Shown here piece after piece: positions 1-64,000 of a stretch of DNA of 64,000 nt. How positions within the stretch are numbered: the first letter of the stretch is position 1; every line of letters starts with the position of its first letter. The notes below the pieces were generated by a model. The model was not told the DNA's origin and did not search any database. It saw only the letters and a list, made by a program, of their open reading frames with translations. The stretch comes from Bacilli bacterium (GTDB lineage: Bacteria > Bacillota_I > Bacilli_A > RF39 > UBA660). Position numbers and translations under genes: made by a program. The stretch lies in NCBI GenBank assembly GCA_017428495.1, contig JAFRQS010000026.1, positions 8,372-72,371 on the forward strand, given 5' to 3'.

Positions 1-987
1 CATGATTTGCAAGTTCTGATATCATATTGATTCTTAGTGGTCCAACTTCAGTTGCAACTAATGGATTTACATATCTTGTTTTTGCATTAATATTTACACA
101 ATATCTGCCATCAACATATTCATTGCTGTGATAAACTGTATTAGCATTTTGAAATCTTCTAAAACTATCAGATAGATAAGTATCATTACAATTTAAAAAT
201 TTATTAATTATTTCTTCTTCTGATAATGTATATAAATCATCTATTGTTAAATACCCAGCATTACTCATAGATTTACACATATCCGCTAAGAATTGCATAA
301 CAGTCCTATCTTTATCACTTACCCATTCGGGCCAAAGTCTTGATATAGTATGAATATATTCTTCACACACTTCTTTATCCTTAAATGCCAGTTCATCTAT
401 ACCATCTTCATTTTTTACAATTGTTATATTATTGTACATCTTTTTTATTTGTTCTAATTCCCATACTCTAAAAAATGTTAGTCCACTAGCAAAAGTATAT
501 TCAAATCTATCGGCTGATAATCTTGGAGTATCATTATCAGCAATTGGATATATATGATAGTCATCTACTTCTTCTAATTTTATTCCATCTCTATTTAATA
601 AAGCCATTATTTCTTTTGAATTTTTAATAATATCAGTTGTTCTTTCTTCAGTAGATTCTTGTGTTTCTGAATCGCCATTCATAAAATCTATACAATGTTT
701 AAATACTGGAGTTGCTATATCATGAAATAGTCCAGCAATAGTTTGCTTCTTATCATGAGTAAAATTCCATATTATTAATGCTACTCCAACACTATGATCT
801 AAATTAGAATACCAATATCTTAGATTAAAGCATTTAGAGTAATCTGTTCCACAACTCATACTTATTTTTCCAATTCTTTCCATTTCTGGAGTATCTATAT
901 ATTCTAATAACCATTCTGGAAATGTTGGCGATAAGATACTAAAATAATCTCTTACTTCATCATTTAAATTATCTATGTACTTTTCCA
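1..987 (-). CDS. HD-domain phosphohydrolase (5' part; continues beyond window start)
   Basis: Reverse translation from ATG at 987 (MEKYIDNLNDEVRDYF...). Contains H..G.....H.........AGLFHDIATP, the HD metal-binding motif. No stop before position 1. Confidence 0.6.
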
Positions 988-1014
988 TATAACCACCTGT
1001 TTAATTATTATATC

Positions 1015-1116
1015 AAAAAAGACTAGTTTTACCTAGTCTTTTTACTACTTATTGTTGATTGCAGCTTGTGCAGCAGTTTACACCAGCAGTCAATTATTAT
1101 TTTAACTAAAATGACT
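1015..1116. repeat. att-like unit A: conserved-stem hairpin (1015-1043) + ppdK 3'-end mimic ttgattgcagcttgtgcagcag (1055-1076) + ACTAAAATGACT (1105-1116)
   Basis: 19-nt identity to ppdK 3' end at 12985-13003. Hairpin stem aaaagactag/ctagtcttt is shared with the units at 1880, 2754, 3388 and 12910. Confidence 0.8.
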
Positions 1117-1118
1117 CT

Positions 1119-1850
1119 TTAATCGAATTCTAATCTCCCTTTTCCTTTATAAAGATATTGTGGAATATTTAGTTTTAATTTTAATTCTTTAACATATCGT
1201 GGTTTAATATTTTCCTCTAATATTCTGCTAATAGCATCTGTTTGATGTTCTGGAACAGGTTCATCTAATGGCATTCCTAATACACACTTATCTTCACTTG
1301 CAGATGGAATAATGCCATGTGCTAACAATTCATTTTCTTTTGTCCAATCATCTTCCAAATCATAAACAGGTAATAATAGTTCTATGCCAAATTCATTTAG
1401 TAATTGCCTATATCCTTCAATAACTTTTGGCTGCTCAATAGAAAATAATTGACTTTTTCTTGCACCTTCGGCAATAAAATGAACATCATTTAATAAACAA
1501 TATCTTATTGCTTCATGATACATAGCACTTCTGCAATTTAGGCATCTGACTTGCGAAATAGTAGTATCACCATATCTACTGCAAAGCTCACTAAATGACA
1601 TATTTGCTATTACTCTTTCATTGTCTCTAAATAGAGGAACCGTTGTAAGTTTTCCTACATATTCAACTATATCTTTACCATATCCATTTTCAAATTTTAT
1701 TGCTCTTTCAACTTCTAAACCAGTTGATATAGAGCAGCCATTATCAAAATGAACTAATAAAACTTTATAACCTTGTGATACCAATCTTGCCATAGATAAT
1801 ATTGAATCTAATCCGCCAGAATACATTAGAAGAACTTTTTTCCTTTCCAT
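1119..1850 (-). CDS. PP-loop ATPase, QueC-like (7-cyano-7-deazaguanine synthase family); cassette cargo
   Basis: N-terminal LLMYSGGLDS PP-loop motif. About 240 aa with a C-terminal Cys pair (CLNCRS). Stop is 2 bp from ACTAAAATGACT. Confidence 0.6.
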   Translation of the reverse strand: MERKKVLLMYSGGLDSILSMARLVSQGYKVLLVHFDNGCSISTGLEVERAIKFENGYGKDIVEYVGKLTTVPLFRDNERVIANMSFSELCSRYGDTTISQVRCLNCRSAMYHEAIRYCLLNDVHFIAEGARKSQLFSIEQPKVIEGYRQLLNEFGIELLLPVYDLEDDWTKENELLAHGIIPSASEDKCVLGMPLDEPVPEHQTDAISRILEENIKPRYVKELKLKLNIPQYLYKGKGRLEFD

Positions 1851-1879
1851 AACCCCACTCCTTGAATAGATTATAACAT

Positions 1880-2116
1880 AAAAAAAGACTAAAATATAAT
1901 AATTCTAGTCTTTCTAAATATAAATATCCATAAATATAGGTTCATTTAATCTATATTTTACATTATTACCACATATTCTTTTAACATCATCAATTGTAAT
2001 AATTATTCTCACTAAGAATATGCTTTCATACTGTTTCATTTTCCTGATTTTTCGTGAAGATGAGCTTGTGCAATTTCCTACTTTGGCAGTCAATTTATAA
2101 ACTCACTAAAATGACT
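1880..2116. repeat. att-like unit B (degenerate): hairpin 1880-1914, core gatgagcttgtgcaatttcc 2058-2077, ACTAAAATGACT 2105-2116
   Basis: Same stem (aaaagacta...ctagtcttt) and agcttgtgca core as the ppdK end. The right-end ACTAAAATGACT is 9 bp from the stop of the next gene. Confidence 0.65.
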
Positions 2117-2126
2117 TATATTTTTA

Positions 2127-2468
2127 TTATTTCTTATTTTTGGGCTTTAATATTTTAGAAAATGCATTTGAACATTTTTCTTTTATTCTAGCTGTTTTTG
2201 GACCAAATCTTTTAGATACGATTGCAACTGACATTACAAATCTAGTATATATTTCTTCAATTTGTTTACATTTGTCCATATAATATTGTTCTGTATCTAT
2301 ATTATTGGCAATTGATTCTTTAACTTCTTGTTCCATTAAAGATAATGGATATTCAAAATATTGAACAATTGTAGAATATAAATGATCAGCTTTACATTTT
2401 TCTATATCTTCTTTTAACAAATTTAATCCTATATAGTATTGTTCTTTAAAAGTTATTTTCTTTTCCAT
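2127..2468 (-). CDS. hypothetical protein (cassette cargo)
   Basis: 113-aa ORF with no recognisable motif. Bracketed by att-like units B and C. Confidence 0.45.
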   Translation of the reverse strand: MEKKITFKEQYYIGLNLLKEDIEKCKADHLYSTIVQYFEYPLSLMEQEVKESIANNIDTEQYYMDKCKQIEEIYTRFVMSVAIVSKRFGPKTARIKEKCSNAFSKILKPKNKK

Positions 2469-2753
2469 ATTTCCTCCTTTTTTATTAATTTCATAGTTTT
2501 AACGCTCTGGAATTATTTGGTTATTTATCGAGCTAACCAATATCACCAAATTGCATTCATAATTTGCTATATATTTCTCATCTGATGACATGACAAAAAC
2601 CTCTATTGCAGTCACATATTATACATCAACTTTTGAAATATATCAAATACTAAATAGAACAACTCTAAATAAGCCAATTATAATCTAATTCCTGTTGGTT
2701 TTCTAAAATACATATATTATCATCCTTTCTTTTTTATATATTTTTTTCCAACA

Positions 2754-2877
2754 AAAAAAGACTATTTCTAGCCTTTCTTGTATTTTATATTTTCATGCTT
2801 TTGCGTTCTAATTATTTCTCGCTTTAATTGCAGCTTGTCACCATGTGAGGTTCGGGCCGATTTAGACTAAAATAACT
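2754..2877. repeat. att-like unit C: hairpin 2754-2778 + ttaattgcagcttgt 2824-2838 + ACTAAAATaACT 2866-2877
   Basis: About 85 bp collinear with 12910-12996 (ccaacaaaaaaagactatttctag...ttaattgcagcttgt), then diverges after cttgt. Confidence 0.8.
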
Positions 2878-2902
2878 TTTTGTCATATGTACAACAATTA
2901 AT

Positions 2903-3361
2903 TTAAATCTTTTTTCTCGCATTATCAATTTGTAATCTGCATTCATTTTCTAATATTCCAATTTCAATATTTAGTTCTGTTTTTGATTTATCTTTAATAT
3001 CAAATATAGTCACATTAGGGTTCATAGTTTCTTCACTTGGAGCACCATATATATAATTTTGTATTTTTGCTTTGATGCATGCAGACATACACATACTACA
3101 ACTCCATGCATTTGACATTATACAATAATCAGATAAATCCATTGTATGAAGTTTCTTGCATGCTTTTGAGATTAAATTAATTTCTGCATGTAAAATAGGA
3201 TTCATCATTGATTTAACAGTATTGTGTGCCTTTTCTATTATATTTCCATTTTTATCAATTAGTATTGCACCAAATGGTGAATTTCCTTCTTTGATTGCTT
3301 CATCTACTTCTTGCATCACTAATCTCATTAATTCTTCTTTTTTCTCTATAGTTAGATTCAT
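2903..3361 (-). CDS. CDA-fold (cytidine/guanine deaminase-like) zinc deaminase; cassette cargo
   Basis: HAEINLI ... CSMCMSAC zinc-binding signature of the cytidine/dCMP deaminase superfamily. About 150 aa, comparable to Bacillus GuaD. Confidence 0.65.
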   Translation of the reverse strand: MNLTIEKKEELMRLVMQEVDEAIKEGNSPFGAILIDKNGNIIEKAHNTVKSMMNPILHAEINLISKACKKLHTMDLSDYCIMSNAWSCSMCMSACIKAKIQNYIYGAPSEETMNPNVTIFDIKDKSKTELNIEIGILENECRLQIDNARKKI

Positions 3362-3387
3362 TCTATCACCTATATAAATTATACCAT

Positions 3388-3527
3388 AAAAAAGACTAGA
3401 TTAGTCATCTAGTCTTAATTACACTTTTTACTTATTTGCCCCAGACTTGATTGCAGCTTGTCAAACCAGATAATTAACTTATCCAATATGGACGCTTAAA
3501 TGTATGATTTTTAAGACTAAAATGACT
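3388..3527. repeat. att-like unit D: hairpin 3388-3416 + ttgattgcagcttgt 3447-3461 + ACTAAAATGACT 3516-3527
   Basis: Same three-part architecture as units A and C. ACTAAAATGACT is 13 bp from the stop of the downstream gene. Confidence 0.8.
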
Positions 3528-3540
3528 TAATTTAATTTTT

Positions 3541-4221
3541 CTATTTAATATTTATTAGATTTTTTACTATTTCTATAAATTGATTCCATCCTATTACTAT
3601 TGTTATAATCACTGAAAGAAAAGTTAAAATACTGATAATACCACTACATAATTTGAATAATACACTATCTTTTACTTTAGATAAACTTTTAGAAGATATT
3701 AATCCCACACTAAATAATATATCAAGAGGGCTTCCTAATATTGCTTTAATACCGCTTGTTAAGTCATATATAGGATTAAATAATCTTCTTATTTCATTTT
3801 TTCTATACTCATCTATTATTCCCATCTTTCTTAAAAAACAATTATGACACCATGTTATTTGATCTCCTTCATATTCAATCAACCCTTTTGCTTTTAAAGA
3901 TAAGACTTCGTTCATGAAATTAATTACTACTTCATAATTTGGATAATGACCTCTACTATCTCTGTAAAGCATTATTCCCGAATCACCTAATATTATTTGT
4001 ATTTTATCACTATTTGACATAAGCCATTCATATTCTTTTGCATTATATTTATCTTTATTCATCAAATCTGAAATAAATTTGCTAAACTTTTCTCTATACT
4101 CATAGATAAAGTTATAATTATCAGACCACTTTCTTATATTTAAAACATTAGTAATAATACCAATTATAATTAGAAAAATTACTGTTAGAATAAAATATAT
4201 CATGGTATGCCTCCTTAACAA
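3541..4221 (-). CDS. membrane protein (N- and C-terminal TM helices), unknown function
   Basis: Hydrophobic segments at residues about 7-28 and about 195-220. Lies immediately downstream of the serine recombinase, co-directional. Confidence 0.45.
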   Translation of the reverse strand: MLRRHTMIYFILTVIFLIIIGIITNVLNIRKWSDNYNFIYEYREKFSKFISDLMNKDKYNAKEYEWLMSNSDKIQIILGDSGIMLYRDSRGHYPNYEVVINFMNEVLSLKAKGLIEYEGDQITWCHNCFLRKMGIIDEYRKNEIRRLFNPIYDLTSGIKAILGSPLDILFSVGLISSKSLSKVKDSVLFKLCSGIISILTFLSVIITIVIGWNQFIEIVKNLINIK

Positions 4222-4250
4222 TATATTATACCATTTTATTCTAAAATAGC

Positions 4251-5876
4251 TTAATCTAATTTGTGTTCTACGATAAAATAATCTTGTTTTTTTCCTTTCA
4301 CTTCTAAATTAATTGGTTCCTTTAAAAATACTAATTTCCATTCGAACCAATCTTTATGTACTGTTATTTTTTCTACTACCTCCTCTATTAATAAATCATT
4401 AATTCCATTGTAATTAAAATCTAATAATCTTCTAACACTTTGTTTAGCTTTTTCAATTTTAACTTCAGGTGGATCTAATCTTTTTAATTCTTTTTCTAAA
4501 TCTTCTATTTCTAATTTATATAATTCTATTTTATCAGATAGTTTCTTTTGAAAAGATTCATAATCATTTGAATTAACTTTCTTATCTAAATATAAATTCA
4601 ATAATCTATCTAATTTAGTAGATTCTTCTTTTATTAATTTATTATATCTTTTTATTTCACTATTTAATTCATCAGCTTCATGTGTATCTATTTTTATACC
4701 ATTAAGTAGTATTAGTTCTAATTCTATTCTGTTGTGATCATCTTCAACAAGATTTCTAAATATAAACTCAGCCATTTTTTCAAGTTTCCATTCCTGTACT
4801 TCTTTAACTTCACAATATTTATAACCATATTCATACTTCCCACCCTTGGGATGAGTTTTTCTATTATAGCATGCATAGGCATATGTTTTACCTTTGTTAG
4901 TTGTGTGATCTTTTCTTCTATTAAATGTTGAACCACATTCACAAATCATTTTCTTGCTCCAAACATATTTAGGTACTCCAATTGCTGTCCTATCACCTGA
5001 TGGTGATGGTTTAGAGTGTCTATCTAATATAGCTTGTACTTTATCAAAATCTTCTTTTGAAATAATAGGTTCATGTGTACCTTCAACAACTATTTGTTCT
5101 ATCTCTCCTCTATTCTTTTTAGCTTTTTGCTCAAGATAATCTGGAATATATTGTTTGTTATAAACTATTGTTCCAGCATAGAATTGATTTCTTAATACAC
5201 GAGTTATATAAGCCGCATTCCATCTATTTAGTCCAGTTGATGTCTTATAACCCTTCCTTTCTAAGTCTTTTGCTATAGTAGTAGTTCCTACACCATTTAG
5301 ATATTTTTTAAATATATATCGAACTATATCTGCTTGGTCTTGATTAACTATCATAGTATTCTTATTAATTTTGTCATATCCAAGAATATTTCCTGAACCC
5401 ATGAAAATTCCATTCATGAATGCTATTCTTAAACCTGCTTTTACTCTTTGAGAAGTTTTCTTACTCTCATTTTGAGCTAGTGTTGCCATTATAGTGAGCT
5501 TTAATTCTCCATCATCATCCTTAAATGTCCATATATTATCTTCAGTAAAATATACTTCAACACCAATCTTTTTTAGTTTTCTTGTTTCTTGTAATGTATC
5601 AACTGTATTTCTAGCAAATCTTGATACTTCACGAGTAATAATTAAATCAAATTTACCTTCATGGGCATCTTTCATCATTCTTATAAAATTCTTTCTTTTC
5701 TTAATAGAAGTTCCTGTAATACCTTCATCTATATATCTATCATATAGAATCCAATTAGGATGTTTATCTAAAATATCATCATAGTACTGAACTTGATTAT
5801 CTAATGCTGACAATTGAGCTTCATGTTCAGTAGATACACGAGCATATATAGCAACCTTCCTATTCATTTTCATCAC
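4251..5876 (-). CDS. large serine recombinase (resolvase/invertase N-domain + recombinase domain + zinc ribbon + coiled coil)
   Basis: VAIYARVSTEHEAQLSALDNQ with the catalytic Ser region, RFARN and a Cys cluster (CECGS...CYNRK...YCE). 541 aa, typical of phage/ICE-type serine integrases. Confidence 0.85.
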   Translation of the reverse strand: MMKMNRKVAIYARVSTEHEAQLSALDNQVQYYDDILDKHPNWILYDRYIDEGITGTSIKKRKNFIRMMKDAHEGKFDLIITREVSRFARNTVDTLQETRKLKKIGVEVYFTEDNIWTFKDDDGELKLTIMATLAQNESKKTSQRVKAGLRIAFMNGIFMGSGNILGYDKINKNTMIVNQDQADIVRYIFKKYLNGVGTTTIAKDLERKGYKTSTGLNRWNAAYITRVLRNQFYAGTIVYNKQYIPDYLEQKAKKNRGEIEQIVVEGTHEPIISKEDFDKVQAILDRHSKPSPSGDRTAIGVPKYVWSKKMICECGSTFNRRKDHTTNKGKTYAYACYNRKTHPKGGKYEYGYKYCEVKEVQEWKLEKMAEFIFRNLVEDDHNRIELELILLNGIKIDTHEADELNSEIKRYNKLIKEESTKLDRLLNLYLDKKVNSNDYESFQKKLSDKIELYKLEIEDLEKELKRLDPPEVKIEKAKQSVRRLLDFNYNGINDLLIEEVVEKITVHKDWFEWKLVFLKEPINLEVKGKKQDYFIVEHKLD

Positions 5877-5980
5877 CTCTACTAAAAATTAACATTTTTA
5901 TAAGAATTTGTTTACTGTGCGATTTTTACATAAGAAAAAGAAGTATTTCTACTTCTTTCATCACACATTTGACAATTATT

Positions 5981-6292
5981 CTATTCTTCAGCAGCTATAT
6001 CCTTATACTTATCGATTACCTCTTGCATCTCACTGTTGATTTCTTGCACCAATACAGGCTTATTTTGAACAAACGTTTTTAATTGCCCATATATATTACT
6101 ATAAATAAGTTTTTCAACGTCACTTGCAATTTCAACGCCTTCAATATATTCATCTAATACTATCTCTTCCTCATCATATATTTTTTGTAAAATTTCATAT
6201 ATATCTTCTTTAGCAATATCAGATATAGGTTTAAAATCCACTCCATCTTTGCTAAAATAGCACTTTTTATTTTCAATTTTTAAAAGTTTCAT
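5981..6292 (-). CDS. small acidic protein, partner of the PHP-ATPase (translationally coupled)
   Basis: Start MKLLKIEN at 6292 with RBS AAAGGAGAAATATAT upstream. Overlaps the upstream gene's stop (6273) by 20 bp. Confidence 0.5.
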   Translation of the reverse strand: MKLLKIENKKCYFSKDGVDFKPISDIAKEDIYEILQKIYDEEEIVLDEYIEGVEIASDVEKLIYSNIYGQLKTFVQNKPVLVQEINSEMQEVIDKYKDIAAEE

Positions 6293-8306
6293 ATATATTT
6301 CTCCTTTCATCATATGCTTCACTACCTGCTTCCATAACTTCCATTATAGTGTCATAACTCATTATTGAATCATTATTAACTGTTGATAATGTTTTACTAC
6401 CAAATTCTCCAGTATAAACCTTAAACACATTATCTTCGTTAGCTGTATAAATCAATTTATTAGGTTTCATTAACATTCCCAATGAATTATTATGTGTAGA
6501 TATAAATACAGTAGTTTTATTAGATAATTCTTTTATTATCTCTATTATATAATCCTTTATAAATGGATTATCAAATGATGCTTCTGGTTCATCTAATAAT
6601 AATATATCATAACTTTCAGAGCCTTTAATCTCCCGTAACAAATTGTATTCAGCTCTTTCTCCTCCAGATAATTCATTACCATTCTCATTTATTACCTTAA
6701 CTTTAAATGATAATATTGCTTTGTAAACCGTGCTTCTGTCGATTCCAGCATTTACTAATTCTTTAATAAATTTAAATGGATTGGTATTATAGTTAGAATT
6801 AAAATATGAACTAATTCCTGTTCTTGTCGAAAGTTCGTGTTTTACTTCATCTGCATTATTAAATTTATCTTTCTCAACAATAAGTTTAAAACGATACACA
6901 TCTAATTCACAAATATTTTTCTTTGTTTTTAGTCTTGATACCAATTCATTATATTTATTAACTAAAATTAATTCTTTACTAGCTTTGTAAAGATTAACCT
7001 CACTTATATTTATCATTGAGGATTTTGTTGTTAATTTATCCTTAATTATAGTTACTATATTATCAGTGCTTTGCTTTAACTTATATTCTAAATACTCTTT
7101 TCTTCTCCTAGCAATTAAATCATTTATTAAACTTACAATTTGCTTTTTATCTAAATATTTTTCAATCAAATCTTTGTTATGATCACTATCAAGAATTACA
7201 GTTAACGCATTTACTATTTTTTTAGTATCATAATTATCTAAAAAATCAAACTTAATTTCATTGAATAGTTTAGTTTTTGAATATGAATCTTGTAAAGATT
7301 GATTTGTAGCAAACTCTTTTAGACTTGATAAATAATTATCTATTTTATTTAATTCTTCATTATTAATATCTAAAATTGTATCAGTTAGTTTTCTAAGTGG
7401 TTCTAAATAATTAGAAATGATTCTTTGTTGTTCATCTTTAACAAGTTCCTTAAACTTGCTTTCTTCACTTTTACCAGTCAAAGAGAATTGAGGAATATAT
7501 TTGATATTCTCACTTTTATTATCCTTTGAACTATAAATGTGTTCCAAATTATAAGTTTTTCCAGATGATCTCTTTCCTATAATTACATTTAATTTTGTTG
7601 AAGCAGTTGTACCATCTGGTAAATATGAAAATTCATCTGCTTTTTTATTTTCAGAGATAAAAACCTTATTTTTATCTGATAAAGCTTGTTTTAATACGCC
7701 AAACTCTGTTGAATTTATGTCTACGAAAGTGCTTTTTGATGGAAAGCTATATATTCCTTCTTCATTTTTATATGAATCCTCCATTCGAATATCGCTAAAG
7801 AAAACAGGTGAATAAAAAGTATCCTCTTTTTTTGTACTTTCAAATTTTTTTGCACTTTTTACTTCACCAACATTTATAATATTACCAAATTTTTCAATTG
7901 TGGTACTTTTCATTGATGGCTCTTTCTTTATGTGGGGGATTAAAATATAATCTCTGTAGTTTGGAAATATTCTAATAAATTCTTCATAACTAATTGAATC
8001 ATTAGCATTGTGTATGGAATTATTTAATAAAACGCATGAATTATTCAATTCTTCAACTCTATCTATTGAGGCAATAGCTAACATATGAGATGATTCAATA
8101 TCAATTTCTACCCCTGGTAATACAACACAGTTTAATTTGTTAACGATTGTTTCAAATTGATCTTTATCAAAATGATTATGATTAGTTATTGATATTATAT
8201 CTAATTTATTGATGTCAACATACTTTTCTAATGCATCGATTGAAAAATCAAATGATCTTTCAAAATTACTTGGTGATGTGTGTATATGTAAATCTATTTT
8301 TTTCAA
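6273..8306 (-). CDS. PHP-domain phosphoesterase fused to SMC/ABC-type ATPase (Walker A, coiled coil, LSGG signature, Walker B, H-loop)
   Basis: N-terminal IDLHIHTSPS...ITNHNHFD (PHP). GKRSSGKT (Walker A). About 300 aa helical region. LSGGERAEYNLL signature. ILLLDEPEASFD (Walker B). ISTHN (H-loop). Likely TTG start at 8306 preceded by an in-frame stop and a GGAG RBS. Confidence 0.7.
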   Translation of the reverse strand: MKKIDLHIHTSPSNFERSFDFSIDALEKYVDINKLDIISITNHNHFDKDQFETIVNKLNCVVLPGVEIDIESSHMLAIASIDRVEELNNSCVLLNNSIHNANDSISYEEFIRIFPNYRDYILIPHIKKEPSMKSTTIEKFGNIINVGEVKSAKKFESTKKEDTFYSPVFFSDIRMEDSYKNEEGIYSFPSKSTFVDINSTEFGVLKQALSDKNKVFISENKKADEFSYLPDGTTASTKLNVIIGKRSSGKTYNLEHIYSSKDNKSENIKYIPQFSLTGKSEESKFKELVKDEQQRIISNYLEPLRKLTDTILDINNEELNKIDNYLSSLKEFATNQSLQDSYSKTKLFNEIKFDFLDNYDTKKIVNALTVILDSDHNKDLIEKYLDKKQIVSLINDLIARRRKEYLEYKLKQSTDNIVTIIKDKLTTKSSMINISEVNLYKASKELILVNKYNELVSRLKTKKNICELDVYRFKLIVEKDKFNNADEVKHELSTRTGISSYFNSNYNTNPFKFIKELVNAGIDRSTVYKAILSFKVKVINENGNELSGGERAEYNLLREIKGSESYDILLLDEPEASFDNPFIKDYIIEIIKELSNKTTVFISTHNNSLGMLMKPNKLIYTANEDNVFKVYTGEFGSKTLSTVNNDSIMSYDTIMEVMEAGSEAYDERRNIYETFKN

Positions 8307-8361
8307 CTATCTCATCTCCACTTCAACAATTATTATAACATAAAACAGGAAGCTTAACTTC

Positions 8362-8565
8362 CTATTTTATTCCCCTTGGATTCCAATCCATACCTATATT
8401 TTCAAGTAATTCTATTTTTTCTTTTGATAATTTATTCTTTTTATAAGTACCTCTTTGAGTTCCTATCCATCTACCTAATTGTATTTTATCTATAGTTGTA
8501 TATCGAAACGGAATTAATAAATTTCCTTTTTCTTTATAATATTGTTCAGCAAGTTTATAAATATA
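8362..8565 (-). pseudogene. remnant of a helicase-associated (HA) domain gene
   Basis: 57-codon frame with no start: ...KLAEQYYKEKGNLLIPFRYTTIDKIQLGRWIGTQRGTYKKNKLSKEKIELLENIGMDWNPRGIK*. Matches the G.W...QR..YK.GKLS.E....L...G..W HA-domain pattern. Stop codon lies just upstream in frame. Confidence 0.5.
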
Positions 8566-8625
8566 TTATTTCAATGGTTACTCTCCATAAAATTTCTTCT
8601 CACTTGTTGTTATTATATCATGAAA

Positions 8626-8652
8626 AAAGCAGATTTTTTCATCTGCTTTAGA
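8626..8652. terminator. hairpin aaaaaagcagattttttcatctgcttt (second copy at 10562-10589)
   Basis: Perfect inverted repeat (gcagat/atctgc) flanked by A/T runs. A near-identical copy lies 1.9 kb away. Confidence 0.55.
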
Positions 8653-8677
8653 ATGCACAATATCTTAATCTTCCGAT

Positions 8678-9607
8678 CTAATCTATTTTTAATTTAAATG
8701 AATACCAAGCAGTTCCACGATCACATATTGTATCAATTAACACTACATATTCCCCTTTTAAATTAGGAACTGTAAAATTATTTTTTTCATAAGTAATAGG
8801 AATATCTACTTTTTCATATTTTGAATCATAAAAGGTAATTCTAGTTATAGTTAAATCACTAGAGGAATCTAGAGCAATAATATCCTCTTTATTACTTGGC
8901 AAATATTCATCATAATTAATATCTTCTAAAGGAATTGACAAGCCACATGAACTTGCTTTATCTTCTCCTTTAGTATCAGTAATACAATATGAGCCAATTT
9001 GTGTAAGATTTCTATCTTTACCATTAATTACCCACAAATTTCTTGGTGTTGGATTAAATACTTCAACATCCCAAGTAAATAGCCAAAAGCCAAATTTAAT
9101 ATTAATACTATTACTTAATGGCTCATTAGGTGAAATACTTACTTCTTTTTTCATTTTATAACCAAATCCCAAATAAGTATAATTATTTCCATTTTCACGA
9201 ATTGGTATCATAAACAATGGATTTTCATTATGCCTTACACGATTATAATCAGTCCAAAATGTATAAATAAAGAACAATAGCAGGAAAGCAACTACAGATA
9301 TAATTATAATTCTTTTAATTTTTTTAATCCTATTTGTTGAATATTTTATTGTATTATTTAATACTTCATCAGTTTTTTCTTTTAATTCACTTTCTTTTAT
9401 TCTTTCACCACTCAATAATTCATTTAAAGATATATCAAGTATTTCACATAGCGGTTTATAAAAAACTATATCTGGCATTCTTCTACCATTTTCCCAGTTA
9501 CCAATAGCTCGATCTGTTACATTTAATTTATCTGCAAGTTCTTGTTGTGTCATCTTTTTTTCTTTACGAATTTTAGCAATAAATTTTCCAATTTTTTCTT
9601 GATTCAT
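8678..9607 (-). CDS. membrane-tethered XRE-family HTH regulator (HTH - TM - extracytoplasmic domain)
   Basis: N-terminal MTQQELADKLNVTDRAIGNWENGRRMPD (Cro/C1 HTH). TM at about 100-120. Confidence 0.7.
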   Translation of the reverse strand: MNQEKIGKFIAKIRKEKKMTQQELADKLNVTDRAIGNWENGRRMPDIVFYKPLCEILDISLNELLSGERIKESELKEKTDEVLNNTIKYSTNRIKKIKRIIIISVVAFLLLFFIYTFWTDYNRVRHNENPLFMIPIRENGNNYTYLGFGYKMKKEVSISPNEPLSNSINIKFGFWLFTWDVEVFNPTPRNLWVINGKDRNLTQIGSYCITDTKGEDKASSCGLSIPLEDINYDEYLPSNKEDIIALDSSSDLTITRITFYDSKYEKVDIPITYEKNNFTVPNLKGEYVVLIDTICDRGTAWYSFKLKID

Positions 9608-9746
9608 AGTTTTTGCTCCTTTCGTATTTAATTATAGATTGCATTTCTAAAAAAGTATCCAAACAATCCGTAGGGTTTCATATATCTATATTTTATCACA
9701 AAAAAAGAGAATTCTTTAATTCTCCTAATAACCATTATTTGAATAG

Positions 9747-10469
9747 TTATTTTTCATATAACAATACTGATTTATTTATATATTCATCTAGTTGCTTTTT
9801 TGATATGTTTTTAATATTATTTATATTTGAATCAATATAATATATTTTTATTTTCTTAGTCTCTTTGTCGTTGATAGTTATGGGATAGTATCTATAACTA
9901 TTTCCGTTATAAATAGATTTCTTAACTATTTCATTATAAGAACATTTAGAATTCAAAAATATAATCTCATAATCATTATCATCCATTATAGAGTATTGAT
10001 TAATGTTGCCACTATAGACGGTACATAAATCTTTTGTGGTAAAAAATAATTGATTATCTCTTTCTTCAACATACATCCTATTTTCATCATAGTTTAAAAT
10101 TACTTTATGATTTCCAACAAGTATTAATGTTAAAACAACAATAACTATTATTGATACTAAAACAATAATTGTTCTTCTTATTCGTGTAATTTTAGTATTT
10201 ACATTTGATATAACGGAAAAAACATTTTCTTCTAACTTTTCTTGGTATGAATTTTTTTCTACCTTTTCACCACTTAACAAATCATTTATTGTAATATTTA
10301 ATTCATTACACAACGGTTTAAAAAAAGATACATCAGGAAAATTCTTACCATTTTCCCAATTTGATATAGCTCTATCTGTTACACCTAATTTTTCAGCTAA
10401 TTCACTTTGAGTAATTTTATTATCTTTACGACATTTAGCTATAAACTTTCCTATTTTAATTTGATCCAT
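9747..10469 (-). CDS. membrane-tethered XRE-family HTH regulator, paralog of 8678..9607
   Basis: ITQSELAEKLGVTDRAISNWENGKNFPD HTH followed by a TM segment. N-terminal region nearly identical to its neighbour. Confidence 0.7.
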   Translation of the reverse strand: MDQIKIGKFIAKCRKDNKITQSELAEKLGVTDRAISNWENGKNFPDVSFFKPLCNELNITINDLLSGEKVEKNSYQEKLEENVFSVISNVNTKITRIRRTIIVLVSIIVIVVLTLILVGNHKVILNYDENRMYVEERDNQLFFTTKDLCTVYSGNINQYSIMDDNDYEIIFLNSKCSYNEIVKKSIYNGNSYRYYPITINDKETKKIKIYYIDSNINNIKNISKKQLDEYINKSVLLYEK

Positions 10470-10613
10470 TTTATTTCTCCTTTCTAGATTTAGAATACTA
10501 TGGCTTATAAAAAAATAACACGAAGTGTTGCTTGAGTTTTTAATATTATTATTTTATCACAAAAAAAGCAGATTTTTTTCATCTGCTTGATTATTAATTT
10601 TATAAGAATTCTA

Positions 10614-10934
10614 CTATGAAACCCATGACCACAGTCTTATTCCATAGAATAAATAAAATTCTTTCCCCATAACCTTAACCATTTTATTATCGTCTGAAGA
10701 ATCTTCTGACATATAATACTTTACTTTTATTTTATAGCCAAGGCTAAAATATTCAAAATCTATTTCTTCACCAGGTTCTAAACATGATATACAATATTTT
10801 GTCCTATCCAAAACTATTAATGGTTTACTACTATCATTAATTTTTAATCTTATACTTTCTTCTGTAATAAATAAAGCAAATATTCCTATAATTACTATTA
10901 ATATTATTCTTATTATTTTAAATACTTTCTTCAT
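10614..10934 (-). CDS. small membrane-anchored protein
   Basis: N-terminal hydrophobic anchor, 106 aa. Confidence 0.35.
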   Translation of the reverse strand: MKKVFKIIRIILIVIIGIFALFITEESIRLKINDSSKPLIVLDRTKYCISCLEPGEEIDFEYFSLGYKIKVKYYMSEDSSDDNKMVKVMGKEFYLFYGIRLWSWVS

Positions 10935-10945
10935 CTAAACACCTT

Positions 10946-12121
10946 TTATTTCTTTATTAATACATCAGGATAGTCATCAGCAATTTTATCAGCTGATATT
11001 AAGTTGGTTTCTAATGCAGACTTAAGAGTCATAACCTTATTATCAATCATAAACTTAATCATTACTTTATCACTCTTAATGCAACTTAAATAGTATTTAT
11101 GTCCATTATTTTCATAGATTTGTTCTAATGCTGTAGCACAAGTTTCGTCTGGATCAGAATAGTCTAAAATGCTATAGAAAATATAATCTGTTTCATTCTC
11201 AATTATTTTTCTCAAATCTGTTCCATTTGATATTGAATAATAACAACTATTTATACTTTCTGGTAGAATTCTCTTTCCATCACCCCATACTTGTATCGTT
11301 TCAATTAGTTTTTTATCATCATACATTTTAAACTCAAATCCATGTCCATCACTTAAACAATATTCACCATATCTGTTTGCACTTGATATTGCATTTAATA
11401 TTTCCTTTATTTTATTCGAATCTTTTATTACACCTAATTCTTTATCACCAGCATTAATTATTATTTTATTAGTTTTATCTATTTTTTTAATAATATTGGA
11501 TGGTATAGATTTACTTTGTTTTTCACTATTATTAGTTACACATTTATTAGTTAAGTCTTCCATATCAATATCGTTATTTTCAGTATGAACATAAATAATA
11601 GGAATTACTGGGCTTGAGAATGTTTGGTATGTAGTAAACCTTTTACTAAAGTATTCATCAAAAACATTCATTACTTCTGATTCATAAGTTCCATTTTTAG
11701 GGAAAATAATAAAATACATATTGTCTTTATGTTTACTAGCATATTTACCTTTAAATATATCAATTTTATCTTTATTAACATTTTTTATTTCAGATAATTG
11801 TATTTCAATTAAATCATCTTGTTCTGTTACTAAATATCCACCTAATTCATTTTCTAAACAAGATACAAGTTTATTCATGTCTTGTTCTGCTTCAACATAG
11901 GTATTTATTTCTCCGGCAACATGAAATCCTAGTATTTTAAGTTCCCATCCGTCTTCATATCCAGTTGATGAGGTCTGACTTATTCTGTGTATTTTAGTAT
12001 ATTTATATAAAACAGCTTTATATTCTGTAGATCCTCCATCCCATAATCTGTCTTTAATTGGAATAAGCATTAAGATAAAAATTGCAATTATAACAATAAT
12101 AATTATTTTTTTCTTTTTCAT
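10946..12121 (-). CDS. membrane-anchored extracytoplasmic protein, unknown function
   Basis: N-terminal KKKK plus hydrophobic anchor. 391 aa. Confidence 0.4.
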   Translation of the reverse strand: MKKKKIIIIVIIAIFILMLIPIKDRLWDGGSTEYKAVLYKYTKIHRISQTSSTGYEDGWELKILGFHVAGEINTYVEAEQDMNKLVSCLENELGGYLVTEQDDLIEIQLSEIKNVNKDKIDIFKGKYASKHKDNMYFIIFPKNGTYESEVMNVFDEYFSKRFTTYQTFSSPVIPIIYVHTENNDIDMEDLTNKCVTNNSEKQSKSIPSNIIKKIDKTNKIIINAGDKELGVIKDSNKIKEILNAISSANRYGEYCLSDGHGFEFKMYDDKKLIETIQVWGDGKRILPESINSCYYSISNGTDLRKIIENETDYIFYSILDYSDPDETCATALEQIYENNGHKYYLSCIKSDKVMIKFMIDNKVMTLKSALETNLISADKIADDYPDVLIKK

Positions 12122-12213
12122 AGTTCCTCCTATATCTTTATTATACTACATAATTATTAAATATTATCATCAACTTAAATCATCGTAATATTACTATTTT
12201 TCGAACAAAGGAA

Positions 12214-12681
12214 TTAGCTATATAAATTATAGTTTAATTTCCATTCAATATATTCTTGATCTGATATTTCACCTTTCATTCTTCTTTCTCTCATTTCTCC
12301 CCATTCTTCTAATCCTCTTATAATATCTTCATTGTAATATGTCTTTTTCATTGCATCTTTGTCGAAAATATATTCACTATAAGGGCTTAGTTCTTCTTCC
12401 CACATATGATAATAAATAACTTCATTAGGGTCTACAAAATTATATCTTCTTATTGCATAGTTACTTACATCAAATAATTCTGCTAAATCTTCTAATCTTT
12501 CTGGTTGTGGTTCTCTAGCATTTCTTTCATATTTATCTATGCTATCTGTTGGTTTTTCACCTCCTAACTCTAAAAACTCTGCTACATTTGGCTTAGACAT
12601 ATATCTTAGCTCCCTTACAAATTTTAGTCTTGCGCCTTGACTAAGATTCTCCAATTCAGGTTTAAAAAAATAATTTTTCAT
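12214..12681 (-). CDS. XRE-like HTH domain protein
   Basis: ARLKFVRELRYMSKPNVAEFLELGG ... LEDLAELFDVSNYAI resembles an HTH_3 domain. Located at the ppdK-proximal end of the island. Confidence 0.4.
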   Translation of the reverse strand: MKNYFFKPELENLSQGARLKFVRELRYMSKPNVAEFLELGGEKPTDSIDKYERNAREPQPERLEDLAELFDVSNYAIRRYNFVDPNEVIYYHMWEEELSPYSEYIFDKDAMKKTYYNEDIIRGLEEWGEMRERRMKGEISDQEYIEWKLNYNLYS

Positions 12682-12721
12682 AAATATACCTCCTATCTTA
12701 TTTTTTTATTCCATTAAAAAA

Positions 12722-12760
12722 GCTAGTACTTAATACTAGCCAACTCCTTTTTTATTCTTT
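12722..12760. terminator. bidirectional terminator hairpin gctagtacttaatactagc
   Basis: Perfect 7-bp stem flanked by A-run and T-run. Confidence 0.5.
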
Positions 12761-12909
12761 TTAACTTTTGCTCTCCATATTTGGACTACAAGAAATGCAA
12801 CCCGAGTTTTATTGTCACTATACTATGCCATTTAGAACCACCTCTTTTCCAATTTTTAATAATTTTCACTTAAATATTTATGATTACCCCCAAACCCTTT
12901 TAATCCCAA

Positions 12910-12996
12910 CAAAAAAAGACTATTTCTAGTCTTTTCATTTTATTACTTTGGTACGTTTAAACGTCCTATTTTTGATTCGCCTTAATTGCAGCTTGT
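12910..12996. repeat. ppdK-proximal att-like unit: terminator hairpin 12910-12935 + ttaattgcagcttgt 12982-12996 (current ppdK 3' end)
   Basis: Template for units A-D. The core overlaps the last 9 codons of ppdK. Confidence 0.8.
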
Positions 12997-15596
12997 GCAG
13001 CAGCAAGTCTAGCAAGTGGTACTCTATATGGTGAACATGATACATAATCTAGTCCTACATTATGACAGAACTCTACTGATGATGGTTCTCCACCATGTTC
13101 TCCACATATACCTAAATGTAAATCTGGTCTTGTACTTCTTCCTAATTCAGCAGCCATTTTTACAAGTTTACCAACACCTATTTGATCTAATTTAGCAAAT
13201 GGATCTTGTTCATAAATATTATTCTTATAGTAATCACCTAAGAATTTAGATGCATCATCTCTTGAGAATCCAAATGTCATCTGTGTTAAATCATTTGTAC
13301 CAAATGAGAAGAATTCTGCTTCTTTTGCTATATCATCTGCTGTAAGTGCTGCTCTTGGTATTTCTATCATAGTACCAACTTTATATTTTAATTCTACTCC
13401 AGCATTTTTAATTATTTCATCTGCAGTTTTAACTACTATATCTTTAACAAATTTTAATTCCTTAACCTCTCCTACTAGCGGAATCATTATTTCAGGTTCT
13501 ACATTTAATCCTTCTTTATTAACATTAATTGCTGCTTCAATTACAGCTCTTGTTTGCATTTTTGCTATTTCTGGATATGTAACAGCAAGTCTACATCCTC
13601 TATGTCCCATCATTGGGTTAAATTCTTTTAATGATTCAACTCTTTTCTTCAATGATTCAAAACTCATACCTAAACTCTTTGCAAGTGGTTTAATTTCTTC
13701 ATCTGTATGTGGTAAGAATTCATGTAGAGGTGGATCTAAGTAACGAATAGTTACTGAATATGGAGCCATTGCTTTAAATAATCCTTCAAAGTCACTTCTT
13801 TGATATGGAAGAATCTTTTCAAGTGCTTCTTCCCTTTGTTCAATAGTTTCTGCTGCTATCATTCTTCTAAAATTAAATATTCTATCTTCTTCAAAGAACA
13901 TATGCTCTGTTCTACATAAACCAATACCTTCTGCGCCAAATTTTCTTGCTTGAATAGCATCTTTAGGCGTATCAGCATTTGTTCTTACTTTTAATCTTCT
14001 AACACTATCAGCCCAATTCATAAATGTTTCAAAGTCTCCACTTATTTCTGGTTCAACTGTTTTAATTTGTTCACCATAAACATTACCAGTTGATCCATCT
14101 AAACTCATGAAGTCTCCTTCATGGAATACTAATCCATCCTTTGTTGTAAGAGTTTTTTCTTCTTCACTAATTGTTAATTCACCACAACCAGATACACAGC
14201 AAGTTCCCATACCTCTTGCTACTACTGCAGCATGTGATGTCATACCACCTCTTATAGTAAGTACACCATTAGCATAGTTCATACCTTCTATATCTTCTGG
14301 ACTAGTTTCTAATCTTACTAATAATAAGTCTTTCTCACCAGATTCTTTAGCTTTAACTACATCTTCAGCTGTAAAGTAAATTTTACCAGTTGCTGCACCT
14401 GGAGATGCTGCTAAACCTTTAGCTATTACTTTACCATTCTTTAATGCTTCAGAATCAAACATTGGATGTAATAATTGATCTAATTGTTTTGGTTCAACTC
14501 TTAAAAGTGCTTCTTCTTTAGTAAGCATACCTTCAGATACAAGATCTACTGCCACTTTAAGTGCTGCTGCTGCAGTTCTTTTACCATTTCTAGTTTGTAG
14601 CATAAATAATTTGCCATTTTCTATAGTAAATTCCATATCTTGCATATCTTTATAATGATTTTCTAATAAATTAGCAATTCTTACAAATTCAGAATATACT
14701 TCTGGCATATCACTTTCTAGTTTACTTATTGGTTCTGGTGTTCTTATACCTGCAACAACATCTTCACCTTGTGCATTTATTAAATATTCACCATATAATT
14801 TCTTTTCACCAGTAGCAGGGTTTCTTGTAAATGCAACACCTGTTCCACAATCATTACCACGGTTTCCATATACCATTTCCTGAACATTAACAGCTGTTCC
14901 CCAATCACTTGGTATATCATTTAATCTTCTATATACTATAGCTCTTTCATTCATCCATGATCTAAATACTGCCTTAACTGCTTCTATTAATTGTACTTTT
15001 GGATCTTGTGGGAATTCTTCACCAGCAAGTTCTTTATAATTTTCTTTAAATCTTAGTGTAACCTCTTCCATATCATCTGCTGTAAGTTCAAGGTCACTCT
15101 TAACTCCTTTTTCTTCTTTTATTTTATCGAAATATCTTTCAAATGATGATTTTGGATATCCTTTAACTACATCTGCAAACATTTGAATAAATCTTCTATA
15201 AGAATCATATGCAAATCTTTTATTATTTGTAGCTTCTGCAAATCCTTTTGCAACTTCATCATTTAAACCTAGATTTAAAACTGTATCCATCATACCAGGC
15301 ATTGATGCTCTTGCACCACTTCTTACTGATACAAGTAATGGATTATTTAAATCTCCCATCTTCTTTCCTGTTTTAGCTTCTAATTCAGCAAGTTTAGTAA
15401 ATATTTCATCTTCTATATCTTTACCAATTTCCTTACCATTATCATAATATCTTGTACAAGCTTCTGTTGTAACTGTAAATCCTCTTGGTACAGGCATACC
15501 TATATTAGTCATTTCTGCTAAGTTAGCACCCTTACCACCAAGTAGATTTCTCATGTCTTTACTACCTTCTTCAAAGGCATAAACGTATTTTCCCAT
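12966..15596 (-). CDS. ppdK: pyruvate, phosphate dikinase
   Basis: 876 aa. N-terminal GKYVYAFEEG...LLGGKGANLAEM. Central phospho-His domain (GGMTSHAAVVARGMG). C-terminal PEP-utilising domain. Confidence 0.9.
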   Translation of the reverse strand: MGKYVYAFEEGSKDMRNLLGGKGANLAEMTNIGMPVPRGFTVTTEACTRYYDNGKEIGKDIEDEIFTKLAELEAKTGKKMGDLNNPLLVSVRSGARASMPGMMDTVLNLGLNDEVAKGFAEATNNKRFAYDSYRRFIQMFADVVKGYPKSSFERYFDKIKEEKGVKSDLELTADDMEEVTLRFKENYKELAGEEFPQDPKVQLIEAVKAVFRSWMNERAIVYRRLNDIPSDWGTAVNVQEMVYGNRGNDCGTGVAFTRNPATGEKKLYGEYLINAQGEDVVAGIRTPEPISKLESDMPEVYSEFVRIANLLENHYKDMQDMEFTIENGKLFMLQTRNGKRTAAAALKVAVDLVSEGMLTKEEALLRVEPKQLDQLLHPMFDSEALKNGKVIAKGLAASPGAATGKIYFTAEDVVKAKESGEKDLLLVRLETSPEDIEGMNYANGVLTIRGGMTSHAAVVARGMGTCCVSGCGELTISEEEKTLTTKDGLVFHEGDFMSLDGSTGNVYGEQIKTVEPEISGDFETFMNWADSVRRLKVRTNADTPKDAIQARKFGAEGIGLCRTEHMFFEEDRIFNFRRMIAAETIEQREEALEKILPYQRSDFEGLFKAMAPYSVTIRYLDPPLHEFLPHTDEEIKPLAKSLGMSFESLKKRVESLKEFNPMMGHRGCRLAVTYPEIAKMQTRAVIEAAINVNKEGLNVEPEIMIPLVGEVKELKFVKDIVVKTADEIIKNAGVELKYKVGTMIEIPRAALTADDIAKEAEFFSFGTNDLTQMTFGFSRDDASKFLGDYYKNNIYEQDPFAKLDQIGVGKLVKMAAELGRSTRPDLHLGICGEHGGEPSSVEFCHNVGLDYVSCSPYRVPLARLAAAQAAIKANQK

Positions 15597-15672
15597 ATAA
15601 TCTTCCTTTCACACAACATTTATTGTAACAAAAAAAAAATAGTAGAGCAATAAATCTTTACTATTCTTTACA

Positions 15673-16551
15673 TTAGAAATCTTTTTTAAATTCGCCTCTT
15701 ATTCCTATTCCGTCACTTTTAATCATAAAAGTTTCAATATTAAATTTTTTCATATTTCTTTCTAATTTAATTAATTCATATTTAGTTAAAGCAGTATATA
15801 TGATATATGTTTTAGAATCATCATATCCACCTTTGGCATCCCAATAAGTAAAATCTCTTTTTAATTCATTTTTTATAAAATCATTTATTTGTTTTGGATT
15901 TTCCTTACAAAAAATAAATGCTGTAGAACATATATTTTGTTCATGTAATTTATCCACCATTAAACTATCTACTGCTGAGTATATTATAGAATAAATCATT
16001 ATATCTAAACCATATTTATATCCAGCAATTATATATATAAACAAATTAACTATTAAGCCTAATTTACCTACTGAAAAGTGATTGTTTTTTTTAGCTAATA
16101 TTAAACCTATTATGTCTGTCCCACCTGTACTTGCACCAGATGATAGCATTATTCCTACTCCAACTCCTGCTATTATTCCACCTACTACTACATTAGTTAA
16201 TATATCATCTACTAGTATTTTACTTGGCAAAACTGATAATAAAATTGCTTGTATTGTTACTGCAAATAATGTTCTAAAAAAGAAATGTTTACTAATTGAT
16301 TTATATGAAATTATAAATAAAGGAATATTAATTATGTAATAAATAACACCACTAAAATCAAATGTAGTTTTTATTTTAAATACGTCTATTGATGTACTTC
16401 TTATTAGTTGTGATAATCCCAAGATACCACCAGTATATAATTTATTAGGAACAACAAAATAATTTATTGCAAAACAAAATAGGAATGATCCTATTAATAC
16501 TCTTATTAAATCTTCAATATTCCAATTAAATACTTCTTTTATTTTTTTCAT
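15673..16551 (-). CDS. YitT-family (DUF161/DUF2179) membrane protein
   Basis: Multi-TM protein with GGILGLSQL and C-terminal DUF2179-like region. Confidence 0.55.
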   Translation of the reverse strand: MKKIKEVFNWNIEDLIRVLIGSFLFCFAINYFVVPNKLYTGGILGLSQLIRSTSIDVFKIKTTFDFSGVIYYIINIPLFIISYKSISKHFFFRTLFAVTIQAILLSVLPSKILVDDILTNVVVGGIIAGVGVGIMLSSGASTGGTDIIGLILAKKNNHFSVGKLGLIVNLFIYIIAGYKYGLDIMIYSIIYSAVDSLMVDKLHEQNICSTAFIFCKENPKQINDFIKNELKRDFTYWDAKGGYDDSKTYIIYTALTKYELIKLERNMKKFNIETFMIKSDGIGIRGEFKKDF

Positions 16552-16602
16552 AAAAATATCACCTAGACAATTGTATCATTTTATAATTAATTGTAAATAG
16601 AT

Positions 16603-17361
16603 TTAATCTATTATTTTATTTATTTCTTCAATGCCATATCCTTTTTGATATAATTTAGATTTTAATACATTTTTTAATTTATATTCATCATATTTATTGC
16701 TATATTTTTTATATAGTTTATCATAATCATTTCTAATATCACTGGTACTTACTAAATCATAATTATCTAATATATTATTTATATCTTCTAATCTATATCC
16801 AAGATTTATACATCTATTTATGATTTTATTCTTCATTTTGCCTATTGGTAATTTAGAATTTAATCTTATTTCTTTATCTATAATTTTATTTAATTTATCT
16901 AATAACATATTACTATCAATACTATTTAGTGCATTATTTATAAATTCTTCTTCTACTCCTAATTTTTCCAAATCATTTTTTATTTTATCTATACCATTAT
17001 TAGTTAAATGTATTTTATCATTTACAAAACTTATAGCAAATTTCTTATTATCTAATAATCCATTATTTATTAATTTATTAATAGTATCTTCTATATCCTT
17101 ATTATCAAATTTCTTTCTATTTAAGTATTCTCTCATTTCTTTAATTGAACGCATTCTTATACTTATATATTTTAATGATACATCATAAATTGAAGCTTTT
17201 AAATTTTCTTTATCTATTTCAAGTAATAAATCAGAGTCTATATCTTTTTTATACAACAAATTATATTTTAATATTACATCTTCATAAAGTAACAAAGAAT
17301 TATTATCAAAATAAATTCTATATTTATTTGTTCCAACTTTTTTAAATTTATTTATTCTCAT
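16603..17361 (-). CDS. recX: RecX-like regulatory protein
   Basis: Helical repeat protein of about 250 aa. N-terminal KITKIE-type motif pattern. Confidence 0.5.
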   Translation of the reverse strand: MRINKFKKVGTNKYRIYFDNNSLLLYEDVILKYNLLYKKDIDSDLLLEIDKENLKASIYDVSLKYISIRMRSIKEMREYLNRKKFDNKDIEDTINKLINNGLLDNKKFAISFVNDKIHLTNNGIDKIKNDLEKLGVEEEFINNALNSIDSNMLLDKLNKIIDKEIRLNSKLPIGKMKNKIINRCINLGYRLEDINNILDNYDLVSTSDIRNDYDKLYKKYSNKYDEYKLKNVLKSKLYQKGYGIEEINKIID

Positions 17362-17415
17362 ATAACCTCCTTAAAAATATTATAATTCTTTTTAATTAAA
17401 ATAAAAAGGTATAAA

Positions 17416-18189
17416 TTATTCATTTACACCTTTCTTATGTTTTCTTTTCTTATTCTTAAATTTAGCAGCATAATACTCTTCTAATTCAGGCATCATTTCT
17501 AGATCTCCATCCCAAAGATGCCATCTATTAATGTATGCAATCATATCTCTTAAATATTCTTTTATTCCTCTAAATATTTGATCAGGTTTAATTTTTTTAT
17601 TTATATATTGCATCATTAAAGGAATATTTTCTTCTTTTATTTCAAATGAATATGTAGTTCCATATTCTTCTTTATATACTTTTATTTCATCTTCTATAAA
17701 ACAGCTTATTTTCTTACATTCTTCTTTATCACTACTATATCTACCTATTTCTTTTCCATAAGAATATATTGGATATATTGTTCCATTTTGTATAAGTTCC
17801 ATTATTTTATCATATGAATATTTTCCCTTTTCTAATTCAAAATCATCATTTACAGCACATACTAAATGAGTTCTAGTTTTTACAGTCCACCAACTAAAAT
17901 CTCTACCATGACCTTCAGATTCAATATATTCACCTTCCATTTTAGTAGGTATTTTTACTACTTTTGTATATCTTCTATTGTGCCAAAAATTGATTAATTC
18001 AATAAAATTTTTTTCTTCTAACTCAAATGTAAAAAAATGACACAACAGACTATATTTTTCTTTATCATCTAATTCATCATATTTATCTATATAAGTTCTT
18101 ATATAATTAAATTCTTCTTTTATTTGTGAAGTAGTATATTCTTCACCAAAGGATATATTGTTATCACTACTATTTAACTCAATTCTCAT
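17416..18189 (-). CDS. hypothetical protein
   Basis: Start chosen at MRIELN (18189) with GGAGGGATAATA RBS. No recognisable domain. Confidence 0.4.
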   Translation of the reverse strand: MRIELNSSDNNISFGEEYTTSQIKEEFNYIRTYIDKYDELDDKEKYSLLCHFFTFELEEKNFIELINFWHNRRYTKVVKIPTKMEGEYIESEGHGRDFSWWTVKTRTHLVCAVNDDFELEKGKYSYDKIMELIQNGTIYPIYSYGKEIGRYSSDKEECKKISCFIEDEIKVYKEEYGTTYSFEIKEENIPLMMQYINKKIKPDQIFRGIKEYLRDMIAYINRWHLWDGDLEMMPELEEYYAAKFKNKKRKHKKGVNE

Positions 18190-18257
18190 TATTATCCCTC
18201 CAAAATCATTTAGTATTATATCACTTATAATATTTAAGTCAAACAAAAAGCTTAATA

Positions 18258-18452
18258 CTATTTAATATGTATTAAGCCATTTGCTACTTCTTCTAGTGCC
18301 CTTCCAATATTCTTCTTACATTTATAGTCTCTTTCTCTAATTTGATAGAAACCATCTTCATGCATTTGCCTTGCTCTTCTTGATACTATATGCACTAGAG
18401 CATATTTAGAATCAACTATATTTAATAGTTTATCTATTGAAGGATAAATCAT
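18258..18452 (-). CDS. rpoZ: DNA-directed RNA polymerase subunit omega
   Basis: MIYPSIDKLLNIVDSKYALVHIVSRRARQM matches the RpoZ N-terminal consensus. 64 aa. Confidence 0.8.
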   Translation of the reverse strand: MIYPSIDKLLNIVDSKYALVHIVSRRARQMHEDGFYQIRERDYKCKKNIGRALEEVANGLIHIK

Positions 18453-18522
18453 ATACTCACCTCTATTTTAAGAATATTATACATAAATTTAACATTCAAT
18501 AGTTTAGACAAAAGTTTACAAT

Positions 18523-20391
18523 TTATTCAACTAATTTTCTAATTTTATCCAATATTACTACCATTGCCCATGTATCTTGTTTACAATATTCTAATAATGA
18601 ATGATATTTAAAATCTAATTCTTCTTTTGACATACTACTAAACATCGCATATGTAACAAGAGCTTCTGTACCATTTTTTACATCTAAATCATCATACTTT
18701 AAATCACTAAATACTGGTAATGTCTTTTTAATTGAATAAGAACCAGATAAGTGACTATCATAGAAGTTTACTTTTTTAGCTTCTACTTCATCATAACCAA
18801 TAGATTCATAAAATTTAGGTTGTCCTTTTACTATATATAATAGATCAGATCCAGTAGCATGTATTTTTAATAGTTCTTCTTTATATTGTGGAAATATTTC
18901 ACTTAATTCTTTAATTCTCCCTTTTTCAAATGACACATTTTGAGCAAATAAAGTTCCATCTGGTTTAATATATTCAACTAATTTCTTTACTAATTCTTCT
19001 CTTTCATCTTTAGTTGGATCACTACTCAAAAATTCATAATGATCTAGTTCTTTATCACATACACCTGGTGTTCTTTCAATATGTAATGAAAATTGAAATG
19101 GTGATTGTCTATAACATTTTTCACCTCTAAATCTAGGTAATGGGCATGGGAATGTTTCAAAATCTAAGTGATATATTGGATATTTAATATTATTAAGTGC
19201 TTGTTTTATTTTTTCTTTATTAATATATTGTTTACCAGTTATTAAAGCTTCTCTTTGAATAAAATGATTTTCATTTTTTATCCATGATTCAGGCACATCC
19301 ATCATATTAATATAGCCTTCATTTATTAAATCTAATCCTTTATGTATATCACCATTTTCATCTTTAAATCCAAAACCATTATTCATATAACTTAATGATG
19401 AATTATATTTTGGTATATGCTTCATACATATTTTACAAAATTTACATTTACTTGGTTTTTTATATTCACAATATTTACCCAAATTACATGGGCTTAAATC
19501 CATATCTTTTAAAAAACTATTTATTTCTTTTTTATCAAAATATACTCTTTCTAATGCTTCTTCTGTTAACTTAGTATAATCAAATATATCTATAATGTCA
19601 TCTGTATAACATGCCTTACCATCTTTATAAGTACCATCAAATACATATTTATGATTTAATACTGCAAGATAATAATTAATCTTTTTATTAGTAAAATTAT
19701 GTTGTTTTAAATCACCTTCTATAATCATTCTTTGTACAGATAGATCATATATGTATTTACCACAGGAATCATATTTGTCTAATAATTTATTTCTTTTAGA
19801 TATATACTCTTTCTCAGGCATTTCATCTAACATATTCCAATTTTTATTATCTTCTTTTAAATGAAATATTCCTTTATTATCTTTATAAAATATTGAGAAT
19901 TTATCATGCTTTTCTTTAGCAGTACTTCTATATCCTGCTTCTAAACTCAAATATTTATTACTAGTAGTAGCTTTAACTTCTATTATATTTATTTCATTTT
20001 CTTGTTCATTATATATATCTACATAACAAAGATACTTAATACCATCTTCATCAAAATCAAATGATTCCTGTGTTTTAGTATCTAATGAATATATTGTTTT
20101 ACCACCAAAAATATGCTCCACCTTTTTACCTGCAAGCATTTCTATTTCTTTGTAGTATGGAAGCATTACATTAAGCTGTGGATCTTCTACATCAATATTA
20201 TCAATTTCATTACCATCTTCATCATATGAATACATTTCACCAACTATACTTTTTACTTCTTCCTTTAGTTCTTCATCTTTATATTCATCATAACTCACAT
20301 CTGCATTTAATCTTTCTTTTTTCACTTCATCTAGTGCAACATATCTTCTACACCTAGAATAATTAATAAAATTAGTTTTAGTTACTGCCAT
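18523..20391 (-). CDS. Cas4/RecB-like PD-(D/E)XK nuclease with Cys cluster + C-terminal DUF2779-like (DEDD-like HLDFETF) domain
   Basis: N-terminal Cys, VDIY...IIEVKAT (D...ExK), CNLGKYCEYKKPSKCKFCKIC cluster. C-terminal half has a YHLDFETF exo-I-like motif. Confidence 0.4.
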   Translation of the reverse strand: MAVTKTNFINYSRCRRYVALDEVKKERLNADVSYDEYKDEELKEEVKSIVGEMYSYDEDGNEIDNIDVEDPQLNVMLPYYKEIEMLAGKKVEHIFGGKTIYSLDTKTQESFDFDEDGIKYLCYVDIYNEQENEINIIEVKATTSNKYLSLEAGYRSTAKEKHDKFSIFYKDNKGIFHLKEDNKNWNMLDEMPEKEYISKRNKLLDKYDSCGKYIYDLSVQRMIIEGDLKQHNFTNKKINYYLAVLNHKYVFDGTYKDGKACYTDDIIDIFDYTKLTEEALERVYFDKKEINSFLKDMDLSPCNLGKYCEYKKPSKCKFCKICMKHIPKYNSSLSYMNNGFGFKDENGDIHKGLDLINEGYINMMDVPESWIKNENHFIQREALITGKQYINKEKIKQALNNIKYPIYHLDFETFPCPLPRFRGEKCYRQSPFQFSLHIERTPGVCDKELDHYEFLSSDPTKDEREELVKKLVEYIKPDGTLFAQNVSFEKGRIKELSEIFPQYKEELLKIHATGSDLLYIVKGQPKFYESIGYDEVEAKKVNFYDSHLSGSYSIKKTLPVFSDLKYDDLDVKNGTEALVTYAMFSSMSKEELDFKYHSLLEYCKQDTWAMVVILDKIRKLVE

Positions 20392-20449
20392 ATTATCACC
20401 AGTTTAATTATATCATAATTTATGATATAATGAACATAGGAGGATAGTT

Positions 20450-20704
20450 ATGAATTTTGATCAATTTGGAAAAACTTATGCTGAACTTACTGAAGAAGAA
20501 AGAAAAATAGTTGATGAAAGAATGAAAGAATTAAGAAAACAAGAAGCTGAGCTTGCTGAAGATGAATTAGAAAAAGAAACTGGAGGAACTGAATTTAGAT
20601 TTGGCGAACTAGATAGTAATGCTTTAACTGAACAAGAACTTGAAAACACTCTTGGGGGTGTGCCTTATGATGTCGGTGAAGAACAATTTAAAAAAAGAGT
20701 TTAA
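20450..20704 (+). CDS. small acidic helical protein
   Basis: Strong RBS AGGAGGA 8 nt upstream. 84 aa. Contains LTEQELENTLGG, a double-glycine-like motif. Confidence 0.45.
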   Translation: MNFDQFGKTYAELTEEERKIVDERMKELRKQEAELAEDELEKETGGTEFRFGELDSNALTEQELENTLGGVPYDVGEEQFKKRV

Positions 20705-20712
20705 ACTCTTTT

Positions 20713-23259
20713 TTATTTTGCTTCATACCAGTTATTACCTGAAGATATTTCTACTTCAAGTGGTACATCTAATTTATATGTATTTTCCATTATCTTTTTA
20801 ACTAGTTTTTCTAATTCTTTCTTTTCTTCTTTTACTACATCAAATATAAGTTCATCATGTATTTGAAGAATCATTTTGCTCTTTAGATTTAATTCTTTCA
20901 TTTTGCTATGTAATTCTATCATAGCTTTTTTAATTATGTCTGCACTTGAACCTTGTATTGGTGTATTAAGAGCAATTCTTTCTCCTGATTGTCTTATCAT
21001 ATAATTAGTATTTTTAAGTTCATCAATAGTTCTTTTCCTATTCATTATAGTACTTACATAACCTTTTTCTTTGGCTATTTCTACTGTATTATCCATATAA
21101 TCTTTTACACCAGGAAATGCTTCTAAATATCTTTTTATAAATTCTTGTGCATCTTGTATACTCATATCTAAGTTTTCAGATAGACCAAATCCACTTATAC
21201 CATATAGAATTCCAAAATTAACAGCTTTTGCTTGTCTTCTCATTTCACTATTAACTTCATTTTCATTTACATTAAATATTTCCATAGCTGTTTTTGTATG
21301 TATATCCATACCTTTTTTAAATGCTTCTATAAGTTTTGGTACTTTTGATAGATGTGCAAGTATTCTAAGTTCTATTTGACTATAATCTGAAGATAATATT
21401 AAGTCATTATCTGGTATGAATGCTTTTCTAATTAACTTAGCATATTCATATCTAGTAGGTATATTTTGCAAATTTGGATATGAAGAAGATAGTCTTCCTG
21501 TTCTAGTAAGAGTTTGATTAAATATTGTATGTATCTTACCATCTGCATTTATAAAATCTTCTAATCCCACTATATATGTACCATATATTTTAGATAACAT
21601 TTTATATTCTAATATTTTATTTATTATTGGATATTTATCTTTATATTTTACTAAATGTTCTTTATCAGTAGCTCTCTTCTTATTAGCAGGTACTCCTATT
21701 TTATCAAACAATATATCTCCCAATTGTTTTGGTGAATTAATATTGAATTCTATTCCTGCCATATTATATATATCTTTTGTTAATAACTCTATTTTAATAC
21801 TTATTTCATTTTTCATCTCATCTAGTACTTTTTTATCCACTTTCATACCAGTAAGTTCCATATCTGCAAGTACATAAGATAAAGGCATTTCTATATTATT
21901 AAATAAATCTATACATTCATTTAATTTACCATATAATTCATCTTTTGTTTCATATATAAATTTTGCTTTTTTTACTGCTTCTATTGCTATAGAATTACTA
22001 TCTTTTTCTTTATATAAAGCATCCTCGAATTTAATACCATAATTATAATTATTTGCTAAATATGCAATATCATCTTTTATATTATAATTTAATAAATAAC
22101 CTGCAATCATAGTATCAAAACTATACATAGATGTATTTATATTTAATTTTGTTAAAGATACTAGTACTTTCTTTAAATCATATGTATATTTATTTATTTT
22201 GGTTAAAAAACTAGGATTTAATTTTAATATATCTATAGGTATAAAACCACTTATATCATTATTATATATACCCATACCTATTACATTACCAAAATGATAA
22301 TTAGGATCATCTACTTCTAAATATACTGCTATATCACTAGTAATATTTAATTCATCAATAGATTTAAATATTTTCACTTCTTTTATTTCATCTTTTTCCT
22401 CTACTTTTATATTTTTAATAAATGAATAAAATTCTAACTCTTCATATATTTCTTTTAATCTATTATTTGGTCCTCTATATTTAATATCATCTATTGTTAA
22501 ATTAAGTGGTACTTCTTTAAATATAGTTGCAAGTTGTTTAGACATAAATGCAGAATCTTTACCATCATTTAATTTTTCAAATAATTTACCTTTAACTTTG
22601 TCTAAATTAACATATAAATTTTCTACACTTCCATATTCTTGTAATAATTTTAATGCTGTTTTTTCACCTATACCAGGCACACCTGGTATATTATCAGATG
22701 AATCTCCCATTAATCCTTTTATATCAATCATTTTATTTGGCTCTACTCCATATGTTTCAATAAAAGTATTTCTATCCATCATTATATAATCTTTTGTTTT
22801 TAATAATTTAACTGTAATATTATCATTTATTAATTGTAATAAATCTTTATCACTACTCACTATTAATCCATAATAATTATCATCTTTTTCAACCATTTCA
22901 GAAAAAGTACCAATAATATCATCTGCTTCATAACCATCTATTTCAAACCATTTAATACCCATTTCATCAAGCATTTCTTTTGCAACAGGAAATTGTACCT
23001 TTAAATCTTCTGGCATAGCTATTCTTCCTGCTTTATATTCATGATAATTATCATGCCTAAAAGTTTTACCTTTATCAAATGCTACTATAACATATTTTGG
23101 TTTTTCCTCATTTACTATTTTATTAATCATATTAGTAAAACCATATAATGCATTTGTAGGAAATCCTTTAGAATTTTTCATCATACTACCTGAATATGCA
23201 GTAGCATAATAACTTCTAAACATTAAATTATTACCATCGATCATTACTACTTTTTCCAT
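20713..23259 (-). CDS. polA: DNA polymerase I
   Basis: 5'-3' exonuclease N-terminus, RRQAKAVNFGILYGISGFGLS and QIHDELIFD polymerase motifs. Start set at MEKVVMIDG with AGGTGG RBS. Confidence 0.9.
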   Translation of the reverse strand: MEKVVMIDGNNLMFRSYYATAYSGSMMKNSKGFPTNALYGFTNMINKIVNEEKPKYVIVAFDKGKTFRHDNYHEYKAGRIAMPEDLKVQFPVAKEMLDEMGIKWFEIDGYEADDIIGTFSEMVEKDDNYYGLIVSSDKDLLQLINDNITVKLLKTKDYIMMDRNTFIETYGVEPNKMIDIKGLMGDSSDNIPGVPGIGEKTALKLLQEYGSVENLYVNLDKVKGKLFEKLNDGKDSAFMSKQLATIFKEVPLNLTIDDIKYRGPNNRLKEIYEELEFYSFIKNIKVEEKDEIKEVKIFKSIDELNITSDIAVYLEVDDPNYHFGNVIGMGIYNNDISGFIPIDILKLNPSFLTKINKYTYDLKKVLVSLTKLNINTSMYSFDTMIAGYLLNYNIKDDIAYLANNYNYGIKFEDALYKEKDSNSIAIEAVKKAKFIYETKDELYGKLNECIDLFNNIEMPLSYVLADMELTGMKVDKKVLDEMKNEISIKIELLTKDIYNMAGIEFNINSPKQLGDILFDKIGVPANKKRATDKEHLVKYKDKYPIINKILEYKMLSKIYGTYIVGLEDFINADGKIHTIFNQTLTRTGRLSSSYPNLQNIPTRYEYAKLIRKAFIPDNDLILSSDYSQIELRILAHLSKVPKLIEAFKKGMDIHTKTAMEIFNVNENEVNSEMRRQAKAVNFGILYGISGFGLSENLDMSIQDAQEFIKRYLEAFPGVKDYMDNTVEIAKEKGYVSTIMNRKRTIDELKNTNYMIRQSGERIALNTPIQGSSADIIKKAMIELHSKMKELNLKSKMILQIHDELIFDVVKEEKKELEKLVKKIMENTYKLDVPLEVEISSGNNWYEAK

Positions 23260-23324
23260 AATACCACCTATAATTATTATACCAAAAAAATACAAATAGA
23301 TATACCTATTTGTATTTTTATTTA

Positions 23325-25916
23325 TTACATTATAAATGTCATTTCTTTGCCAGTTTTACCCTCATATGCATCTTTCATTCTTCCCATTATACTTGTTAAT
23401 ATATCTCCATAGTTATTACCACCATTATATCCAGTATATCCAAATTTTTGAGTAGTATCACCATTATATTGTCCTACATAAAATTCTTTTATCCATCTTG
23501 CTGCTTTCATTATACCTTCTTCAACAGAACCTGCATAATCTCTTGTTACTTTACCAAAGTATTGTACACCATTTTGATATTTCATACCAAAGAAATTATT
23601 TCTTGTTAGAGCTAAATTTGAAGTTCCTAATCCAGATTCCTGCCTTGCTAACGCTAATAAGAATAATGGATCCAATCCTGTTTCTTCAGCCGCTTTTACC
23701 CAATATTCTCCACTTCCAACTAAAATAGACTTTTTGCCTCTTACTTCTGAATCAATTATCATGTTAATATCTTCAGCTGTTAAATTTGCCCTTGCATATA
23801 CACTTTTATTTCTCAAATCATTTATAACATATGTCTGTACTTCTTGAACTGTAGTTTGTTCAGATGATGCACTTGGTGTTTTCTCCTCTATCTCTGCTTT
23901 TTCTTCTTGTGGTGATTCAGTTTTTTTTTCAGGTTCTTTAACTGTATCCTCACCTTTTTGATTAACATCCTTTACTTCTTCTACTTTTTCTTCTAAAGGC
24001 TTTTCAGTTGGTGTAGTTTCTTTTTGTGGAATAGATTCTTGTGAACTATTTGTAGGTTCTACATTATTAGTTGAAGGGCTTGATAATGAACCTACATTTG
24101 CATTTAAAGTTGTAGCTTGTGCTGTTCCACTATTTGATGATAATTGTACAGGCGTTTCAGTAGATTGTATCGCACTATTTGATTCTAGTGTTACGCTATT
24201 TGATAAATTAACTGCAACCGGATTTCCACCAGTAACTCTATTATCATATGTACTTCTATTATATACATTACCATAATCACTTACTTGATACCCTTGCCAA
24301 CTTGTAATAGTAGGTGCTCTAAATTCTGTATAATCCAACTGATTTCTAATTCCACCATATATGGCATCTCTTGTTGCTTTTATTGCTACACTAAGTTTTT
24401 CTTGCTCTGCTTGTGTCAAGTCTGTTCTATTATAATATCTTAAAAAAGATCTCCCACCATAAACTGAAAATTGTCCTGGTGCTCTTATTTGATCAACCGG
24501 ATTTGTACCATGACTTTTTATCCAGTTACCATTTTCACATCTATTTAATATTGTAGATGCTATTGCAAGACCATCATCATAAGTCCATAAATGATTTCCT
24601 GCCATCTCTGCACACACTACTGCTGTTATTTCTCTTACCTGCTCTTCTGTCAAATATTCATACGTTAGATTACCTTTTGTTACTTTAAATCCAGGTTTAT
24701 TATGATATACTGATAAATCTGTTGTATATGGTCCTTTTGAAATAACAGTAGAATTATTTGAAGAATTATCTATTGCTGTATCATCAACTGTTGCTTCTAA
24801 TGTCATAGCAGTTGCCGTCCCAGGTACTAATTGTACATACCATGAATTTTTTACTTCTTTATTTCCATTCTCCATCATCGATGTTGAAACGACTGTGCTT
24901 CTATCTACTTTCTGTACTCCACTAACAAGAGTATTTAATTTTTGACCTCTTTTTATATTTAATATATCATGAATTAATGCTGAATTTATCATTTCTGTGT
25001 CATCTGAATGCGTTGCATCTACAACTTGATATATCATTGCTTGTACACCATTTGCTACCATTACATTGTATGCATTTAGTGCTTCATTACTACCTTGATC
25101 ATATGTACCATTTATAAATATAAATGTTGTTGATGAGTCTTTAGGAATATTATCTGTACGTGCTCCTCCAAAAGATGTTACCGTTGCAAAATAATCCGGA
25201 TATGTATATGCATATCTATCTACTCCGTATGCTCCATTACTATATCCATATAAATTTATTCTATCTCTATCTAATTTTAACTTATCTACTAATTCTTCAC
25301 ATGATACCATAGTATTATATACTTTATTACTATCTCCACCAGCTAAATTAAGCATCTTATCATAATACTTATTACCAGGATTAGGTGTTGCAGTATCCCA
25401 ACTCCATGGATGGGATGATATTGGTACCCATACTACTGAATCAAATGCACAACCATTTTCTATCAAATATGGCAAACCTGTTGTTTTCATCTTGTTAGCA
25501 TTACCTAATTCTCCTGCACCTGCTAACCATACAAGTAGTGGTAATCCTGCTGTTGATGAATATCCTTTTGGTACATATAAAAAACCTTGTTGTCCATTTT
25601 CTAATGTTATTAATTCTGCATATTTTGAATTTATTAATGCATTTATTATCTTTTCATTAGCAATATAATCATCAAATTGCTTTTGTATATCCTCTAATGT
25701 ACCTGATAAATCTGTTAACTTTGTATTTATTCCATTTATTAAGCTTTGTGCTGTATTTATTCCACTACTACTAAAACCACTTGGTACAGAATTCACTATT
25801 CCATCCATTCCACTTTTTAATTCAGAAGCGTTTGTATTTACCTTTTTGGCATTTAATACAGCCTCACTCATCTTATCTGGATCATATGTAATTGTTCCAC
25901 TTCTATATATTCCCAT
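23325..25916 (-). CDS. multidomain protein: N-terminal helical domain + esterase/alpha-beta hydrolase + Ser/Thr/Pro-rich linker + C-terminal glucosaminidase (peptidoglycan hydrolase); no signal peptide
   Basis: GYSNGAY esterase nucleophile elbow. C-terminal ILVGSGEYWVKAAEETGLDPLFLLALARQESGLG glucosaminidase motif. Start MGIYRSG with AGGTG RBS. No hydrophobic N-terminal segment. Confidence 0.6.
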   Translation of the reverse strand: MGIYRSGTITYDPDKMSEAVLNAKKVNTNASELKSGMDGIVNSVPSGFSSSGINTAQSLINGINTKLTDLSGTLEDIQKQFDDYIANEKIINALINSKYAELITLENGQQGFLYVPKGYSSTAGLPLLVWLAGAGELGNANKMKTTGLPYLIENGCAFDSVVWVPISSHPWSWDTATPNPGNKYYDKMLNLAGGDSNKVYNTMVSCEELVDKLKLDRDRINLYGYSNGAYGVDRYAYTYPDYFATVTSFGGARTDNIPKDSSTTFIFINGTYDQGSNEALNAYNVMVANGVQAMIYQVVDATHSDDTEMINSALIHDILNIKRGQKLNTLVSGVQKVDRSTVVSTSMMENGNKEVKNSWYVQLVPGTATAMTLEATVDDTAIDNSSNNSTVISKGPYTTDLSVYHNKPGFKVTKGNLTYEYLTEEQVREITAVVCAEMAGNHLWTYDDGLAIASTILNRCENGNWIKSHGTNPVDQIRAPGQFSVYGGRSFLRYYNRTDLTQAEQEKLSVAIKATRDAIYGGIRNQLDYTEFRAPTITSWQGYQVSDYGNVYNRSTYDNRVTGGNPVAVNLSNSVTLESNSAIQSTETPVQLSSNSGTAQATTLNANVGSLSSPSTNNVEPTNSSQESIPQKETTPTEKPLEEKVEEVKDVNQKGEDTVKEPEKKTESPQEEKAEIEEKTPSASSEQTTVQEVQTYVINDLRNKSVYARANLTAEDINMIIDSEVRGKKSILVGSGEYWVKAAEETGLDPLFLLALARQESGLGTSNLALTRNNFFGMKYQNGVQYFGKVTRDYAGSVEEGIMKAARWIKEFYVGQYNGDTTQKFGYTGYNGGNNYGDILTSIMGRMKDAYEGKTGKEMTFIM

Positions 25917-25999
25917 AATACACCTCATATACTATATCAATTATAACACATTATTACAAAAATATAAAAAAAAAACCGCCAAGGGTTGTTTTTTTTAAA

Positions 26000-26092
26000 T
26001 GGCGGAGCAGGAGAGATTTGAACTCTCGCACCAGTTAACCCAGTCTACACCCTTAGCAGGGGCGCCTCTTCAGCCTCTTGAGTACTGCTCCA
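26000..26092 (-). tRNA. tRNA-Ser (anticodon GCT)
   Basis: Cloverleaf on minus strand: acceptor GGAGCAG/CTGCTCC, anticodon loop CTGCTAA, long variable arm, T-loop GAGAGTTCAAATCTCTC, CCA end. Confidence 0.8.
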
Positions 26093-26204
26093 CAACAAAT
26101 ACAATTATAAATTATTTTTAATAATTTGTAAAGAATATTATTTAATTTTAATTTATACTCATTTTTAATAAAAAAAATATCATAATGATATTTTTCTTTT
26201 TATG

Positions 26205-28760
26205 CTATACTCCTCCTTTAATCCCTTTTGCCCTAAGTATGAGTTTTCTAATATTATCAATAGGTACTACAGTAAAAGATAATGCTATTGTTATTAATAA
26301 CTCATTTAATCTTAAACCTGTTGTCCTAAAAACATTTCCACCATAATAAATCATTATTATCTGCATTATTACAATAAAAGATATAATTAATATGAACACT
26401 TTATTTTTTCTTAAGTTAGATAATAAATTTAATCTATGAGTTCTTGCATTAAATGCATTAAATACATCTATAAATATCAATAATGCAAAAAACGCTGTTA
26501 AAAAGTAATTTGTATTATTTCTATAAAAAGCATGAAATATTGGTAATTTTAAAAATAATATGCACAGTATAGATGAATATATTCCAGTAAATAATATTTC
26601 ATTAATCATATACTTATTTATAATTCTTTCATTCTTCTTTTTAGGTGATTCATACATATATTCAAGTAGTGCTGGTTCAAATGAAAATGCAAGACCTGCA
26701 AGTGTATCCATAACCATATTTATCCATAACATTTGAATAACTGTTACTGGTGTATTTACCCCTATAAATGGTCCAATTATTGATAGAGATAATGCACATA
26801 AATTAGATGTAAGTTGTAATATTATAAATTTTCTTATACTTTTAAATATTGTTCTGCCATATAAAATAGCTTTAGAAATAGACATAAAATTATCATCTAA
26901 TATTACTATATCACTTGCTTCTTTTGCTATTTCTGTTCCAGACCCCATAGAAAACCCTACATCAGCTATTTTAAGTGCAGGTGCATCATTTACCCCATCC
27001 CCTGTCATACCTACTACAAATCCAGCTTCTTGAGCTATTTTAACTAATCTACTTTTATCTTGTGGCAAACTTCTCGCTACTATTTTTAATTTAGGCAATA
27101 TGTTTATTATTTCATTTGTATTCATATTTGATAATTCTTCACTAGTAAGTACTGCATCACCATTATTTATTAATCCAAGTTCATTTCCTATTGCATATGC
27201 AGTATCTTTATTATCACCTGTAATCATAATTGTGTGTATTCCTGCATTTTTTACTAATTTTATACCTTCTATTGCTTCTTCTCTTATCTCATCTTTTATA
27301 TATACAAATCCAAGCAATATATATATATCACTTTTATAAGCTACTGCAAAACATAGTACTCTAATACCTTTTTTAGATATTTCATTAATCTTATTCATTA
27401 TTTTATTTTTATCTACTAAAAATCTTTTATTCATAGAATCATCATAATAATATTTACATAATGGTAATATTTTTTCAGTAGCACCTTTAATAAGATTATA
27501 TCCACTTTCCAATTCTACTTTTGAATATTTATTCTTACTATCAAATGGTACTCTTTTTTTTACTATATCACTATTATCATTACTATTTATAAACTTTAAC
27601 AATGCTCTATCTGTTATATTACCACCTATTATATTATTATCTGAATATACACCTTCATTATTAAGTACAAATGACTTTTTTACTAAACTATATAACTTAG
27701 TATTTTTTTCTAACTCATATATATTATCATATGACTTTAGTGTAGCACTTACAAATCTAATAACCTCTAATTTACCTTTAGTTAAAGTACCTGTTTTATC
27801 TGTAAATAGCATGTTCAAACTTCCAGATGTTTCTATACCCATCATTCTTCTTACTAACACATTATTTTTAAGCATTCTTTTCATATTAGAAGATAATACT
27901 AAAGTAATCATCATAGGTAGACCTTCTGGCACTGCTACCACTATTATTGTTACAGCAAGTGTAAGTGCATAAAGTATATGACCACTTATAACTCTCACAT
28001 CTTTAATTGTAGTTATTATTAAATTAATATCAAAATTATTATTTATAACTATTACTGAAAATAAATAAGATATAAAAACAAAGAAAGCACCTATATAACC
28101 TATTTTACTAATTACTTTTGCTAAATCTCTAAGTCTTATTTTTAATGGACTCTCTGGTTCCTTTTCTTGTATTTCAAGAGCCAATTTTCCATAAAATGTA
28201 TTTATTCCTACTTTTTTTACCACCATTGTACCAATTCCACTTGATACAATGGTACCTCTATATAATTCATCATTAATATTTTTATATTTTTCTTTTGATT
28301 CACCATTTAAAGTACTTTCATCTACACTTAATTTACCTTCAATAAGTATTCCATCTGCTGGTATTTTATCACCCGCTGATAAAATTATAATATCACCTAC
28401 TACTACATCATCTACATTTATCTCAATGGTCTTATTATCTCTTTTTACTTTACACCTAATTCTAGATGATTCTTCTTGCAATCTTTTAAATGCTTTTTCA
28501 CTACCATATTCTGATATGGTAGATATAAAAGACGCTAAAAAAATTGCTATAACTATGCCAATTGTTTCATACCAATCAAATGACTTTATTAGAAATACTA
28601 TTTTTATAGCTAGTGCTATAAGTAATATCTTAATAATAGGATCTCCTAAAGACTCTAATAATAATTTAAAAAAACTATTACTAACTCTCTTCTCTAATTT
28701 ATTTGTACCATATTTATTTCTACTATCTATTACTTCTTTAGTACTAAGTCCATTATTCAT
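26205..28760 (-). CDS. P-type ATPase, Ca2+-transporting type (P2)
   Basis: DKTGTLT phosphorylation motif, TGDN, GDGVNDAPALK. About 10 TM segments. 851 aa. Confidence 0.85.
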   Translation of the reverse strand: MNNGLSTKEVIDSRNKYGTNKLEKRVSNSFFKLLLESLGDPIIKILLIALAIKIVFLIKSFDWYETIGIVIAIFLASFISTISEYGSEKAFKRLQEESSRIRCKVKRDNKTIEINVDDVVVGDIIILSAGDKIPADGILIEGKLSVDESTLNGESKEKYKNINDELYRGTIVSSGIGTMVVKKVGINTFYGKLALEIQEKEPESPLKIRLRDLAKVISKIGYIGAFFVFISYLFSVIVINNNFDINLIITTIKDVRVISGHILYALTLAVTIIVVAVPEGLPMMITLVLSSNMKRMLKNNVLVRRMMGIETSGSLNMLFTDKTGTLTKGKLEVIRFVSATLKSYDNIYELEKNTKLYSLVKKSFVLNNEGVYSDNNIIGGNITDRALLKFINSNDNSDIVKKRVPFDSKNKYSKVELESGYNLIKGATEKILPLCKYYYDDSMNKRFLVDKNKIMNKINEISKKGIRVLCFAVAYKSDIYILLGFVYIKDEIREEAIEGIKLVKNAGIHTIMITGDNKDTAYAIGNELGLINNGDAVLTSEELSNMNTNEIINILPKLKIVARSLPQDKSRLVKIAQEAGFVVGMTGDGVNDAPALKIADVGFSMGSGTEIAKEASDIVILDDNFMSISKAILYGRTIFKSIRKFIILQLTSNLCALSLSIIGPFIGVNTPVTVIQMLWINMVMDTLAGLAFSFEPALLEYMYESPKKKNERIINKYMINEILFTGIYSSILCILFLKLPIFHAFYRNNTNYFLTAFFALLIFIDVFNAFNARTHRLNLLSNLRKNKVFILIISFIVIMQIIMIYYGGNVFRTTGLRLNELLITIALSFTVVPIDNIRKLILRAKGIKGGV

Positions 28761-28848
28761 AGTTCCTCCTAAATAAATATATTAAGAGAAACTATTTTTT
28801 AGAATAAAAAAAGAATCTACTAAAATGTCTATTTTTAGTAGATTTTCT

Positions 28849-29298
28849 TTATTTAATTTTTTCATTATAAATAATCTTTTCTTTTAATTGTTCTTTTCTT
28901 TCCTGATGAAGCAATCTTATATCTCTTAGCCTATTTACATATTTGTTTTCCACTTCATCAAACATCCATATAGCAGTCAAATCTTCAATTGGTATTGCAC
29001 CTATTTGACCATCCAAAACTTTATCAGCTGGCGCTTCAATTACTGGCTTTTTACTAATATAATGTAATTTGTCATTACCACTTGCCCAATAAATAATATC
29101 ACCAACTCTATCCCTTCTTGCACCATGCCCTTTAGGTCTTACATATCCACACTCTATAATATCCTGTATTTGATTTACACCAGTAACTCTATAAACTGAT
29201 GATTCACTAGTATGTAATGCTATTGGATTGTCCTTACCTGGTCCAAATCCAGGACCAACGCTATTTCTTGCAACTTTTATTCTATTATCTTCTTCCAT
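28849..29298 (-). CDS. hypothetical protein
   Basis: 149-aa ORF with no recognisable motif. Confidence 0.35.
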   Translation of the reverse strand: MEEDNRIKVARNSVGPGFGPGKDNPIALHTSESSVYRVTGVNQIQDIIECGYVRPKGHGARRDRVGDIIYWASGNDKLHYISKKPVIEAPADKVLDGQIGAIPIEDLTAIWMFDEVENKYVNRLRDIRLLHQERKEQLKEKIIYNEKIK

Positions 29299-29300
29299 AT

Positions 29301-29606
29301 CTATTTTTTCTTTCTAAAAAACGCTTTTATTACATATATCAAGAATATTATATATATTATAAGTAATAACCATACAAGTATTAAATTAACTGGGCCAGTT
29401 GTATAACTATTAATAACATCTAATAATGAATTATGAAAATATTTGTTTACTAAATTAGAAAATTCTCTAACTCCCAACAAATGATCAAGCCTATCTAGTA
29501 TTCTCAAAAACATATCTATTATGCATATTACATATACAATATTACTAAATCTTCTAAAGAATATTATAGTTAACACTAATAAAACTAATAAAATAATTAA
29601 ATCCAT
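29301..29606 (-). CDS. small membrane protein
   Basis: Three hydrophobic segments, 101 aa. Confidence 0.35.
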   Translation of the reverse strand: MDLIILLVLLVLTIIFFRRFSNIVYVICIIDMFLRILDRLDHLLGVREFSNLVNKYFHNSLLDVINSYTTGPVNLILVWLLLIIYIIFLIYVIKAFFRKKK

Positions 29607-29681
29607 ACTATCACCTATTTAATAATAACATATAAATCATTAACAAAAAAAGTAAACTAATAAAGTTTACTTATTTTTACA

Positions 29682-29758
29682 TGGCGTCCCCGGAGCGATT
29701 CGAACGCCCGACCGATCCCTTAGAAGGGGATTGCTCTATCCAGCTGAGCTACGAGGAC
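29682..29758 (-). tRNA. tRNA-Arg (anticodon TCT)
   Basis: Acceptor GTCCTCG/CGGGGAC, D-loop AGCTCAGCTGGATAGAGC, anticodon loop CTTCTAA, T-loop GGGCGTTCGAATCGCTC, CCA. Confidence 0.8.
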
Positions 29759-29798
29759 ATAACTCAAAGACAAATAGATTATATAACAAAAAAACTCT

Positions 29799-30755
29799 TT
29801 ATTCAAGAGTTTTTACAACACTTTTTACTATTTCCTCACCATTTATTAAAAACACAACATCTTTTACTTTATAATTATCCATAACAGATAAACCTATAGA
29901 ATATATTACTTCTTCTAAAATATTCTTTTCTTCTAAATTATCCAATATATATTCATTAAAAGTTAAATACATCTTATCATCTTTCAATTCATAATTTTCT
30001 AATTTTGTATTTAAATTCATAAAACTCATTAAATTATCTTCATAAATAGGCCCACTAGATAATTCATCTACTATTACCTTTACCTTGTCTTTATTTGAAT
30101 TATTTACTTTGGTAACAGGAACATAATAATAAGAATCATTGTTTTTTGATACATAATAAATTGTTGTTTTTGTTATATTTTTTGTATCTGTAATATCATA
30201 TTCTTTATTGATTCCAATATCTCTAGTTAATATACTTGGCAAATTTGTTTTAGTTTTGGGTAAGGCAGTAAGTAATTCATCTTCAACATATATTAATATT
30301 CCTTTTACACCATTAATAGATGTTAAACTATATACTATAGATTCTAACATTTTTTCTTCTAATTCTTTAGATATTTCTAATATTTCTTTAGAAAAATTAA
30401 TTTTTAGTAAACCATCTACTAATTTAATACTTTTAATCTCTGTACCACTAGGTATTATGCTTCTAAATCCATTAGGCACCCCACTTTCTTTTTTACCATC
30501 AATAATTAAATATTCTAAAATTTCTCTTACTTTCTTTTCAATATCATTTTCATTTACTAATACATTAGTTCTTGCTACATAGTTATCTTTATTTACCATA
30601 AATATTTCATGTGTTATATTTCCACTTGTATACTCTACGCTTTCACCCTTTAAACTAATTTTATCTTCATTCTTAGGAAATAATACAAACAAAAAACAAA
30701 TAAATAAAAGAATAGTTGTTATTGCTATCTTTTTCATAGTTATATTTTTTAACAT
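29799..30755 (-). CDS. GerMN-domain lipoprotein (GerM-like)
   Basis: Signal/lipobox-like N-terminus, two GerMN-like repeats, 318 aa. Confidence 0.5.
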   Translation of the reverse strand: MLKNITMKKIAITTILLFICFLFVLFPKNEDKISLKGESVEYTSGNITHEIFMVNKDNYVARTNVLVNENDIEKKVREILEYLIIDGKKESGVPNGFRSIIPSGTEIKSIKLVDGLLKINFSKEILEISKELEEKMLESIVYSLTSINGVKGILIYVEDELLTALPKTKTNLPSILTRDIGINKEYDITDTKNITKTTIYYVSKNNDSYYYVPVTKVNNSNKDKVKVIVDELSSGPIYEDNLMSFMNLNTKLENYELKDDKMYLTFNEYILDNLEEKNILEEVIYSIGLSVMDNYKVKDVVFLINGEEIVKSVVKTLE

Positions 30756-30820
30756 ATCACACCTCTAATTAATAATATGAATATGTTTAAAAATAATGAA
30801 AAAAAGACTAAAAAGTCTTT

Positions 30821-31339
30821 TTATTTAATCGTACCAGATTTTTCTACAACGCTACAACTTGTAAAACTATTATTTACTTCACATCTAGTCACAAATCCAT
30901 TTTCAGAATATATACAATATGAATTGTTATTGCCACTTTGACAGGACCAAATTGTTATATCTTCAACTCTGCAACGCACATATACTCCCACATAAGATGA
31001 TTCAATACAATTAGTTTCACCAAACAAAGTTTTTACATGATTCCATTCCGAATTAGTATCATCTTTTGTATTATATGCATTTTTACTTATACATGTAGGT
31101 TCATTATTTGTCATATTATATGTTGTACATACATATCTTTCACTTAAATTATTCTTATTGTATCTTATAAATACTGTTCTTTCATTATTACTATCATCTT
31201 TTAAATTTCTAAAATTTTCTTCTCCATCACTTGCATTTGTTATATTTCCAAATGCATATACCCATTCTAATTTTGTACAGCTAACATCATCTTTTGTACC
31301 TACACATTGCATATTATCAAATATATTACTTATTACCAA
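30821..31339 (-). CDS. Cys-rich protein without signal peptide
   Basis: About 14 Cys in 172 aa. No hydrophobic N-terminus. Confidence 0.3.
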   Translation of the reverse strand: MVISNIFDNMQCVGTKDDVSCTKLEWVYAFGNITNASDGEENFRNLKDDSNNERTVFIRYNKNNLSERYVCTTYNMTNNEPTCISKNAYNTKDDTNSEWNHVKTLFGETNCIESSYVGVYVRCRVEDITIWSCQSGNNNSYCIYSENGFVTRCEVNNSFTSCSVVEKSGTIK

Positions 31340-31440
31340 ATTACAAAAATTTGATTTTTGTAATTATTTATATACAAAAAAGTACAAATATTAGAACTAT
31401 ATTCTTTTATTTGTACTTTTATTTTTAATGTATACATATT
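31340..31440. repeat. about 100-bp intergenic repeat with hairpin (second copy 60268-60368)
   Basis: caaaaaagtacaaatattaga...tatttgtacttttatttttaat shared at both loci. Palindromic stem aaaagtacaaata/tatttgtactttt. Confidence 0.6.
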
Positions 31441-31458
31441 TTTGTGATTTATAAAAAG

Positions 31459-31719
31459 TCACTTAGTGACTTTCTCTAATGATATTTCTCCTAATTTCAG
31501 TAATTCAATAACTGCTGCTGTTCTTCCTTTTACTCCAAGTTTTTGCATAACATTAGAAATATGATTTCTAATTGTTTTTTCACTTATATCTAATAATGTT
31601 GCTATTTCTTTTGTGGTTTTATTTTGAACAAGTAAATCAAAAACTTGACATTCTCTTTTTGTTAATATTCCCAATAAATTCTCCTCACTTTCTATAGAAG
31701 AGGTATTAATATTATTCAT
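31459..31719 (-). CDS. LuxR/GerE-family HTH transcriptional regulator
   Basis: LTKRECQVFDLLVQNKTTKEIATLLDISEKTIRNHISNVMQKLGV is a LuxR-type C-terminal HTH. 86 aa. Confidence 0.7.
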   Translation of the reverse strand: MNNINTSSIESEENLLGILTKRECQVFDLLVQNKTTKEIATLLDISEKTIRNHISNVMQKLGVKGRTAAVIELLKLGEISLEKVTK

Positions 31720-31747
31720 ATTATTGTATGTAGAATATTCAAAAATG

Positions 31748-33019
31748 TTAATCTATATAAGTAAATTCATAATCCATTATTCTTACTGTATCACCACTAT
31801 TTGCACCCATCTTTTTAAGTTCTTCATCTATACCCATATTTTTTAGTTTCTTTGCAAATCTTAATGTAGCATCATTTGAATTAAATTTTGTCATTTTAAA
31901 TAGTTTTTCTACAGTATCTCCTCTTACAACCCAAGCATTATTATCTTTTGTAATAGTAAATGGTTTTTCTTTTTTAAATTTATATAATACATGACTTTCT
32001 ATTTGACTATCTTGATATAATGGTTCAGATTCTACCTCATCTAATATATCTGCTAGATGTGTTATTACTTCATCTAAACCAATATTCATCATAGCACTTA
32101 CTTCATATACTGGTAATTTTACTTTTTCTTTAAATAATTTTAGATTTTCTTTAGATGAATCTAAATCCATTTTATTAGCAATTATAACTTGTTTTTTATT
32201 TAATAGTTTAGGTGAAAATTCTTCTAATTCTTTATTTATTAACAAGTAATCTTCATATGGATTTCTTCCTTCAGAGCCACTCATATCTATTACGTGACAT
32301 ATTACTCTTGTTCTTTCTATATGCCTTAAGAACTTATCTCCTAGTCCTTCTCCTTTAGATGCTCCTTCAATTAAACCAGGTAAATCAGCCATTACAAATA
32401 CTCTATTATCTTTAGTTTTAACTACACCTAAATTAGGTGATAATGTTGTAAAATGATATGCTGCTATTTTAGGATTTGCTCTTGATACCTGTGATAATAT
32501 TGTACTTTTACCTACACTTGGTAAACCTACTAGACCTACATCTGCAAGCATCTTAAGTTCTACCTTTATATTTCTTTCTTCACCAGGTTCACCATGTTCT
32601 GATATATCTGGTGCTGGATTTGTAGGAGTTGCAAAGGCTTTATTTCCTCTTCCACCTCTTCCTCCATACGCAATTACTGCAGTATCTTCTTCTTTAATTA
32701 AATCAGCAATAACCATACCTGTTTCTAAATCAGTAACAGTTGTTCCTTCTGGTACTTTTATTATTACATCTTCTGCATTTTTACCATATTGATTTTTACC
32801 AGAGCCATGTTCTCCTCTTTTACCTTTTATCTCTTTTTTATATTTTAAATCTAGTAATGTACGAAGTCCTTTATCAACAGTAAATATTATGTTACTACCT
32901 TTTCCACCATTCCCACCATCTGGTCCTCCATTTGGTACAAATTTTTCTCTTCTAAAAGCAGTACATCCATCTCCACCTGCTCCTGCAATTACTTTTAATT
33001 TAACTTCATCTACAAACAT
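31748..33019 (-). CDS. obg: GTPase Obg/CgtA
   Basis: N-terminal Obg fold (FVDEVKLKVIAGAGGDGC). G-domain GLVGLPSVGKST, DLPGLIEGA, NKMD. C-terminal OCT domain. Confidence 0.9.
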   Translation of the reverse strand: MFVDEVKLKVIAGAGGDGCTAFRREKFVPNGGPDGGNGGKGSNIIFTVDKGLRTLLDLKYKKEIKGKRGEHGSGKNQYGKNAEDVIIKVPEGTTVTDLETGMVIADLIKEEDTAVIAYGGRGGRGNKAFATPTNPAPDISEHGEPGEERNIKVELKMLADVGLVGLPSVGKSTILSQVSRANPKIAAYHFTTLSPNLGVVKTKDNRVFVMADLPGLIEGASKGEGLGDKFLRHIERTRVICHVIDMSGSEGRNPYEDYLLINKELEEFSPKLLNKKQVIIANKMDLDSSKENLKLFKEKVKLPVYEVSAMMNIGLDEVITHLADILDEVESEPLYQDSQIESHVLYKFKKEKPFTITKDNNAWVVRGDTVEKLFKMTKFNSNDATLRFAKKLKNMGIDEELKKMGANSGDTVRIMDYEFTYID

Positions 33020-33591
33020 TATCTCACCTCATTTAATATTATTTGAGCTTTTTTAACAAAATAATTACTCTTATCATAATCAATTCCAATTTTATCAAAA
33101 TCTCTTATCATATCTTCTATATTATCATAATGATGATTTTTAGTTTTATCACTAGTATTTTCCATCTCAATCATTAAATATTTATCATTAACATTTTGAA
33201 CACATATTTCAATATTACCATTGGAATAAACAGTAAGCTTATCATATATTTTAAATAATACTTTATATCCAATAGATTTCATAAATTTTATTGCTGCATC
33301 TAGATTTTCTACTATACAATCTACTTTAGATTGATTTATTATATTTTCATTTTTATCATATTTCTTTGATTTATATGTTAAGCATTTTTTAGAATCCCCA
33401 ATTTTTCTTGCTAATATACATTTGTCTAATATATCTAAATCCTTCATATTAGTTATATCTAAATCTTTATTAATCATATATCTATCATATAGATCATATT
33501 TATCAACTATTTTAAAATCATTGCTTAATAAGTATTCATTTAATTTTTCAAAACTCCAATTTACTTTAACAGTTATTTCTAAATTTTTCAT
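33019..33591 (-). CDS. CYTH-like domain protein (class IV adenylate cyclase/triphosphatase fold), possibly inactive
   Basis: N-terminal EITVKV (degenerate ExExK), DRYM, ARKIG, KYLMIEME pattern similar to CyaB/CYTH proteins. Occupies the rpmA-obg interval where Bacillus has spo0B. Confidence 0.4.
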   Translation of the reverse strand: MKNLEITVKVNWSFEKLNEYLLSNDFKIVDKYDLYDRYMINKDLDITNMKDLDILDKCILARKIGDSKKCLTYKSKKYDKNENIINQSKVDCIVENLDAAIKFMKSIGYKVLFKIYDKLTVYSNGNIEICVQNVNDKYLMIEMENTSDKTKNHHYDNIEDMIRDFDKIGIDYDKSNYFVKKAQIILNEVR

Positions 33592-33639
33592 AACTCCACC
33601 TAAATAAATTATACTTTAAAATTAAGAAAAAAACTAGAT

Positions 33640-33921
33640 TTATCTAGTTTCATATACACTTACTTGAGTTTTAGTTCTTCCCTTACGTTCAAACTTAACA
33701 TATCCATCCATTTTAGCATATAAAGTGTCATCAACACCTTTACCTACATTTGTACCTGGAAATACTTTAGTACCCCTTTGACGATATATAATTGAACCAC
33801 CAGTAACAAATTCACCATCAGAAGCTTTAGCACCTAAACGCTTTGATTCAGAATCTCTACCATTAGTTGTAGAACCTTGTCCTTTTTTATGTGCAAATAA
33901 TTGAATGTTAAACTTCATCAT
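33640..33921 (-). CDS. rpmA: 50S ribosomal protein L27 (with N-terminal propeptide)
   Basis: [14 protein letters not shown] cleavage motif followed by L27 core. Confidence 0.85.
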
Positions 33922-33922
33922 G

Positions 33923-34228
33923 TTAGCACCTCCTAATATCTATATTATCTTTATAATCTTTTTGTAATTCAGTTAATAAATTAATCATATTATTAAGTAA
34001 TTTATCAACTACTTCTGTATGTTTTAGTATTACTATATTAACACTACCTTTTTCATTAACTTTAATAGCATCTTTATCAATTGATAAGATACCATTAACA
34101 GTAGTTATTACAGTAGAACTTACTGCTGCACACACTATATCTTTCCCATACTCATCATATAAAGCATGTCCAGATATATTAATTTCATCTTTTTTAATTA
34201 ATATTTTTATCATATTATCTTTCTTCAA
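33923..34228 (-). CDS. prp: ribosomal-processing cysteine protease Prp
   Basis: About 100 aa with the INISGHA...VCAAVS catalytic Cys/His pattern. Sits between rplU and rpmA. Confidence 0.75.
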
Positions 34229-34517
34229 TACTAGTTATTCTAACTTTTGTATATGGTTGTCTATGTCCTTGCTTTTTATGATAGTTATTCTTTTGTCTAT
34301 ACTTAAATACAACTACCTTTTTTTGTTTACCTTGTTTAACTACTTCACCTTTAACAACTACATTAGATAAATAAGGTTTACCAGCAACTCCATTAACCAT
34401 TAAAACTTTATCAAAAACAACTTCTTTACCAACTTCAGCATCTATTTTCTCAACATATACTTCTTTATTTGGTTCAACATAATATTGTTTTCCTCCAGTT
34501 TCGATTATTGCTTTCAT
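34215..34517 (-). CDS. rplU: 50S ribosomal protein L21
   Basis: MKAIIETGGKQYYVEPNKEVYVEKI is the L21 signature. Confidence 0.85.
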   Translation of the reverse strand: MKAIIETGGKQYYVEPNKEVYVEKIDAEVGKEVVFDKVLMVNGVAGKPYLSNVVVKGEVVKQGKQKKVVVFKYRQKNNYHKKQGHRQPYTKVRITSIEER

Positions 34518-34650
34518 AATTTACCTCCTTTATTAAACTTAGACTCACCTTTTAAGGCACATTACGTTTAAAACCTTATCAGTGTGGTTGAAGACCGAGG
34601 TCTTTCAAACTACTAAATAATACCATAAATTATATGATAAGTCAAACATT
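34518..34650 (-). promoter_or_regulatory. putative L21-leader-like structured 5' UTR
   Basis: About 130-nt untranslated leader with hairpin (gaagacc/ggtcttt) between the upstream terminator (34660-34690) and rplU. Matches the position of the Firmicutes L21 leader. Confidence 0.3.
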
Positions 34651-34696
34651 TATATATAAAAAAACAAATAAGTATACTTATTTGCTTTTAATATTT

Positions 34697-34984
34697 TTAC
34701 ATTACATCATGACTAAGTGATGCATCATCTGCTTCATATTGATCTACTGCAGCATTTAAGAAACTTTGGAAAGATCTTACTTTATTTGGGAATCCACTTA
34801 ATTTAGCTTCCAATGTTTTATATGTTTCAACTAATTCATCAGCGCCCTTACTTTTTAATACATCATCTAAAGTATTCATTTCAGCGCTTAAATTTTTAAA
34901 TAAATCATCCATTTCTTTTGCTGCATTTCCTAATGCATTTGCGCAACCTCTAGCCTCATCATAACTCATGCTTCCTAGTGCCAT
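34697..34984 (-). CDS. WXG100-family-like small helical protein (EsxB-like partner)
   Basis: Start MALGS with GGAGGTG RBS. About 95-aa helical hairpin. Adjacent to a bona fide WXG100 gene. Confidence 0.5.
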   Translation of the reverse strand: MALGSMSYDEARGCANALGNAAKEMDDLFKNLSAEMNTLDDVLKSKGADELVETYKTLEAKLSGFPNKVRSFQSFLNAAVDQYEADDASLSHDVM

Positions 34985-35010
34985 AAATACACCTCCCATA
35001 TATTTTTATT

Positions 35011-35307
35011 TTATAATCTTGATGCGATATTTCTAATTGCATCTCTAGAATCTGCTAATCTTGTACCATGTTTTATTAAAATCTGACCAATTTGTTCTAA
35101 TACTGCACCTAATTTCTTGAAATCTTCTTCATAACTATGTATAGCAGTTACATATCCAGCACTATCAGCACCAGTCCAAGCTTTGGCTACTCTATCAGCT
35201 GTTTCATAAATCTTATCTTTTTGAACTACATAGCCATCATATATAGAAGTAACACTATTACCTTTTGTAATTAACCCTTCTGGATTAGCTTGAAATCCTC
35301 CACTCAT
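35011..35307 (-). CDS. esxA: WXG100 (ESAT-6-like) secreted protein
   Basis: 98 aa with central AWTGADS (W-x-G) motif between two helices. Confidence 0.7.
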   Translation of the reverse strand: MSGGFQANPEGLITKGNSVTSIYDGYVVQKDKIYETADRVAKAWTGADSAGYVTAIHSYEEDFKKLGAVLEQIGQILIKHGTRLADSRDAIRNIASRL

Positions 35308-35326
35308 TCAACTTCACCACCTTTCT

Positions 35327-35581
35327 TTATATTAATATTATTTTGGAACCATTAATCATTTTTGATTCCTTTACGGTAATATTAATATCATATACATTAC
35401 CTGATTCCACATCTATTATTACCGAATTATCTTTATCCGGATAATAACCATTAGTCATTTCTTTTAAGGCCTTTTCTATCAATTTTATAATTGTTGATAT
35501 TCTTTTACTAATAGGTATAAACATTTGATATCTTTCTTCTAATAAAGGTACTATAACTTCAACTAATACTTTGTTATTCAT
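35327..35581 (-). CDS. esaB: T7SS ubiquitin-like protein EsaB/YukD
   Basis: 84 aa with a beta-grasp pattern (VLVEV...IILI end). Immediately downstream of and overlapping essC. Confidence 0.65.
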   Translation of the reverse strand: MNNKVLVEVIVPLLEERYQMFIPISKRISTIIKLIEKALKEMTNGYYPDKDNSVIIDVESGNVYDINITVKESKMINGSKIILI

Positions 35582-38500
35582 AATCTTCTCCTTTATAACC
35601 TTCTTCAGTTGTTAAAAACTTAGTTAATACTGGTACTCCCCTTTTTACTACATATCCAAAACCAGTTTCTACATCTGCTTGAAGCTCTCTAGTAATCTTA
35701 GATACCTTAAGTGTATATTGTTCAGATATACCATTTCCTATCCATATACCTTGATTATTTTTCAATATAGCCTTATACCAATTATCATACTCCATTTTCT
35801 TAAATATATCAATAGTATCAAAGAAAATAAATTTAATTGTCTGAATCATATTTGCCGTTTCTACCAATAAATTATATTTGTTTTTAGCATCCGGACTTAA
35901 CTTCAATAATAATGAATCAATTCCAATTATTATACAAACAACTGGCTTAACATTATTAAATATTTCCTTGTTATAATTGTTATTTATATATACTTGTTTT
36001 TGCTTTTCAGCTGTTTGTTCTAATGATTCAATTATTTTATTAAAATCACTTCTATAATAGAATGTATTACCACTATTTACTGCATCTTTCAATAAATCAA
36101 GTGCATCAAATACAAGGATTGTAGAATTTTTAATTTCTTTAAATTGATCTATAAACGGTTTTATAAAGAAATTCATATTATCAAACTCAACTGCACTTAT
36201 CATTGTACCAATATTAGTATTGAAATCCCATGTAGATATTGCTAAACTTCCTTTATTTATACCAATTGGGATAGAATCAATTCCTTTTAATTTAGCATTT
36301 ATATCATCTGCAGTTACAACCTCTGGAAGAACAGCAACTGGTTCTGCAAATACATCTGCTTCAGCTTTCAATTTATCACATACCTCTGATATATGCTCAG
36401 ATAATTCTTCGGGATTATATGGATGTGAAGTTTGGAATTCATAAAGTGCATCTAATTTCACTAATCCTCTACCATACATTTTAGAAGGATACATCCTATG
36501 TACATTTCCTAATATTGAAGAATAATCTGTTTCATCATTCAATTGTAATACAAACTCTTGTTTAAAGTTTTGTCTCAATCTATATCTTACACTATTTGTT
36601 GAACTTACTGATAAAATAAATACAATTCCATACATTGAAGCTTCTCTAGTAAGCTGTAACATATGTTCTTCATGCATATCATAATTTTCATAGAATGCTT
36701 CATAGTTGTTGATAACTACAACAATTAAAGGCATCTTTTTATCTGATTTCTTATTATAGTAATTAAAATCACCATTGTACTCAGATAAAATTTTCTTTCT
36801 TTCACTCATCTTAGCAAATAACATCTTAAACAAGTTATTTACTTTTTCAACATCATTTACTAACAATACATCACCAACTTGCGGTGCTTTTTTATATGTT
36901 CTAAATATTTCAGATCCAAAATCCATGATATAAAAGTTAACTTCTTCTGCAGAATGATTAATAATTGTAGAATATACTATACTACTAATAAATGTATTTT
37001 TTCCACTTCCTGCTGCTCCATAGACAATTGTATTTCCCTCTTTAGATAAATTAAGAGTAAGTAAATCTTGTCTTTGATTAGCAGGGTCGTCATATTCACC
37101 TACAATTGGATTTATAATTCCAGGTTCAGGTACATAATTATATTTTTTAGCTAAATCTTCTACATAAATCAATTCTGGTATCTTATCTAACCATAATTGT
37201 TTAACTTCTATTTTTTCTTCCTTTGCTATATCTATTAAGTAATTAATTACACTAGATAATTGTTCTTCTTTAGAACTTTGATTTAAATCTTTTTCATCAT
37301 CAACATTCTTATATATATAACCTATGTTATCAATGAAATTAACAGCATTATCTACTTTCTTCTTTGGCTTATCGGTAGGTATATATGGTGCCCCACTCCA
37401 AGCCGCTAAACCTTGAGCAAAGAATTCATTATAACCTACTTGTAAATAGAATCTACCAACATTCTTAAGCATTGCAGCCTCTGGAGATTTAATCATATCC
37501 ATACTATCTTCTTTTTCTTGAACTTTCAAGCATATTCTAAATCTACTGTTACTCCAAATTTGATCGTTTACAACACCTGAAGGTTTTTGAGTAGCCAAAA
37601 TAAGGTGTACACCTAAACTACGTCCTATACGTGCTGTACTAATTAATTGATCCATAAATTCTGGCTGTTGAGTCTTTAATTCAGCAAATTCATCACAAAT
37701 TATAAATAAGTGTGATATTGGTTCTGAAACAACTCCACTTCTATATAATTTTTGATATTTATATATATCTATTGTACTCTCATTAGATATATCTCTTGCT
37801 TTATTAAATGCTTTTTGTCTTCTCCTTAACTCACTTTCAATAGAAGTAAGTGCTCTATTCATCTCAGCAGTATCTAAGTTTGTTATTGTTCCCGCTATGT
37901 GAGGAAGTTTTTTACCAGTCTCCTTATTCTCAAAAGCAAGAGCAACTCCACCACCTTTATAGTCAATTATTATGAATGAAACTTCATAAGGATGATAATT
38001 TACTGCAAGTGATAGTATATAAGTAATTATAAGTTCTGATTTACCACTACCTGTCATACCTGCTATAAGGCCATGTGGCCCATGAAATTTTTCATGTAAA
38101 TCTAGTTTAAATATATTACCTTGTTTATCAACACCTAATGGTGCTTGCAAACTATTTATAGGCACATTTGTTTGCCATCTATTATAAGAATTTAATTGTT
38201 CTACTTTACCTACATTATACATTTCTAAGAATGATATAGATTTAGGGAACGCTACTTCATCTTTTACTGTATCGATAGGAATATTAGCAAGTTTTATTGC
38301 ACACTCTGTCAAATCTAGTGTTTCATCATAATCAGCTATAAATTTCTTTTGTTTATTTGTTACTAACTCATCTTCAAATATAACACCTCTATTGTTATGA
38401 CCAATAGCAATAAAATTCATACATTCATTTGGAAGATTTGTAAGTTTATCATTTAATATTAATATTGAAAAACCATAATTAATTTTTTGATCCAAAATAT

Positions 38501-40202
38501 TCTTTACTATCTCTATATCTCTTGCCGTTTTAAAATCATCTGTAATTATAAAATAATATGGTCTATATGATTTATAATTTGCCTCTTTATATCCACGTTC
38601 ATCTTCCCTATAAGCTCTAGCTTGGAATTCAGCTTCTAACGCACTAGATACTTGCTTCATATCATCTAATGTATCTGCAAAATATCTTATTGATTTTTCA
38701 TCATTAAAGCAATGTGGTAATAATTTTGCAAACTCCCAAAAATGAGACTTTTCCTTATTTGTAAAAAATACTAATTTTAAATCATCATAACTAAAGTAAG
38801 TTATAAGTTGTAATATCAATCCATATGAAACTTTTTCTATAATAGGTGTCTCACCTACTAAAGCCGAAATATATTTATCTACAAATGAAACCGTAATAGG
38901 AACATTAACCAAGTCCTTAGAATCAGATACCAACTTGTTAGTTACTTGCTTTAAGTCATCAATTTGAAGTGAAAAGTGTTCTTCTGGATACCTAATATCA
39001 ATGTTAACAGGCTCAGTTCCCGTTCCAACTCTAACTCTTAAAAAATCATCTTGATCTTTTTCTCTTTCCCACAAATTTGTTTTTCTAAACAAAATTGTCT
39101 TTTTTAGTTCTTCTGTTGGTGGAAAGCTTTCAATTAATGCAGTTGTTTGAACTTGCATTACATTTCTTATATAATTTCTTTTTTGCTCAATATATTCAGT
39201 ATATTTATCAATTCTAAGTTTCTCTTGAGCTTTAAATTGTTTCTTTTTATACCACTTGTTTAATAATGGCCACAAGAACATTGTACATAGCATCGCAACT
39301 GCCATTATTATTGATGGTAATGCTTCTTTAAGTGGTCTATGATTAGTTACTACACTATTTATTGCTGTAAACGCACTTACCGCTGAAGTCATACCCATAG
39401 TAAGCATTGGTCCTATCGAAAATAATAATGGGGTTTTATCTTCCTCTGGCTTTGGAGGAGGTGAATCAATTTGCATTACAATTTTATCTGGATTATTCCT
39501 AAATCTAGGTGCTTTAAAGAAATAATCAGAATCTTTATACATCAAAATTTCTTCATCTGATTCTTCGAATACTTTAGCATTTTGCTTTGGATATCTAGAT
39601 TCCACAAAAAGATTACTATCTACTTTTATTTTATCTACATTATTAATAATAATATTATTCTTTATTACAATAATTTTAAGTCCCATAATAAATATTACAT
39701 CGCCATTGCTTAATACCTTGTTTATTACTTTTTTATTATTTACATATACATTTCTATTACTAGAAAGAGCACTTATACTCCACAAATTGTCTCTAAATAT
39801 TAATCTGGCATTTTCTGGCTCTACATATGGGTTATTATATTGTATTTGACAAGTTTCTTTACTTCCTATAGTCATTTCAGCATTACCTTTAATCATAAGC
39901 TGAACAGTCTTAGAACTATAAACCTCTGAGCAATACACCATTGCATCAGATTCTCTATTTACTTTCAATAAATAGAATTTTCCCAACTCTAAATCAACAC
40001 TATCTTTTTGTTCATTATTTTCATCATAAATAGTTACTTCATAGTTACTAAGCATTTGCCATTTGCCATTATTCTCAACTATATTTATAAAATTTCTATC
40101 TTTCCCATCTTTAGCTTTATCAGTAATCCAATAGTTACCATGCACTTGTGCTGGTAAAACAAAATTAATTACCTCATCCTCCTTAATAACAGAAACTTTC
40201 AT
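35574..40202 (-). CDS. essC: type VII secretion FtsK/SpoIIIE-family ATPase EssC
   Basis: 1542 aa. N-terminal forkhead-like domains, TM segments around residue 250-310, three P-loop ATPase domains (GMTGSGKS, GAAGSGKN). Confidence 0.85.
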   Translation of the reverse strand: MKVSVIKEDEVINFVLPAQVHGNYWITDKAKDGKDRNFINIVENNGKWQMLSNYEVTIYDENNEQKDSVDLELGKFYLLKVNRESDAMVYCSEVYSSKTVQLMIKGNAEMTIGSKETCQIQYNNPYVEPENARLIFRDNLWSISALSSNRNVYVNNKKVINKVLSNGDVIFIMGLKIIVIKNNIIINNVDKIKVDSNLFVESRYPKQNAKVFEESDEEILMYKDSDYFFKAPRFRNNPDKIVMQIDSPPPKPEEDKTPLLFSIGPMLTMGMTSAVSAFTAINSVVTNHRPLKEALPSIIMAVAMLCTMFLWPLLNKWYKKKQFKAQEKLRIDKYTEYIEQKRNYIRNVMQVQTTALIESFPPTEELKKTILFRKTNLWEREKDQDDFLRVRVGTGTEPVNIDIRYPEEHFSLQIDDLKQVTNKLVSDSKDLVNVPITVSFVDKYISALVGETPIIEKVSYGLILQLITYFSYDDLKLVFFTNKEKSHFWEFAKLLPHCFNDEKSIRYFADTLDDMKQVSSALEAEFQARAYREDERGYKEANYKSYRPYYFIITDDFKTARDIEIVKNILDQKINYGFSILILNDKLTNLPNECMNFIAIGHNNRGVIFEDELVTNKQKKFIADYDETLDLTECAIKLANIPIDTVKDEVAFPKSISFLEMYNVGKVEQLNSYNRWQTNVPINSLQAPLGVDKQGNIFKLDLHEKFHGPHGLIAGMTGSGKSELIITYILSLAVNYHPYEVSFIIIDYKGGGVALAFENKETGKKLPHIAGTITNLDTAEMNRALTSIESELRRRQKAFNKARDISNESTIDIYKYQKLYRSGVVSEPISHLFIICDEFAELKTQQPEFMDQLISTARIGRSLGVHLILATQKPSGVVNDQIWSNSRFRICLKVQEKEDSMDMIKSPEAAMLKNVGRFYLQVGYNEFFAQGLAAWSGAPYIPTDKPKKKVDNAVNFIDNIGYIYKNVDDEKDLNQSSKEEQLSSVINYLIDIAKEEKIEVKQLWLDKIPELIYVEDLAKKYNYVPEPGIINPIVGEYDDPANQRQDLLTLNLSKEGNTIVYGAAGSGKNTFISSIVYSTIINHSAEEVNFYIMDFGSEIFRTYKKAPQVGDVLLVNDVEKVNNLFKMLFAKMSERKKILSEYNGDFNYYNKKSDKKMPLIVVVINNYEAFYENYDMHEEHMLQLTREASMYGIVFILSVSSTNSVRYRLRQNFKQEFVLQLNDETDYSSILGNVHRMYPSKMYGRGLVKLDALYEFQTSHPYNPEELSEHISEVCDKLKAEADVFAEPVAVLPEVVTADDINAKLKGIDSIPIGINKGSLAISTWDFNTNIGTMISAVEFDNMNFFIKPFIDQFKEIKNSTILVFDALDLLKDAVNSGNTFYYRSDFNKIIESLEQTAEKQKQVYINNNYNKEIFNNVKPVVCIIIGIDSLLLKLSPDAKNKYNLLVETANMIQTIKFIFFDTIDIFKKMEYDNWYKAILKNNQGIWIGNGISEQYTLKVSKITRELQADVETGFGYVVKRGVPVLTKFLTTEEGYKGEDYE

Positions 40203-40285
40203 ATGCCACCACCTATTATTCTAATCTAAATATAATTTTACCACATAAATCTATTAATTCAAATATAAAATTAAAAAAAAGAAGA

Positions 40286-40642
40286 TTATTCATCTTCTAT
40301 TAAACCATCAACTTTTTCTATAATTTCATCAAACAATTTTTCATCATCAATTGATTTAAATATTTCACTACCATCTTTATCTTTAGTAATTTCTAAAATA
40401 AACACAGATTCATTATTACAACAGCAATCATCACCGCAAGTACATTCACCATCTTTACAATGACAATCATCTCCACAAGTACATTCTCCACCTTCTTTGC
40501 AATTGCAATCATCATCACAAGAATCTATTTCTGTCAATATTGCATACTTTTTCTTTTTATAATCAAATTCCTTTAATATAAGAAGATTATATTCCTTTCC
40601 ATCTTCTCCTACCACTTTTACTAAATTATTCTCATTTTCCAT
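40286..40642 (-). CDS. DUF1292-like protein with 12-Cys insertion
   Basis: DUF1292 pattern (VVGEDGKEYNLLIL...YAIL ... ILEITKDKDGSEIF...DDE) interrupted by CDDDCNCKEGGECTCGDDCHCKDGECTCGDDCCC. Confidence 0.45.
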   Translation of the reverse strand: MENENNLVKVVGEDGKEYNLLILKEFDYKKKKYAILTEIDSCDDDCNCKEGGECTCGDDCHCKDGECTCGDDCCCNNESVFILEITKDKDGSEIFKSIDDEKLFDEIIEKVDGLIEDE

Positions 40643-40698
40643 CTTTTCACCTCGAACATAATTATATCATATATTTTTTTACATGTATAAATTTTATA

Positions 40699-41334
40699 TT
40701 ATTTTATTTCTCTTTTTATAATAAAACATTTATTATTTCTATAAAAAGCATAAAACACATCCTCTATTGTAGTTTTTTCTTGTTTTAACACTTTAATAAG
40801 CCAATCCTTTGTCTTATTAATACTATTCAATGTATCATATTGAATTTTGCCATCTAATATTAATGGCATTGGATATATCTTTTTATTATCAAACAAAAAT
40901 ACTGATAACTTCCCATTGTTTTCTAATATGGCATATTCAATTTCATCTAATGATTTTATTCCTTTATCTCTTATCTGCATTAATAAATCTTCTATACTAT
41001 ATCTTTGTTTTTCCATTTCTTTAAAATTTATATTTCCATCCTTTATTATTACTGATGGATTAAAATCAACTAATGTTCTAAATCTTACACTTTTTAATGA
41101 TAAAAATGACACTACTACCTCTAATAATACAATTATTATTGTTGGTATTAATGTTTGAAATAATGGAATATTATAATTTTCTATACCAATAGTAGCAAAT
41201 TGTGCAAATAAAACAGATACTAGTAAATCATTTATCCCCAATTCTCCTATTTCTCTTTTGCCCATTATTCTAAACAATAATAAAAATAAAATATAATAAA
41301 AGAATGTTCTAAATATTATTATATATAAATTCAT
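40699..41334 (-). CDS. DUF421/YetF-family membrane protein
   Basis: N-terminal TM helices plus MGKREIGELGINDLLVSV. Confidence 0.6.
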   Translation of the reverse strand: MNLYIIIFRTFFYYILFLLLFRIMGKREIGELGINDLLVSVLFAQFATIGIENYNIPLFQTLIPTIIIVLLEVVVSFLSLKSVRFRTLVDFNPSVIIKDGNINFKEMEKQRYSIEDLLMQIRDKGIKSLDEIEYAILENNGKLSVFLFDNKKIYPMPLILDGKIQYDTLNSINKTKDWLIKVLKQEKTTIEDVFYAFYRNNKCFIIKREIK

Positions 41335-41406
41335 AATATCACCTATTTCATTATGAACTTATACATATTTTATTATTCAATTTAATAATATAATTTAGGA
41401 GGAATT

Positions 41407-41760
41407 ATGAAAAAATTTATAAAACCAACTCTTTATTCTTTAATAGCATTTATAATATTTACATTTATAATCACTTTATTTAACTATATTGGTATATTAC
41501 CATATAAATTATTTAAAATTATTAGGATTATAGGAATTATAATAATATTCTTTATAGATGGTTTTTTAGTTGGAAAAGAATCTAATAAAAAAGGATGGTT
41601 AAATGGATTAGAAGGTAGTTTAATATTATTAATAATATTTGCTATATTTAATTTATTATTTAATGGGAATTTTAGTATTAAAACTCTAATTGGATATGTA
41701 GTACTTATAGTAATTAGTATACTAGGTAGTATGCTTGGCATAAATAAAAAGAACATTTAG
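41407..41760 (+). CDS. small membrane protein
   Basis: Four hydrophobic segments, 117 aa. RBS AGGAGG upstream. Confidence 0.45.
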   Translation: MKKFIKPTLYSLIAFIIFTFIITLFNYIGILPYKLFKIIRIIGIIIIFFIDGFLVGKESNKKGWLNGLEGSLILLIIFAIFNLLFNGNFSIKTLIGYVVLIVISILGSMLGINKKNI

Positions 41761-42290
41761 TTCTTTTCTTTTAACAATTTAAAATAATAATATATTTTAT
41801 TATAAAATTCTTCTTTATTTTTATTATAAAACTCTATTATTTTATTAGCTGTTTCATATGATAAATCATATTCTTCTTTAGTTATAAAATTTTTATTTAA
41901 CGCATTATTAATCTCATCTTCATCTAATAAATATATTTTTTTATCATTTCTAATAACTACATCTAAAAATATATCAACAAAATATGGATTATATGCATCA
42001 ATATTATTTTCTTTTGTTATATCAAAATAACTCTCTATTAAATTATCATTTTCATCAAACATTACAGTTAACCACCATTTAGAATTTCTAGGCGCAAATT
42101 CTAACCATTTATAATTATTATCTAATATTTTTATATCCCCATATGGATACTTAATTATAAGTGGTTCAACATTATATACATTTAATAATGCTATTTTTCC
42201 ATCAAAAAAATTATTTTTAATATCTATTGTTTTAACATCTTTTTCTTTTATTCTAGACATTTCGGTCCTATATAAACTTTTTTCTTTCAT
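41757..42290 (-). CDS. DUF402 (FomD-like nucleoside phosphatase family) protein
   Basis: WLEFAP...WWLTVMFDEN...YFDI...VDIFLDVVI...LLDEDEI pattern. Confidence 0.5.
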   Translation of the reverse strand: MKEKSLYRTEMSRIKEKDVKTIDIKNNFFDGKIALLNVYNVEPLIIKYPYGDIKILDNNYKWLEFAPRNSKWWLTVMFDENDNLIESYFDITKENNIDAYNPYFVDIFLDVVIRNDKKIYLLDEDEINNALNKNFITKEEYDLSYETANKIIEFYNKNKEEFYNKIYYYFKLLKEKN

Positions 42291-42291
42291 A

Positions 42292-43662
42292 TTACCTACA
42301 TTTTTCTACTATACTTAAAAATTCTTCTTTTATTTCTTCTAGCCTTTTTTCAGTACTTGCTTCAAATCTTGCTGTTACATTAGGTCCTGTGTTAGAGCAT
42401 CTAACAAGTGCCCATCCATCATCAAAATATACTTTAACTCCATCTATTAATGACATCTTATAACCCTTTAAATTACAATATTTTTTTATTTCATCTATTA
42501 CTAAATATTTTGTATCATCAGAAAAAGCAAATTTAAGTTCAGGAGTAGCATAATACTTATTTACTCCTTTTACCATATCCGATAATTTTTTATCACTTTT
42601 AGACATTATTTCTAATAGTTTTAAGCCAGCATATAAACCACTAGTTATAGGTGGAAAATTATTATTAAAATATATGTGCCCAGAATATTCTACTCCAAAT
42701 AGCATATTATCCTTCATAACAGTATCCATCATATAAGATGCACCCGTTCTATTTTCATGTGGTATTCCGCCTAACTTTAATATTTCATCCTTTACTATTT
42801 TAGAACATTTTATGTCATATAAAGCATTTTTATTACTATTATTTTTTAATAATTCTCTAAGTATTACAATAGCATAAAAATCAGATGTCATCATTTCTCC
42901 ATTTTCATAAATAAAACCTGCTCTATCTCCATCTCCATCAAAACCAATACCTACATCAGCTTTTTCTTCTAATACTTTTTTCTTTAAATCACGTACATTT
43001 TCTTCAACTATTGGATCTGGATGGTGATTAGGAAAATTACCATCAGATTCATCATAAAGCATTACTAAGTCTATTGGAAATTTACTATATAATTCTTTTG
43101 CAAATACTGATGTTGTACCATTTCCACAATCAAGCACTACTTTTAACCTTCTATTTCCAAAATTAAGATTATTTTTTATCAAATTATAGTATTCTTCGAT
43201 AATATTATATCTAAATAGTGTACCTTTACCTTCATCAAATGCATTATTAATTACAAAATCTCTAAATTTAAATATTTCTTCACCTTTAGCATTTCCTATC
43301 TCACTAAAAGAAAACTTAAATCCATTATCATCCTTTGGATTATGACTAGCTGTAACCATTATACCAGCATTTATTTTCTTTAACATTCTAGCATAATAAA
43401 GCATAGGTGTTGTAACAAGGCCTAAATCTATAACATCAACGCCAGTACTTAATATTCCTTCTGTTAATGCATGATTAATAGAGCTTGAACTAATTCTATT
43501 ATCATGTCCAACCAAGCACATATTTTCTCCAAGTTTCTTTATATAAGTACCATATGCTTTACCAATTGTATAACTAACATCTTCATCTATATCAATTGGA
43601 TATACTCCTCTAATATCATATTCTCTAAATATATTCTTATTAATATTCCTAACTATATTCAT
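42292..43662 (-). CDS. phosphoglucomutase/phosphomannomutase family protein
   Basis: TASHNPKDDNGFKF active-site serine loop. 456 aa. Confidence 0.75.
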   Translation of the reverse strand: MNIVRNINKNIFREYDIRGVYPIDIDEDVSYTIGKAYGTYIKKLGENMCLVGHDNRISSSSINHALTEGILSTGVDVIDLGLVTTPMLYYARMLKKINAGIMVTASHNPKDDNGFKFSFSEIGNAKGEEIFKFRDFVINNAFDEGKGTLFRYNIIEEYYNLIKNNLNFGNRRLKVVLDCGNGTTSVFAKELYSKFPIDLVMLYDESDGNFPNHHPDPIVEENVRDLKKKVLEEKADVGIGFDGDGDRAGFIYENGEMMTSDFYAIVILRELLKNNSNKNALYDIKCSKIVKDEILKLGGIPHENRTGASYMMDTVMKDNMLFGVEYSGHIYFNNNFPPITSGLYAGLKLLEIMSKSDKKLSDMVKGVNKYYATPELKFAFSDDTKYLVIDEIKKYCNLKGYKMSLIDGVKVYFDDGWALVRCSNTGPNVTARFEASTEKRLEEIKEEFLSIVEKCR

Positions 43663-43711
43663 ACTATCACCACTTTAATTATACAATAATACATGATAAA
43701 AGTGTAAACAA

Positions 43712-44533
43712 TTACATTTGTTTACACTTTTTTTCATTAAGCAATTCCTCCAAAAAAACTATATTATATCCCTTCTTTAATATATAATTACTTACAAATT
43801 CTAATTTATTTATACTATTCTCATCAAAATAAATTATACTTCCATTTTTAATATTCTTTTTCAAATTATATATATCTTTAGCAGTTAATTTAGGTGTTAT
43901 AGTATACATCTTATTCTTTGAACAATTTATTAAACTATCATTATCTTTCAGAATATTTAAGCAATATAATGACTCATTATAATTGCTTTCTATCACATCA
44001 TTAATCCATTCTATATTCACATCATCATAGTAACTATCTATTCCACCATTAAATACTTTAATATTTTCTGGTATATTTATTTTACTATCTTTAAGTAACA
44101 TTCCATCTAAAAACAAATTCAATCTAATATCATCAATTTCTTTAAGCTTATCTAATGAATCTTCTAAGTATACAACAATAGATATATTTCTATTAAGATT
44201 ATTTCCACCTGTAATATATTTATCATAATAATTAATAGATGTAATCTTAGGTATCAAATCTTTATACCTTAACATTTTATCTGAGTAATTATTCAATTTT
44301 TTCATATTCTCATAGCTTTTATTTATATCAACACTGCATCCAGATATTCCTGTTACTAATTCATCATCATTTATAATTGCATTTATACTTTCCGTATCAA
44401 TAACTTCTGAAACCTCTTTTATTTTAATCATTATTGGATCCTTGTCTTTAACAATATCATTAATATTATTTGTATAAATTAAACTTATTACAAACAAAAA
44501 AATAATTATAAAATATTCAAAAGACTTATTCAT
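43712..44533 (-). CDS. secreted/membrane-anchored hypothetical protein
   Basis: N-terminal signal anchor. 273 aa. Confidence 0.35.
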   Translation of the reverse strand: MNKSFEYFIIIFLFVISLIYTNNINDIVKDKDPIMIKIKEVSEVIDTESINAIINDDELVTGISGCSVDINKSYENMKKLNNYSDKMLRYKDLIPKITSINYYDKYITGGNNLNRNISIVVYLEDSLDKLKEIDDIRLNLFLDGMLLKDSKINIPENIKVFNGGIDSYYDDVNIEWINDVIESNYNESLYCLNILKDNDSLINCSKNKMYTITPKLTAKDIYNLKKNIKNGSIIYFDENSINKLEFVSNYILKKGYNIVFLEELLNEKKCKQM

Positions 44534-44575
44534 TTTACCACCAATAAATTATATTAATAAGAAAGAAAAAAATTC

Positions 44576-46297
44576 TTATTTAGAATTTTTTTCATATAAA
44601 TTTGACAATTTTTTATATATTCCTGGTTCAACCATATCTATTGTATTTAAAGTAAGTTCTAAGGCTTTCTTATAATCTCCTCTTAAAAATAAAACCTCTG
44701 CTTTATTTAAACCTTCATTTACATATTGCTTCTTAACTCTATATCTATTGCCATAAATTATAGCATTTTCTGCTAATGTAGCAGCTTTTACAAGTTCATT
44801 GCTTGTATTATTAAACTTAAAAATCAAATCTCTTGCTGTATCTACTCTAGTATTTAGTATATCGATATTTATAGGCTTCCTATCTAGTTCTTTATTTACT
44901 TCTCTAACTGCTTCCATAGCTTCTTTCAATTCAACAAAATATAAATCAGGTATAAGCGGTAATTTGTATTCTCTTATTTTTGATTTACTAAGTTCAAGTA
45001 ATGATGACATATCTTCAAGCTGTTCTCGTGCTCTTTTCTCATCTTCTTGCATACTTCCAATTGATTGCATATAACTATCTAATCTTTCTTCTACTTTAGA
45101 CAATTTAAGTATCAATATTTCTTGTTCTTTATTTAATCTTGTATATGGAAAGCTTGAAGTTCTAGTAGCATCTAATAATTTATCAAAATCTTCATCAAGA
45201 ACAACCAATTCATTAGACAAATCATCTAATGACTTTAATTGACCTTCTGATAATTTATAATTATACTTTGAATCAACAACCTTGCCATATAATTTATTCA
45301 TTACTTCATTAATTTTCTTTATCTTTGATTTAAATAATGTTACAGATTCCTCATACTCTTTTCTTGCTATTTTTTCTCTTTCAAAATCAGTAAAAATAGA
45401 ATCTGTATATTCTAGTATTGTCCTAAGTTCGAAAAGTGCATCTTCCAAATTTAAAACTCTAATCCTAGACATAATATCTTTTAATTTCTTATCTATTTCA
45501 TTTATATTATATTCAATATTTAAATAATCCAATTGAAAACCAGATTTAACCATATTTTCATATGTATTACTTACTTCTTCTAATCTTTTTGGTATTATTG
45601 TCTCTATCATAGCAATAGACGGAGGTATTTCATCTACTATAGTCTCCAAATGCTTTACTAGCTTATCTATTAACTTAACCATTTTATTTGCGGATATATA
45701 GTCTTGCTTTTCCAAATCTTTCTCAAATTCCAAAAATCTTTTCTCTATAGTTTCAATTTGTAATTCCACAACATTTGTTACTGATGAAAATGAACCTTTA
45801 TTAGTTTCAAAATTATGTACTATATCTCTATACTTGGTTTTTAATTCTGTAATTAATACTCTATTTCTTTCTTCACTCAACGTTATCTCTTTTATCTCTT
45901 CTAATAGTCTTTCTTTTTGTTCTTTTAATTCAAGTAATTTTATTTCAATATTAATCTTTTTCTTTAAAAAATCCTTATAATCTTTTTGTTCTATAGAAAA
46001 ATCAGCGTCAAGTATCATATCATTTATAGAAGACTCTAAATCTGTTTTTATACTTTCTATTTCTTTCTTCCATAGTTTATATTTATCCTTTATTGACTTA
46101 GTTTTTAATGTTTCAACTTTAGACAATTCTGATAATATAGGAGCATCAAGTATTTGATTTTTTTCTACATCTAATTCTTGCATTTCACTTTTATATTTTT
46201 TCTTATTAAAATATTGTATTAAATTTAATGCAATAATTATACATGCAACACCTATAAAATAATATGTTATCATAAGTAAAATTATATTATCTTCCAT
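44576..46297 (-). CDS. ezrA: septation ring formation regulator EzrA
   Basis: N-terminal TM anchor plus about 540-aa coiled-coil. Conserved position next to rpsD/tyrS. Confidence 0.7.
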   Translation of the reverse strand: MEDNIILLMITYYFIGVACIIIALNLIQYFNKKKYKSEMQELDVEKNQILDAPILSELSKVETLKTKSIKDKYKLWKKEIESIKTDLESSINDMILDADFSIEQKDYKDFLKKKINIEIKLLELKEQKERLLEEIKEITLSEERNRVLITELKTKYRDIVHNFETNKGSFSSVTNVVELQIETIEKRFLEFEKDLEKQDYISANKMVKLIDKLVKHLETIVDEIPPSIAMIETIIPKRLEEVSNTYENMVKSGFQLDYLNIEYNINEIDKKLKDIMSRIRVLNLEDALFELRTILEYTDSIFTDFEREKIARKEYEESVTLFKSKIKKINEVMNKLYGKVVDSKYNYKLSEGQLKSLDDLSNELVVLDEDFDKLLDATRTSSFPYTRLNKEQEILILKLSKVEERLDSYMQSIGSMQEDEKRAREQLEDMSSLLELSKSKIREYKLPLIPDLYFVELKEAMEAVREVNKELDRKPINIDILNTRVDTARDLIFKFNNTSNELVKAATLAENAIIYGNRYRVKKQYVNEGLNKAEVLFLRGDYKKALELTLNTIDMVEPGIYKKLSNLYEKNSK

Positions 46298-46559
46298 TGT
46301 TACACTCTCCTATCTATAATATATTCTATCACATATTTCGACATTTTAGAATATATTTTATAGTATTGACTAAATTTAAATTAAATATTATAATACATAT
46401 GCTTTAAACATTTTGGCAGCATTGTAATCTATCTTATAATGTGTTTATTTTAAATGAAATTAGTAGTTAAAAGCTGCTTTAGCGAAAATTGTAAATAATC
46501 ACCCTATAAGTAAAATTATGATCTCTTGTTTATAGTAAACAAAAGAAAGGAGAAATGTT

Positions 46560-47159
46560 ATGAGATATACTGGACCAAGTTATAAGAAAAGTCGTCGTGT
46601 TGGCATTTCAACATTAGAAACTGGCAAGGAACTTGTTAAGAGACCTTATGGACCAGGTCAACATGGAAACGCTAGAAAAAGTAAATTATCTAACTATGGT
46701 GTTCAACTAGTTGAAAAACAAAAAATTAGATTTACTTATGGAATTAGTGAAAAGCAATTAAAGAAAGCTTTTGAAAAAGCTGGTAAATTAAAAGGTATCC
46801 ATGGTGAAAATATGCTTAAATTATTAGAAAGCAGACTTGATAACATAGTTTATCGTATGGGTATTGCTTCTACAAGAAGAGCTGCAAGACAATTTGTAAA
46901 TCATGGACACGTAGCTGTAAATGGTAAAAAAGTTGACATTCCTTCATATCAAGTTAAACCTGGTGATGTAGTATCAGTAAGAGAAAATTCTAAAGAACAT
47001 AAAGGCATGAAGCAAGCATTAGAAGCAATTAATAGAAATGTAGAATATGTTTCATTTGATAAGAATAAACTTGAAGGTACTTATATAAGATATCCAGAAA
47101 GAAGTGAATTAAGTCAAGATATCAATGAATCATTAGTTGTTGAATTCTATAATAAGTAA
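46560..47159 (+). CDS. rpsD: 30S ribosomal protein S4
   Basis: MRYTGPSYKKSRRVG ... S4 domain. 199 aa. Confidence 0.9.
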   Translation: MRYTGPSYKKSRRVGISTLETGKELVKRPYGPGQHGNARKSKLSNYGVQLVEKQKIRFTYGISEKQLKKAFEKAGKLKGIHGENMLKLLESRLDNIVYRMGIASTRRAARQFVNHGHVAVNGKKVDIPSYQVKPGDVVSVRENSKEHKGMKQALEAINRNVEYVSFDKNKLEGTYIRYPERSELSQDINESLVVEFYNK

Positions 47160-47197
47160 TAAAAAGAGGTAAATCCTCTTTTTTTACTAAAAAAGTA

Positions 47198-48424
47198 TTA
47201 CTTAAATTTAACTAAGTAATACTTTTTCTTTCCACGTCTAACTACAATATATTTATTATCTATTGCAAAAGTTTTATTAATTATAAAATCTAAATCTGTA
47301 ATTTTATCACCATTTATAGTAATACTTCCGTTAGTCAAAAATTCCCTTGCTTCTCTTTTAGATGAACATATAGTTGTATTAACTAACATATCTACTACAT
47401 TTAATTCACTATCTATTTCATAACTATCAACATTATTAAATACTTTTTCAATATCACTAGGATCCAATTTTCTAATCTCACCACTAAATAATATCTCACT
47501 AGTTTCTAGTGCTTTTTTATATTCATCTTTACCACGTATATCTGTTATTACTTCTTCTGCCAATACTTTTTGTGCAATTCTTAAATGTGGTTCAGCATTA
47601 TGCCTTTTCATTATATCCATTATTTCTTCAGGAGTTTTGAATGTAAATACCTTTAAATAATCTTCACACATTGTATCATCTGTATTAATAAAATATTGAT
47701 ATAATTCATAAGATGATGTCTTATTCTTATCTAACCATACTGTTTTACCTTCACTCTTACTTATTTTAGTACCATCCTTATTAGTAATAAGTGGCATAGT
47801 AAACGCATATACATCCTTCCCTGTCTTCTTTCTTATTAAATCTACACCTGCTGTTATATTTCCCCATTGATCTGACCCTGCTACCTGCATAGTGCAATTC
47901 TTAGTTTCATATAGATGTAAAAAATCTAATGCCTGCATTATCATATATGAAAATTCTGTATATGTAATACCTGTTTCCAATCTTCTTTTTATTATATCTT
48001 TATCAAGCATATAATTTAAACTAAAATATTTACCATAATCTCTCAAAAAATCAATAAAATTAATATCTTTAGACCAATCATAATTATTAACTACTTCAAA
48101 GCCAAAAATCTCCTCTGCTTGTTTTTTTAATCCTTTTATATTACGCTCTATTTCTTCAACCGGTTTCATTTCTCGTTCACTAGTAGGTCTAGGGTCTCCA
48201 ATTCTACCAGTAGCACCTCCAACCAAAAGTATTGGATGATGACCACCTTTTGCAAGCCTTTTAGATATTAAAAATGATGGATAGTGACCTATATGTAGAG
48301 AATCAGCAGTAGGATCTGTTCCAATGTAAAATGTCATTCCTCCATTATTTATTTTATCCTCCAAATCATCGCCTGCTGTATCTTTAATTAAGCCTCTCCA
48401 TTTCAATTCATCAAACAATTTCAT
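47198..48424 (-). CDS. tyrS: tyrosine--tRNA ligase
   Basis: HIGH-class motif (SLHIGH), KISKS (KMSKS), C-terminal S4 domain. Confidence 0.9.
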   Translation of the reverse strand: MKLFDELKWRGLIKDTAGDDLEDKINNGGMTFYIGTDPTADSLHIGHYPSFLISKRLAKGGHHPILLVGGATGRIGDPRPTSEREMKPVEEIERNIKGLKKQAEEIFGFEVVNNYDWSKDINFIDFLRDYGKYFSLNYMLDKDIIKRRLETGITYTEFSYMIMQALDFLHLYETKNCTMQVAGSDQWGNITAGVDLIRKKTGKDVYAFTMPLITNKDGTKISKSEGKTVWLDKNKTSSYELYQYFINTDDTMCEDYLKVFTFKTPEEIMDIMKRHNAEPHLRIAQKVLAEEVITDIRGKDEYKKALETSEILFSGEIRKLDPSDIEKVFNNVDSYEIDSELNVVDMLVNTTICSSKREAREFLTNGSITINGDKITDLDFIINKTFAIDNKYIVVRRGKKKYYLVKFK

Positions 48425-48432
48425 AATTCCTC

Positions 48433-48906
48433 CTAATAATCACTATTTAATCTATCTTCTATTATTTTCATTTTTTTATAGCAAGCTTCATATTTTTCAT
48501 TATCACTAAATTTAAACAAGTCTCCCAAATATAAAACATCACTAAATATTTTTTTAACTAATACAGCACTTTTCTCTTCATATAATCTAGATATATTACT
48601 ATATAATATATTCAATAAATATAATAAATCATCTGTATCAGTATGTGGTACTATTTCTAACTCTATATCTAAAATTGTAAAAAAACTTAATGACATAGTT
48701 ATTACATCTGCATATTCCTCTAATGCTTTCTCTTTATCCATCTTTTTAATACTCCAATACTTAAAGCATTTTGTTTCATTCGCAAATTCTGATATTTCAT
48801 TCATAAATTCTATACAATTTTTTTCATACATCTTATTTTCATTTTTATATTTCGACATAAAAATCATATCTAATTTTCTATTTTCATTATAAATATTTTC
48901 CCACAT
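48433..48906 (-). CDS. dimeric dUTPase-like (all-alpha NTP pyrophosphatase) protein
   Basis: EFANETKCFKYW motif resembles the dUTPase_2 family. Co-operonic with tyrS. Confidence 0.35.
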   Translation of the reverse strand: MWENIYNENRKLDMIFMSKYKNENKMYEKNCIEFMNEISEFANETKCFKYWSIKKMDKEKALEEYADVITMSLSFFTILDIELEIVPHTDTDDLLYLLNILYSNISRLYEEKSAVLVKKIFSDVLYLGDLFKFSDNEKYEACYKKMKIIEDRLNSDY

Positions 48907-48924
48907 AATGCCTCCATAAAAAAA

Positions 48925-49135
48925 TAAAAATCTATAATCTAAGGGCGCATAAGCACGGTACCACCTTAGTTTATAGATTAATCTATACTCTTCCTATAAC
49001 CGGGTTAACGGGATTAGCAGTAATTCATCTAGTAATTAGTTTAATTTCCACCAAACATTAAATCTCTATATTTCTAATTAATAAACTACTAAAATTCGCT
49101 AATTGCTTGTAGTATATAACTTATTGCAAATTAAG
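48925..49135 (-). promoter_or_regulatory. T-box leader (tRNA-sensing riboswitch), probably Tyr-specific
   Basis: Minus strand contains AACTAAGGTGGTACCGTG (T-box consensus AATTAGGGTGGTACCGCG). Followed by a terminator-like helix and T-run before the 157-aa ORF-tyrS operon. Confidence 0.6.
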
Positions 49136-49139
49136 TCAA

Positions 49140-49535
49140 TTATTTTTCCAGCTTATTTAAAACTTCTCTAGTAACATTTGCTAAGCCATTTTTAAGTGAT
49201 ACAGCAGCATCCTCTATTACTGGTTTACCTGCATCTTTAGCCATCTTTACTAACTCTTCTGTTTTACTCTTTAAATTACTTGCTTTTTCTTTAGCAATTG
49301 ATAAAACTTTCTCTTTATCTAAATCCTTTAGACCTGATTCAATTTCTTTCAATTTGTTTTCAAATTTACCTTTAATTTCATTAGCATCCATGCTTCTTAC
49401 TTTATCCCATAAATTTGAAATTTGACTTGCTAATTCCTTTCTAGTTTCTTCACCAGTTTTTGGTGCAAATAGAAAACCTAATCCTAATCCAACTAATGCT
49501 CCTCCTAAAAAACCTAATTTACCTTTCTTACTCAT
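49140..49535 (-). CDS. YtxH-like protein (DUF948)
   Basis: GFLGGALVGLGLGFLFAPKTGEETRKEL. Confidence 0.6.
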   Translation of the reverse strand: MSKKGKLGFLGGALVGLGLGFLFAPKTGEETRKELASQISNLWDKVRSMDANEIKGKFENKLKEIESGLKDLDKEKVLSIAKEKASNLKSKTEELVKMAKDAGKPVIEDAAVSLKNGLANVTREVLNKLEK

Positions 49536-49830
49536 AATCTTCCTCCTCTTTCTTATTATATTTCTTTCTTTTAAAATGCATTACCAAATTTGTTACATTA
49601 TCAACCACTTTATTTGTCATATAAGATACTTTATCAGTACAAAAGTCAATAAAACCAAATACTTTATCCAAAGATTTTACTTTCTTATCTACATTTTCAA
49701 CTATCTCATCAACCTTTTTCATTGTTTTAATAATCTTAATACACAAAACAATTAAAACTACTAATAAAACTATAGCTGCTAAATATAAAAGCAAAGGCAA
49801 CATTACTTGCATTGTTTCTACAAAAGTCAT
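49528..49830 (-). CDS. DUF948-family membrane protein
   Basis: N-terminal TM helix plus helical domain. Overlaps the downstream ytxH-like gene. Confidence 0.45.
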   Translation of the reverse strand: MTFVETMQVMLPLLLYLAAIVLLVVLIVLCIKIIKTMKKVDEIVENVDKKVKSLDKVFGFIDFCTDKVSYMTNKVVDNVTNLVMHFKRKKYNKKEEEDYE

Positions 49831-50522
49831 TATTCTCCATCTCCTTCTTCATCTTTATACATACTATCAACTAGTGAATAAAAATCATCATCAGTAGTAT
49901 CCTTTAATAATTCATCTATAGATTTAATTTTTTCATCTACATCTGTAGACTCTTTAACTTCATCTTCTTTTACAGGCTCAGTTTCAACAAATAATTCTAT
50001 TGGTGTACTTTCTACTTCCATACTATTTTTTTCTTCTCTAGTAGTATACTCACCAGAAGCTTTCTTTATAACATAATCAATATCTACTTCCGAAGCATCA
50101 TTCAAAAGTCCATCTTTTATTGTTATATCTTCTTTAGAATAATTTTTATCTAATACACCATAAACTGGTGATATAACTGGAGAAGGTTTGAATGTTTTTT
50201 TCTCTTTTCTTGAATCTTTCTTTATTTCCGGATCATATTTAGAAACCTCTCTATCTAATACATTTACACTCTTTGTATTCTTTTTTTCTTCTTTAAAATC
50301 ATCATCTTCAAATATAATAGGAAATTTAAACTTTTCTTTAGTATCTAATAATTCTCTATCACTAAAGGTATCATCACTAACAAAATCATTTTTTTCTTTA
50401 GATTCTTCTTTAACTTCCTCTATCTTTACTTCAGATTTTACTTCTTTTTTCTCTATTTCTGAATCATCATCTTCAAAATCTTCCTCGATAAATACATTCT
50501 TCAATTTATCAAATAATCCCAT
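49830..50522 (-). CDS. acidic Glu/Asp-rich protein
   Basis: Low-complexity acidic sequence. 230 aa. Confidence 0.35.
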   Translation of the reverse strand: MGLFDKLKNVFIEEDFEDDDSEIEKKEVKSEVKIEEVKEESKEKNDFVSDDTFSDRELLDTKEKFKFPIIFEDDDFKEEKKNTKSVNVLDREVSKYDPEIKKDSRKEKKTFKPSPVISPVYGVLDKNYSKEDITIKDGLLNDASEVDIDYVIKKASGEYTTREEKNSMEVESTPIELFVETEPVKEDEVKESTDVDEKIKSIDELLKDTTDDDFYSLVDSMYKDEEGDGE

Positions 50523-50531
50523 AATACACCT

Positions 50532-51185
50532 CTATTCATTTCCTTTATTACCAATATTATTTTCATCAGTTATGTCTTTATATTCATCATATAATCTTAT
50601 ATAGTCTATGAAATTGCCTTCTTTTTTTCTTGGTGTAAAGAAATCATATACTTCTTCTTTTAAAACAGTTGCATCATCTCCCATAGACAATTCAATTATA
50701 GCATCATTGAATTTAATCGAATTAAGAATATAACAAATATTTATCAAAGATTGTCCTATATTATCATGTGCTACATAACTTTCTATTTTTGCATAATTAT
50801 AATATACTTCTATCTTATACAAATCATCTACTTTTAATATTTGTACATAACCTTTTTTCCCGTTATATTCTAAAATCTTAGAAAATAATGCATTTGAAAC
50901 AATTTCATAATCAATATCATTCTTATAATAATAATTAACTATGTCTACAAACAAATAATAATACTCACCATTACAATACAATTTATCATTATAATCCTTA
51001 CTATCCAATACTTTTACACCAGTTGGCAGATAATACTTATAACCAGTAGAATAGTTATTTACTAAAGATGTATCTTTACTTAAAAAAGTATTAAATATCA
51101 TTTCATAATTATTGATATCTATATTTTCTTTACTACATCCAGTAAATACTAGTAAGAATAGTATTAAAATAATAACCTTCTTCAT
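50532..51185 (-). CDS. lipoprotein, unknown function
   Basis: MKKVIILILFLLVFTGCS lipobox. Confidence 0.5.
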   Translation of the reverse strand: MKKVIILILFLLVFTGCSKENIDINNYEMIFNTFLSKDTSLVNNYSTGYKYYLPTGVKVLDSKDYNDKLYCNGEYYYLFVDIVNYYYKNDIDYEIVSNALFSKILEYNGKKGYVQILKVDDLYKIEVYYNYAKIESYVAHDNIGQSLINICYILNSIKFNDAIIELSMGDDATVLKEEVYDFFTPRKKEGNFIDYIRLYDEYKDITDENNIGNKGNE

Positions 51186-51244
51186 AGAGCCACCTACTCT
51201 TTTTACATTATAACACAAAAAGGCTCATATAAACACAATTTTTG

Positions 51245-51865
51245 TTATTTTTTATATATTGCCATATATATCGGGCCAATCTTCATAAATTTTTCCTCAT
51301 ATTCAGTTGTTACTATATCTTGACTATCCTTATGTAAATCTAAACTTATTTTTTCAATCTTATAGCCATAATCAACTAAAGAACAAATAGAATATTCAAA
51401 TAACTTTCTATTATCCGTCTTTTGAATTATTAACTTGTTTTTTAAAATAATATCATATATATCCAAAAAATGTTTATGAGTAAGTCTTCTCTTCTCATGC
51501 CTATCTTTTGGCCAAGGATCAGAAAAATTTAAATATAGTGTATCCACTTCACTATTAAATACATTAGATAATTCTTCAGCATCTATTCTTATTAATCTTA
51601 TATTATCCAATTTATAATTTTCAATCTTTTTAATAGCTCTACTAATAGCAGAATCAAATTTTTCTATTCCAATATAATTTATATTTGGATTTTTAATAGC
51701 ATTTTCTAGTATAAATTTGCCTTTACCCATACCTATTTCTATATGAATTGGATTAGAATTATTAAAAACTTTTTTCCACTCGCCTTTATATTCACTTGGA
51801 TTTAATACTATATATTTTGAATTATCTATTAATTCCTTCGAATTTTTTAACTTCCTAAGTCTCAT
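51245..51865 (-). CDS. trmB: tRNA (guanine46-N7)-methyltransferase
   Basis: IHIEIGMGKGKF SAM-binding motif, FSDPWPK. Confidence 0.85.
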   Translation of the reverse strand: MRLRKLKNSKELIDNSKYIVLNPSEYKGEWKKVFNNSNPIHIEIGMGKGKFILENAIKNPNINYIGIEKFDSAISRAIKKIENYKLDNIRLIRIDAEELSNVFNSEVDTLYLNFSDPWPKDRHEKRRLTHKHFLDIYDIILKNKLIIQKTDNRKLFEYSICSLVDYGYKIEKISLDLHKDSQDIVTTEYEEKFMKIGPIYMAIYKK

Positions 51866-52942
51866 TTAATCACCTTTTTCAAACAATATTATATCATTAA
51901 ATCTCCAAGATTTTATAATTTTAGTACTCTTTTTTATTTTATTAAAGTTTAAATATAAAGCATCAATATTTTTAACTTTTACCTCAACATATTTTTTATT
52001 AGTATTAAGTATTTCATTTAATTCATTTATATTACTATTCTTATATGTATAACTTAAATTATTCATATCATAGTAATTCATATTATACCTAATAAATGGT
52101 ATAACTTCTTTATAAGAATAGGAATAATCACTCTTTTTCATGCTTAATAATCCAACATATGAAATATTATTACTTATAGACTTTGTGATACTACTTTGTG
52201 TAACATCATATACATAGTAATAATTTCCTATTTTTACTAAATTCCATAAGTGAGAATCTCCTACAAAAAATCCACTTTTCAAATCTCCTTTTACAAGCAA
52301 TGAATCTACTCCTATATTTTTAAATATTATTTCAGATGCCTTTGCATAACCAGCACATACTGGTGATAATTCATCTAAAAATGCACTTAATGCAGTTTGA
52401 CCTTCAATAGAATGTATATTACCATAAGTATTCTTATTACCTAAATACTCATATACATACTTTACTTTATCATATGTGTTCATTTCTATAGTTGCTCTTT
52501 TGATATCATCTATGATATTTTTTATCTTACTTAAATACATATCATATTCATTGCTATCTACATAATTAAATTCTATTGTTATGGAACCATTCATATTTGA
52601 TTTAAATGTAGGATATCCGTAATAAAATAATTCTGGGTGATCAAGCATAACAGCGTCTGTTATTTTTGATAGATTATTTACATCTAAATAAAAATTATTA
52701 GATCTTTCTAGGTTTATTTTTGTTTTAAATTTAATAATTGCATCTAAAATATTTTCATATATCTCCTTTTCATCTTCTTTTAATATAGTTCTATAATATA
52801 TTTCTTTTGAATTATATAAATCATTCACGTAGTGTCTAGATTCATAATCTCTTGTAATTAAATTATCAATTTTATTATATCTGAAAAATATGCAAGTTAT
52901 AATTGTAATTATTACTATACAAAATATCAACTTATTTCTCAT
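51866..52942 (-). CDS. transglutaminase-like cysteine protease superfamily protein
   Basis: VCAGYAKAS (catalytic Cys), HLWNLV (His), YVYDVT (Asp). N-terminal TM. Confidence 0.6.
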   Translation of the reverse strand: MRNKLIFCIVIITIITCIFFRYNKIDNLITRDYESRHYVNDLYNSKEIYYRTILKEDEKEIYENILDAIIKFKTKINLERSNNFYLDVNNLSKITDAVMLDHPELFYYGYPTFKSNMNGSITIEFNYVDSNEYDMYLSKIKNIIDDIKRATIEMNTYDKVKYVYEYLGNKNTYGNIHSIEGQTALSAFLDELSPVCAGYAKASEIIFKNIGVDSLLVKGDLKSGFFVGDSHLWNLVKIGNYYYVYDVTQSSITKSISNNISYVGLLSMKKSDYSYSYKEVIPFIRYNMNYYDMNNLSYTYKNSNINELNEILNTNKKYVEVKVKNIDALYLNFNKIKKSTKIIKSWRFNDIILFEKGD

Positions 52943-53013
52943 ATTATCACCAATATAATAATAACACAAATATTAATTTTGCATATAATTTAATGAAAGG
53001 TATTAGGTGAATC

Positions 53014-53241
53014 ATGAAAGATATAAATAATCAAATGTTTATACCATATCCAGAATATTATCCAAATATGATGGGAAATTTTGAAAATAGACTTAGCAGT
53101 TTAGAAAGGATGGTAAAAAAACTAGATACTAGAATATCTAGATTAGAAGGTACAACTAATATTTATAATGAATATAATACAAGTTTACCTTCAGATATGT
53201 ATAATCAAAATACTTATCCAAATGCTATGCATATGATGTAA
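53014..53241 (+). CDS. small Q/N/Y-rich protein
   Basis: 75-aa ORF with low-complexity N/Y-rich ends and a central heptad region. Confidence 0.3.
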   Translation: MKDINNQMFIPYPEYYPNMMGNFENRLSSLERMVKKLDTRISRLEGTTNIYNEYNTSLPSDMYNQNTYPNAMHMM

Positions 53242-53263
53242 AAAAAACTTCCAAAGAAGTTTT

Positions 53264-54409
53264 TTATTTTAATTTACTACATATATTGACTATATTCTTA
53301 CAAACTACACTCTTATCATATTTATTAAAAGCATATTCTTTTATTTTTTTAGAATCATATTTTTTGTAATTTTTTATCATATTTAGAATAGATTCTGCAT
53401 ATTTATCGATGTCATTAATAGGTGTAACTATAGCATTATCTTTATTCACTATTTCAAGTGGACCAACACAATCTGTAGTGATTACTGGTATACCAGACGC
53501 AAAAGCTTCTACAATAGGAATACAAAATGTTTCAAATGTAGATGATACACATAAGGCATGGCTTTTAGAATATAATTCTGGTAATTTATCATTTTCTACA
53601 TATCCAACAAACTCAACATTATCATTAAGATTTAAGCTTCTAGCAATTCCCTCATAAAAATCTTTATATTCACCAGTACCAACTATCTTTAATTTTACAT
53701 TTTTATTTCCCTTTTTATTTACAACTATATCCATCGCTTTTAATAACACATCTATTGCTTTAACTTTATAGAAATTACTTACACTAATTAGCGTAAAATC
53801 CTTTGAATCCTTTTTACCAATCTTAAATTTATTACAATCTATAAAATTAGGTACCAAATGACAATTCTTTCTCTTTGATTCAATTATTTTCTTTATACTT
53901 TCATTTACTGCCATATAATCTGATGCATCTTTTATTATAGATGTCACATAATCTTTATATTCTGGATTAATCATTATGCCTTCAGAATGTGCATGTATAA
54001 CATATGGGATATTCTCTTTTTTTGATATATATCTTGCACCAATTCCTGCAGGAAGGGCACTCATTGCCAAAATTACATCTGGTTTACCTATAATTTCCTT
54101 TAATTTATTATATGCTCTATAAGATTCTCTTGCATATTTTTTATAAGAATATTCTAAGCTTACCGACTTAAGATTTATTATAGTTTTTTTATAAAATTTA
54201 AATGCATACTTATCTTTATAATATCCATCTGTCTTTTTTTCAGAAAAATAATCGATTGGTTGCTTTATACTTGCTCTATTTATATATAACATTGAAACAT
54301 CTGCATATTGACTTAATGCTTCTGCTTGCTTTATAAAATAATTACCCCATAGTGGATCAGATTTATTTGGATACCAACTTGGTATTATCATTATCTTTAA
54401 TTTTTTCAT
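53264..54409 (-). CDS. glycosyltransferase family 4 (GT-B, group 1)
   Basis: C-terminal EGIPVITTDCVGPLEIV (E-x7-E-like motif). Confidence 0.75.
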   Translation of the reverse strand: MKKLKIMIIPSWYPNKSDPLWGNYFIKQAEALSQYADVSMLYINRASIKQPIDYFSEKKTDGYYKDKYAFKFYKKTIINLKSVSLEYSYKKYARESYRAYNKLKEIIGKPDVILAMSALPAGIGARYISKKENIPYVIHAHSEGIMINPEYKDYVTSIIKDASDYMAVNESIKKIIESKRKNCHLVPNFIDCNKFKIGKKDSKDFTLISVSNFYKVKAIDVLLKAMDIVVNKKGNKNVKLKIVGTGEYKDFYEGIARSLNLNDNVEFVGYVENDKLPELYSKSHALCVSSTFETFCIPIVEAFASGIPVITTDCVGPLEIVNKDNAIVTPINDIDKYAESILNMIKNYKKYDSKKIKEYAFNKYDKSVVCKNIVNICSKLK

Positions 54410-54412
54410 ATT

Positions 54413-55378
54413 TTACCTCTTCTTTAATTTGTTATCTACATAATACATTATATCTTTTCTACCTCTATCACTTAAAACTTGTACTAAGTCAAATCCTGCT
54501 CTTCTATTTCCCTCAACTAAAATAGGACCATTTTTAGTAATAGCAACATCCCAACCAATAACTTTTATATTTTGATTTACTAATGCAGCTTTTAACACTA
54601 ATTCTTTAGTTTCATTCCAAAATGGCAATTCATAATTATTAAAAATTGTCTTTGTTGTGGGATGCTTTTTATAATGCTTTAAATCTTTATCTATTGCTTC
54701 ACCTTTTAACTTACCTGTTCTAGTATCTATTGATACTCCCATACCACCTTTATGAAAATTATCAACTTCATATTTACCATTTCCAACTCTTAAAGCCGCA
54801 TATAAAATTTCACTTCTATTATTATTAGCAAAAGTCATAATACGTATAGTATTTACTGATGTAGGACAAATAATATTCATTTTTTTATGCTGAACAATTA
54901 ACTCTTCTATAAACATTCTATTATCTTCTAAATATTTTAAAAACTCATCTAAATTTTTTACTTCCTTAGAACTCATTTTTTTAACATCTGCACCACCTAA
55001 TCCATCAATAGGTTTAATCATAAACTCCTTATTATTTTTTAAAAATAATTTTAATTTATCTATACCATTTTCAGGAATAAAATAGTCTCTACCAACATAC
55101 TCTTTAAAGTTCTTCATAAAATTAGGTTTTACTGTAAAAAATTCTTTATATTGAGACGGATTTATCCTTTCATAAAATTTACCTTGTGTCCTAACAACAG
55201 CATACATTTTTCTTTCTTTAAAACTTCTTTTATAAAATTCATAATTTAAATAATCAGTTAGTGTGCATCCATAGAATACATACCATAAAATAATATCAAT
55301 AAACATTAAAAATGAACTTTTATTATTTCTATTAGCTGCTTCTACTATTCTTTTAAAATATTGTTTAATTCTACTCAT
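54413..55378 (-). CDS. sugar-transfer-associated ATP-grasp (TupA-like) protein
   Basis: Start at MSRIKQYF. ATP-grasp core with KPIDGLGGADV. Confidence 0.55.
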   Translation of the reverse strand: MSRIKQYFKRIVEAANRNNKSSFLMFIDIILWYVFYGCTLTDYLNYEFYKRSFKERKMYAVVRTQGKFYERINPSQYKEFFTVKPNFMKNFKEYVGRDYFIPENGIDKLKLFLKNNKEFMIKPIDGLGGADVKKMSSKEVKNLDEFLKYLEDNRMFIEELIVQHKKMNIICPTSVNTIRIMTFANNNRSEILYAALRVGNGKYEVDNFHKGGMGVSIDTRTGKLKGEAIDKDLKHYKKHPTTKTIFNNYELPFWNETKELVLKAALVNQNIKVIGWDVAITKNGPILVEGNRRAGFDLVQVLSDRGRKDIMYYVDNKLKKR

Positions 55379-55456
55379 AATATCACCTGTAATTATTATA
55401 ACACGTATATAAATAAACAAAAAGATTTAATAAAAAATAGAACAAAAATGTTCTAT

Positions 55457-56929
55457 TTATCTATATATTGTATAAGGATTAAAATGTTTTCCTCCTCTTC
55501 CAGGAGGCCCTTTATATGTTGCAAAATGTAAGTGCGTTCCTGTACATGCACTACCAGTACATCCCATTGCACCTATTTTTTGTCCTCTTTTTACTACGTC
55601 TCCCGCTTTTACATATTGCGCAGAAAGATGTGCGTACCAAGTATATATTTCATTTTCATGCGCTATTATAACTTGATATCCACCTATTGGTTCATAGAAT
55701 ACTCTATATACAACACCATTATTTGCTGAGAATATTGGTGAACCGTGACCTGTACCTGTTATATCAATTGCATCATGGAATGATCCCCATCTCCAACCAT
55801 ATCCACTAGATACTTTTGAAGGTTGTAATGTTGGCCATACCCAATCACCAGAAGTTGGTATTGTAGATGGATCTATAGAAATAGCACTCTTTGTACCTAT
55901 TATAATTATCTTATTAATTACTTCATTAACCTTTTCAGTATTAGAAATTAATGCATTTGTTACATCGCCATTTTCATATTTAATTTTATATGTTACTACC
56001 TGTTTACCATTTTGTCCTTCTTGCTTTACTAATCTAGTTCCATATGATTTTGTACCATCATATTCATATTCAGTTGTAAACGCAATTTCCTGTTCTTCTA
56101 CAGAATGTTCCTCTTCTACAACTGTTACAACTGGAGAAATAAGTGCTACTGAAACCTCTTGACCTATTGAAAGTATACTATTCTTACTTTTTAAATTCTG
56201 ATTAACAACTAATAATTCTTCTACAGCAAGTTTATTATCTTCTGCAATACTTTCAATTGTATCTCCAGCTTTTACTGTATAATACTTTTCAGTTATTTCA
56301 TCTCCAAATAATAAATATTTAGTTATTTCCTTTTCATCAGGTAATATTAACTCACTACTAGGTATAAATGCTTCTTTTATTTTTATATTTTCTTTTATAT
56401 ATACATCCTCTATTTTTTTACCTACACCCTTTAGTACTACTTCTTCTCCACTTAAAAAGGCTTCTAATTCATCATTATCTACAAAAGCTCTTACAACTGT
56501 ATTAATTGAATTCTTAAACTCTTCTTTATTTAATACATTCAATTCTATATTTTCACCAGATTCAGTTTCAATAATAACTTTATAACCTTTTATAGTAAAA
56601 TCTTCTTTATCTTTGATTAATTTATACAATTCTTCTTCTGACATTGTTTTATCATCATAACCATTATATTTACTAATATACAAACTTTTAGGAACATATA
56701 CTGTATCTACATTATACTTCTCTTTTAGTTCCTTTTGCTCTTCATTTATATAATCATTTAATTTGCTTTTTGACTTAATTAAACCAACGCTTTTACCATT
56801 CAAATATACTCTATATAATTCTTGAGGTTTTATATTTTTATGCTTTTTAAATTCATATATTGGTATTAATGCGAATACAGTCACAAGTATTGTAAATATT
56901 ATGCTTAGTATTCTATCCTTATGAGTCAT
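55457..56929 (-). CDS. M23-family metallopeptidase with LysM domain
   Basis: LysM (YTVKAGDTIESIAEDN). C-terminal HDAIDI...GTHLHFA M23 zinc motifs. N-terminal TM. Confidence 0.8.
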   Translation of the reverse strand: MTHKDRILSIIFTILVTVFALIPIYEFKKHKNIKPQELYRVYLNGKSVGLIKSKSKLNDYINEEQKELKEKYNVDTVYVPKSLYISKYNGYDDKTMSEEELYKLIKDKEDFTIKGYKVIIETESGENIELNVLNKEEFKNSINTVVRAFVDNDELEAFLSGEEVVLKGVGKKIEDVYIKENIKIKEAFIPSSELILPDEKEITKYLLFGDEITEKYYTVKAGDTIESIAEDNKLAVEELLVVNQNLKSKNSILSIGQEVSVALISPVVTVVEEEHSVEEQEIAFTTEYEYDGTKSYGTRLVKQEGQNGKQVVTYKIKYENGDVTNALISNTEKVNEVINKIIIIGTKSAISIDPSTIPTSGDWVWPTLQPSKVSSGYGWRWGSFHDAIDITGTGHGSPIFSANNGVVYRVFYEPIGGYQVIIAHENEIYTWYAHLSAQYVKAGDVVKRGQKIGAMGCTGSACTGTHLHFATYKGPPGRGGKHFNPYTIYR

Positions 56930-56955
56930 CTTATCACCTCATCTTTTTGATTATA

Positions 56956-59817
56956 TCATAGTTTTTTCACTTTTTCTAATACAAGTTGATACTTTGACAT
57001 TCTCTTTTCTATCCTACCAGTAACTAATAATATATTCCCCTTACTTATATTACTAATTAAATCATATTGATCTGGAAATACAACTATATCTATTTCATCT
57101 GTATCATCTACTCCACTTATAAAGCTCATATTTGTATTTTTCTTAGTTAATATTGTACTTACTTTATTTACATATATAACTACATTTACTACCTTGTCAA
57201 AATATCTACTAATATCATTTGCATCTATAATATTGCTATACTGTGCTTTATATTTTGTTACAGGATGATTAGTCAAATAAAATCCAAATACATCAATTTC
57301 TTTCTTTGATATTTCTTCAGATGAATATTCTTCTTCAATATTAATAATTGGCTTATCCACTAGTGATTCATCTAAATCTTTTAAAAGCATTCCATAATTA
57401 ATTGCAGAATCTATATTAGAGTGTAATGTTTTATGATTATAATGAAAATCACTAAATACATCTGCATCTATTAAACTTTCTAATGTTTTTTTATTTACGC
57501 TTTTACCATACATTCTTTTTACAAAATCAAAGAAATCTACAAATTTACCATTCTCATCTCTCTCATTAATTATTTCTTTACAAGTAATTCCACCTACATT
57601 TCTAATTGTAGCAAGTGAAAATCTAATGTTATTACCTTCTTTTTTATATTTATAATCACTTATATTTATATTTGGTTTTAATATATTTATATTCATTTTT
57701 TTACATTCATCTATGTATTCTTTAGTTTTTGCTTCATTACCTATTGCATTAGTTAAAAGAGATGACATAAAATATTCTTTATAATGAGTCTTTAAATATG
57801 CCATTTTAAGAGAAATCATCGAATATGCAACTGAATGAGCCTTATTAAATCCATAATTTGCAAATTCAAGTATATATTCATATACTTTAGTTGCTAATTC
57901 CTTCTTATATCCTCTTTTTATACTATTAGTTATAAATTTATCTTTTTCACTTTCTAATACTTCTTTTTTCTTTTTACTCATTGCTCTTCTTAATACATCA
58001 GCTTCACCATAACTATATCCAGCCATTACATTAGCAATTTGCATTATCTGTTCTTGATAAATTATTATTCCATACGTTGGCTTTAATATATTTTCTAATG
58101 ATTTATCTAAATAATCTATCTTTTCTAGTCCATTTTTCCTTCTAATATAACTATCTATATTAGAAGAAGGCCCCGGTCTAAAAAGTGCAATTGCCGCTAC
58201 TATATCATCAAAACTAGTAGGTCTAAATTTACTTAAAAATCTTTTCATACCTGCTGATTCAAATTGAAATATTCCACATGTTGTAGCATTATTAAATATA
58301 CTTAAAGCTTTCTTATCATCTATTTCTATATCCTTAAAGTTAACGTTTCCTATATCATTTAATATATTTAATATCATAGTTAAATTTTTAAGGCCTAAAA
58401 AATCCATTTTTATTAATCCAAGTTCTTCCAAGTGTTCCATTGAATATCCGCTCAGATAATAATCATCATATTTTTCTAATGGAATATAAGAATCTAATTC
58501 TTCGCCACTTATTATTACACCAGCAGCATGAATAGATATTTGCCTTTTTAATCCTTCTAATTTAAGTGCTATCTTATATATTTGTTTCAATTTATAATCA
58601 TCATTTAAATATGTTTTTAATTCATCATTATTTAGTGCTTCAGATAGAGTCATATTAGAACCTATATATTTAGTAAGATTATCTATTATACTAGTAGATA
58701 TATTGAAAATTCTACCTAAATCTCTTAATACTTGTTTACCTGCTAAAGTAGAAAAAGTAATAATTGGTACAGCTCTTTTTTTGCCATATTTGTTTATTAC
58801 ATAATTAACTACTTCTTCCCTTCTTTCTGACTCAAAATCTATATCTATATCAGGCATTGTTATTCTTTCTGGATTTAAAAATCTCTCAAATAACAAATCA
58901 TATTTTAATGGATCCACATCTGTTATTCCAAGAGAATATGCTACTAAACTACCAGCAGCACTACCTCTTCCAGGACCTACCAATATACCATTTTGTTTTG
59001 AATATTTTACATAATCCCATACTACTAAGAAATAATCATTAAATCCCATTTTATCAATCACACTTAATTCATACAATAATCTATCATAATACTTCTTAGT
59101 AACCTTACCATCAAATCTTTTATATAATCCTTTTTTACATAAATTTAATAAATATTCTTTAACATCATCTTTATCATACTTTGGATTTAAATTCTTATTT
59201 GACTTAAATTCTATATTACATTTATTCACTAATTCTAACGCATTATCATAATCATTTTCTAAAAAATCAAAATAACAATTATCATGTACATTAAAACTAT
59301 AATTATCATCTATCTTCTTATTATTTTTAATTAGATATAAATATTTTAAATATTCTTTATCAGATTTTCTTAAACATAATATTTCATTTATATATACAGA
59401 TTTATTATTTTTTCTATCTTCTATATTTGTATATCCATAATAAAAATCAGTATATATTTTACTTAAATCTCTTGTAGATACGCATATTAAATCATTACTA
59501 TACTCATTTAAAGTATCAATTGTAATATCTTCATTTTGCTTTAAATATACAAGCCTTGTAAGATTTTGATATCCAGAATAATTCTTTGCATATAAAAGTA
59601 CTATACTATCATCTATTATTAATTCCAAGCCTATAACTGGTTTTATATTATTCTTAATACATTCTTTATAAAATTCCATTACACCATACATATTACTATC
59701 AGTAATACATAAAGTATCTATACCATTCTCTTTGCAAAATAAAATCATCTTATTAATATCATTTAAAGATGTTAGAAGTGAATAACTAGTTTTTACTCTA
59801 AGTGGTATGTATTTCAT
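56956..59817 (-). CDS. dnaE: DNA polymerase III alpha subunit (DnaE type), short 953-aa form
   Basis: N-terminal PHP-like domain (degenerate His motifs), polymerase core (GPGRGSAAGSLVAY...), C-terminal OB fold. No C-terminal extension beyond the OB domain. Confidence 0.75.
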   Translation of the reverse strand: MKYIPLRVKTSYSLLTSLNDINKMILFCKENGIDTLCITDSNMYGVMEFYKECIKNNIKPVIGLELIIDDSIVLLYAKNYSGYQNLTRLVYLKQNEDITIDTLNEYSNDLICVSTRDLSKIYTDFYYGYTNIEDRKNNKSVYINEILCLRKSDKEYLKYLYLIKNNKKIDDNYSFNVHDNCYFDFLENDYDNALELVNKCNIEFKSNKNLNPKYDKDDVKEYLLNLCKKGLYKRFDGKVTKKYYDRLLYELSVIDKMGFNDYFLVVWDYVKYSKQNGILVGPGRGSAAGSLVAYSLGITDVDPLKYDLLFERFLNPERITMPDIDIDFESERREEVVNYVINKYGKKRAVPIITFSTLAGKQVLRDLGRIFNISTSIIDNLTKYIGSNMTLSEALNNDELKTYLNDDYKLKQIYKIALKLEGLKRQISIHAAGVIISGEELDSYIPLEKYDDYYLSGYSMEHLEELGLIKMDFLGLKNLTMILNILNDIGNVNFKDIEIDDKKALSIFNNATTCGIFQFESAGMKRFLSKFRPTSFDDIVAAIALFRPGPSSNIDSYIRRKNGLEKIDYLDKSLENILKPTYGIIIYQEQIMQIANVMAGYSYGEADVLRRAMSKKKKEVLESEKDKFITNSIKRGYKKELATKVYEYILEFANYGFNKAHSVAYSMISLKMAYLKTHYKEYFMSSLLTNAIGNEAKTKEYIDECKKMNINILKPNINISDYKYKKEGNNIRFSLATIRNVGGITCKEIINERDENGKFVDFFDFVKRMYGKSVNKKTLESLIDADVFSDFHYNHKTLHSNIDSAINYGMLLKDLDESLVDKPIINIEEEYSSEEISKKEIDVFGFYLTNHPVTKYKAQYSNIIDANDISRYFDKVVNVVIYVNKVSTILTKKNTNMSFISGVDDTDEIDIVVFPDQYDLISNISKGNILLVTGRIEKRMSKYQLVLEKVKKL

Positions 59818-59913
59818 AAAGACCTCCTATTTAATTTTACCAAATTTTGTTGACTTATAGCAATATTTATGATACATTTAACAAAGGAAATGAACTCAAA
59901 AAGGAGGGATAAT

Positions 59914-60084
59914 ATGGCAAATACTAAATCTGATAGAAAACCTTTATTTGGAAATAATCGTTCACATGCTTTAAATGCAACTAAGAAAAAACAAGGATTA
60001 AATAAACAAAAAGTTACAGTAAATGGTAAAACTTATGTAACTACTACAAGAGAAGCTAAAAAAATAAGAAAAGAATCAAAGTAA
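59914..60084 (+). CDS. ribosomal protein bL28-family protein (Cys-less)
   Basis: GNNRSHALNATKKKQGLNKQKVTVNGK aligns to Bacillus RpmB [41 protein letters not shown] upstream. Confidence 0.55.
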   Translation: MANTKSDRKPLFGNNRSHALNATKKKQGLNKQKVTVNGKTYVTTTREAKKIRKESK

Positions 60085-60370
60085 GAAATATAACAATTGT
60101 TATGTTTTTTTATTTATATAATAAGGTGATTATTATGGAAAATAAAAGGATTATTATGAATAGTAGAGAATTTTCTCTTTTAGTCATAAGTCCACCTCCC
60201 TTCTATCTAGAATGGAAGGGTGCATCTGATTAAGGTATCCATACGCAATATATCAGAATTAAAATACATAATCAAATTACAAAAATCACATTTTAGTTAT
60301 TAATTTTATACAAAAAAGTACAAATATTAGATTATTATTATTCTATTTGTACTTTTATTTTTAATATAAA

Positions 60371-61573
60371 CTATTTTTGTAAATTTATTATATCTTCTAT
60401 GGTTTCCCTTTTTCTTATCAATATATCCTTATCTCCATCTAATAATACCTCTGCTCCTCTTAATCTACCTGTATAATTAGATGACATTGAATATCCATAT
60501 GCACCAGTATTATAAATGACAACGTTATCATTAACTTTAGGCATATTTACTATTCTATCCTTACCCAATATATCAGAGCTTTCACATATAGTTCCACAAA
60601 AGTTTGCAATTATTTTTTCTGTATCCCTTTTGGGAGATAATTCAATTTTATGATATGCATCATACATAGATGGCCTTATTAGATCATTCATACCAATATC
60701 TGTCCCAATATAATAATTATTAAGTTTCTTTATTGAAGTGACTATACCATATATCTTACCACATTCACATACTATATATCTTCCTGGTTCAAACTTTATT
60801 TCTTTCAAATGTAGTTGCTTAATATATTTTTTTAATAAGTCAGTTAATTTTTTACATAATAAATTTAAATCTAATCTATCTTCATCTTTATATGGTACTC
60901 CAAATCCTCCCCCTAGATCTATAATTTCAACATTAGGAAAATAGGAAACAACTACTTTTAAAAAGCTTTCTATACCTTCTAAATAATTATCCATCTTGTC
61001 ATTCAAAAATAAACTTCCTAAATGCTCATGTACTCCTATTATATTTAAGTTATATTTTTTAATTATATTAAATAATTCATTAATCTCCGATATTGCTATA
61101 CCAAATTTAGTAACTTTCCCTGAAGTTATTACTTTATCTGAATGTCCTACTCCAAGTATTCCTGTATTTATTCTTACCATTATATTAGTATTTGGAAAAT
61201 TTTTACCCCAAGTTTCTACTTGTGATATAGAATCTAGACAAATAAGTATATTATTATCATGTACGTTTTTCATTTCTTTTTCTGTAATATTATTACATAC
61301 ATATAATATTTCATCTTTATTAAATCCTACTAATCTAGATAAATACAATTCTAATTCTGACATTGAATCTACTTTTAAACCACAATCTTTTATTATCTTT
61401 AAAAGACTTAAATTTTCATTTGCTTTTATTGAATAATGCATACTTATATCAACATTTAAATTATTTTCTAATCTATTTTTAAATTCTATCATCTCATTAC
61501 ATCTTTTAATTAATATACTTTTATCATATACATATAATGGACTACCATATTTATTTAATAATTTTTTTATCAT
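60371..61573 (-). CDS. PLP-dependent Orn/DAP/Arg decarboxylase family (fold-type III) enzyme
   Basis: YSIKAN PLP-lysine motif, GGG loop, 400 aa. Confidence 0.6.
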   Translation of the reverse strand: MIKKLLNKYGSPLYVYDKSILIKRCNEMIEFKNRLENNLNVDISMHYSIKANENLSLLKIIKDCGLKVDSMSELELYLSRLVGFNKDEILYVCNNITEKEMKNVHDNNILICLDSISQVETWGKNFPNTNIMVRINTGILGVGHSDKVITSGKVTKFGIAISEINELFNIIKKYNLNIIGVHEHLGSLFLNDKMDNYLEGIESFLKVVVSYFPNVEIIDLGGGFGVPYKDEDRLDLNLLCKKLTDLLKKYIKQLHLKEIKFEPGRYIVCECGKIYGIVTSIKKLNNYYIGTDIGMNDLIRPSMYDAYHKIELSPKRDTEKIIANFCGTICESSDILGKDRIVNMPKVNDNVVIYNTGAYGYSMSSNYTGRLRGAEVLLDGDKDILIRKRETIEDIINLQK

Positions 61574-61614
61574 ACTACCACCACTTAAATAGAAAAAAGA
61601 ATCAAAAGATTCTA

Positions 61615-62694
61615 TTAATCTATAAATATTCTTGGCACCCTATATGATATACATGTCATTATTTCATAGTTTATAGTATTACACATATTTGCAATATCAT
61701 CTAATTTTATTAAATCATTATCCCATATATACGCATAATCCCCAACTTTAACATCAATATCTGTTACGTCTACCATAAAACTATCCATACATATATTACC
61801 TACTATATTACATAGTTTGCCATTTATTATTACTCTACCTTTATTAGATAATTCTCTTCTTATACCATCTGCATATCCAATTTGTATCGTAGCTATCTTC
61901 ATTTTTTTATTTGTAATAAATGTCCTTGAATAACTTATTGATTCATTTTCATTTACCTCTTTTATAAACACTATTTTAGCTTTTAACTTACATATTGGTT
62001 CAACATCTATATTTGCATCTTTATAAGGCTTATAACCATATATTATAATACCTGGTCTTACCATATTAGATACTCCATCATCATAATTTAATAATCCTGA
62101 TGAAGCACTTGAATGTATATATTTTAATTTATAATATTTTTGTGTTAATTCTACTGCTTCTTTAAATAAACTCAATTGTTTATTAGTATATTTCACATCC
62201 TTATCAGCACTTGATAAATGCGTATATATTCCCTCTACTTCTATATTAGTACCCTTTAATAATTTCAAAATGTCCTCTAAATTTTCAATTTTGATACCTG
62301 TCCTATTCATACCAGTTTCTATCTCTAAATGCACTTTAATTTTAGATTTATTTTCTATCATCCTATTAAGTATTAATTTATCACAAACACCAATAGTAAT
62401 ATTATATTTAATAATATTATCTATTTCATCAATCGATGGTTCATTAAGCAAAAATATATCTTTCTTATATCCTAAATTTCTTAACTCAATTCCTTCATCT
62501 ACAACTGCTACTCCTACTATATCAAAATTATTCAGTACATCTATATTTTTATTTATATATGTTCCATATCCATTTGCTTTTATAATAGGCATCATTGTTT
62601 TATTACCAATTATTTTTTTTATCTTTTTAATATTATTATTAAACTTACATATGTCAACTTCCATAATTGCTCTCATAATATCACCTAAGTACAT
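61615..62694 (-). CDS. alanine racemase-family protein
   Basis: PIIKANGYGTY (PLP-Lys motif AVVKANAYGHG-like). TIM barrel plus C-terminal beta domain. Confidence 0.65.
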   Translation of the reverse strand: MYLGDIMRAIMEVDICKFNNNIKKIKKIIGNKTMMPIIKANGYGTYINKNIDVLNNFDIVGVAVVDEGIELRNLGYKKDIFLLNEPSIDEIDNIIKYNITIGVCDKLILNRMIENKSKIKVHLEIETGMNRTGIKIENLEDILKLLKGTNIEVEGIYTHLSSADKDVKYTNKQLSLFKEAVELTQKYYKLKYIHSSASSGLLNYDDGVSNMVRPGIIIYGYKPYKDANIDVEPICKLKAKIVFIKEVNENESISYSRTFITNKKMKIATIQIGYADGIRRELSNKGRVIINGKLCNIVGNICMDSFMVDVTDIDVKVGDYAYIWDNDLIKLDDIANMCNTINYEIMTCISYRVPRIFID

Positions 62695-62732
62695 TATACA
62701 CTATTTTATAAAATAAAAGAACATTGATAGTT

Positions 62733-63332
62733 CTAATTGTGATTATATAATTTCTTTTCAGTTTCAATATTCTTTTTATTTGAATCTTCAATGGATTTAT
62801 TTATTTTTTTTAATCTTGCTTCCATTTCACTAAATACGCATCCACAATACTTCTGCATATATAATCCTGTTTGTTTAAACATAGCTTGTCCTTCATAAAA
62901 ATGTGGTCTAAAATCTCTATAAAGAAATGGAATATCATACTTTTTGCTTAAATCTTCACATATGCCTTTTAATAGATCATGTTTTTGATATGGACTTATA
63001 AATAACGTACTACAAAAAGCATCATAATTATGTTCTTTTGCGTATTTTACAACTTCTTCCATTCTACTAGTATAACAATATCCACACCTATTATTTATAT
63101 CATTAACTACGTTTTTAGTAAATTCTACAAGACCATAATTATCATTATAAATCACATCCAAATCTATCATTTTAGAATATTCTTTTAATGCTTCTAACCT
63201 ATTTTTATATTCCTCAAATGGATGAATATTAGTATTATACCAATATCCAACTATATCAATGTTTTCCTCTCTTAAACTTTTAATACAATACGCACTACAT
63301 GGTGCACAACAAATATGTAACAAAACTTTCAT
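62733..63332 (-). CDS. queH: epoxyqueuosine reductase QueH (DUF208)
   Basis: MKVLLHICCAPCS ... CGYCY ... CGCVFSE Cys motifs of QueH. Confidence 0.75.
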   Translation of the reverse strand: MKVLLHICCAPCSAYCIKSLREENIDIVGYWYNTNIHPFEEYKNRLEALKEYSKMIDLDVIYNDNYGLVEFTKNVVNDINNRCGYCYTSRMEEVVKYAKEHNYDAFCSTLFISPYQKHDLLKGICEDLSKKYDIPFLYRDFRPHFYEGQAMFKQTGLYMQKYCGCVFSEMEARLKKINKSIEDSNKKNIETEKKLYNHN

Positions 63333-63391
63333 ATAACCACCATATGTATAATAACACATAAAAAAAATGAAGTGAATACTTCATTTTATTA

Positions 63392-63862
63392 TTAATATAT
63401 CCTATCTGGATAAGTAGTAGAGTTTATATTATATGTTGTAATATTTTTATTTATTGGTACCAAGTATAAATCATATGTAAAAATCTCATCTTTTGAAGAT
63501 AGTGGTGAAGCATAATATATCTTTATATCTATACTATTTTTTCCAATTTTTAATTTATTTACTTTTGAACCTATTCCACCACGAATTACAATTAACTTAT
63601 ATTCTTTAAAAAAATTATCATTAAATTTTTGTTTATATTCTTTATTATTAACTCTATCTAATATTTGATTTAGTTTACCAACTTCTTCAATTATTTCATA
63701 TTTTTTATTTATATTTAATACATTTGAATCATTATAATTTGATTCATATTCAATTACATAATAATTATCATTTTTGTTATTTTTTACATTATTATTTAAT
63801 ATTAGAATAACAGAAACAACTAATATTAAACACAATACTATTATTTCAATATACCTTTTCAT
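63392..63862 (-). CDS. membrane-anchored hypothetical protein
   Basis: N-terminal TM helix. 156 aa. Confidence 0.35.
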   Translation of the reverse strand: MKRYIEIIVLCLILVVSVILILNNNVKNNKNDNYYVIEYESNYNDSNVLNINKKYEIIEEVGKLNQILDRVNNKEYKQKFNDNFFKEYKLIVIRGGIGSKVNKLKIGKNSIDIKIYYASPLSSKDEIFTYDLYLVPINKNITTYNINSTTYPDRIY

Positions 63863-64000
63863 AACTTCTAAAATAAACTTAATTGACTAGTTTCTGGCAT
63901 ATCATCAAGTATACCCATAAATCTCATTTTATCAATTAATGTTTGTGATACCTTTCCTCTATTTTGAACATCTTCTATACTAAAAAATTCTTGTTTATTT

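Follow-up and report, generated by a model that had tools for sequence, protein, structure and literature searches.

A 9.5-kb block at positions 3462-12996 of the window (the whole 64-kb stretch of DNA that was analysed) is very probably an intact and recently mobile integrative island. On sequence grounds, it belongs to a family whose specific target is the 3' end of the gene for pyruvate phosphate dikinase (ppdK) in uncultured, low-GC Bacilli of the gut and rumen. Its intact genes encode one large serine recombinase (LSR), the proteins PDC-M49A and PDC-M49B, an ImmR-like regulator, two membrane-tethered XRE proteins and membrane proteins, which matches the gene list of the initial annotation. 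That annotation had read the block as an integrative element driven by its own recombinase. Its interpretation as a whole is partly supported, and this central reading is backed by the attachment arms, by the flanking ppdK gene and by the absence of the element from other members of the same species.

Target gene and recombinase

The block is bracketed by two copies of the 12-nt repeat ATTGCAGCTTGT, which is the reverse complement of the ppdK 3' end (..AAQAAI..). Only four copies exist in the 64-kb window (at 1058, 2827, 3450 and 12985), where 0.32 would be expected by chance and none of 100 shuffled sequences attains four. The element is not set apart by base composition. The features that define its ends and its recombination enzyme are as follows.

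12966-15596, minus strand: ppdK, pyruvate phosphate dikinase, 876 aa, with PPDK_N and PEP-utilizers domains; the integration target
12985-12996, unstranded: ppdK-proximal 12-nt repeat, with the minimal shared core GCTTGT at 12991-12996
3450-3461, unstranded: distal 12-nt repeat, with GCTTGT at 3456-3461 and, leftwards, the previous ppdK tail (..IKSGANK*)
4251-5876, minus strand: large serine recombinase, 541 aa, with Resolvase, Recombinase and Zn-ribbon domains and the catalytic motif YARVST

The last codons of ppdK in the window (IKANQK and a stop codon at 12966-12968) come from the element, whereas alleles of the same species end instead in ..QASIRAKQSK*. Three such loci (L094, L098 and L099) are 99.2% identical to the window at the nucleotide level through ppdK and lack the element. 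Their homology to the window stops exactly after ACAAGC, inside the shared core, and at that position they carry a different tail and a TfoX_N cassette. For this exact array, neither a circular attP junction nor a precise empty site was recovered. Two attP-like junctions were found (in L085 and L089), and both represent tandem elements, not circles.

The initial annotation had proposed asking whether recombinases of more than 60% identity flank ppdK elsewhere, and the answer is positive. Among the 17 loci that have an LSR at least 63% identical and an upstream flank of 7 kb or more, ppdK lies upstream in 16, and in most of these a 155-aa regulator gene directly follows it. The exception, L004, has 7.7 kb of upstream flank and no ppdK. 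Recombinases that are 96-98% identical occur in three loci (L001, L005 and L007) whose PpdK proteins are only 66-73% identical. Near-identical recombinases thus reside in distantly related hosts, and therefore cell-to-cell transfer happens.

The enzyme at 4251-5876 is the sole LSR of the window. It has the domain architecture of this class, with Pfam scores of 97 bits each for Resolvase and Recombinase, a weak Zn_ribbon_recom match, and a YARVST motif and coiled-coil-like C-terminal part that were read from the sequence. Among solved structures, the closest are SprA, the A118 integrase and a recombinase domain from a conjugative transposon. No small gene resembling an excisionase or an RDF was found; the sole conserved partner of the recombinase is the XRE regulator.

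Attachment arms and predicted integration

Each 12-nt repeat is joined on its inner side by an arm with a characteristic set of repeats.

12899-12984, minus strand: P arm, with the replacement ppdK tail and stop at 12966-12984
12953-12964: P-arm palindrome ACGTTTAAACGT
about 12915-12937: P-arm hairpin AAAGACTAtttcTAGTCTTT, followed by a T run
3462-3527, unstranded: P' arm, with the inner half-site; conserved in relatives
3482-3492: P'-arm palindrome TCCAATATGGA, with GGACG at 3490-3494
3516-3527: P'-arm motif ACTAAAATGACT

Both arms had been proposed in the initial annotation and both are real. The P' arm stands as drawn, since the same 66 nt recur in relatives, following 96-98% identical recombinases in five MAG loci and 13 metagenome contigs. 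The P arm, placed earlier at 12910-12996, extends over approximately 12899-12996 and is found again in L007, L043, L085 and L089. An identical 27-nt P' arm precedes at least 10 different downstream sequences, and ACAAGC(T) is the minimal sequence common to all junctions.

As is typical of LSR elements, the ends combine a short core with imperfect inverted-repeat arms, although the repeats are unusually far out. The P-arm sequence CGTCC (12962-12966) mirrors GGACG (3490-3494) in the P' arm. Across eleven relatives representing four sequence subtypes, the mirror repeats of the two arms covary, with P'[-32..-28] being the reverse complement of P[+31..+35] at five of five positions in seven relatives, four of five in three and three of five in one. 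This complementarity lies 25-47 nt out from a centre that falls between the first and second bases of ACAAGC, and the inner 24 nt around the centre show little symmetry. Half-sites of studied serine integrases are about 25 bp long. The mirror repeats lie beyond that distance and the inner region is scarcely symmetric, and therefore they may be accessory or RNA-level features instead of recombinase contacts.

The crossover dinucleotide is predicted to be the AC of ACAAGC, which reads GT at 12995-12996 and 3460-3461 on the plus strand. Judging from these sites and from what is established for large serine integrases, the 541-aa recombinase would join attP of a circular element (P' arm, ACAAGC core and P arm) with attB, formed by the last codons of ppdK, through a staggered cut at this predicted dinucleotide. 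Because the P arm brings replacement codons, a stop and a terminator, ppdK would be left intact. The regulator probably represses the genes of the element, and may bind the palindromes that are placed mirror-symmetrically in both arms.

Backbone, cargo and neighbouring cassettes

At least 11 relatives of 4.7-8.7 kb share a compact backbone with exchanged cargo. Its order is P arm, leader, ImmR-like XRE regulator, cargo slot 1, recombinase, optional cargo slot 2 and P' arm. In the window, the leader, the regulator and the cargo are represented by the following features.

12682-12898, minus strand: conserved non-coding leader upstream of the regulator gene, with a terminator-like hairpin at its end (12721-12741)
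12214-12681, minus strand: XRE-family regulator, 155 aa, ImmR-like N-terminal domain and helical C-terminal domain; backbone gene
10946-12121, minus strand: cargo protein, 391 aa, N-terminal membrane anchor, no family match
10614-10934, minus strand: cargo protein, 106 aa, N-terminal membrane anchor, no family match
9747-10469, minus strand: XRE HTH protein, 240 aa, one transmembrane segment (residues 94-112), paralogue of the next
8678-9607, minus strand: XRE HTH protein, 309 aa, one transmembrane segment (residues 94-112), C-terminal part extracytoplasmic
8660-8674, minus strand: module-boundary motif GGAAGATTAAGATAT, then a hairpin with a T run and CATGATATAAT
8362-8565, minus strand: startless HA-domain (helicase-associated) fragment (PF03457, 61.4 bits), a pseudogene
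6273-8306, minus strand: PDC-M49A, 677 aa, N-terminal PHP-like metallohydrolase and ABC/AAA-type ATPase (PDLC04680, E 4.4e-188, full length)
5981-6322, minus strand: PDC-M49B, a small partner that overlaps the end of M49A (PDLC04682, E 6.8e-18)
3541-4221, minus strand: membrane protein, 226 aa, in the optional slot between recombinase and P' arm

The 155-aa regulator is invariably encoded by the first gene past the P arm. Its N-terminal domain matches ImmR (7t8i) with a profile E of 1.9e-6 and a TM score of 0.90 over 67 residues, and the protein looks like an ImmR-type repressor. The leader that precedes its gene is 83-88% identical in L001, L005, L007 and L043, is deleted in L085 and L089, and has no Rfam match.

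The neighbouring genes for PDC-M49A (a PHP-ATPase) and PDC-M49B form the arrangement by which PADLOC recognizes PDC-M49, and we consider them a candidate anti-phage system; no validating paper was found for this PADLOC candidate family. In the same slots, relatives carry type II and type IIG restriction-modification genes, a Ppl/PDC-M49A-like protein or a DEDDh exonuclease. The separation of the recombinase from its arm by one gene (3541-4221), which the initial annotation had pointed out, reflects an optional insert that varies among relatives: the slot is empty in L001-L005 and filled in L007, L013 and L037.

The element is the ppdK-proximal unit, and probably the newest, of a tandem array of compact, promoter-bearing and mostly one-gene cassettes without a recombinase. 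Those within the window are listed here.

2839-3449, minus strand: recombinase-less cassette 1, with ppdK tail, terminator (3392-3416), -10-like box and its own P' arm
2903-3361, minus strand: cytidine/tRNA-adenosine-type deaminase of cassette 1
2070-2838, minus strand: probable decayed element of the same family, without recombinase, with a 113-aa ORF (2127-2468) and a P arm (2741-2838) that is 72% identical to 12899-12996
1070-2069, minus strand: recombinase-less cassette with the degenerate core AGCTTGT (2063-2069), a PP-loop ATPase (1119-1850) and a relic of an mgtE-like CBS gene at 1914-2093
1-1069, minus strand: recombinase-less cassette, cut by the window start, with a core copy at 1058-1069; encodes an HD-domain-like protein that is 369 aa long on the source contig

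Each earlier insertion would have left its own ppdK tail, hence the order ppdK, element, six recombinase-less units and chromosome. Across loci we counted 35 recombinase-less units of 446-2884 nt, 24 of them with a single ORF. Their ends consist of a P' arm, ACAAGC and a ppdK tail, 48 of the 49 cassette ORFs are co-oriented with ppdK, and the 49 proteins fall into 45 clusters that include GNAT, NUDIX, toxin-like and defence genes.

Origin of the array and relation to known systems

Two rival processes could have shaped such arrays. There is a serious chance, if somewhat short of even, that the array was rearranged chiefly by homologous recombination, for instance following DNA uptake, between conserved linkers of approximately 70-100 nt and 85-95% identity (each comprising ppdK tail, terminator and -10 box), with att sites being used by the recombinase-bearing element only. 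Mosaic tails and terminators are consistent with this process, as one tail and terminator precede different ORFs (window versus L091), one ORF and P' arm occur with different tails (L030 versus L092), and L003 contains five near-identical tails. The second linker motif GGAAGATTAAGATAT marks breakpoints too, and the cassette at ppdK in the same species carries TfoX_N, a competence regulator domain. However, several homology blocks start exactly at ACAAGC with unrelated sequence on the left, cassettes with degenerate cores retain only ACAAGC(T), which is too short for homologous recombination, and the P' arms have in common a positioned CC..G..G pattern.

It is possible, but rather doubtful, that the recombinase is a platform integrase engaged in integron-like capture, which acts in trans at the ppdK end to insert and excise neighbouring cassettes, much as CcrAB handles tandem SCC-like cassettes; the 9.5-kb block would then be mainly the carrier of that activity. 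SCC offers a precedent (PMC11470126), and in many loci arrays of compact cassettes follow immediately downstream of a recombinase of this family. The small size, uniform orientation and diversity of the 35 recombinase-less units also fit, as do homology blocks between loci that begin exactly at the core (cassette 1 equals positions 10685-11338 of L090 in this manner) and a cassette order that varies among the window, L003 and L090. Against this, the cassettes and the element have only the core in common. Cassette P' arms are of another type (yCCCGAA), resembling those beside recombinases that are only 51-55% identical, and the covarying mirror repeats that characterize the element family are missing from the cassettes. 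Furthermore, the recombinase-bearing unit is almost always nearest to ppdK, which is not the arrangement expected if a resident enzyme went on capturing units at the ppdK end; L009 is the one clear case of a cassette that separates ppdK from the regulator-recombinase element, and L018 and L014 may be others. The element itself is also clearly mobile. The suggestion in the initial annotation that its recombinase probably services the neighbouring cassettes is thus unproven and weakened.

An integrative mobilisable element, one that borrows through a cryptic oriT the relaxase and mating pore encoded by a conjugative element in the same cell, is improbable. It would account for the transfer implied by near-identical recombinases in distantly related hosts. 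Some more distant relatives exceed 10 kb, with one ORF in L026 being possibly relaxase-like, and oriT-only islands are described in a preprint (bioRxiv 10.64898/2026.01.13.699239). The earlier description of the element as possibly mobilisable nevertheless finds no support in the form of a relaxase or an oriT. Pfam, PHROGs and NCBIfam scans (the last covering six of the nine element proteins) gave no match to a relaxase, a coupling protein or any known mobilisation family, type IV secretion genes are likewise absent from the matches, and hosts with such small genomes may be devoid of conjugative elements. As had been stated earlier, no phage structural or conjugation families were matched among the element proteins in Pfam and PHROGs scans.

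The idea that a prophage or phage satellite decayed into this block, with only integrase and repressor left, is scarcely credible: the recombinase matches the PHROG integrase family phrog_95, the XRE proteins match phage repressor families (PHROGs) and the weak Foldseek matches of the regulator include Stl, the SaPI repressor, but no structural, packaging, replication or lysis genes were found, the same backbone recurs with swapped cargo, and the P' arm is missing from the 2.9 million viral contigs of IMG/VR.

The island as we read it, mobile through its own recombinase, shares features with several known systems. The 155-aa protein resembles ImmR of ICEBs1 in its N-terminal DNA-binding domain and in the location of its gene at the element end. 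It differs in that no gene for an ImmA-like anti-repressor protease adjoins and in that its C-terminal domain has no match.

Dehalococcoides ssrA islands and some streptococcal IMEs are described as using serine recombinases (PMC3146451, PMC5704250). These islands and the streptococcal CIME/IME likewise accrete in tandem, in a site-specific manner, at a conserved gene's 3' end and duplicate the end of their target, whereas they use other targets and hosts, are larger, and carry their own recombinase or mobilisation genes. To our knowledge, arrays of one-gene, promoter-bearing cassettes are not described for them.

Integrons also have ordered arrays of compact, mostly single-ORF, co-oriented and highly diverse cassettes beside a recombinase gene, with matching typical contents. 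In contrast to their tyrosine recombinase, the enzyme here is a serine recombinase; no tyrosine recombinase such as IntI occurs among the element and cassette proteins scanned, and there is no attI/Pc platform. No attC-like sites were seen on simple reading of the junction sequences. Moreover, the cassettes here have their own terminator and promoter-like box, and the unit that bears the recombinase is mobile in its own right.

The closest known system is SCC/SCCmec, with which we group the tandem SCC-like cassettes of staphylococci (CcrAB, CcrC) and the Enterococcus cassette chromosome, although the element is not a member. SCCmec has terminal inverted repeats, and inverted repeats near the unit termini occur here as well. 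In both systems a housekeeping gene receives the island at its 3' end through an LSR and is not inactivated, each unit is flanked by direct repeats of that gene end, some tandem units have no recombinase, and transfer genes are absent. SCC-type cassettes are enriched in anti-phage defence cargo (PMC11470126; PMC6222049), a further resemblance. The best curated-model matches of the recombinase (NCBIfam) are CcrB (154.7 bits, cut-off 900) and CcrC (120.5 bits, cut-off 900), followed by CcrA (59, cut-off 700). All Ccr scores fall far below their cut-offs, and a score of 155 bits against 900 for CcrB means that the recombinase is not a Ccr orthologue. The target here is ppdK as opposed to rlmH (orfX), a single recombinase gene replaces the ccrAB pair, and the units are much smaller (an element of 4.7-9.5 kb and one-gene cassettes of 0.45-2.9 kb). 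Each cassette has its own terminator and -10 box, and the hosts are uncultured low-GC gut Bacilli. The island thus represents an SCCmec-like arrangement at a new gene and in a new lineage.

Genes and attachment sites of the element

The window has a G+C content of about 26%, and its minus strand holds nearly all of the genes. The reverse complement of the end of the pyruvate phosphate dikinase gene (ppdK), ATTGCAGCTTGT, occurs exactly four times in the 64 kb (at 1058, 2827, 3450 and 12985) versus 0.32 expected copies, and none of 100 shuffled sequences attained four. Two of the copies (3450-3461 and 12985-12996) enclose the 9.5 kb element. A second motif, ACTAAAATGACT, lies 28-55 nt rightward of each left-hand repeat copy, and a further copy at 2105 adjoins a degenerate core at 2063-2069. 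The initial observation of the element was confirmed, and all gene calls made for it were upheld.

Features of the element and its boundaries
1105-1116, 2105-2116, 2866-2877 and 3516-3527, plus strand: ACTAAAATGACT motif
P' arm: palindrome TCCATATTGGA
3541-4221, minus strand: 226-aa membrane protein
4251-5876, minus strand: 541-aa large serine recombinase (Resolvase, Recombinase and Zn-ribbon domains; YARVST catalytic motif)
5981-6322, minus strand: PDC-M49B, one of a candidate defence pair (E 7e-18)
6273-8306, minus strand: PDC-M49A, full length, with a PHP-like N-terminus and an ATPase (E 4e-188)
8362-8565, minus strand: startless HA-domain fragment (PF03457, 61 bits)
8678-9607 and 9747-10469, minus strand: two paralogous XRE proteins, each with one transmembrane segment (residues 94-112)
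10614-10934 and 10946-12121, minus strand: two proteins anchored N-terminally
12214-12681, minus strand: 155-aa HTH protein
12953-12964: P-arm palindrome ACGTTTAAACGT
12966-15596, minus strand: ppdK (876 aa)

The gene at 4251-5876 encodes the only serine recombinase in the window. A gene caller starts it later, giving 538 aa, and an exact look-up of the 541-aa protein returned no record. No mention of PDC-M49 was found in the literature searched, and an Rfam scan of window positions 1-16000 with E up to 1 gave no matches. The tethered XRE genes at 8678-10469 are tandem paralogues with 60% identity over the first 81 residues, a 240-nt DNA repeat at 71% and unrelated C-terminal parts. The same type of terminator is found 5' of each (8607-8639 and 10546-10578, 88% identical).

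Related recombinases were collected from a scan of one genome per species, which yielded 79 loci. In the sense of ppdK, all junctions consist of a left arm, ACAAGCTGCAAT, a tail that stays in frame and reaches a stop after 3-13 codons, and a hairpin with a T run. This layout was found at 62 junctions, in 40 of the 79 loci and in the window, and the number of distinct junction sequences rises to 110 once 13 metagenome contigs are added. The minimal sequence common to all junctions, degenerate ones included, is ACAAGC(T). Elements whose recombinase is of the window's kind (type A) have a distinctive P arm, in which a tail ending in ..QK/QN and its stop codon are followed at once by a small palindrome. 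From these boundaries, the following products are predicted.

attP junction of the element: ...TTAATTATCTGGTTTG-ACAAGC-TGCAATTAAGGCGAATCAAAAATAGGACG
Excision scar of the element: ...CTTGCTGCTGC-ACAAGC-TGCAATCAAGTCTGGGGCAAATAA
Single-cassette circle junction, one example: ...CGGCCCGAACCTCACATGGTG-ACAAGC-TGCAATCAAGTCTGGGG

Junctions of the order P'-core-P in two loci, L085 and L089, were rejected as signs of a circular form: they belong to tandem elements whose second copy is decayed, and terminal overlap is absent. In two further loci, a conserved stretch of about 50 nt (ggaaactatgagttatgacctcgtaaca[t/c]cgcggagatatgc[a/c]atttcgac) directly 5' of a core (L009 5613-5682, L008 9638-9707) replaces the usual P' arm.

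The two arms of type-A elements also correspond to each other. Eleven such elements, representing four sequence subtypes, have reverse-complementary pentamers at P'[-32..-28] and P[+31..+35]. This comparison used fixed positions across subtypes and replaced a blind dyad scan of the reconstructed attP, which was too noisy in such AT-rich DNA.

Mirror pentamers in type-A elements (P' / P, loci, complementary positions)
CGTCC / GGACG: 4 loci, 5/5
CGTTC / GAACG: 2 loci at 5/5, plus one 4/5 variant
CATAC / GTATG: 1 locus, 5/5
CATTC or TATTC / GAGTG: 2 loci, 4/5 and 3/5
CATTC / GAACG: 1 locus (the chimeric L037), 4/5

The complementarity extends from 25 to 47 nt out from a centre between bases 1 and 2 of ACAAGC. 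Because the pentamers covary, the dyad centre is fixed within the shared core, which predicts AC as the crossover dinucleotide (GT on the plus strand, 12995-96 and 3460-61). Half-sites of studied serine integrases span about 25 bp. Since the mirror repeats lie farther from the centre than this and every repeat is palindromic by itself, they may be accessory sites, for example for a dimeric XRE regulator, or RNA hairpins.

Target, spread and backbone of the element family

The closest relatives of the recombinase come from metagenome-assembled genomes of uncultured gut and rumen Bacilli or 'Tenericutes'. Seventeen loci encode a recombinase at least 63% identical and extend at least 7 kb upstream; 16 of these carry ppdK upstream on the same strand, and the exception, L004, lacks it in its 7.7 kb. 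In most of the 16, a homologue of the 155-aa HTH protein is found directly 3' of ppdK.

An exact look-up of the neighbouring YitT protein identified 14 contigs from the same species, two of which (L093 and L103) represent the contig of the window itself (ENA ERZ28654133, scaffold_23; sample SAMN15829925). Three others (L094, L098 and L099) are 99.2% identical to the window through ppdK, and their homology stops exactly after ACAAGC (window 12991). Beyond the core they carry the tail ..QASIRAKQSK*, a terminator and a TfoX_N cassette without the recombinase element. The ppdK-adjacent unit there encodes a protein with this competence regulator domain (L094 13704-13997, L098 4340-4633), followed by a zinc-ribbon protein. 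Three other loci (L001, L005 and L007) have recombinases 96-98% identical to the window's, whereas the host PpdK proteins are merely 66-73% identical. The 27-nt P' arm occurs exactly in 13 metagenome contigs with at least 10 differing downstream sequences, and it is absent from 2.9 million viral contigs. The breakpoint contigs, the mismatch between recombinase and PpdK, and the varied contexts of the P' arm thus indicate that genomes of one species may carry or lack the element and that it has spread across distant hosts.

These data on target, breakpoint and spread support the original proposal of a minimal recombinase-driven integrative element and make it specific for ppdK, and we consider this description of the 9.5 kb block very probable. 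The further suggestion that the element might be mobilisable was not established: phage structural, packaging, replication, relaxase and secretion families had no matches among the element proteins scanned. A small gene resembling an RDF or excisionase was likewise sought in the element and none was found. Recombinases 49-50% identical in Lachnospiraceae and Clostridia (L046 5132, L053 11700, L069 11642) are followed by ACAGGCTGC(A/T)AT and a short tail, QAAIAQK* or QAAIAEEA*; ppdK does not lie inside the 10 kb upstream flank at these three loci. This motif and the QAAI-type tails suggest a ppdK-end target conserved across bacterial classes. Within the literature searched, nothing was found linking ppdK with serine recombinases, cassettes or a hotspot, nor is ppdK mentioned in the main text of Durrant 2022.

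Eleven relatives of 4.7-8.7 kb share a backbone of P arm, HTH regulator, one to three cargo genes, recombinase, zero to two genes, the GTCATTTTAGTC motif and P' arm. In every unit, the motif (A)GTCATTTTAGTC, which is ACTAAAATGACT on the plus strand, comes directly 3' of the final stop codon. Its spacing from the core is fixed in elements with a recombinase (63-69 nt) and varies in cassettes. Its TAGTCTT portion is akin to the 3' half of cassette terminators (AAGACTAG..CTAGTCTT). The second cargo slot of the window is occupied by the 226-aa membrane protein, which is missing from L001-L005 and found in L007 (96% identical), L013 and L037. Cargo of the relatives includes type II and type IIG restriction-modification systems, a Ppl/PDC-M49A-like PHP-ATPase and a DEDDh exonuclease. 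Judged by this cargo and by PDC-M49A/B in the window, the family resembles a compact vehicle for defence genes.

Gut and rumen metagenomes contain more than 130 sequence clusters of the family to which the 155-aa protein belongs. The N-terminal domain of this protein matches ImmR of ICEBs1 (profile E 1.9e-6; TM 0.90 over 67 residues), and its helical C-terminal domain, modelled with moderate confidence (pLDDT 72.5), had no match. A structure search with the model found partners for the HTH domain only, none with E ≤0.001. On this domain resemblance, we read the protein as the putative repressor of the element. A non-coding leader of 234 nt (12682-12898, minus strand) runs from the P-arm terminator to the regulator gene. 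The leader is 83-88% conserved in four relatives, its core surpasses the protein in conservation, and the sequence is too conserved for covariation to be demonstrated. It contains a GAGGTG-ATG-GCA-TAG mini-ORF, ends with a terminator-like hairpin (12721-12741) and has no Rfam match.

Recombinase-bearing elements also occur as tandem pairs (L085 2119-6260, L089 4987-9030 and L014 4559-15623). In L085 and L089 the leader is deleted and the regulator truncated as well. In the second copy of L085, the regulator is cut to 97 aa, the recombinase is reduced to residues 351-539 and the P' arm has degenerated; this copy shows decay as a route to units like window 2070-2838.

Tandem cassettes and their possible mobilisation

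Leftward of the element, the window contains four further units of a tandem array.

2839-3449: deaminase cassette
2070-2838: probable decayed type-A element (P arm 2741-2838, 72% identical to 12899-12996)
1070-2069: PP-loop ATPase cassette
Cut by the window start: HD-domain-like cassette

On the source contig, a GNAT cassette comes next and then an HTH and KilA-N cassette; the array ends with the tail QAAIKAKNNK*, followed by chromosomal TetR and MMPL genes. Such arrays are common 3' of the window's recombinase family. For example, L030 has six junctions around five one-ORF units, L090 has at least nine junctions and L003 has five. In all loci together, boundaries could be set for 35 units without a recombinase (446-2884 nt), with one ORF in 24, two in eight and three in three. 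Nearly all cassette ORFs (48 of 49) are co-oriented with ppdK, and the 49 proteins form 45 clusters. Contents include GNATs, UDG, NUDIX, metallophosphoesterase, Fic, and a radical SAM protein with a 5-hmdU DNA kinase. The last two are paired, as a radical SAM/SPASM protein and a kinase (PF18723, E 4e-106), in one cassette found at L003 4930-7730 and L090 7778-9942; such DNA hypermodification genes are known mainly from phages, and in these loci they belong to a bacterial cassette array.

A T run is present at 89 of the 110 distinct junctions, and a TGnTAnAAT box lies just 3' of it at 32. A sigma-70 promoter scan gave no enrichment (97 found versus 103 expected), so the case for cassette promoters comes solely from this recurrent post-terminator box. 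Homology blocks between loci begin exactly at the core (for example, deaminase, window and L090; HD cassette, window and L003; metallophosphoesterase, L030 and L092), and the window, L003 and L090 carry their cassettes in differing order. At the left end of the PP-loop cassette, a 59-aa ORF (1914-2093, minus strand) is what remains of an mgtE-like CBS-domain gene, which breaks off at the degenerate core ACAAGCT. A contig from another sample (L114 1-106) has an apparently untruncated mgtE-like gene before the same PP-loop and HD cassettes (99.7% identical), and the relic could be a trace of cassette capture at a secondary site.

It had been proposed that the recombinase probably also services these neighbouring cassettes, and tandem recombinase-less cassettes are known to be mobilised by Ccr recombinases (PMC11470126). 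In nearly all loci, the recombinase element lies nearer to ppdK than any other unit. Cassette P' arms, with yCCCGAA at about -20..-14 and GYRGY beside the core, are unlike the window's P' arm and resemble arms beside recombinases that are just 51-55% identical. This position, the differing arms and the absence of a mirror signal in cassettes lean against the proposal in its simple form, and it was not established. Exchange of cassettes by homologous recombination at conserved linkers is a serious alternative, since tails and terminators are mosaic among cassettes. The idea that cassettes are miniature recombinase elements was ruled out by the lack of an own-versus-other mirror signal.

A second boundary motif, (A)ATC-GGAAGATTAAGATAT, has 21 matches with at most one mismatch, about 16 of them independent (window 8660-8674, minus strand; L003 1793; L004 2335; L008 8592; L030 18246 and 19025; L098 4641 and 4867; others). 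It is found within element cargo and within arrays. Nearly every copy, read in the direction of the adjacent genes, comes right after a stop codon and precedes a terminator hairpin and a TGnTATAAT box. The motif marks a breakpoint, given that L004 and L080 are alike downstream and unlike upstream, and might act as an additional recombination site, as a linker in homologous exchange or as an RNA signal. Pairing of GGAAGAT with the next terminator as an antiterminator was ruled out by eye, as downstream hairpins vary among copies.

A broader and distinctly tentative proposal makes the ppdK 3' end, in uncultured gut and rumen Bacilli and possibly in Lachnospiraceae too, the platform for a serine-recombinase version of the integron. 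Recombinases of the window's family would iteratively insert self-contained single-gene cassettes, each consisting of a ppdK-tail mimic, terminator, promoter, ORF and P' half-site. Every insertion would restore an attB-like site, and the growing arrays would act as reservoirs from which defence and nucleotide-modification genes can be exchanged. In the islands that carry a recombinase, attP is extended and both of its arms contain covarying palindromes, which the element's own XRE regulator could read as a directionality or copy-control device.

Significance and relation to known systems

The ppdK 3' end, with its core ACAAGC, is an added and well-defined attachment site, and the elements that use it add a family of compact serine-integrase islands from poorly known, uncultured gut and rumen bacteria. 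The family lends itself to direct testing: the recombinase gene is short and its attP, attB and crossover dinucleotide are predicted, the arms occur in natural variants, which covary among subtypes, and natural cassettes without a recombinase would serve to examine action in trans. The ppdK end could also serve as a marker for mining metagenomic defence and DNA-modification genes.

Among known systems, SCC/SCCmec is the closest analogue. Both employ a large serine recombinase that enters the 3' end of a housekeeping gene and keeps the gene intact, and both feature direct repeats, tandem recombinase-less units, defence cargo and an absence of transfer genes. However, insertion is into ppdK instead of rlmH, a single recombinase gene is present, and units are far smaller. 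Among curated models, CcrB and CcrC match the recombinase best, with scores far below the cut-offs (155 versus 900 for CcrB). With such scores, target, recombinase number and unit size, the ppdK element is not an SCC member. Likeness to integrons is confined to array architecture, and Dehalococcoides ssrA islands and streptococcal accretions are further analogues. The SCC strategy reaches beyond staphylococci and enterococci, with the recombinase-driven tandem store of defence genes at a housekeeping-gene end here more miniaturised and almost integron-like.

Follow-up and report, generated by a model that had tools for sequence, protein, structure and literature searches.

Among the described anti-phage systems, one of the closest to the locus reported here is Ppl (PplA; Gao et al. 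2020), presented in PMC11482910 as a validated single-gene defence made of a PHP domain and an ATPase that protects against phages such as T7. The ATPase of Ppl belongs to the ABC class (bioRxiv 10.1101/2024.01.29.577857), and the general logic of defences built from an ABC ATPase and a nuclease has been set out in the same work. That study also introduced PDC-M49 as one of the 145 phage defence candidates in PADLOC-DB v2 (Payne et al. 2024, bioRxiv 10.1101/2024.01.29.577857). PDC-M49 was defined from two cassettes that lie within known defence systems, FAM_00021>>FAM_01695 and FAM_00021>>FAM_02682 (10.1101/2024.01.29.577857, supplement). Our full-text literature search on PDC-M49, TrlF and Ppl with PHP and ABC ATPase returned no paper describing the PDC-M49 family.

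The window analysed here, a 64,000-nucleotide stretch of a contig from a Bacilli bacterium (JAFRQS010000026.1), carries a member of this candidate family (Table 1). In PADLOC, both proteins give full-length PDC-M49 matches: A matches PDC-M49A (PDLC04680) with E 4.4e-188 (residues 1-677 on profile positions 1-674), and B matches PDC-M49B (PDLC04682) with E 4e-18 (residues 1-97 on profile positions 1-95). The gene order and the shared strand are those of PDC-M49 as well, and since nothing structural differs, we count the locus as a PDC-M49 member. An initial annotation, made from the letters of the DNA, had proposed an uncharacterised defence module with a domain combination that fits no named defence system. 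The candidate defence reading stands, but the module is already catalogued. Nor is the combination of PHP and ABC ATPase new, because PDC-M49 is listed and the validated Ppl has this architecture.

Table 1. Features of the A-B locus and its island, in positions of the window
Feature	Position	Strand	Description and basis
Outermost PPDK-3'-end core	1055..1073		Direct-repeat search
Older copy of PPDK terminator and 3' end	2741..2838		98 nt, 72% identity; repeat family D2, alignment
Second PPDK-3'-end core	3447..3465		Proposed other boundary of the A-B island; repeats, alignment
Large serine recombinase	4251..5876	-	Directly downstream of B; Pfam Resolvase, Recombinase, Zn_ribbon_recom
Terminator-like hairpin after B	about 5930..5964	-	-10.7 kcal/mol, z -3.17 vs shuffles
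Gene B (PDC-M49B)	5981..6292	-	103-aa acidic partner, ATG at 6292; overlaps A by 20 nt
Gene A (PDC-M49A)	6273..8306	-	677-aa PHP-ABC ATPase fusion, TTG start; ORF call
C-terminal tail of A, family-specific	6276..6359	-	About residues 650-677, VMEAGxEAYxERRxIYE; common to TrlF/Ppl-type proteins
Shine-Dalgarno AAAGGAG of B	6301..6307	-	Within the 3' end of A, 8 nt before ATG; sequence
C-terminal ABC head half of A	6492..6671	-	LSGGE 546-550, Walker B LLLDE 568-573, D-loop SFD, H-loop H605
Helical, short coiled-coil-like insertion of A	6717..7469	-	Residues about 280-530, between the ABC head halves
Walker A / P-loop GKRSSGKT	7554..7577	-	Residues 244-251 of A
PHP phosphoesterase domain of A	7617..8306	-	Residues 1 to about 230
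Extended -10-like element TGTTATAAT (putative)	8332..8340	-	26 nt upstream of the TTG of A; sequence
att-like core TTAATTGCAGCTTGTGCAG	12982..13000		True 3' end of PPDK gene, proposed island boundary; direct-repeat families D2 and D3, alignment

The TTG start of gene A has GGAG 9 nt upstream and yields the N-terminus MKKIDLHIH, which agrees with all homologues; the stop is a TGA at 6273-6275. The protein consists of an N-terminal PHP fold and an SMC-like ABC ATPase that is complete but interrupted by a helical insertion. All motifs quoted for A in the initial annotation occur in the translation and are invariant across 42 homologues, and its description of a 677-aa protein that opens with a PHP phosphoesterase is confirmed by the ORF, by the motifs HIHTSPS and TNHNHFD and by the fold. 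Structure prediction of both proteins gave PHP and SMC-like ABC folds for A (AF2 model, pLDDT 86.8) and no known fold for B. Fold searches with the predicted model recovered the PHP fold at the N-terminus of A, with EndoQ, the PHP domains of PolX/PolIII and RNase AM as its nearest structural neighbours. At the sequence level, Pfam PHP (PF02811) is matched by 23 of the 42 homologues (best E 3.7e-8) and has no match in the window protein itself. Searches with A alone against Pfam and PDB sequences returned weak ABC transporter matches and none to PHP, and the N-terminal domain, run as a profile against the PDB, reached an E of only 0.62, to RNase AM. EndoQ, a PHP-domain endonuclease specific for DNA lesions, differs from A in having no ATPase and shares only 11% sequence identity with it.

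The canonical PHP metal site comprises nine His, Asp or Glu ligands. Conserved in the PHP domain of A are H7, H9, N42-H43-N44, E67, H74, H125, D172 and R174, and in the homologue alignment H7, H9, H43, E67, H74, H125 and D172 vary little or not at all; their assignment to PHP ligands follows the order of the motifs. The last canonical ligand motif (DxH) reads D172-x-R174, with the Arg invariant, and motif I lacks one His, so that the metal site of A appears to be non-canonical.

The ATPase half retains every element expected from the initial annotation, namely Walker A, ABC signature, Walker B and H-loop, all of them invariant. In Walker A, the residues G244, R246, S247, G249, K250 and T251 are unchanged in the 42 homologues. 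Invariant too are Q273 of the Q-loop, S547-G-G-E550 of the signature, D572-E573 (Walker B and the catalytic Glu), D579 of the D-loop and H605 of the H-loop; the longer motif forms are LSGGERAEY (546-554), LLLDEPEASFD and THN (604-606). The helical insertion between the head halves was also described correctly, but at about 250 aa it is smaller than the roughly 300 aa given for it. It is basic (pI 8.9), with helices at 280-312, 317-338, 387-428 and 439-459 in the AF2 model, which contains neither a zinc hook nor a long coiled coil there. Foldseek matched A to the heads of SMC/Smc, JetC, RecN, Rad50 and MukB. In the C-terminal tail, M658, E659, A660 and Y665 are invariant across the 42 homologues.

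In pairing an ABC ATPase that has remodelled insertions with a nucleic-acid-cleaving effector, A is like OLD, Gabija GajA, PARIS AriA/AriB, Septu PtuA/B, Lamassu LmuB and HEC-01 to HEC-04. However, its effector is a PHP domain, whereas those defences use TOPRIM, HNH, NERD, PIN or Cap4, and B is not a nuclease. For the OLD/Septu/Lamassu/Gabija-type layout first ascribed to A, no specific closeness was seen: OLD, Gabija, PARIS, Septu, Lamassu and HEC ATPases are absent among its top 50-60 structural matches. TOPRIM, a feature of OLD, Gabija and PARIS, was found by neither PADLOC nor Pfam in A, B or their neighbours, and the PADLOC matches of A to mad3, HEC-02A and AriA are weak.

The likeness to Ppl and TrlF extends over the whole domain order, from PHP through Walker A, the helical insertion and the signature, Walker B and H-loop to a MEGG/MEAG...RR..Y tail, and these proteins have in common with A the unusual PHP motifs HxHT, ITNHNxFD and PGVE. 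E. coli TrlF (873 aa) matches both the PADLOC Ppl model (2e-36) and PDC-M49A (2e-17), the latter model aligning to TrlF residues 13-101. By BLASTP, A and E. coli TrlF are similar in the N-terminal PHP motifs (E 4e-6) and in the C-terminal ATPase and tail (E 3e-13). With hhalign, A against TrlF-type proteins reached a probability of 97-98%, with the C-terminal 131 columns at 97.8% (E 7e-13); the central region could not be aligned. The PADLOC Ppl model gave no match to either half of A even at E<=10, and against NCBIfam TrlF (NF045780) A scored 66.4 bits over residues 263-606 (profile positions 544-884), below the 350-bit cut-off. Since a TrlF/Ppl-type protein is similar at both termini and in the same order, PDC-M49A is, as judged by sequence comparison, a short and distant relative of Ppl with an obligatory small partner. 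A is shorter than the Ppl/TrlF proteins by about 200-270 aa (677 vs 873-944 aa) and always comes with the ~100-aa B, whereas Ppl is described as a single gene and some TrlF genes have an overlapping 387-aa Schlafen/AlbA_2 partner instead. A B-like region was sought inside TrlF, and none was found. TrlF lies within a type I restriction-modification (R-M) system on a Klebsiella IncC plasmid. In the literature on PDC-M49, Ppl and TrlF, we did not find it stated that PDC-M49A is linked to Ppl/TrlF, that A and B are strictly coupled, or that the gene for pyruvate phosphate dikinase (PPDK) has an integration hotspot at its 3' end.

B is an obligatory partner of A, and its gene always overlaps the end of A: it was found, overlapping in every case, in 98 of the 99 loci with an A homologue (A identity 33-99%). 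This supports the translational coupling to a small acidic partner that had been proposed for the window pair, where the overlap is exactly the 20 nt first reported and AAAGGAG, 8 nt from the ATG, agrees with the strong ribosome-binding site. The acidic character holds (pI 4.43, net charge -11.5), but the length is 103 aa plus stop, not 104 aa. The model of B (pLDDT 86.5) has a three-stranded sheet, one helix and a further 44-residue helix. No fold match was found among PDB structures and no family in Pfam or NCBIfam; with no recognisable fold, B has a role that is conjectural.

A-B travels on islands, transposons and plasmids and next to R-M systems. Homologues of A of about 670 aa number 1294, and at E<=1e-3 the family comprises 2804 representatives of 50%-identity clusters; a contig scan with the single A protein yielded 3 close relatives only. 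The carriers include gut Bacillota, plasmids of Enterococcus and Staphylococcus and a Tn4451-like transposon, and 53 full-length A copies lie on plasmids. A-B is adjoined by DpnII R-M in the closest relative and by HinP1I R-M in the Tn4451-like element; a type I R-M system stands beside the homologue on an IMG/VR contig, and an Abi protein and a RelE toxin-antitoxin (TA) system are near A-B on an E. faecalis plasmid. In a raw tally, without a matched background, of the 149 nearest neighbours (126 families), DNA methylases, recombinases, AAA_21 and Fic were commonest. Three related genomes hold three different cargos in one slot next to A-B, and the mobility enzymes nearby range over large serine recombinases, tyrosine integrases, small resolvases and a Mu-type transposase. 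Homologues are found not in conserved housekeeping operons but in variable contexts rich in R-M genes and recombinases, with a sporadic, accessory distribution; the refuting condition set in the initial annotation, a mainly housekeeping context, did not come true. A phage-borne origin of A-B was rejected because the phage genome collection holds no A homologue and only 2 IMG/VR contigs carry one.

Based on this genomic context and the distant homology to Ppl, we infer a role in defence, and consider it somewhat probable that A-B is a two-gene module against phages or invading DNA, of the PDC-M49 family within the wider Ppl/TrlF group. Its most likely function would be that of an ATP-gated PHP nuclease regulated by a small subunit. 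A would form dimers in which ATP is held between Walker A and the LSGGE signature, while its basic helical insertion may contact nucleic acid or a phage trigger. Binding or hydrolysis of ATP would then allow the PHP domain to cleave nucleic acid, with DNA the most likely target, as the nearest structural neighbours (EndoQ, PolX/PolIII PHP and RNase AM) are nucleases. The acidic B would be made in a fixed ratio with A; its long helix probably docks on the helical insertion, and B probably regulates A, be it as its safety catch or its sensor. Invader DNA would be degraded as a result, or the infection would be abortive. A bolder version is distinctly unlikely in our view: PDC-M49 would be a working immune system with a mechanism unlike other ABC-ATPase defences, in which B is the sensor or safety catch and the PHP endonuclease reads a chemical feature of DNA, not its sequence. 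Modelled on EndoQ, that feature might be deaminated, uracil-containing or otherwise modified bases, or DNA ends, a proposal to which we give the same low likelihood.

The same pair could be pictured as a TA-like addiction or stability module, with A as a toxic ATP-dependent nuclease and B as a labile acidic antitoxin, serving mainly to stabilise mobile elements. This explanation, which we consider unlikely, would suit the constant location of A-B on mobile DNA (plasmids, the Tn4451-like transposon and recombinase islands), the strict coupling of a small acidic partner to A and the Pfam family AAA_21 ('putative AbiEii toxin'), which many A homologues match. However, the gene of B follows the large gene, with which it overlaps, and B has no DNA-binding domain of the kind usual in autoregulating antitoxins. 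Ppl and TrlF, its partner's relatives, exist without B, and A-B is repeatedly found directly beside R-M genes, as fits defence islands. Besides, a TA role and a role in abortive infection do not rule each other out.

SbcCD and Mre11-Rad50 also unite an SMC-like ABC head, interrupted by a helical region, with a metal-dependent phosphoesterase nuclease, and A-B might likewise process DNA ends or hairpins during repair or during excision, integration or replication of its element. The structural matches of A include Rad50, RecN and SMC heads, the PHP fold is a repair nuclease in EndoQ and PolX, and a recombinase adjoins the pair. Yet the nuclease of SbcCD and Mre11-Rad50 is a separate calcineurin-fold subunit, whereas the PHP domain of A is fused N-terminally, and the short insertion of A has no counterpart of their long coiled coil or zinc hook. 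A-B occurs with unrelated mobility enzymes, and its Ppl/TrlF relatives are also embedded in R-M systems without any recombinase, so A-B is not tied to one mobility mechanism. With a distribution that is accessory and mobile, not core, we regard such processing as very unlikely. Highly improbable is a Wadjet-like anti-plasmid system, in which loop extrusion would let the ATPase detect small circular DNA, to be cleaved by PHP: JetC chains are the top Foldseek matches of A (E about 5e-6), but their TM-scores are low (0.13-0.14) and cover the head only, the coiled coil of A is far too short for loop extrusion, PADLOC and Pfam detected no kleisin, KITE or JetA, JetB or JetD-like genes at the locus, and A-B is itself frequent on plasmids.

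Should PDC-M49 prove protective, as the defence reading of A-B would have it, a widespread two-gene system would be added to the defence repertoire. With 677 aa in A and 103 aa in B, the pair may lend itself better to study as a model than the 870-940-aa Ppl/TrlF proteins, and could reveal how a PHP nuclease is gated by an ABC ATPase. If the PHP domain does read a chemical feature of DNA, solving PDC-M49 would also explain Ppl. For the window itself, the practical gain is small: the pair would already be labelled by any standard run of PADLOC.

Putative signals lie at both ends of A-B. The element TGTTATAAT is the putative own promoter, as read from its sequence, with a palindromic hairpin (8347-8363) ahead of it; a promoter scan gave 42 sites against 45.6 expected and is uninformative in this AT-rich DNA. 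A hairpin follows B, as the initial annotation had it, but at about 5936-5959 instead of 5925-5950. It is A/U-rich, its U-tail is imperfect, and the consensus terminator scan did not call it.

The pair does lie inside a mobile island next to a recombinase, in line with the original description. This recombinase has distant NCBIfam matches to CcrB, CcrC and XisF, and is 81% identical, at the nucleotide level, to the recombinase found at this place in L001. The genes directly upstream of A encode XRE-type membrane proteins and are not defence genes, which speaks against the defence reading; the two XRE proteins gave matches via their HTH domain only. The other island genes (1119-4221 and 10614-12121) gave no PADLOC match. 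No tRNA gene was found near the island. We propose that A-B sits in an island of ~9.5 kb bounded by copies of the PPDK gene 3' end, the core of which occurs in three copies at up to 3 mismatches vs 0.005 expected. The outermost of these copies suggests a tandem array of islands.

The two minus-strand genes PDC-M49A (hereafter A), encoding a PHP-ABC ATPase, and PDC-M49B (B), encoding its small partner, are real and were accurately observed in the initial annotation; every motif quoted there was found in the A translation and is invariant across the family. The pair belongs to an already catalogued defence candidate family, with the PADLOC-DB models PDC-M49A and PDC-M49B matching the two proteins over their full lengths (E 4.4e-188 and 4e-18, respectively). 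The supplementary data of Payne et al. (2024, bioRxiv 10.1101/2024.01.29.577857) list two cassettes, located inside known defence systems, as "assigned as candidate PDC-M49"; the authors describe their 145 candidates as untested. Our literature search for PDC-M49 found no paper naming it. The A family comprises 2804 representatives of 50%-identity clusters at E ≤ 1e-3, and the best 150 are nearly all 660-705 aa long. One representative, P0249 (763 aa), matches the A profile from position 202 onward only; in place of the PHP domain it has 290 aa of N-terminal sequence with a weak ABC-2 membrane match, which may reflect an effector swap or a fusion made in gene calling.

Pfam gave a sub-threshold ABC_tran hit as its sole match to the A protein, so the PHP domain called in the initial annotation needed independent support. 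This was obtained from Pfam matches in 42 homologues (PHP in 23, AAA_21 in 34 and SMC_N in 10), from a confident AlphaFold2 model (input of 42 homologues; pLDDT 86.8) and from Foldseek, with TM0559 among the matches. Our analysis adds that the structure closest to the PHP domain is EndoQ. Residues H7, H9, H43, E67, H74, H125 and D172 are conserved, with ligands assigned by motif order rather than superposition, and the invariant R174 in place of the last canonical PHP histidine points to a non-canonical metal site. The ATPase motifs of A are complete and invariant (Walker A G244-K250-T251, Q273, signature S547-GG-E550, Walker B D572-E573, D579 and H605); by analogy with ABC ATPases in general, the ATPase is predicted to be active and to form ATP-sandwich dimers. 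Residues 280-530 form a helical, basic insertion (pI 8.9).

The claim that this domain combination matches no named system was wrong: A has the architecture of Ppl, a validated single-gene defence system with an ATPase and a PHP domain (Gao et al. 2020, as described in PMC11482910), the ATPase being of the ABC class (bioRxiv 10.1101/2024.01.29.577857). A was not matched by the PADLOC Ppl model and, at 66 bits, fell far below the cut-off of 350 for the NCBIfam AAA-like ATPase family TrlF. A TrlF-annotated E. coli plasmid protein of 873 aa has Ppl as its best match (2e-36) and PDC-M49A as its next (2e-17), and it can be aligned with A at both ends in the same order. The N-terminal alignment (E 4e-6) covers the PHP motifs HxHT, ITNHNxFD and PGVE, and the C-terminal one (E 3e-13) the signature, Walker B, H-loop and a distinctive tail, VMEAG.EAY.ERR.IYE in A and VMEGGREAFERRREVY in TrlF; profile-profile comparison gave 97-98% probability over the C-terminal 120-131 columns. 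The central region could not be aligned, and homology over the full length is therefore deduced from the collinearity of the ends. From these comparisons, a link added by this analysis, we conclude that PDC-M49A is a compact protein distantly homologous to Ppl/TrlF proteins.

Strict coupling of A and B is a further addition. The sequence of B changes faster than that of A, and just 7 relatives came out of a word-based search, so we turned to 99 loci with an A homologue (33-99% identity), taken from genome, metagenome and plasmid sequences and from two IMG/VR contigs. With an HMM built for B, a homologue was detected directly downstream of A in 98 of these, in all 98 overlapping the A 3' end by at least 20 nt; in the single exception the sequence ends 66 nt past A. 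The B model (pLDDT 86.5) consists of a three-stranded sheet, one helix and a 44-residue helix, and has no structural match in the PDB, nor does B have a counterpart within E. coli TrlF. In two plasmid loci (L102 and L103), the TrlF/Ppl-type gene is followed by an overlapping gene for a 387-aa Schlafen/AlbA_2 and HATPase_c_4 protein, a partner that differs from B; some Ppl relatives are thus also two-gene modules with another partner. The Klebsiella pair lies inside a type I restriction-modification (R-M) system, with hsdR on one side and hsdS/hsdM on the other. A Bacilli MAG (RGIG1841; L003, 10001-10657) retains no more of A than its final 154 residues, together with B (76% identity), which looks like a truncated remnant of the pair.

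Homologues occur in mobile elements, on plasmids and beside R-M systems rather than in the conserved housekeeping contexts that would have counted against the initial reading. One, 43% identical to A, is part of a Tn4451-like mobilisable transposon with a large serine recombinase, Mob_Pre and TnpV, where it comes directly after a HinP1I R-M pair; other homologues lie within an integrase/TnpV/NikA island or are flanked by two large serine recombinases with a HinfI R-M system nearby. In the closest genome relative (L001, 91% identity), the genes immediately upstream encode a DpnII R-M system, and on an IMG/VR contig type I hsdR and hsdM come directly downstream. On E. faecalis rep9a plasmids, the pair has a small recombinase on either side, with an Abi protein and a RelE toxin-antitoxin pair nearby. 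A matched 215 plasmid records (53 full-length), mainly from Enterococcus and Staphylococcus, and no entry in the phage genome collection searched. A descriptive tally of 149 nearest neighbours at 55 non-redundant loci, made without a matched background, contained 126 Pfam families; DNA methylases were commonest (C5 6, N6 5, Eco57I 4, N6_N4 2), with Resolvase (5), AAA_21 (4), integrase (3) and Fic (3) also common. DUF4238 was seen twice, and in L001 a DUF4238 gene directly follows the serine recombinase (14075-15007).

In the best-supported reading, A would be a Ppl-type PHP nuclease gated by ATP, and B its stoichiometric regulator. The initial proposal of a candidate defence module is reasonable, but the family is already catalogued and its architecture is that of a named system. 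A toxin-antitoxin-like stability module would be compatible with abortive-infection defence. A Wadjet-like plasmid sensor is disfavoured because the insertion of A is short, partner genes are missing and the pair itself is often plasmid-borne. An SbcCD-like factor processing the element's DNA is likewise disfavoured, given that the pair occurs with unrelated mobility enzymes.

Features of the A-B locus and related loci
Feature	Position	Strand	Remarks
Gene A	6273..8306	minus	677-aa ORF; TTG start; GGAG 9 nt 5' of start
Gene B	ATG 6292, end 5981	minus	103-aa ORF
Hairpin 3' of B	~5936-5959		-10.7 kcal/mol, z = -3.2
TGTTATAAT element	8332-8340		upstream of A; palindromic hairpin precedes
Helicase-associated (HA) frame, probable remnant	8365-8565	minus	67 codons, no start codon; Pfam HA E 1e-16
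Paralogous XRE proteins	8678-9607, 9747-10469	minus	adjacent; N-terminal XRE-type HTH each
PPDK 3'-end core	12982-13000		in true gene end
PPDK core copy	3447-3465		direct orientation
PPDK core copy	1055-1073		direct orientation
PPDK terminator-region copy	2741-2838		98 nt, 72% identity; contains core
L022 slot protein	865-2526		between HTH gene and A; 553 aa, six DUF4379 treble-clef zinc-finger repeats
L102 TrlF/Ppl-type gene and partner	2766-6550		Klebsiella IncC plasmid
L103 TrlF/Ppl-type gene and partner	2817-6571		Yersinia ruckeri plasmid

The window is AT-rich (~26% G+C), and nearly all its genes are on the minus strand. The start of A (MKKIDLHIH) coincides with the N-terminus in all homologues. 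B, an acidic protein (pI 4.43, net charge -11.5), overlaps the stop-codon region of A by 20 nt and has a Shine-Dalgarno sequence, AAAGGAG, 8 nt before its ATG. The hairpin after B was not called by a simple terminator scan, and the TGTTATAAT element may be A's own promoter.

Our analysis also adds an integration hotspot at the 3' end of the pyruvate phosphate dikinase (PPDK) gene. Four copies of the last PPDK bases, some with the terminator, lie in direct orientation; three copies of the core TT[A/G]ATTGCAGCTTGT occur at ≤3 mismatches against 0.005 expected by chance. They suggest repeated site-specific integration and look like a tandem array of islands, that of A and B probably spanning ~3466-12981; the analysis turned up no empty site, so both integration and island limits are inferred only. 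The smaller segments (1074-2740 and 2839-3446) carry genes for a PP-loop (QueC/ThiI-like) ATPase, for an uncharacterised protein of 113 aa and for a cytidine/tRNA-type deaminase; PADLOC matched none of the three. The A-B island carries, in order, an HTH gene, two genes without assigned function, two paralogous XRE-type membrane proteins, the HA fragment, A and B, a large serine recombinase and a membrane protein. L001 and the related assembly L022 share the PPDK-HTH ... A-B-recombinase frame, and the HTH-to-A interval appears to behave as a variable slot, holding the DpnII R-M system in L001 and, in L022, a DUF4379 protein with a weak REase_MTES_1575 match. The HA frame separates A from the XRE gene upstream, is followed by a palindromic hairpin (8347-8363) and is probably what remains of a larger deleted gene. 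In both XRE paralogues, a hydrophobic stretch appears to form a membrane segment. The first 240 nt of the two genes share 71% identity (repeat D1), and the PADLOC matches of the proteins, HTH_VI and RmrA, are confined to the HTH region.
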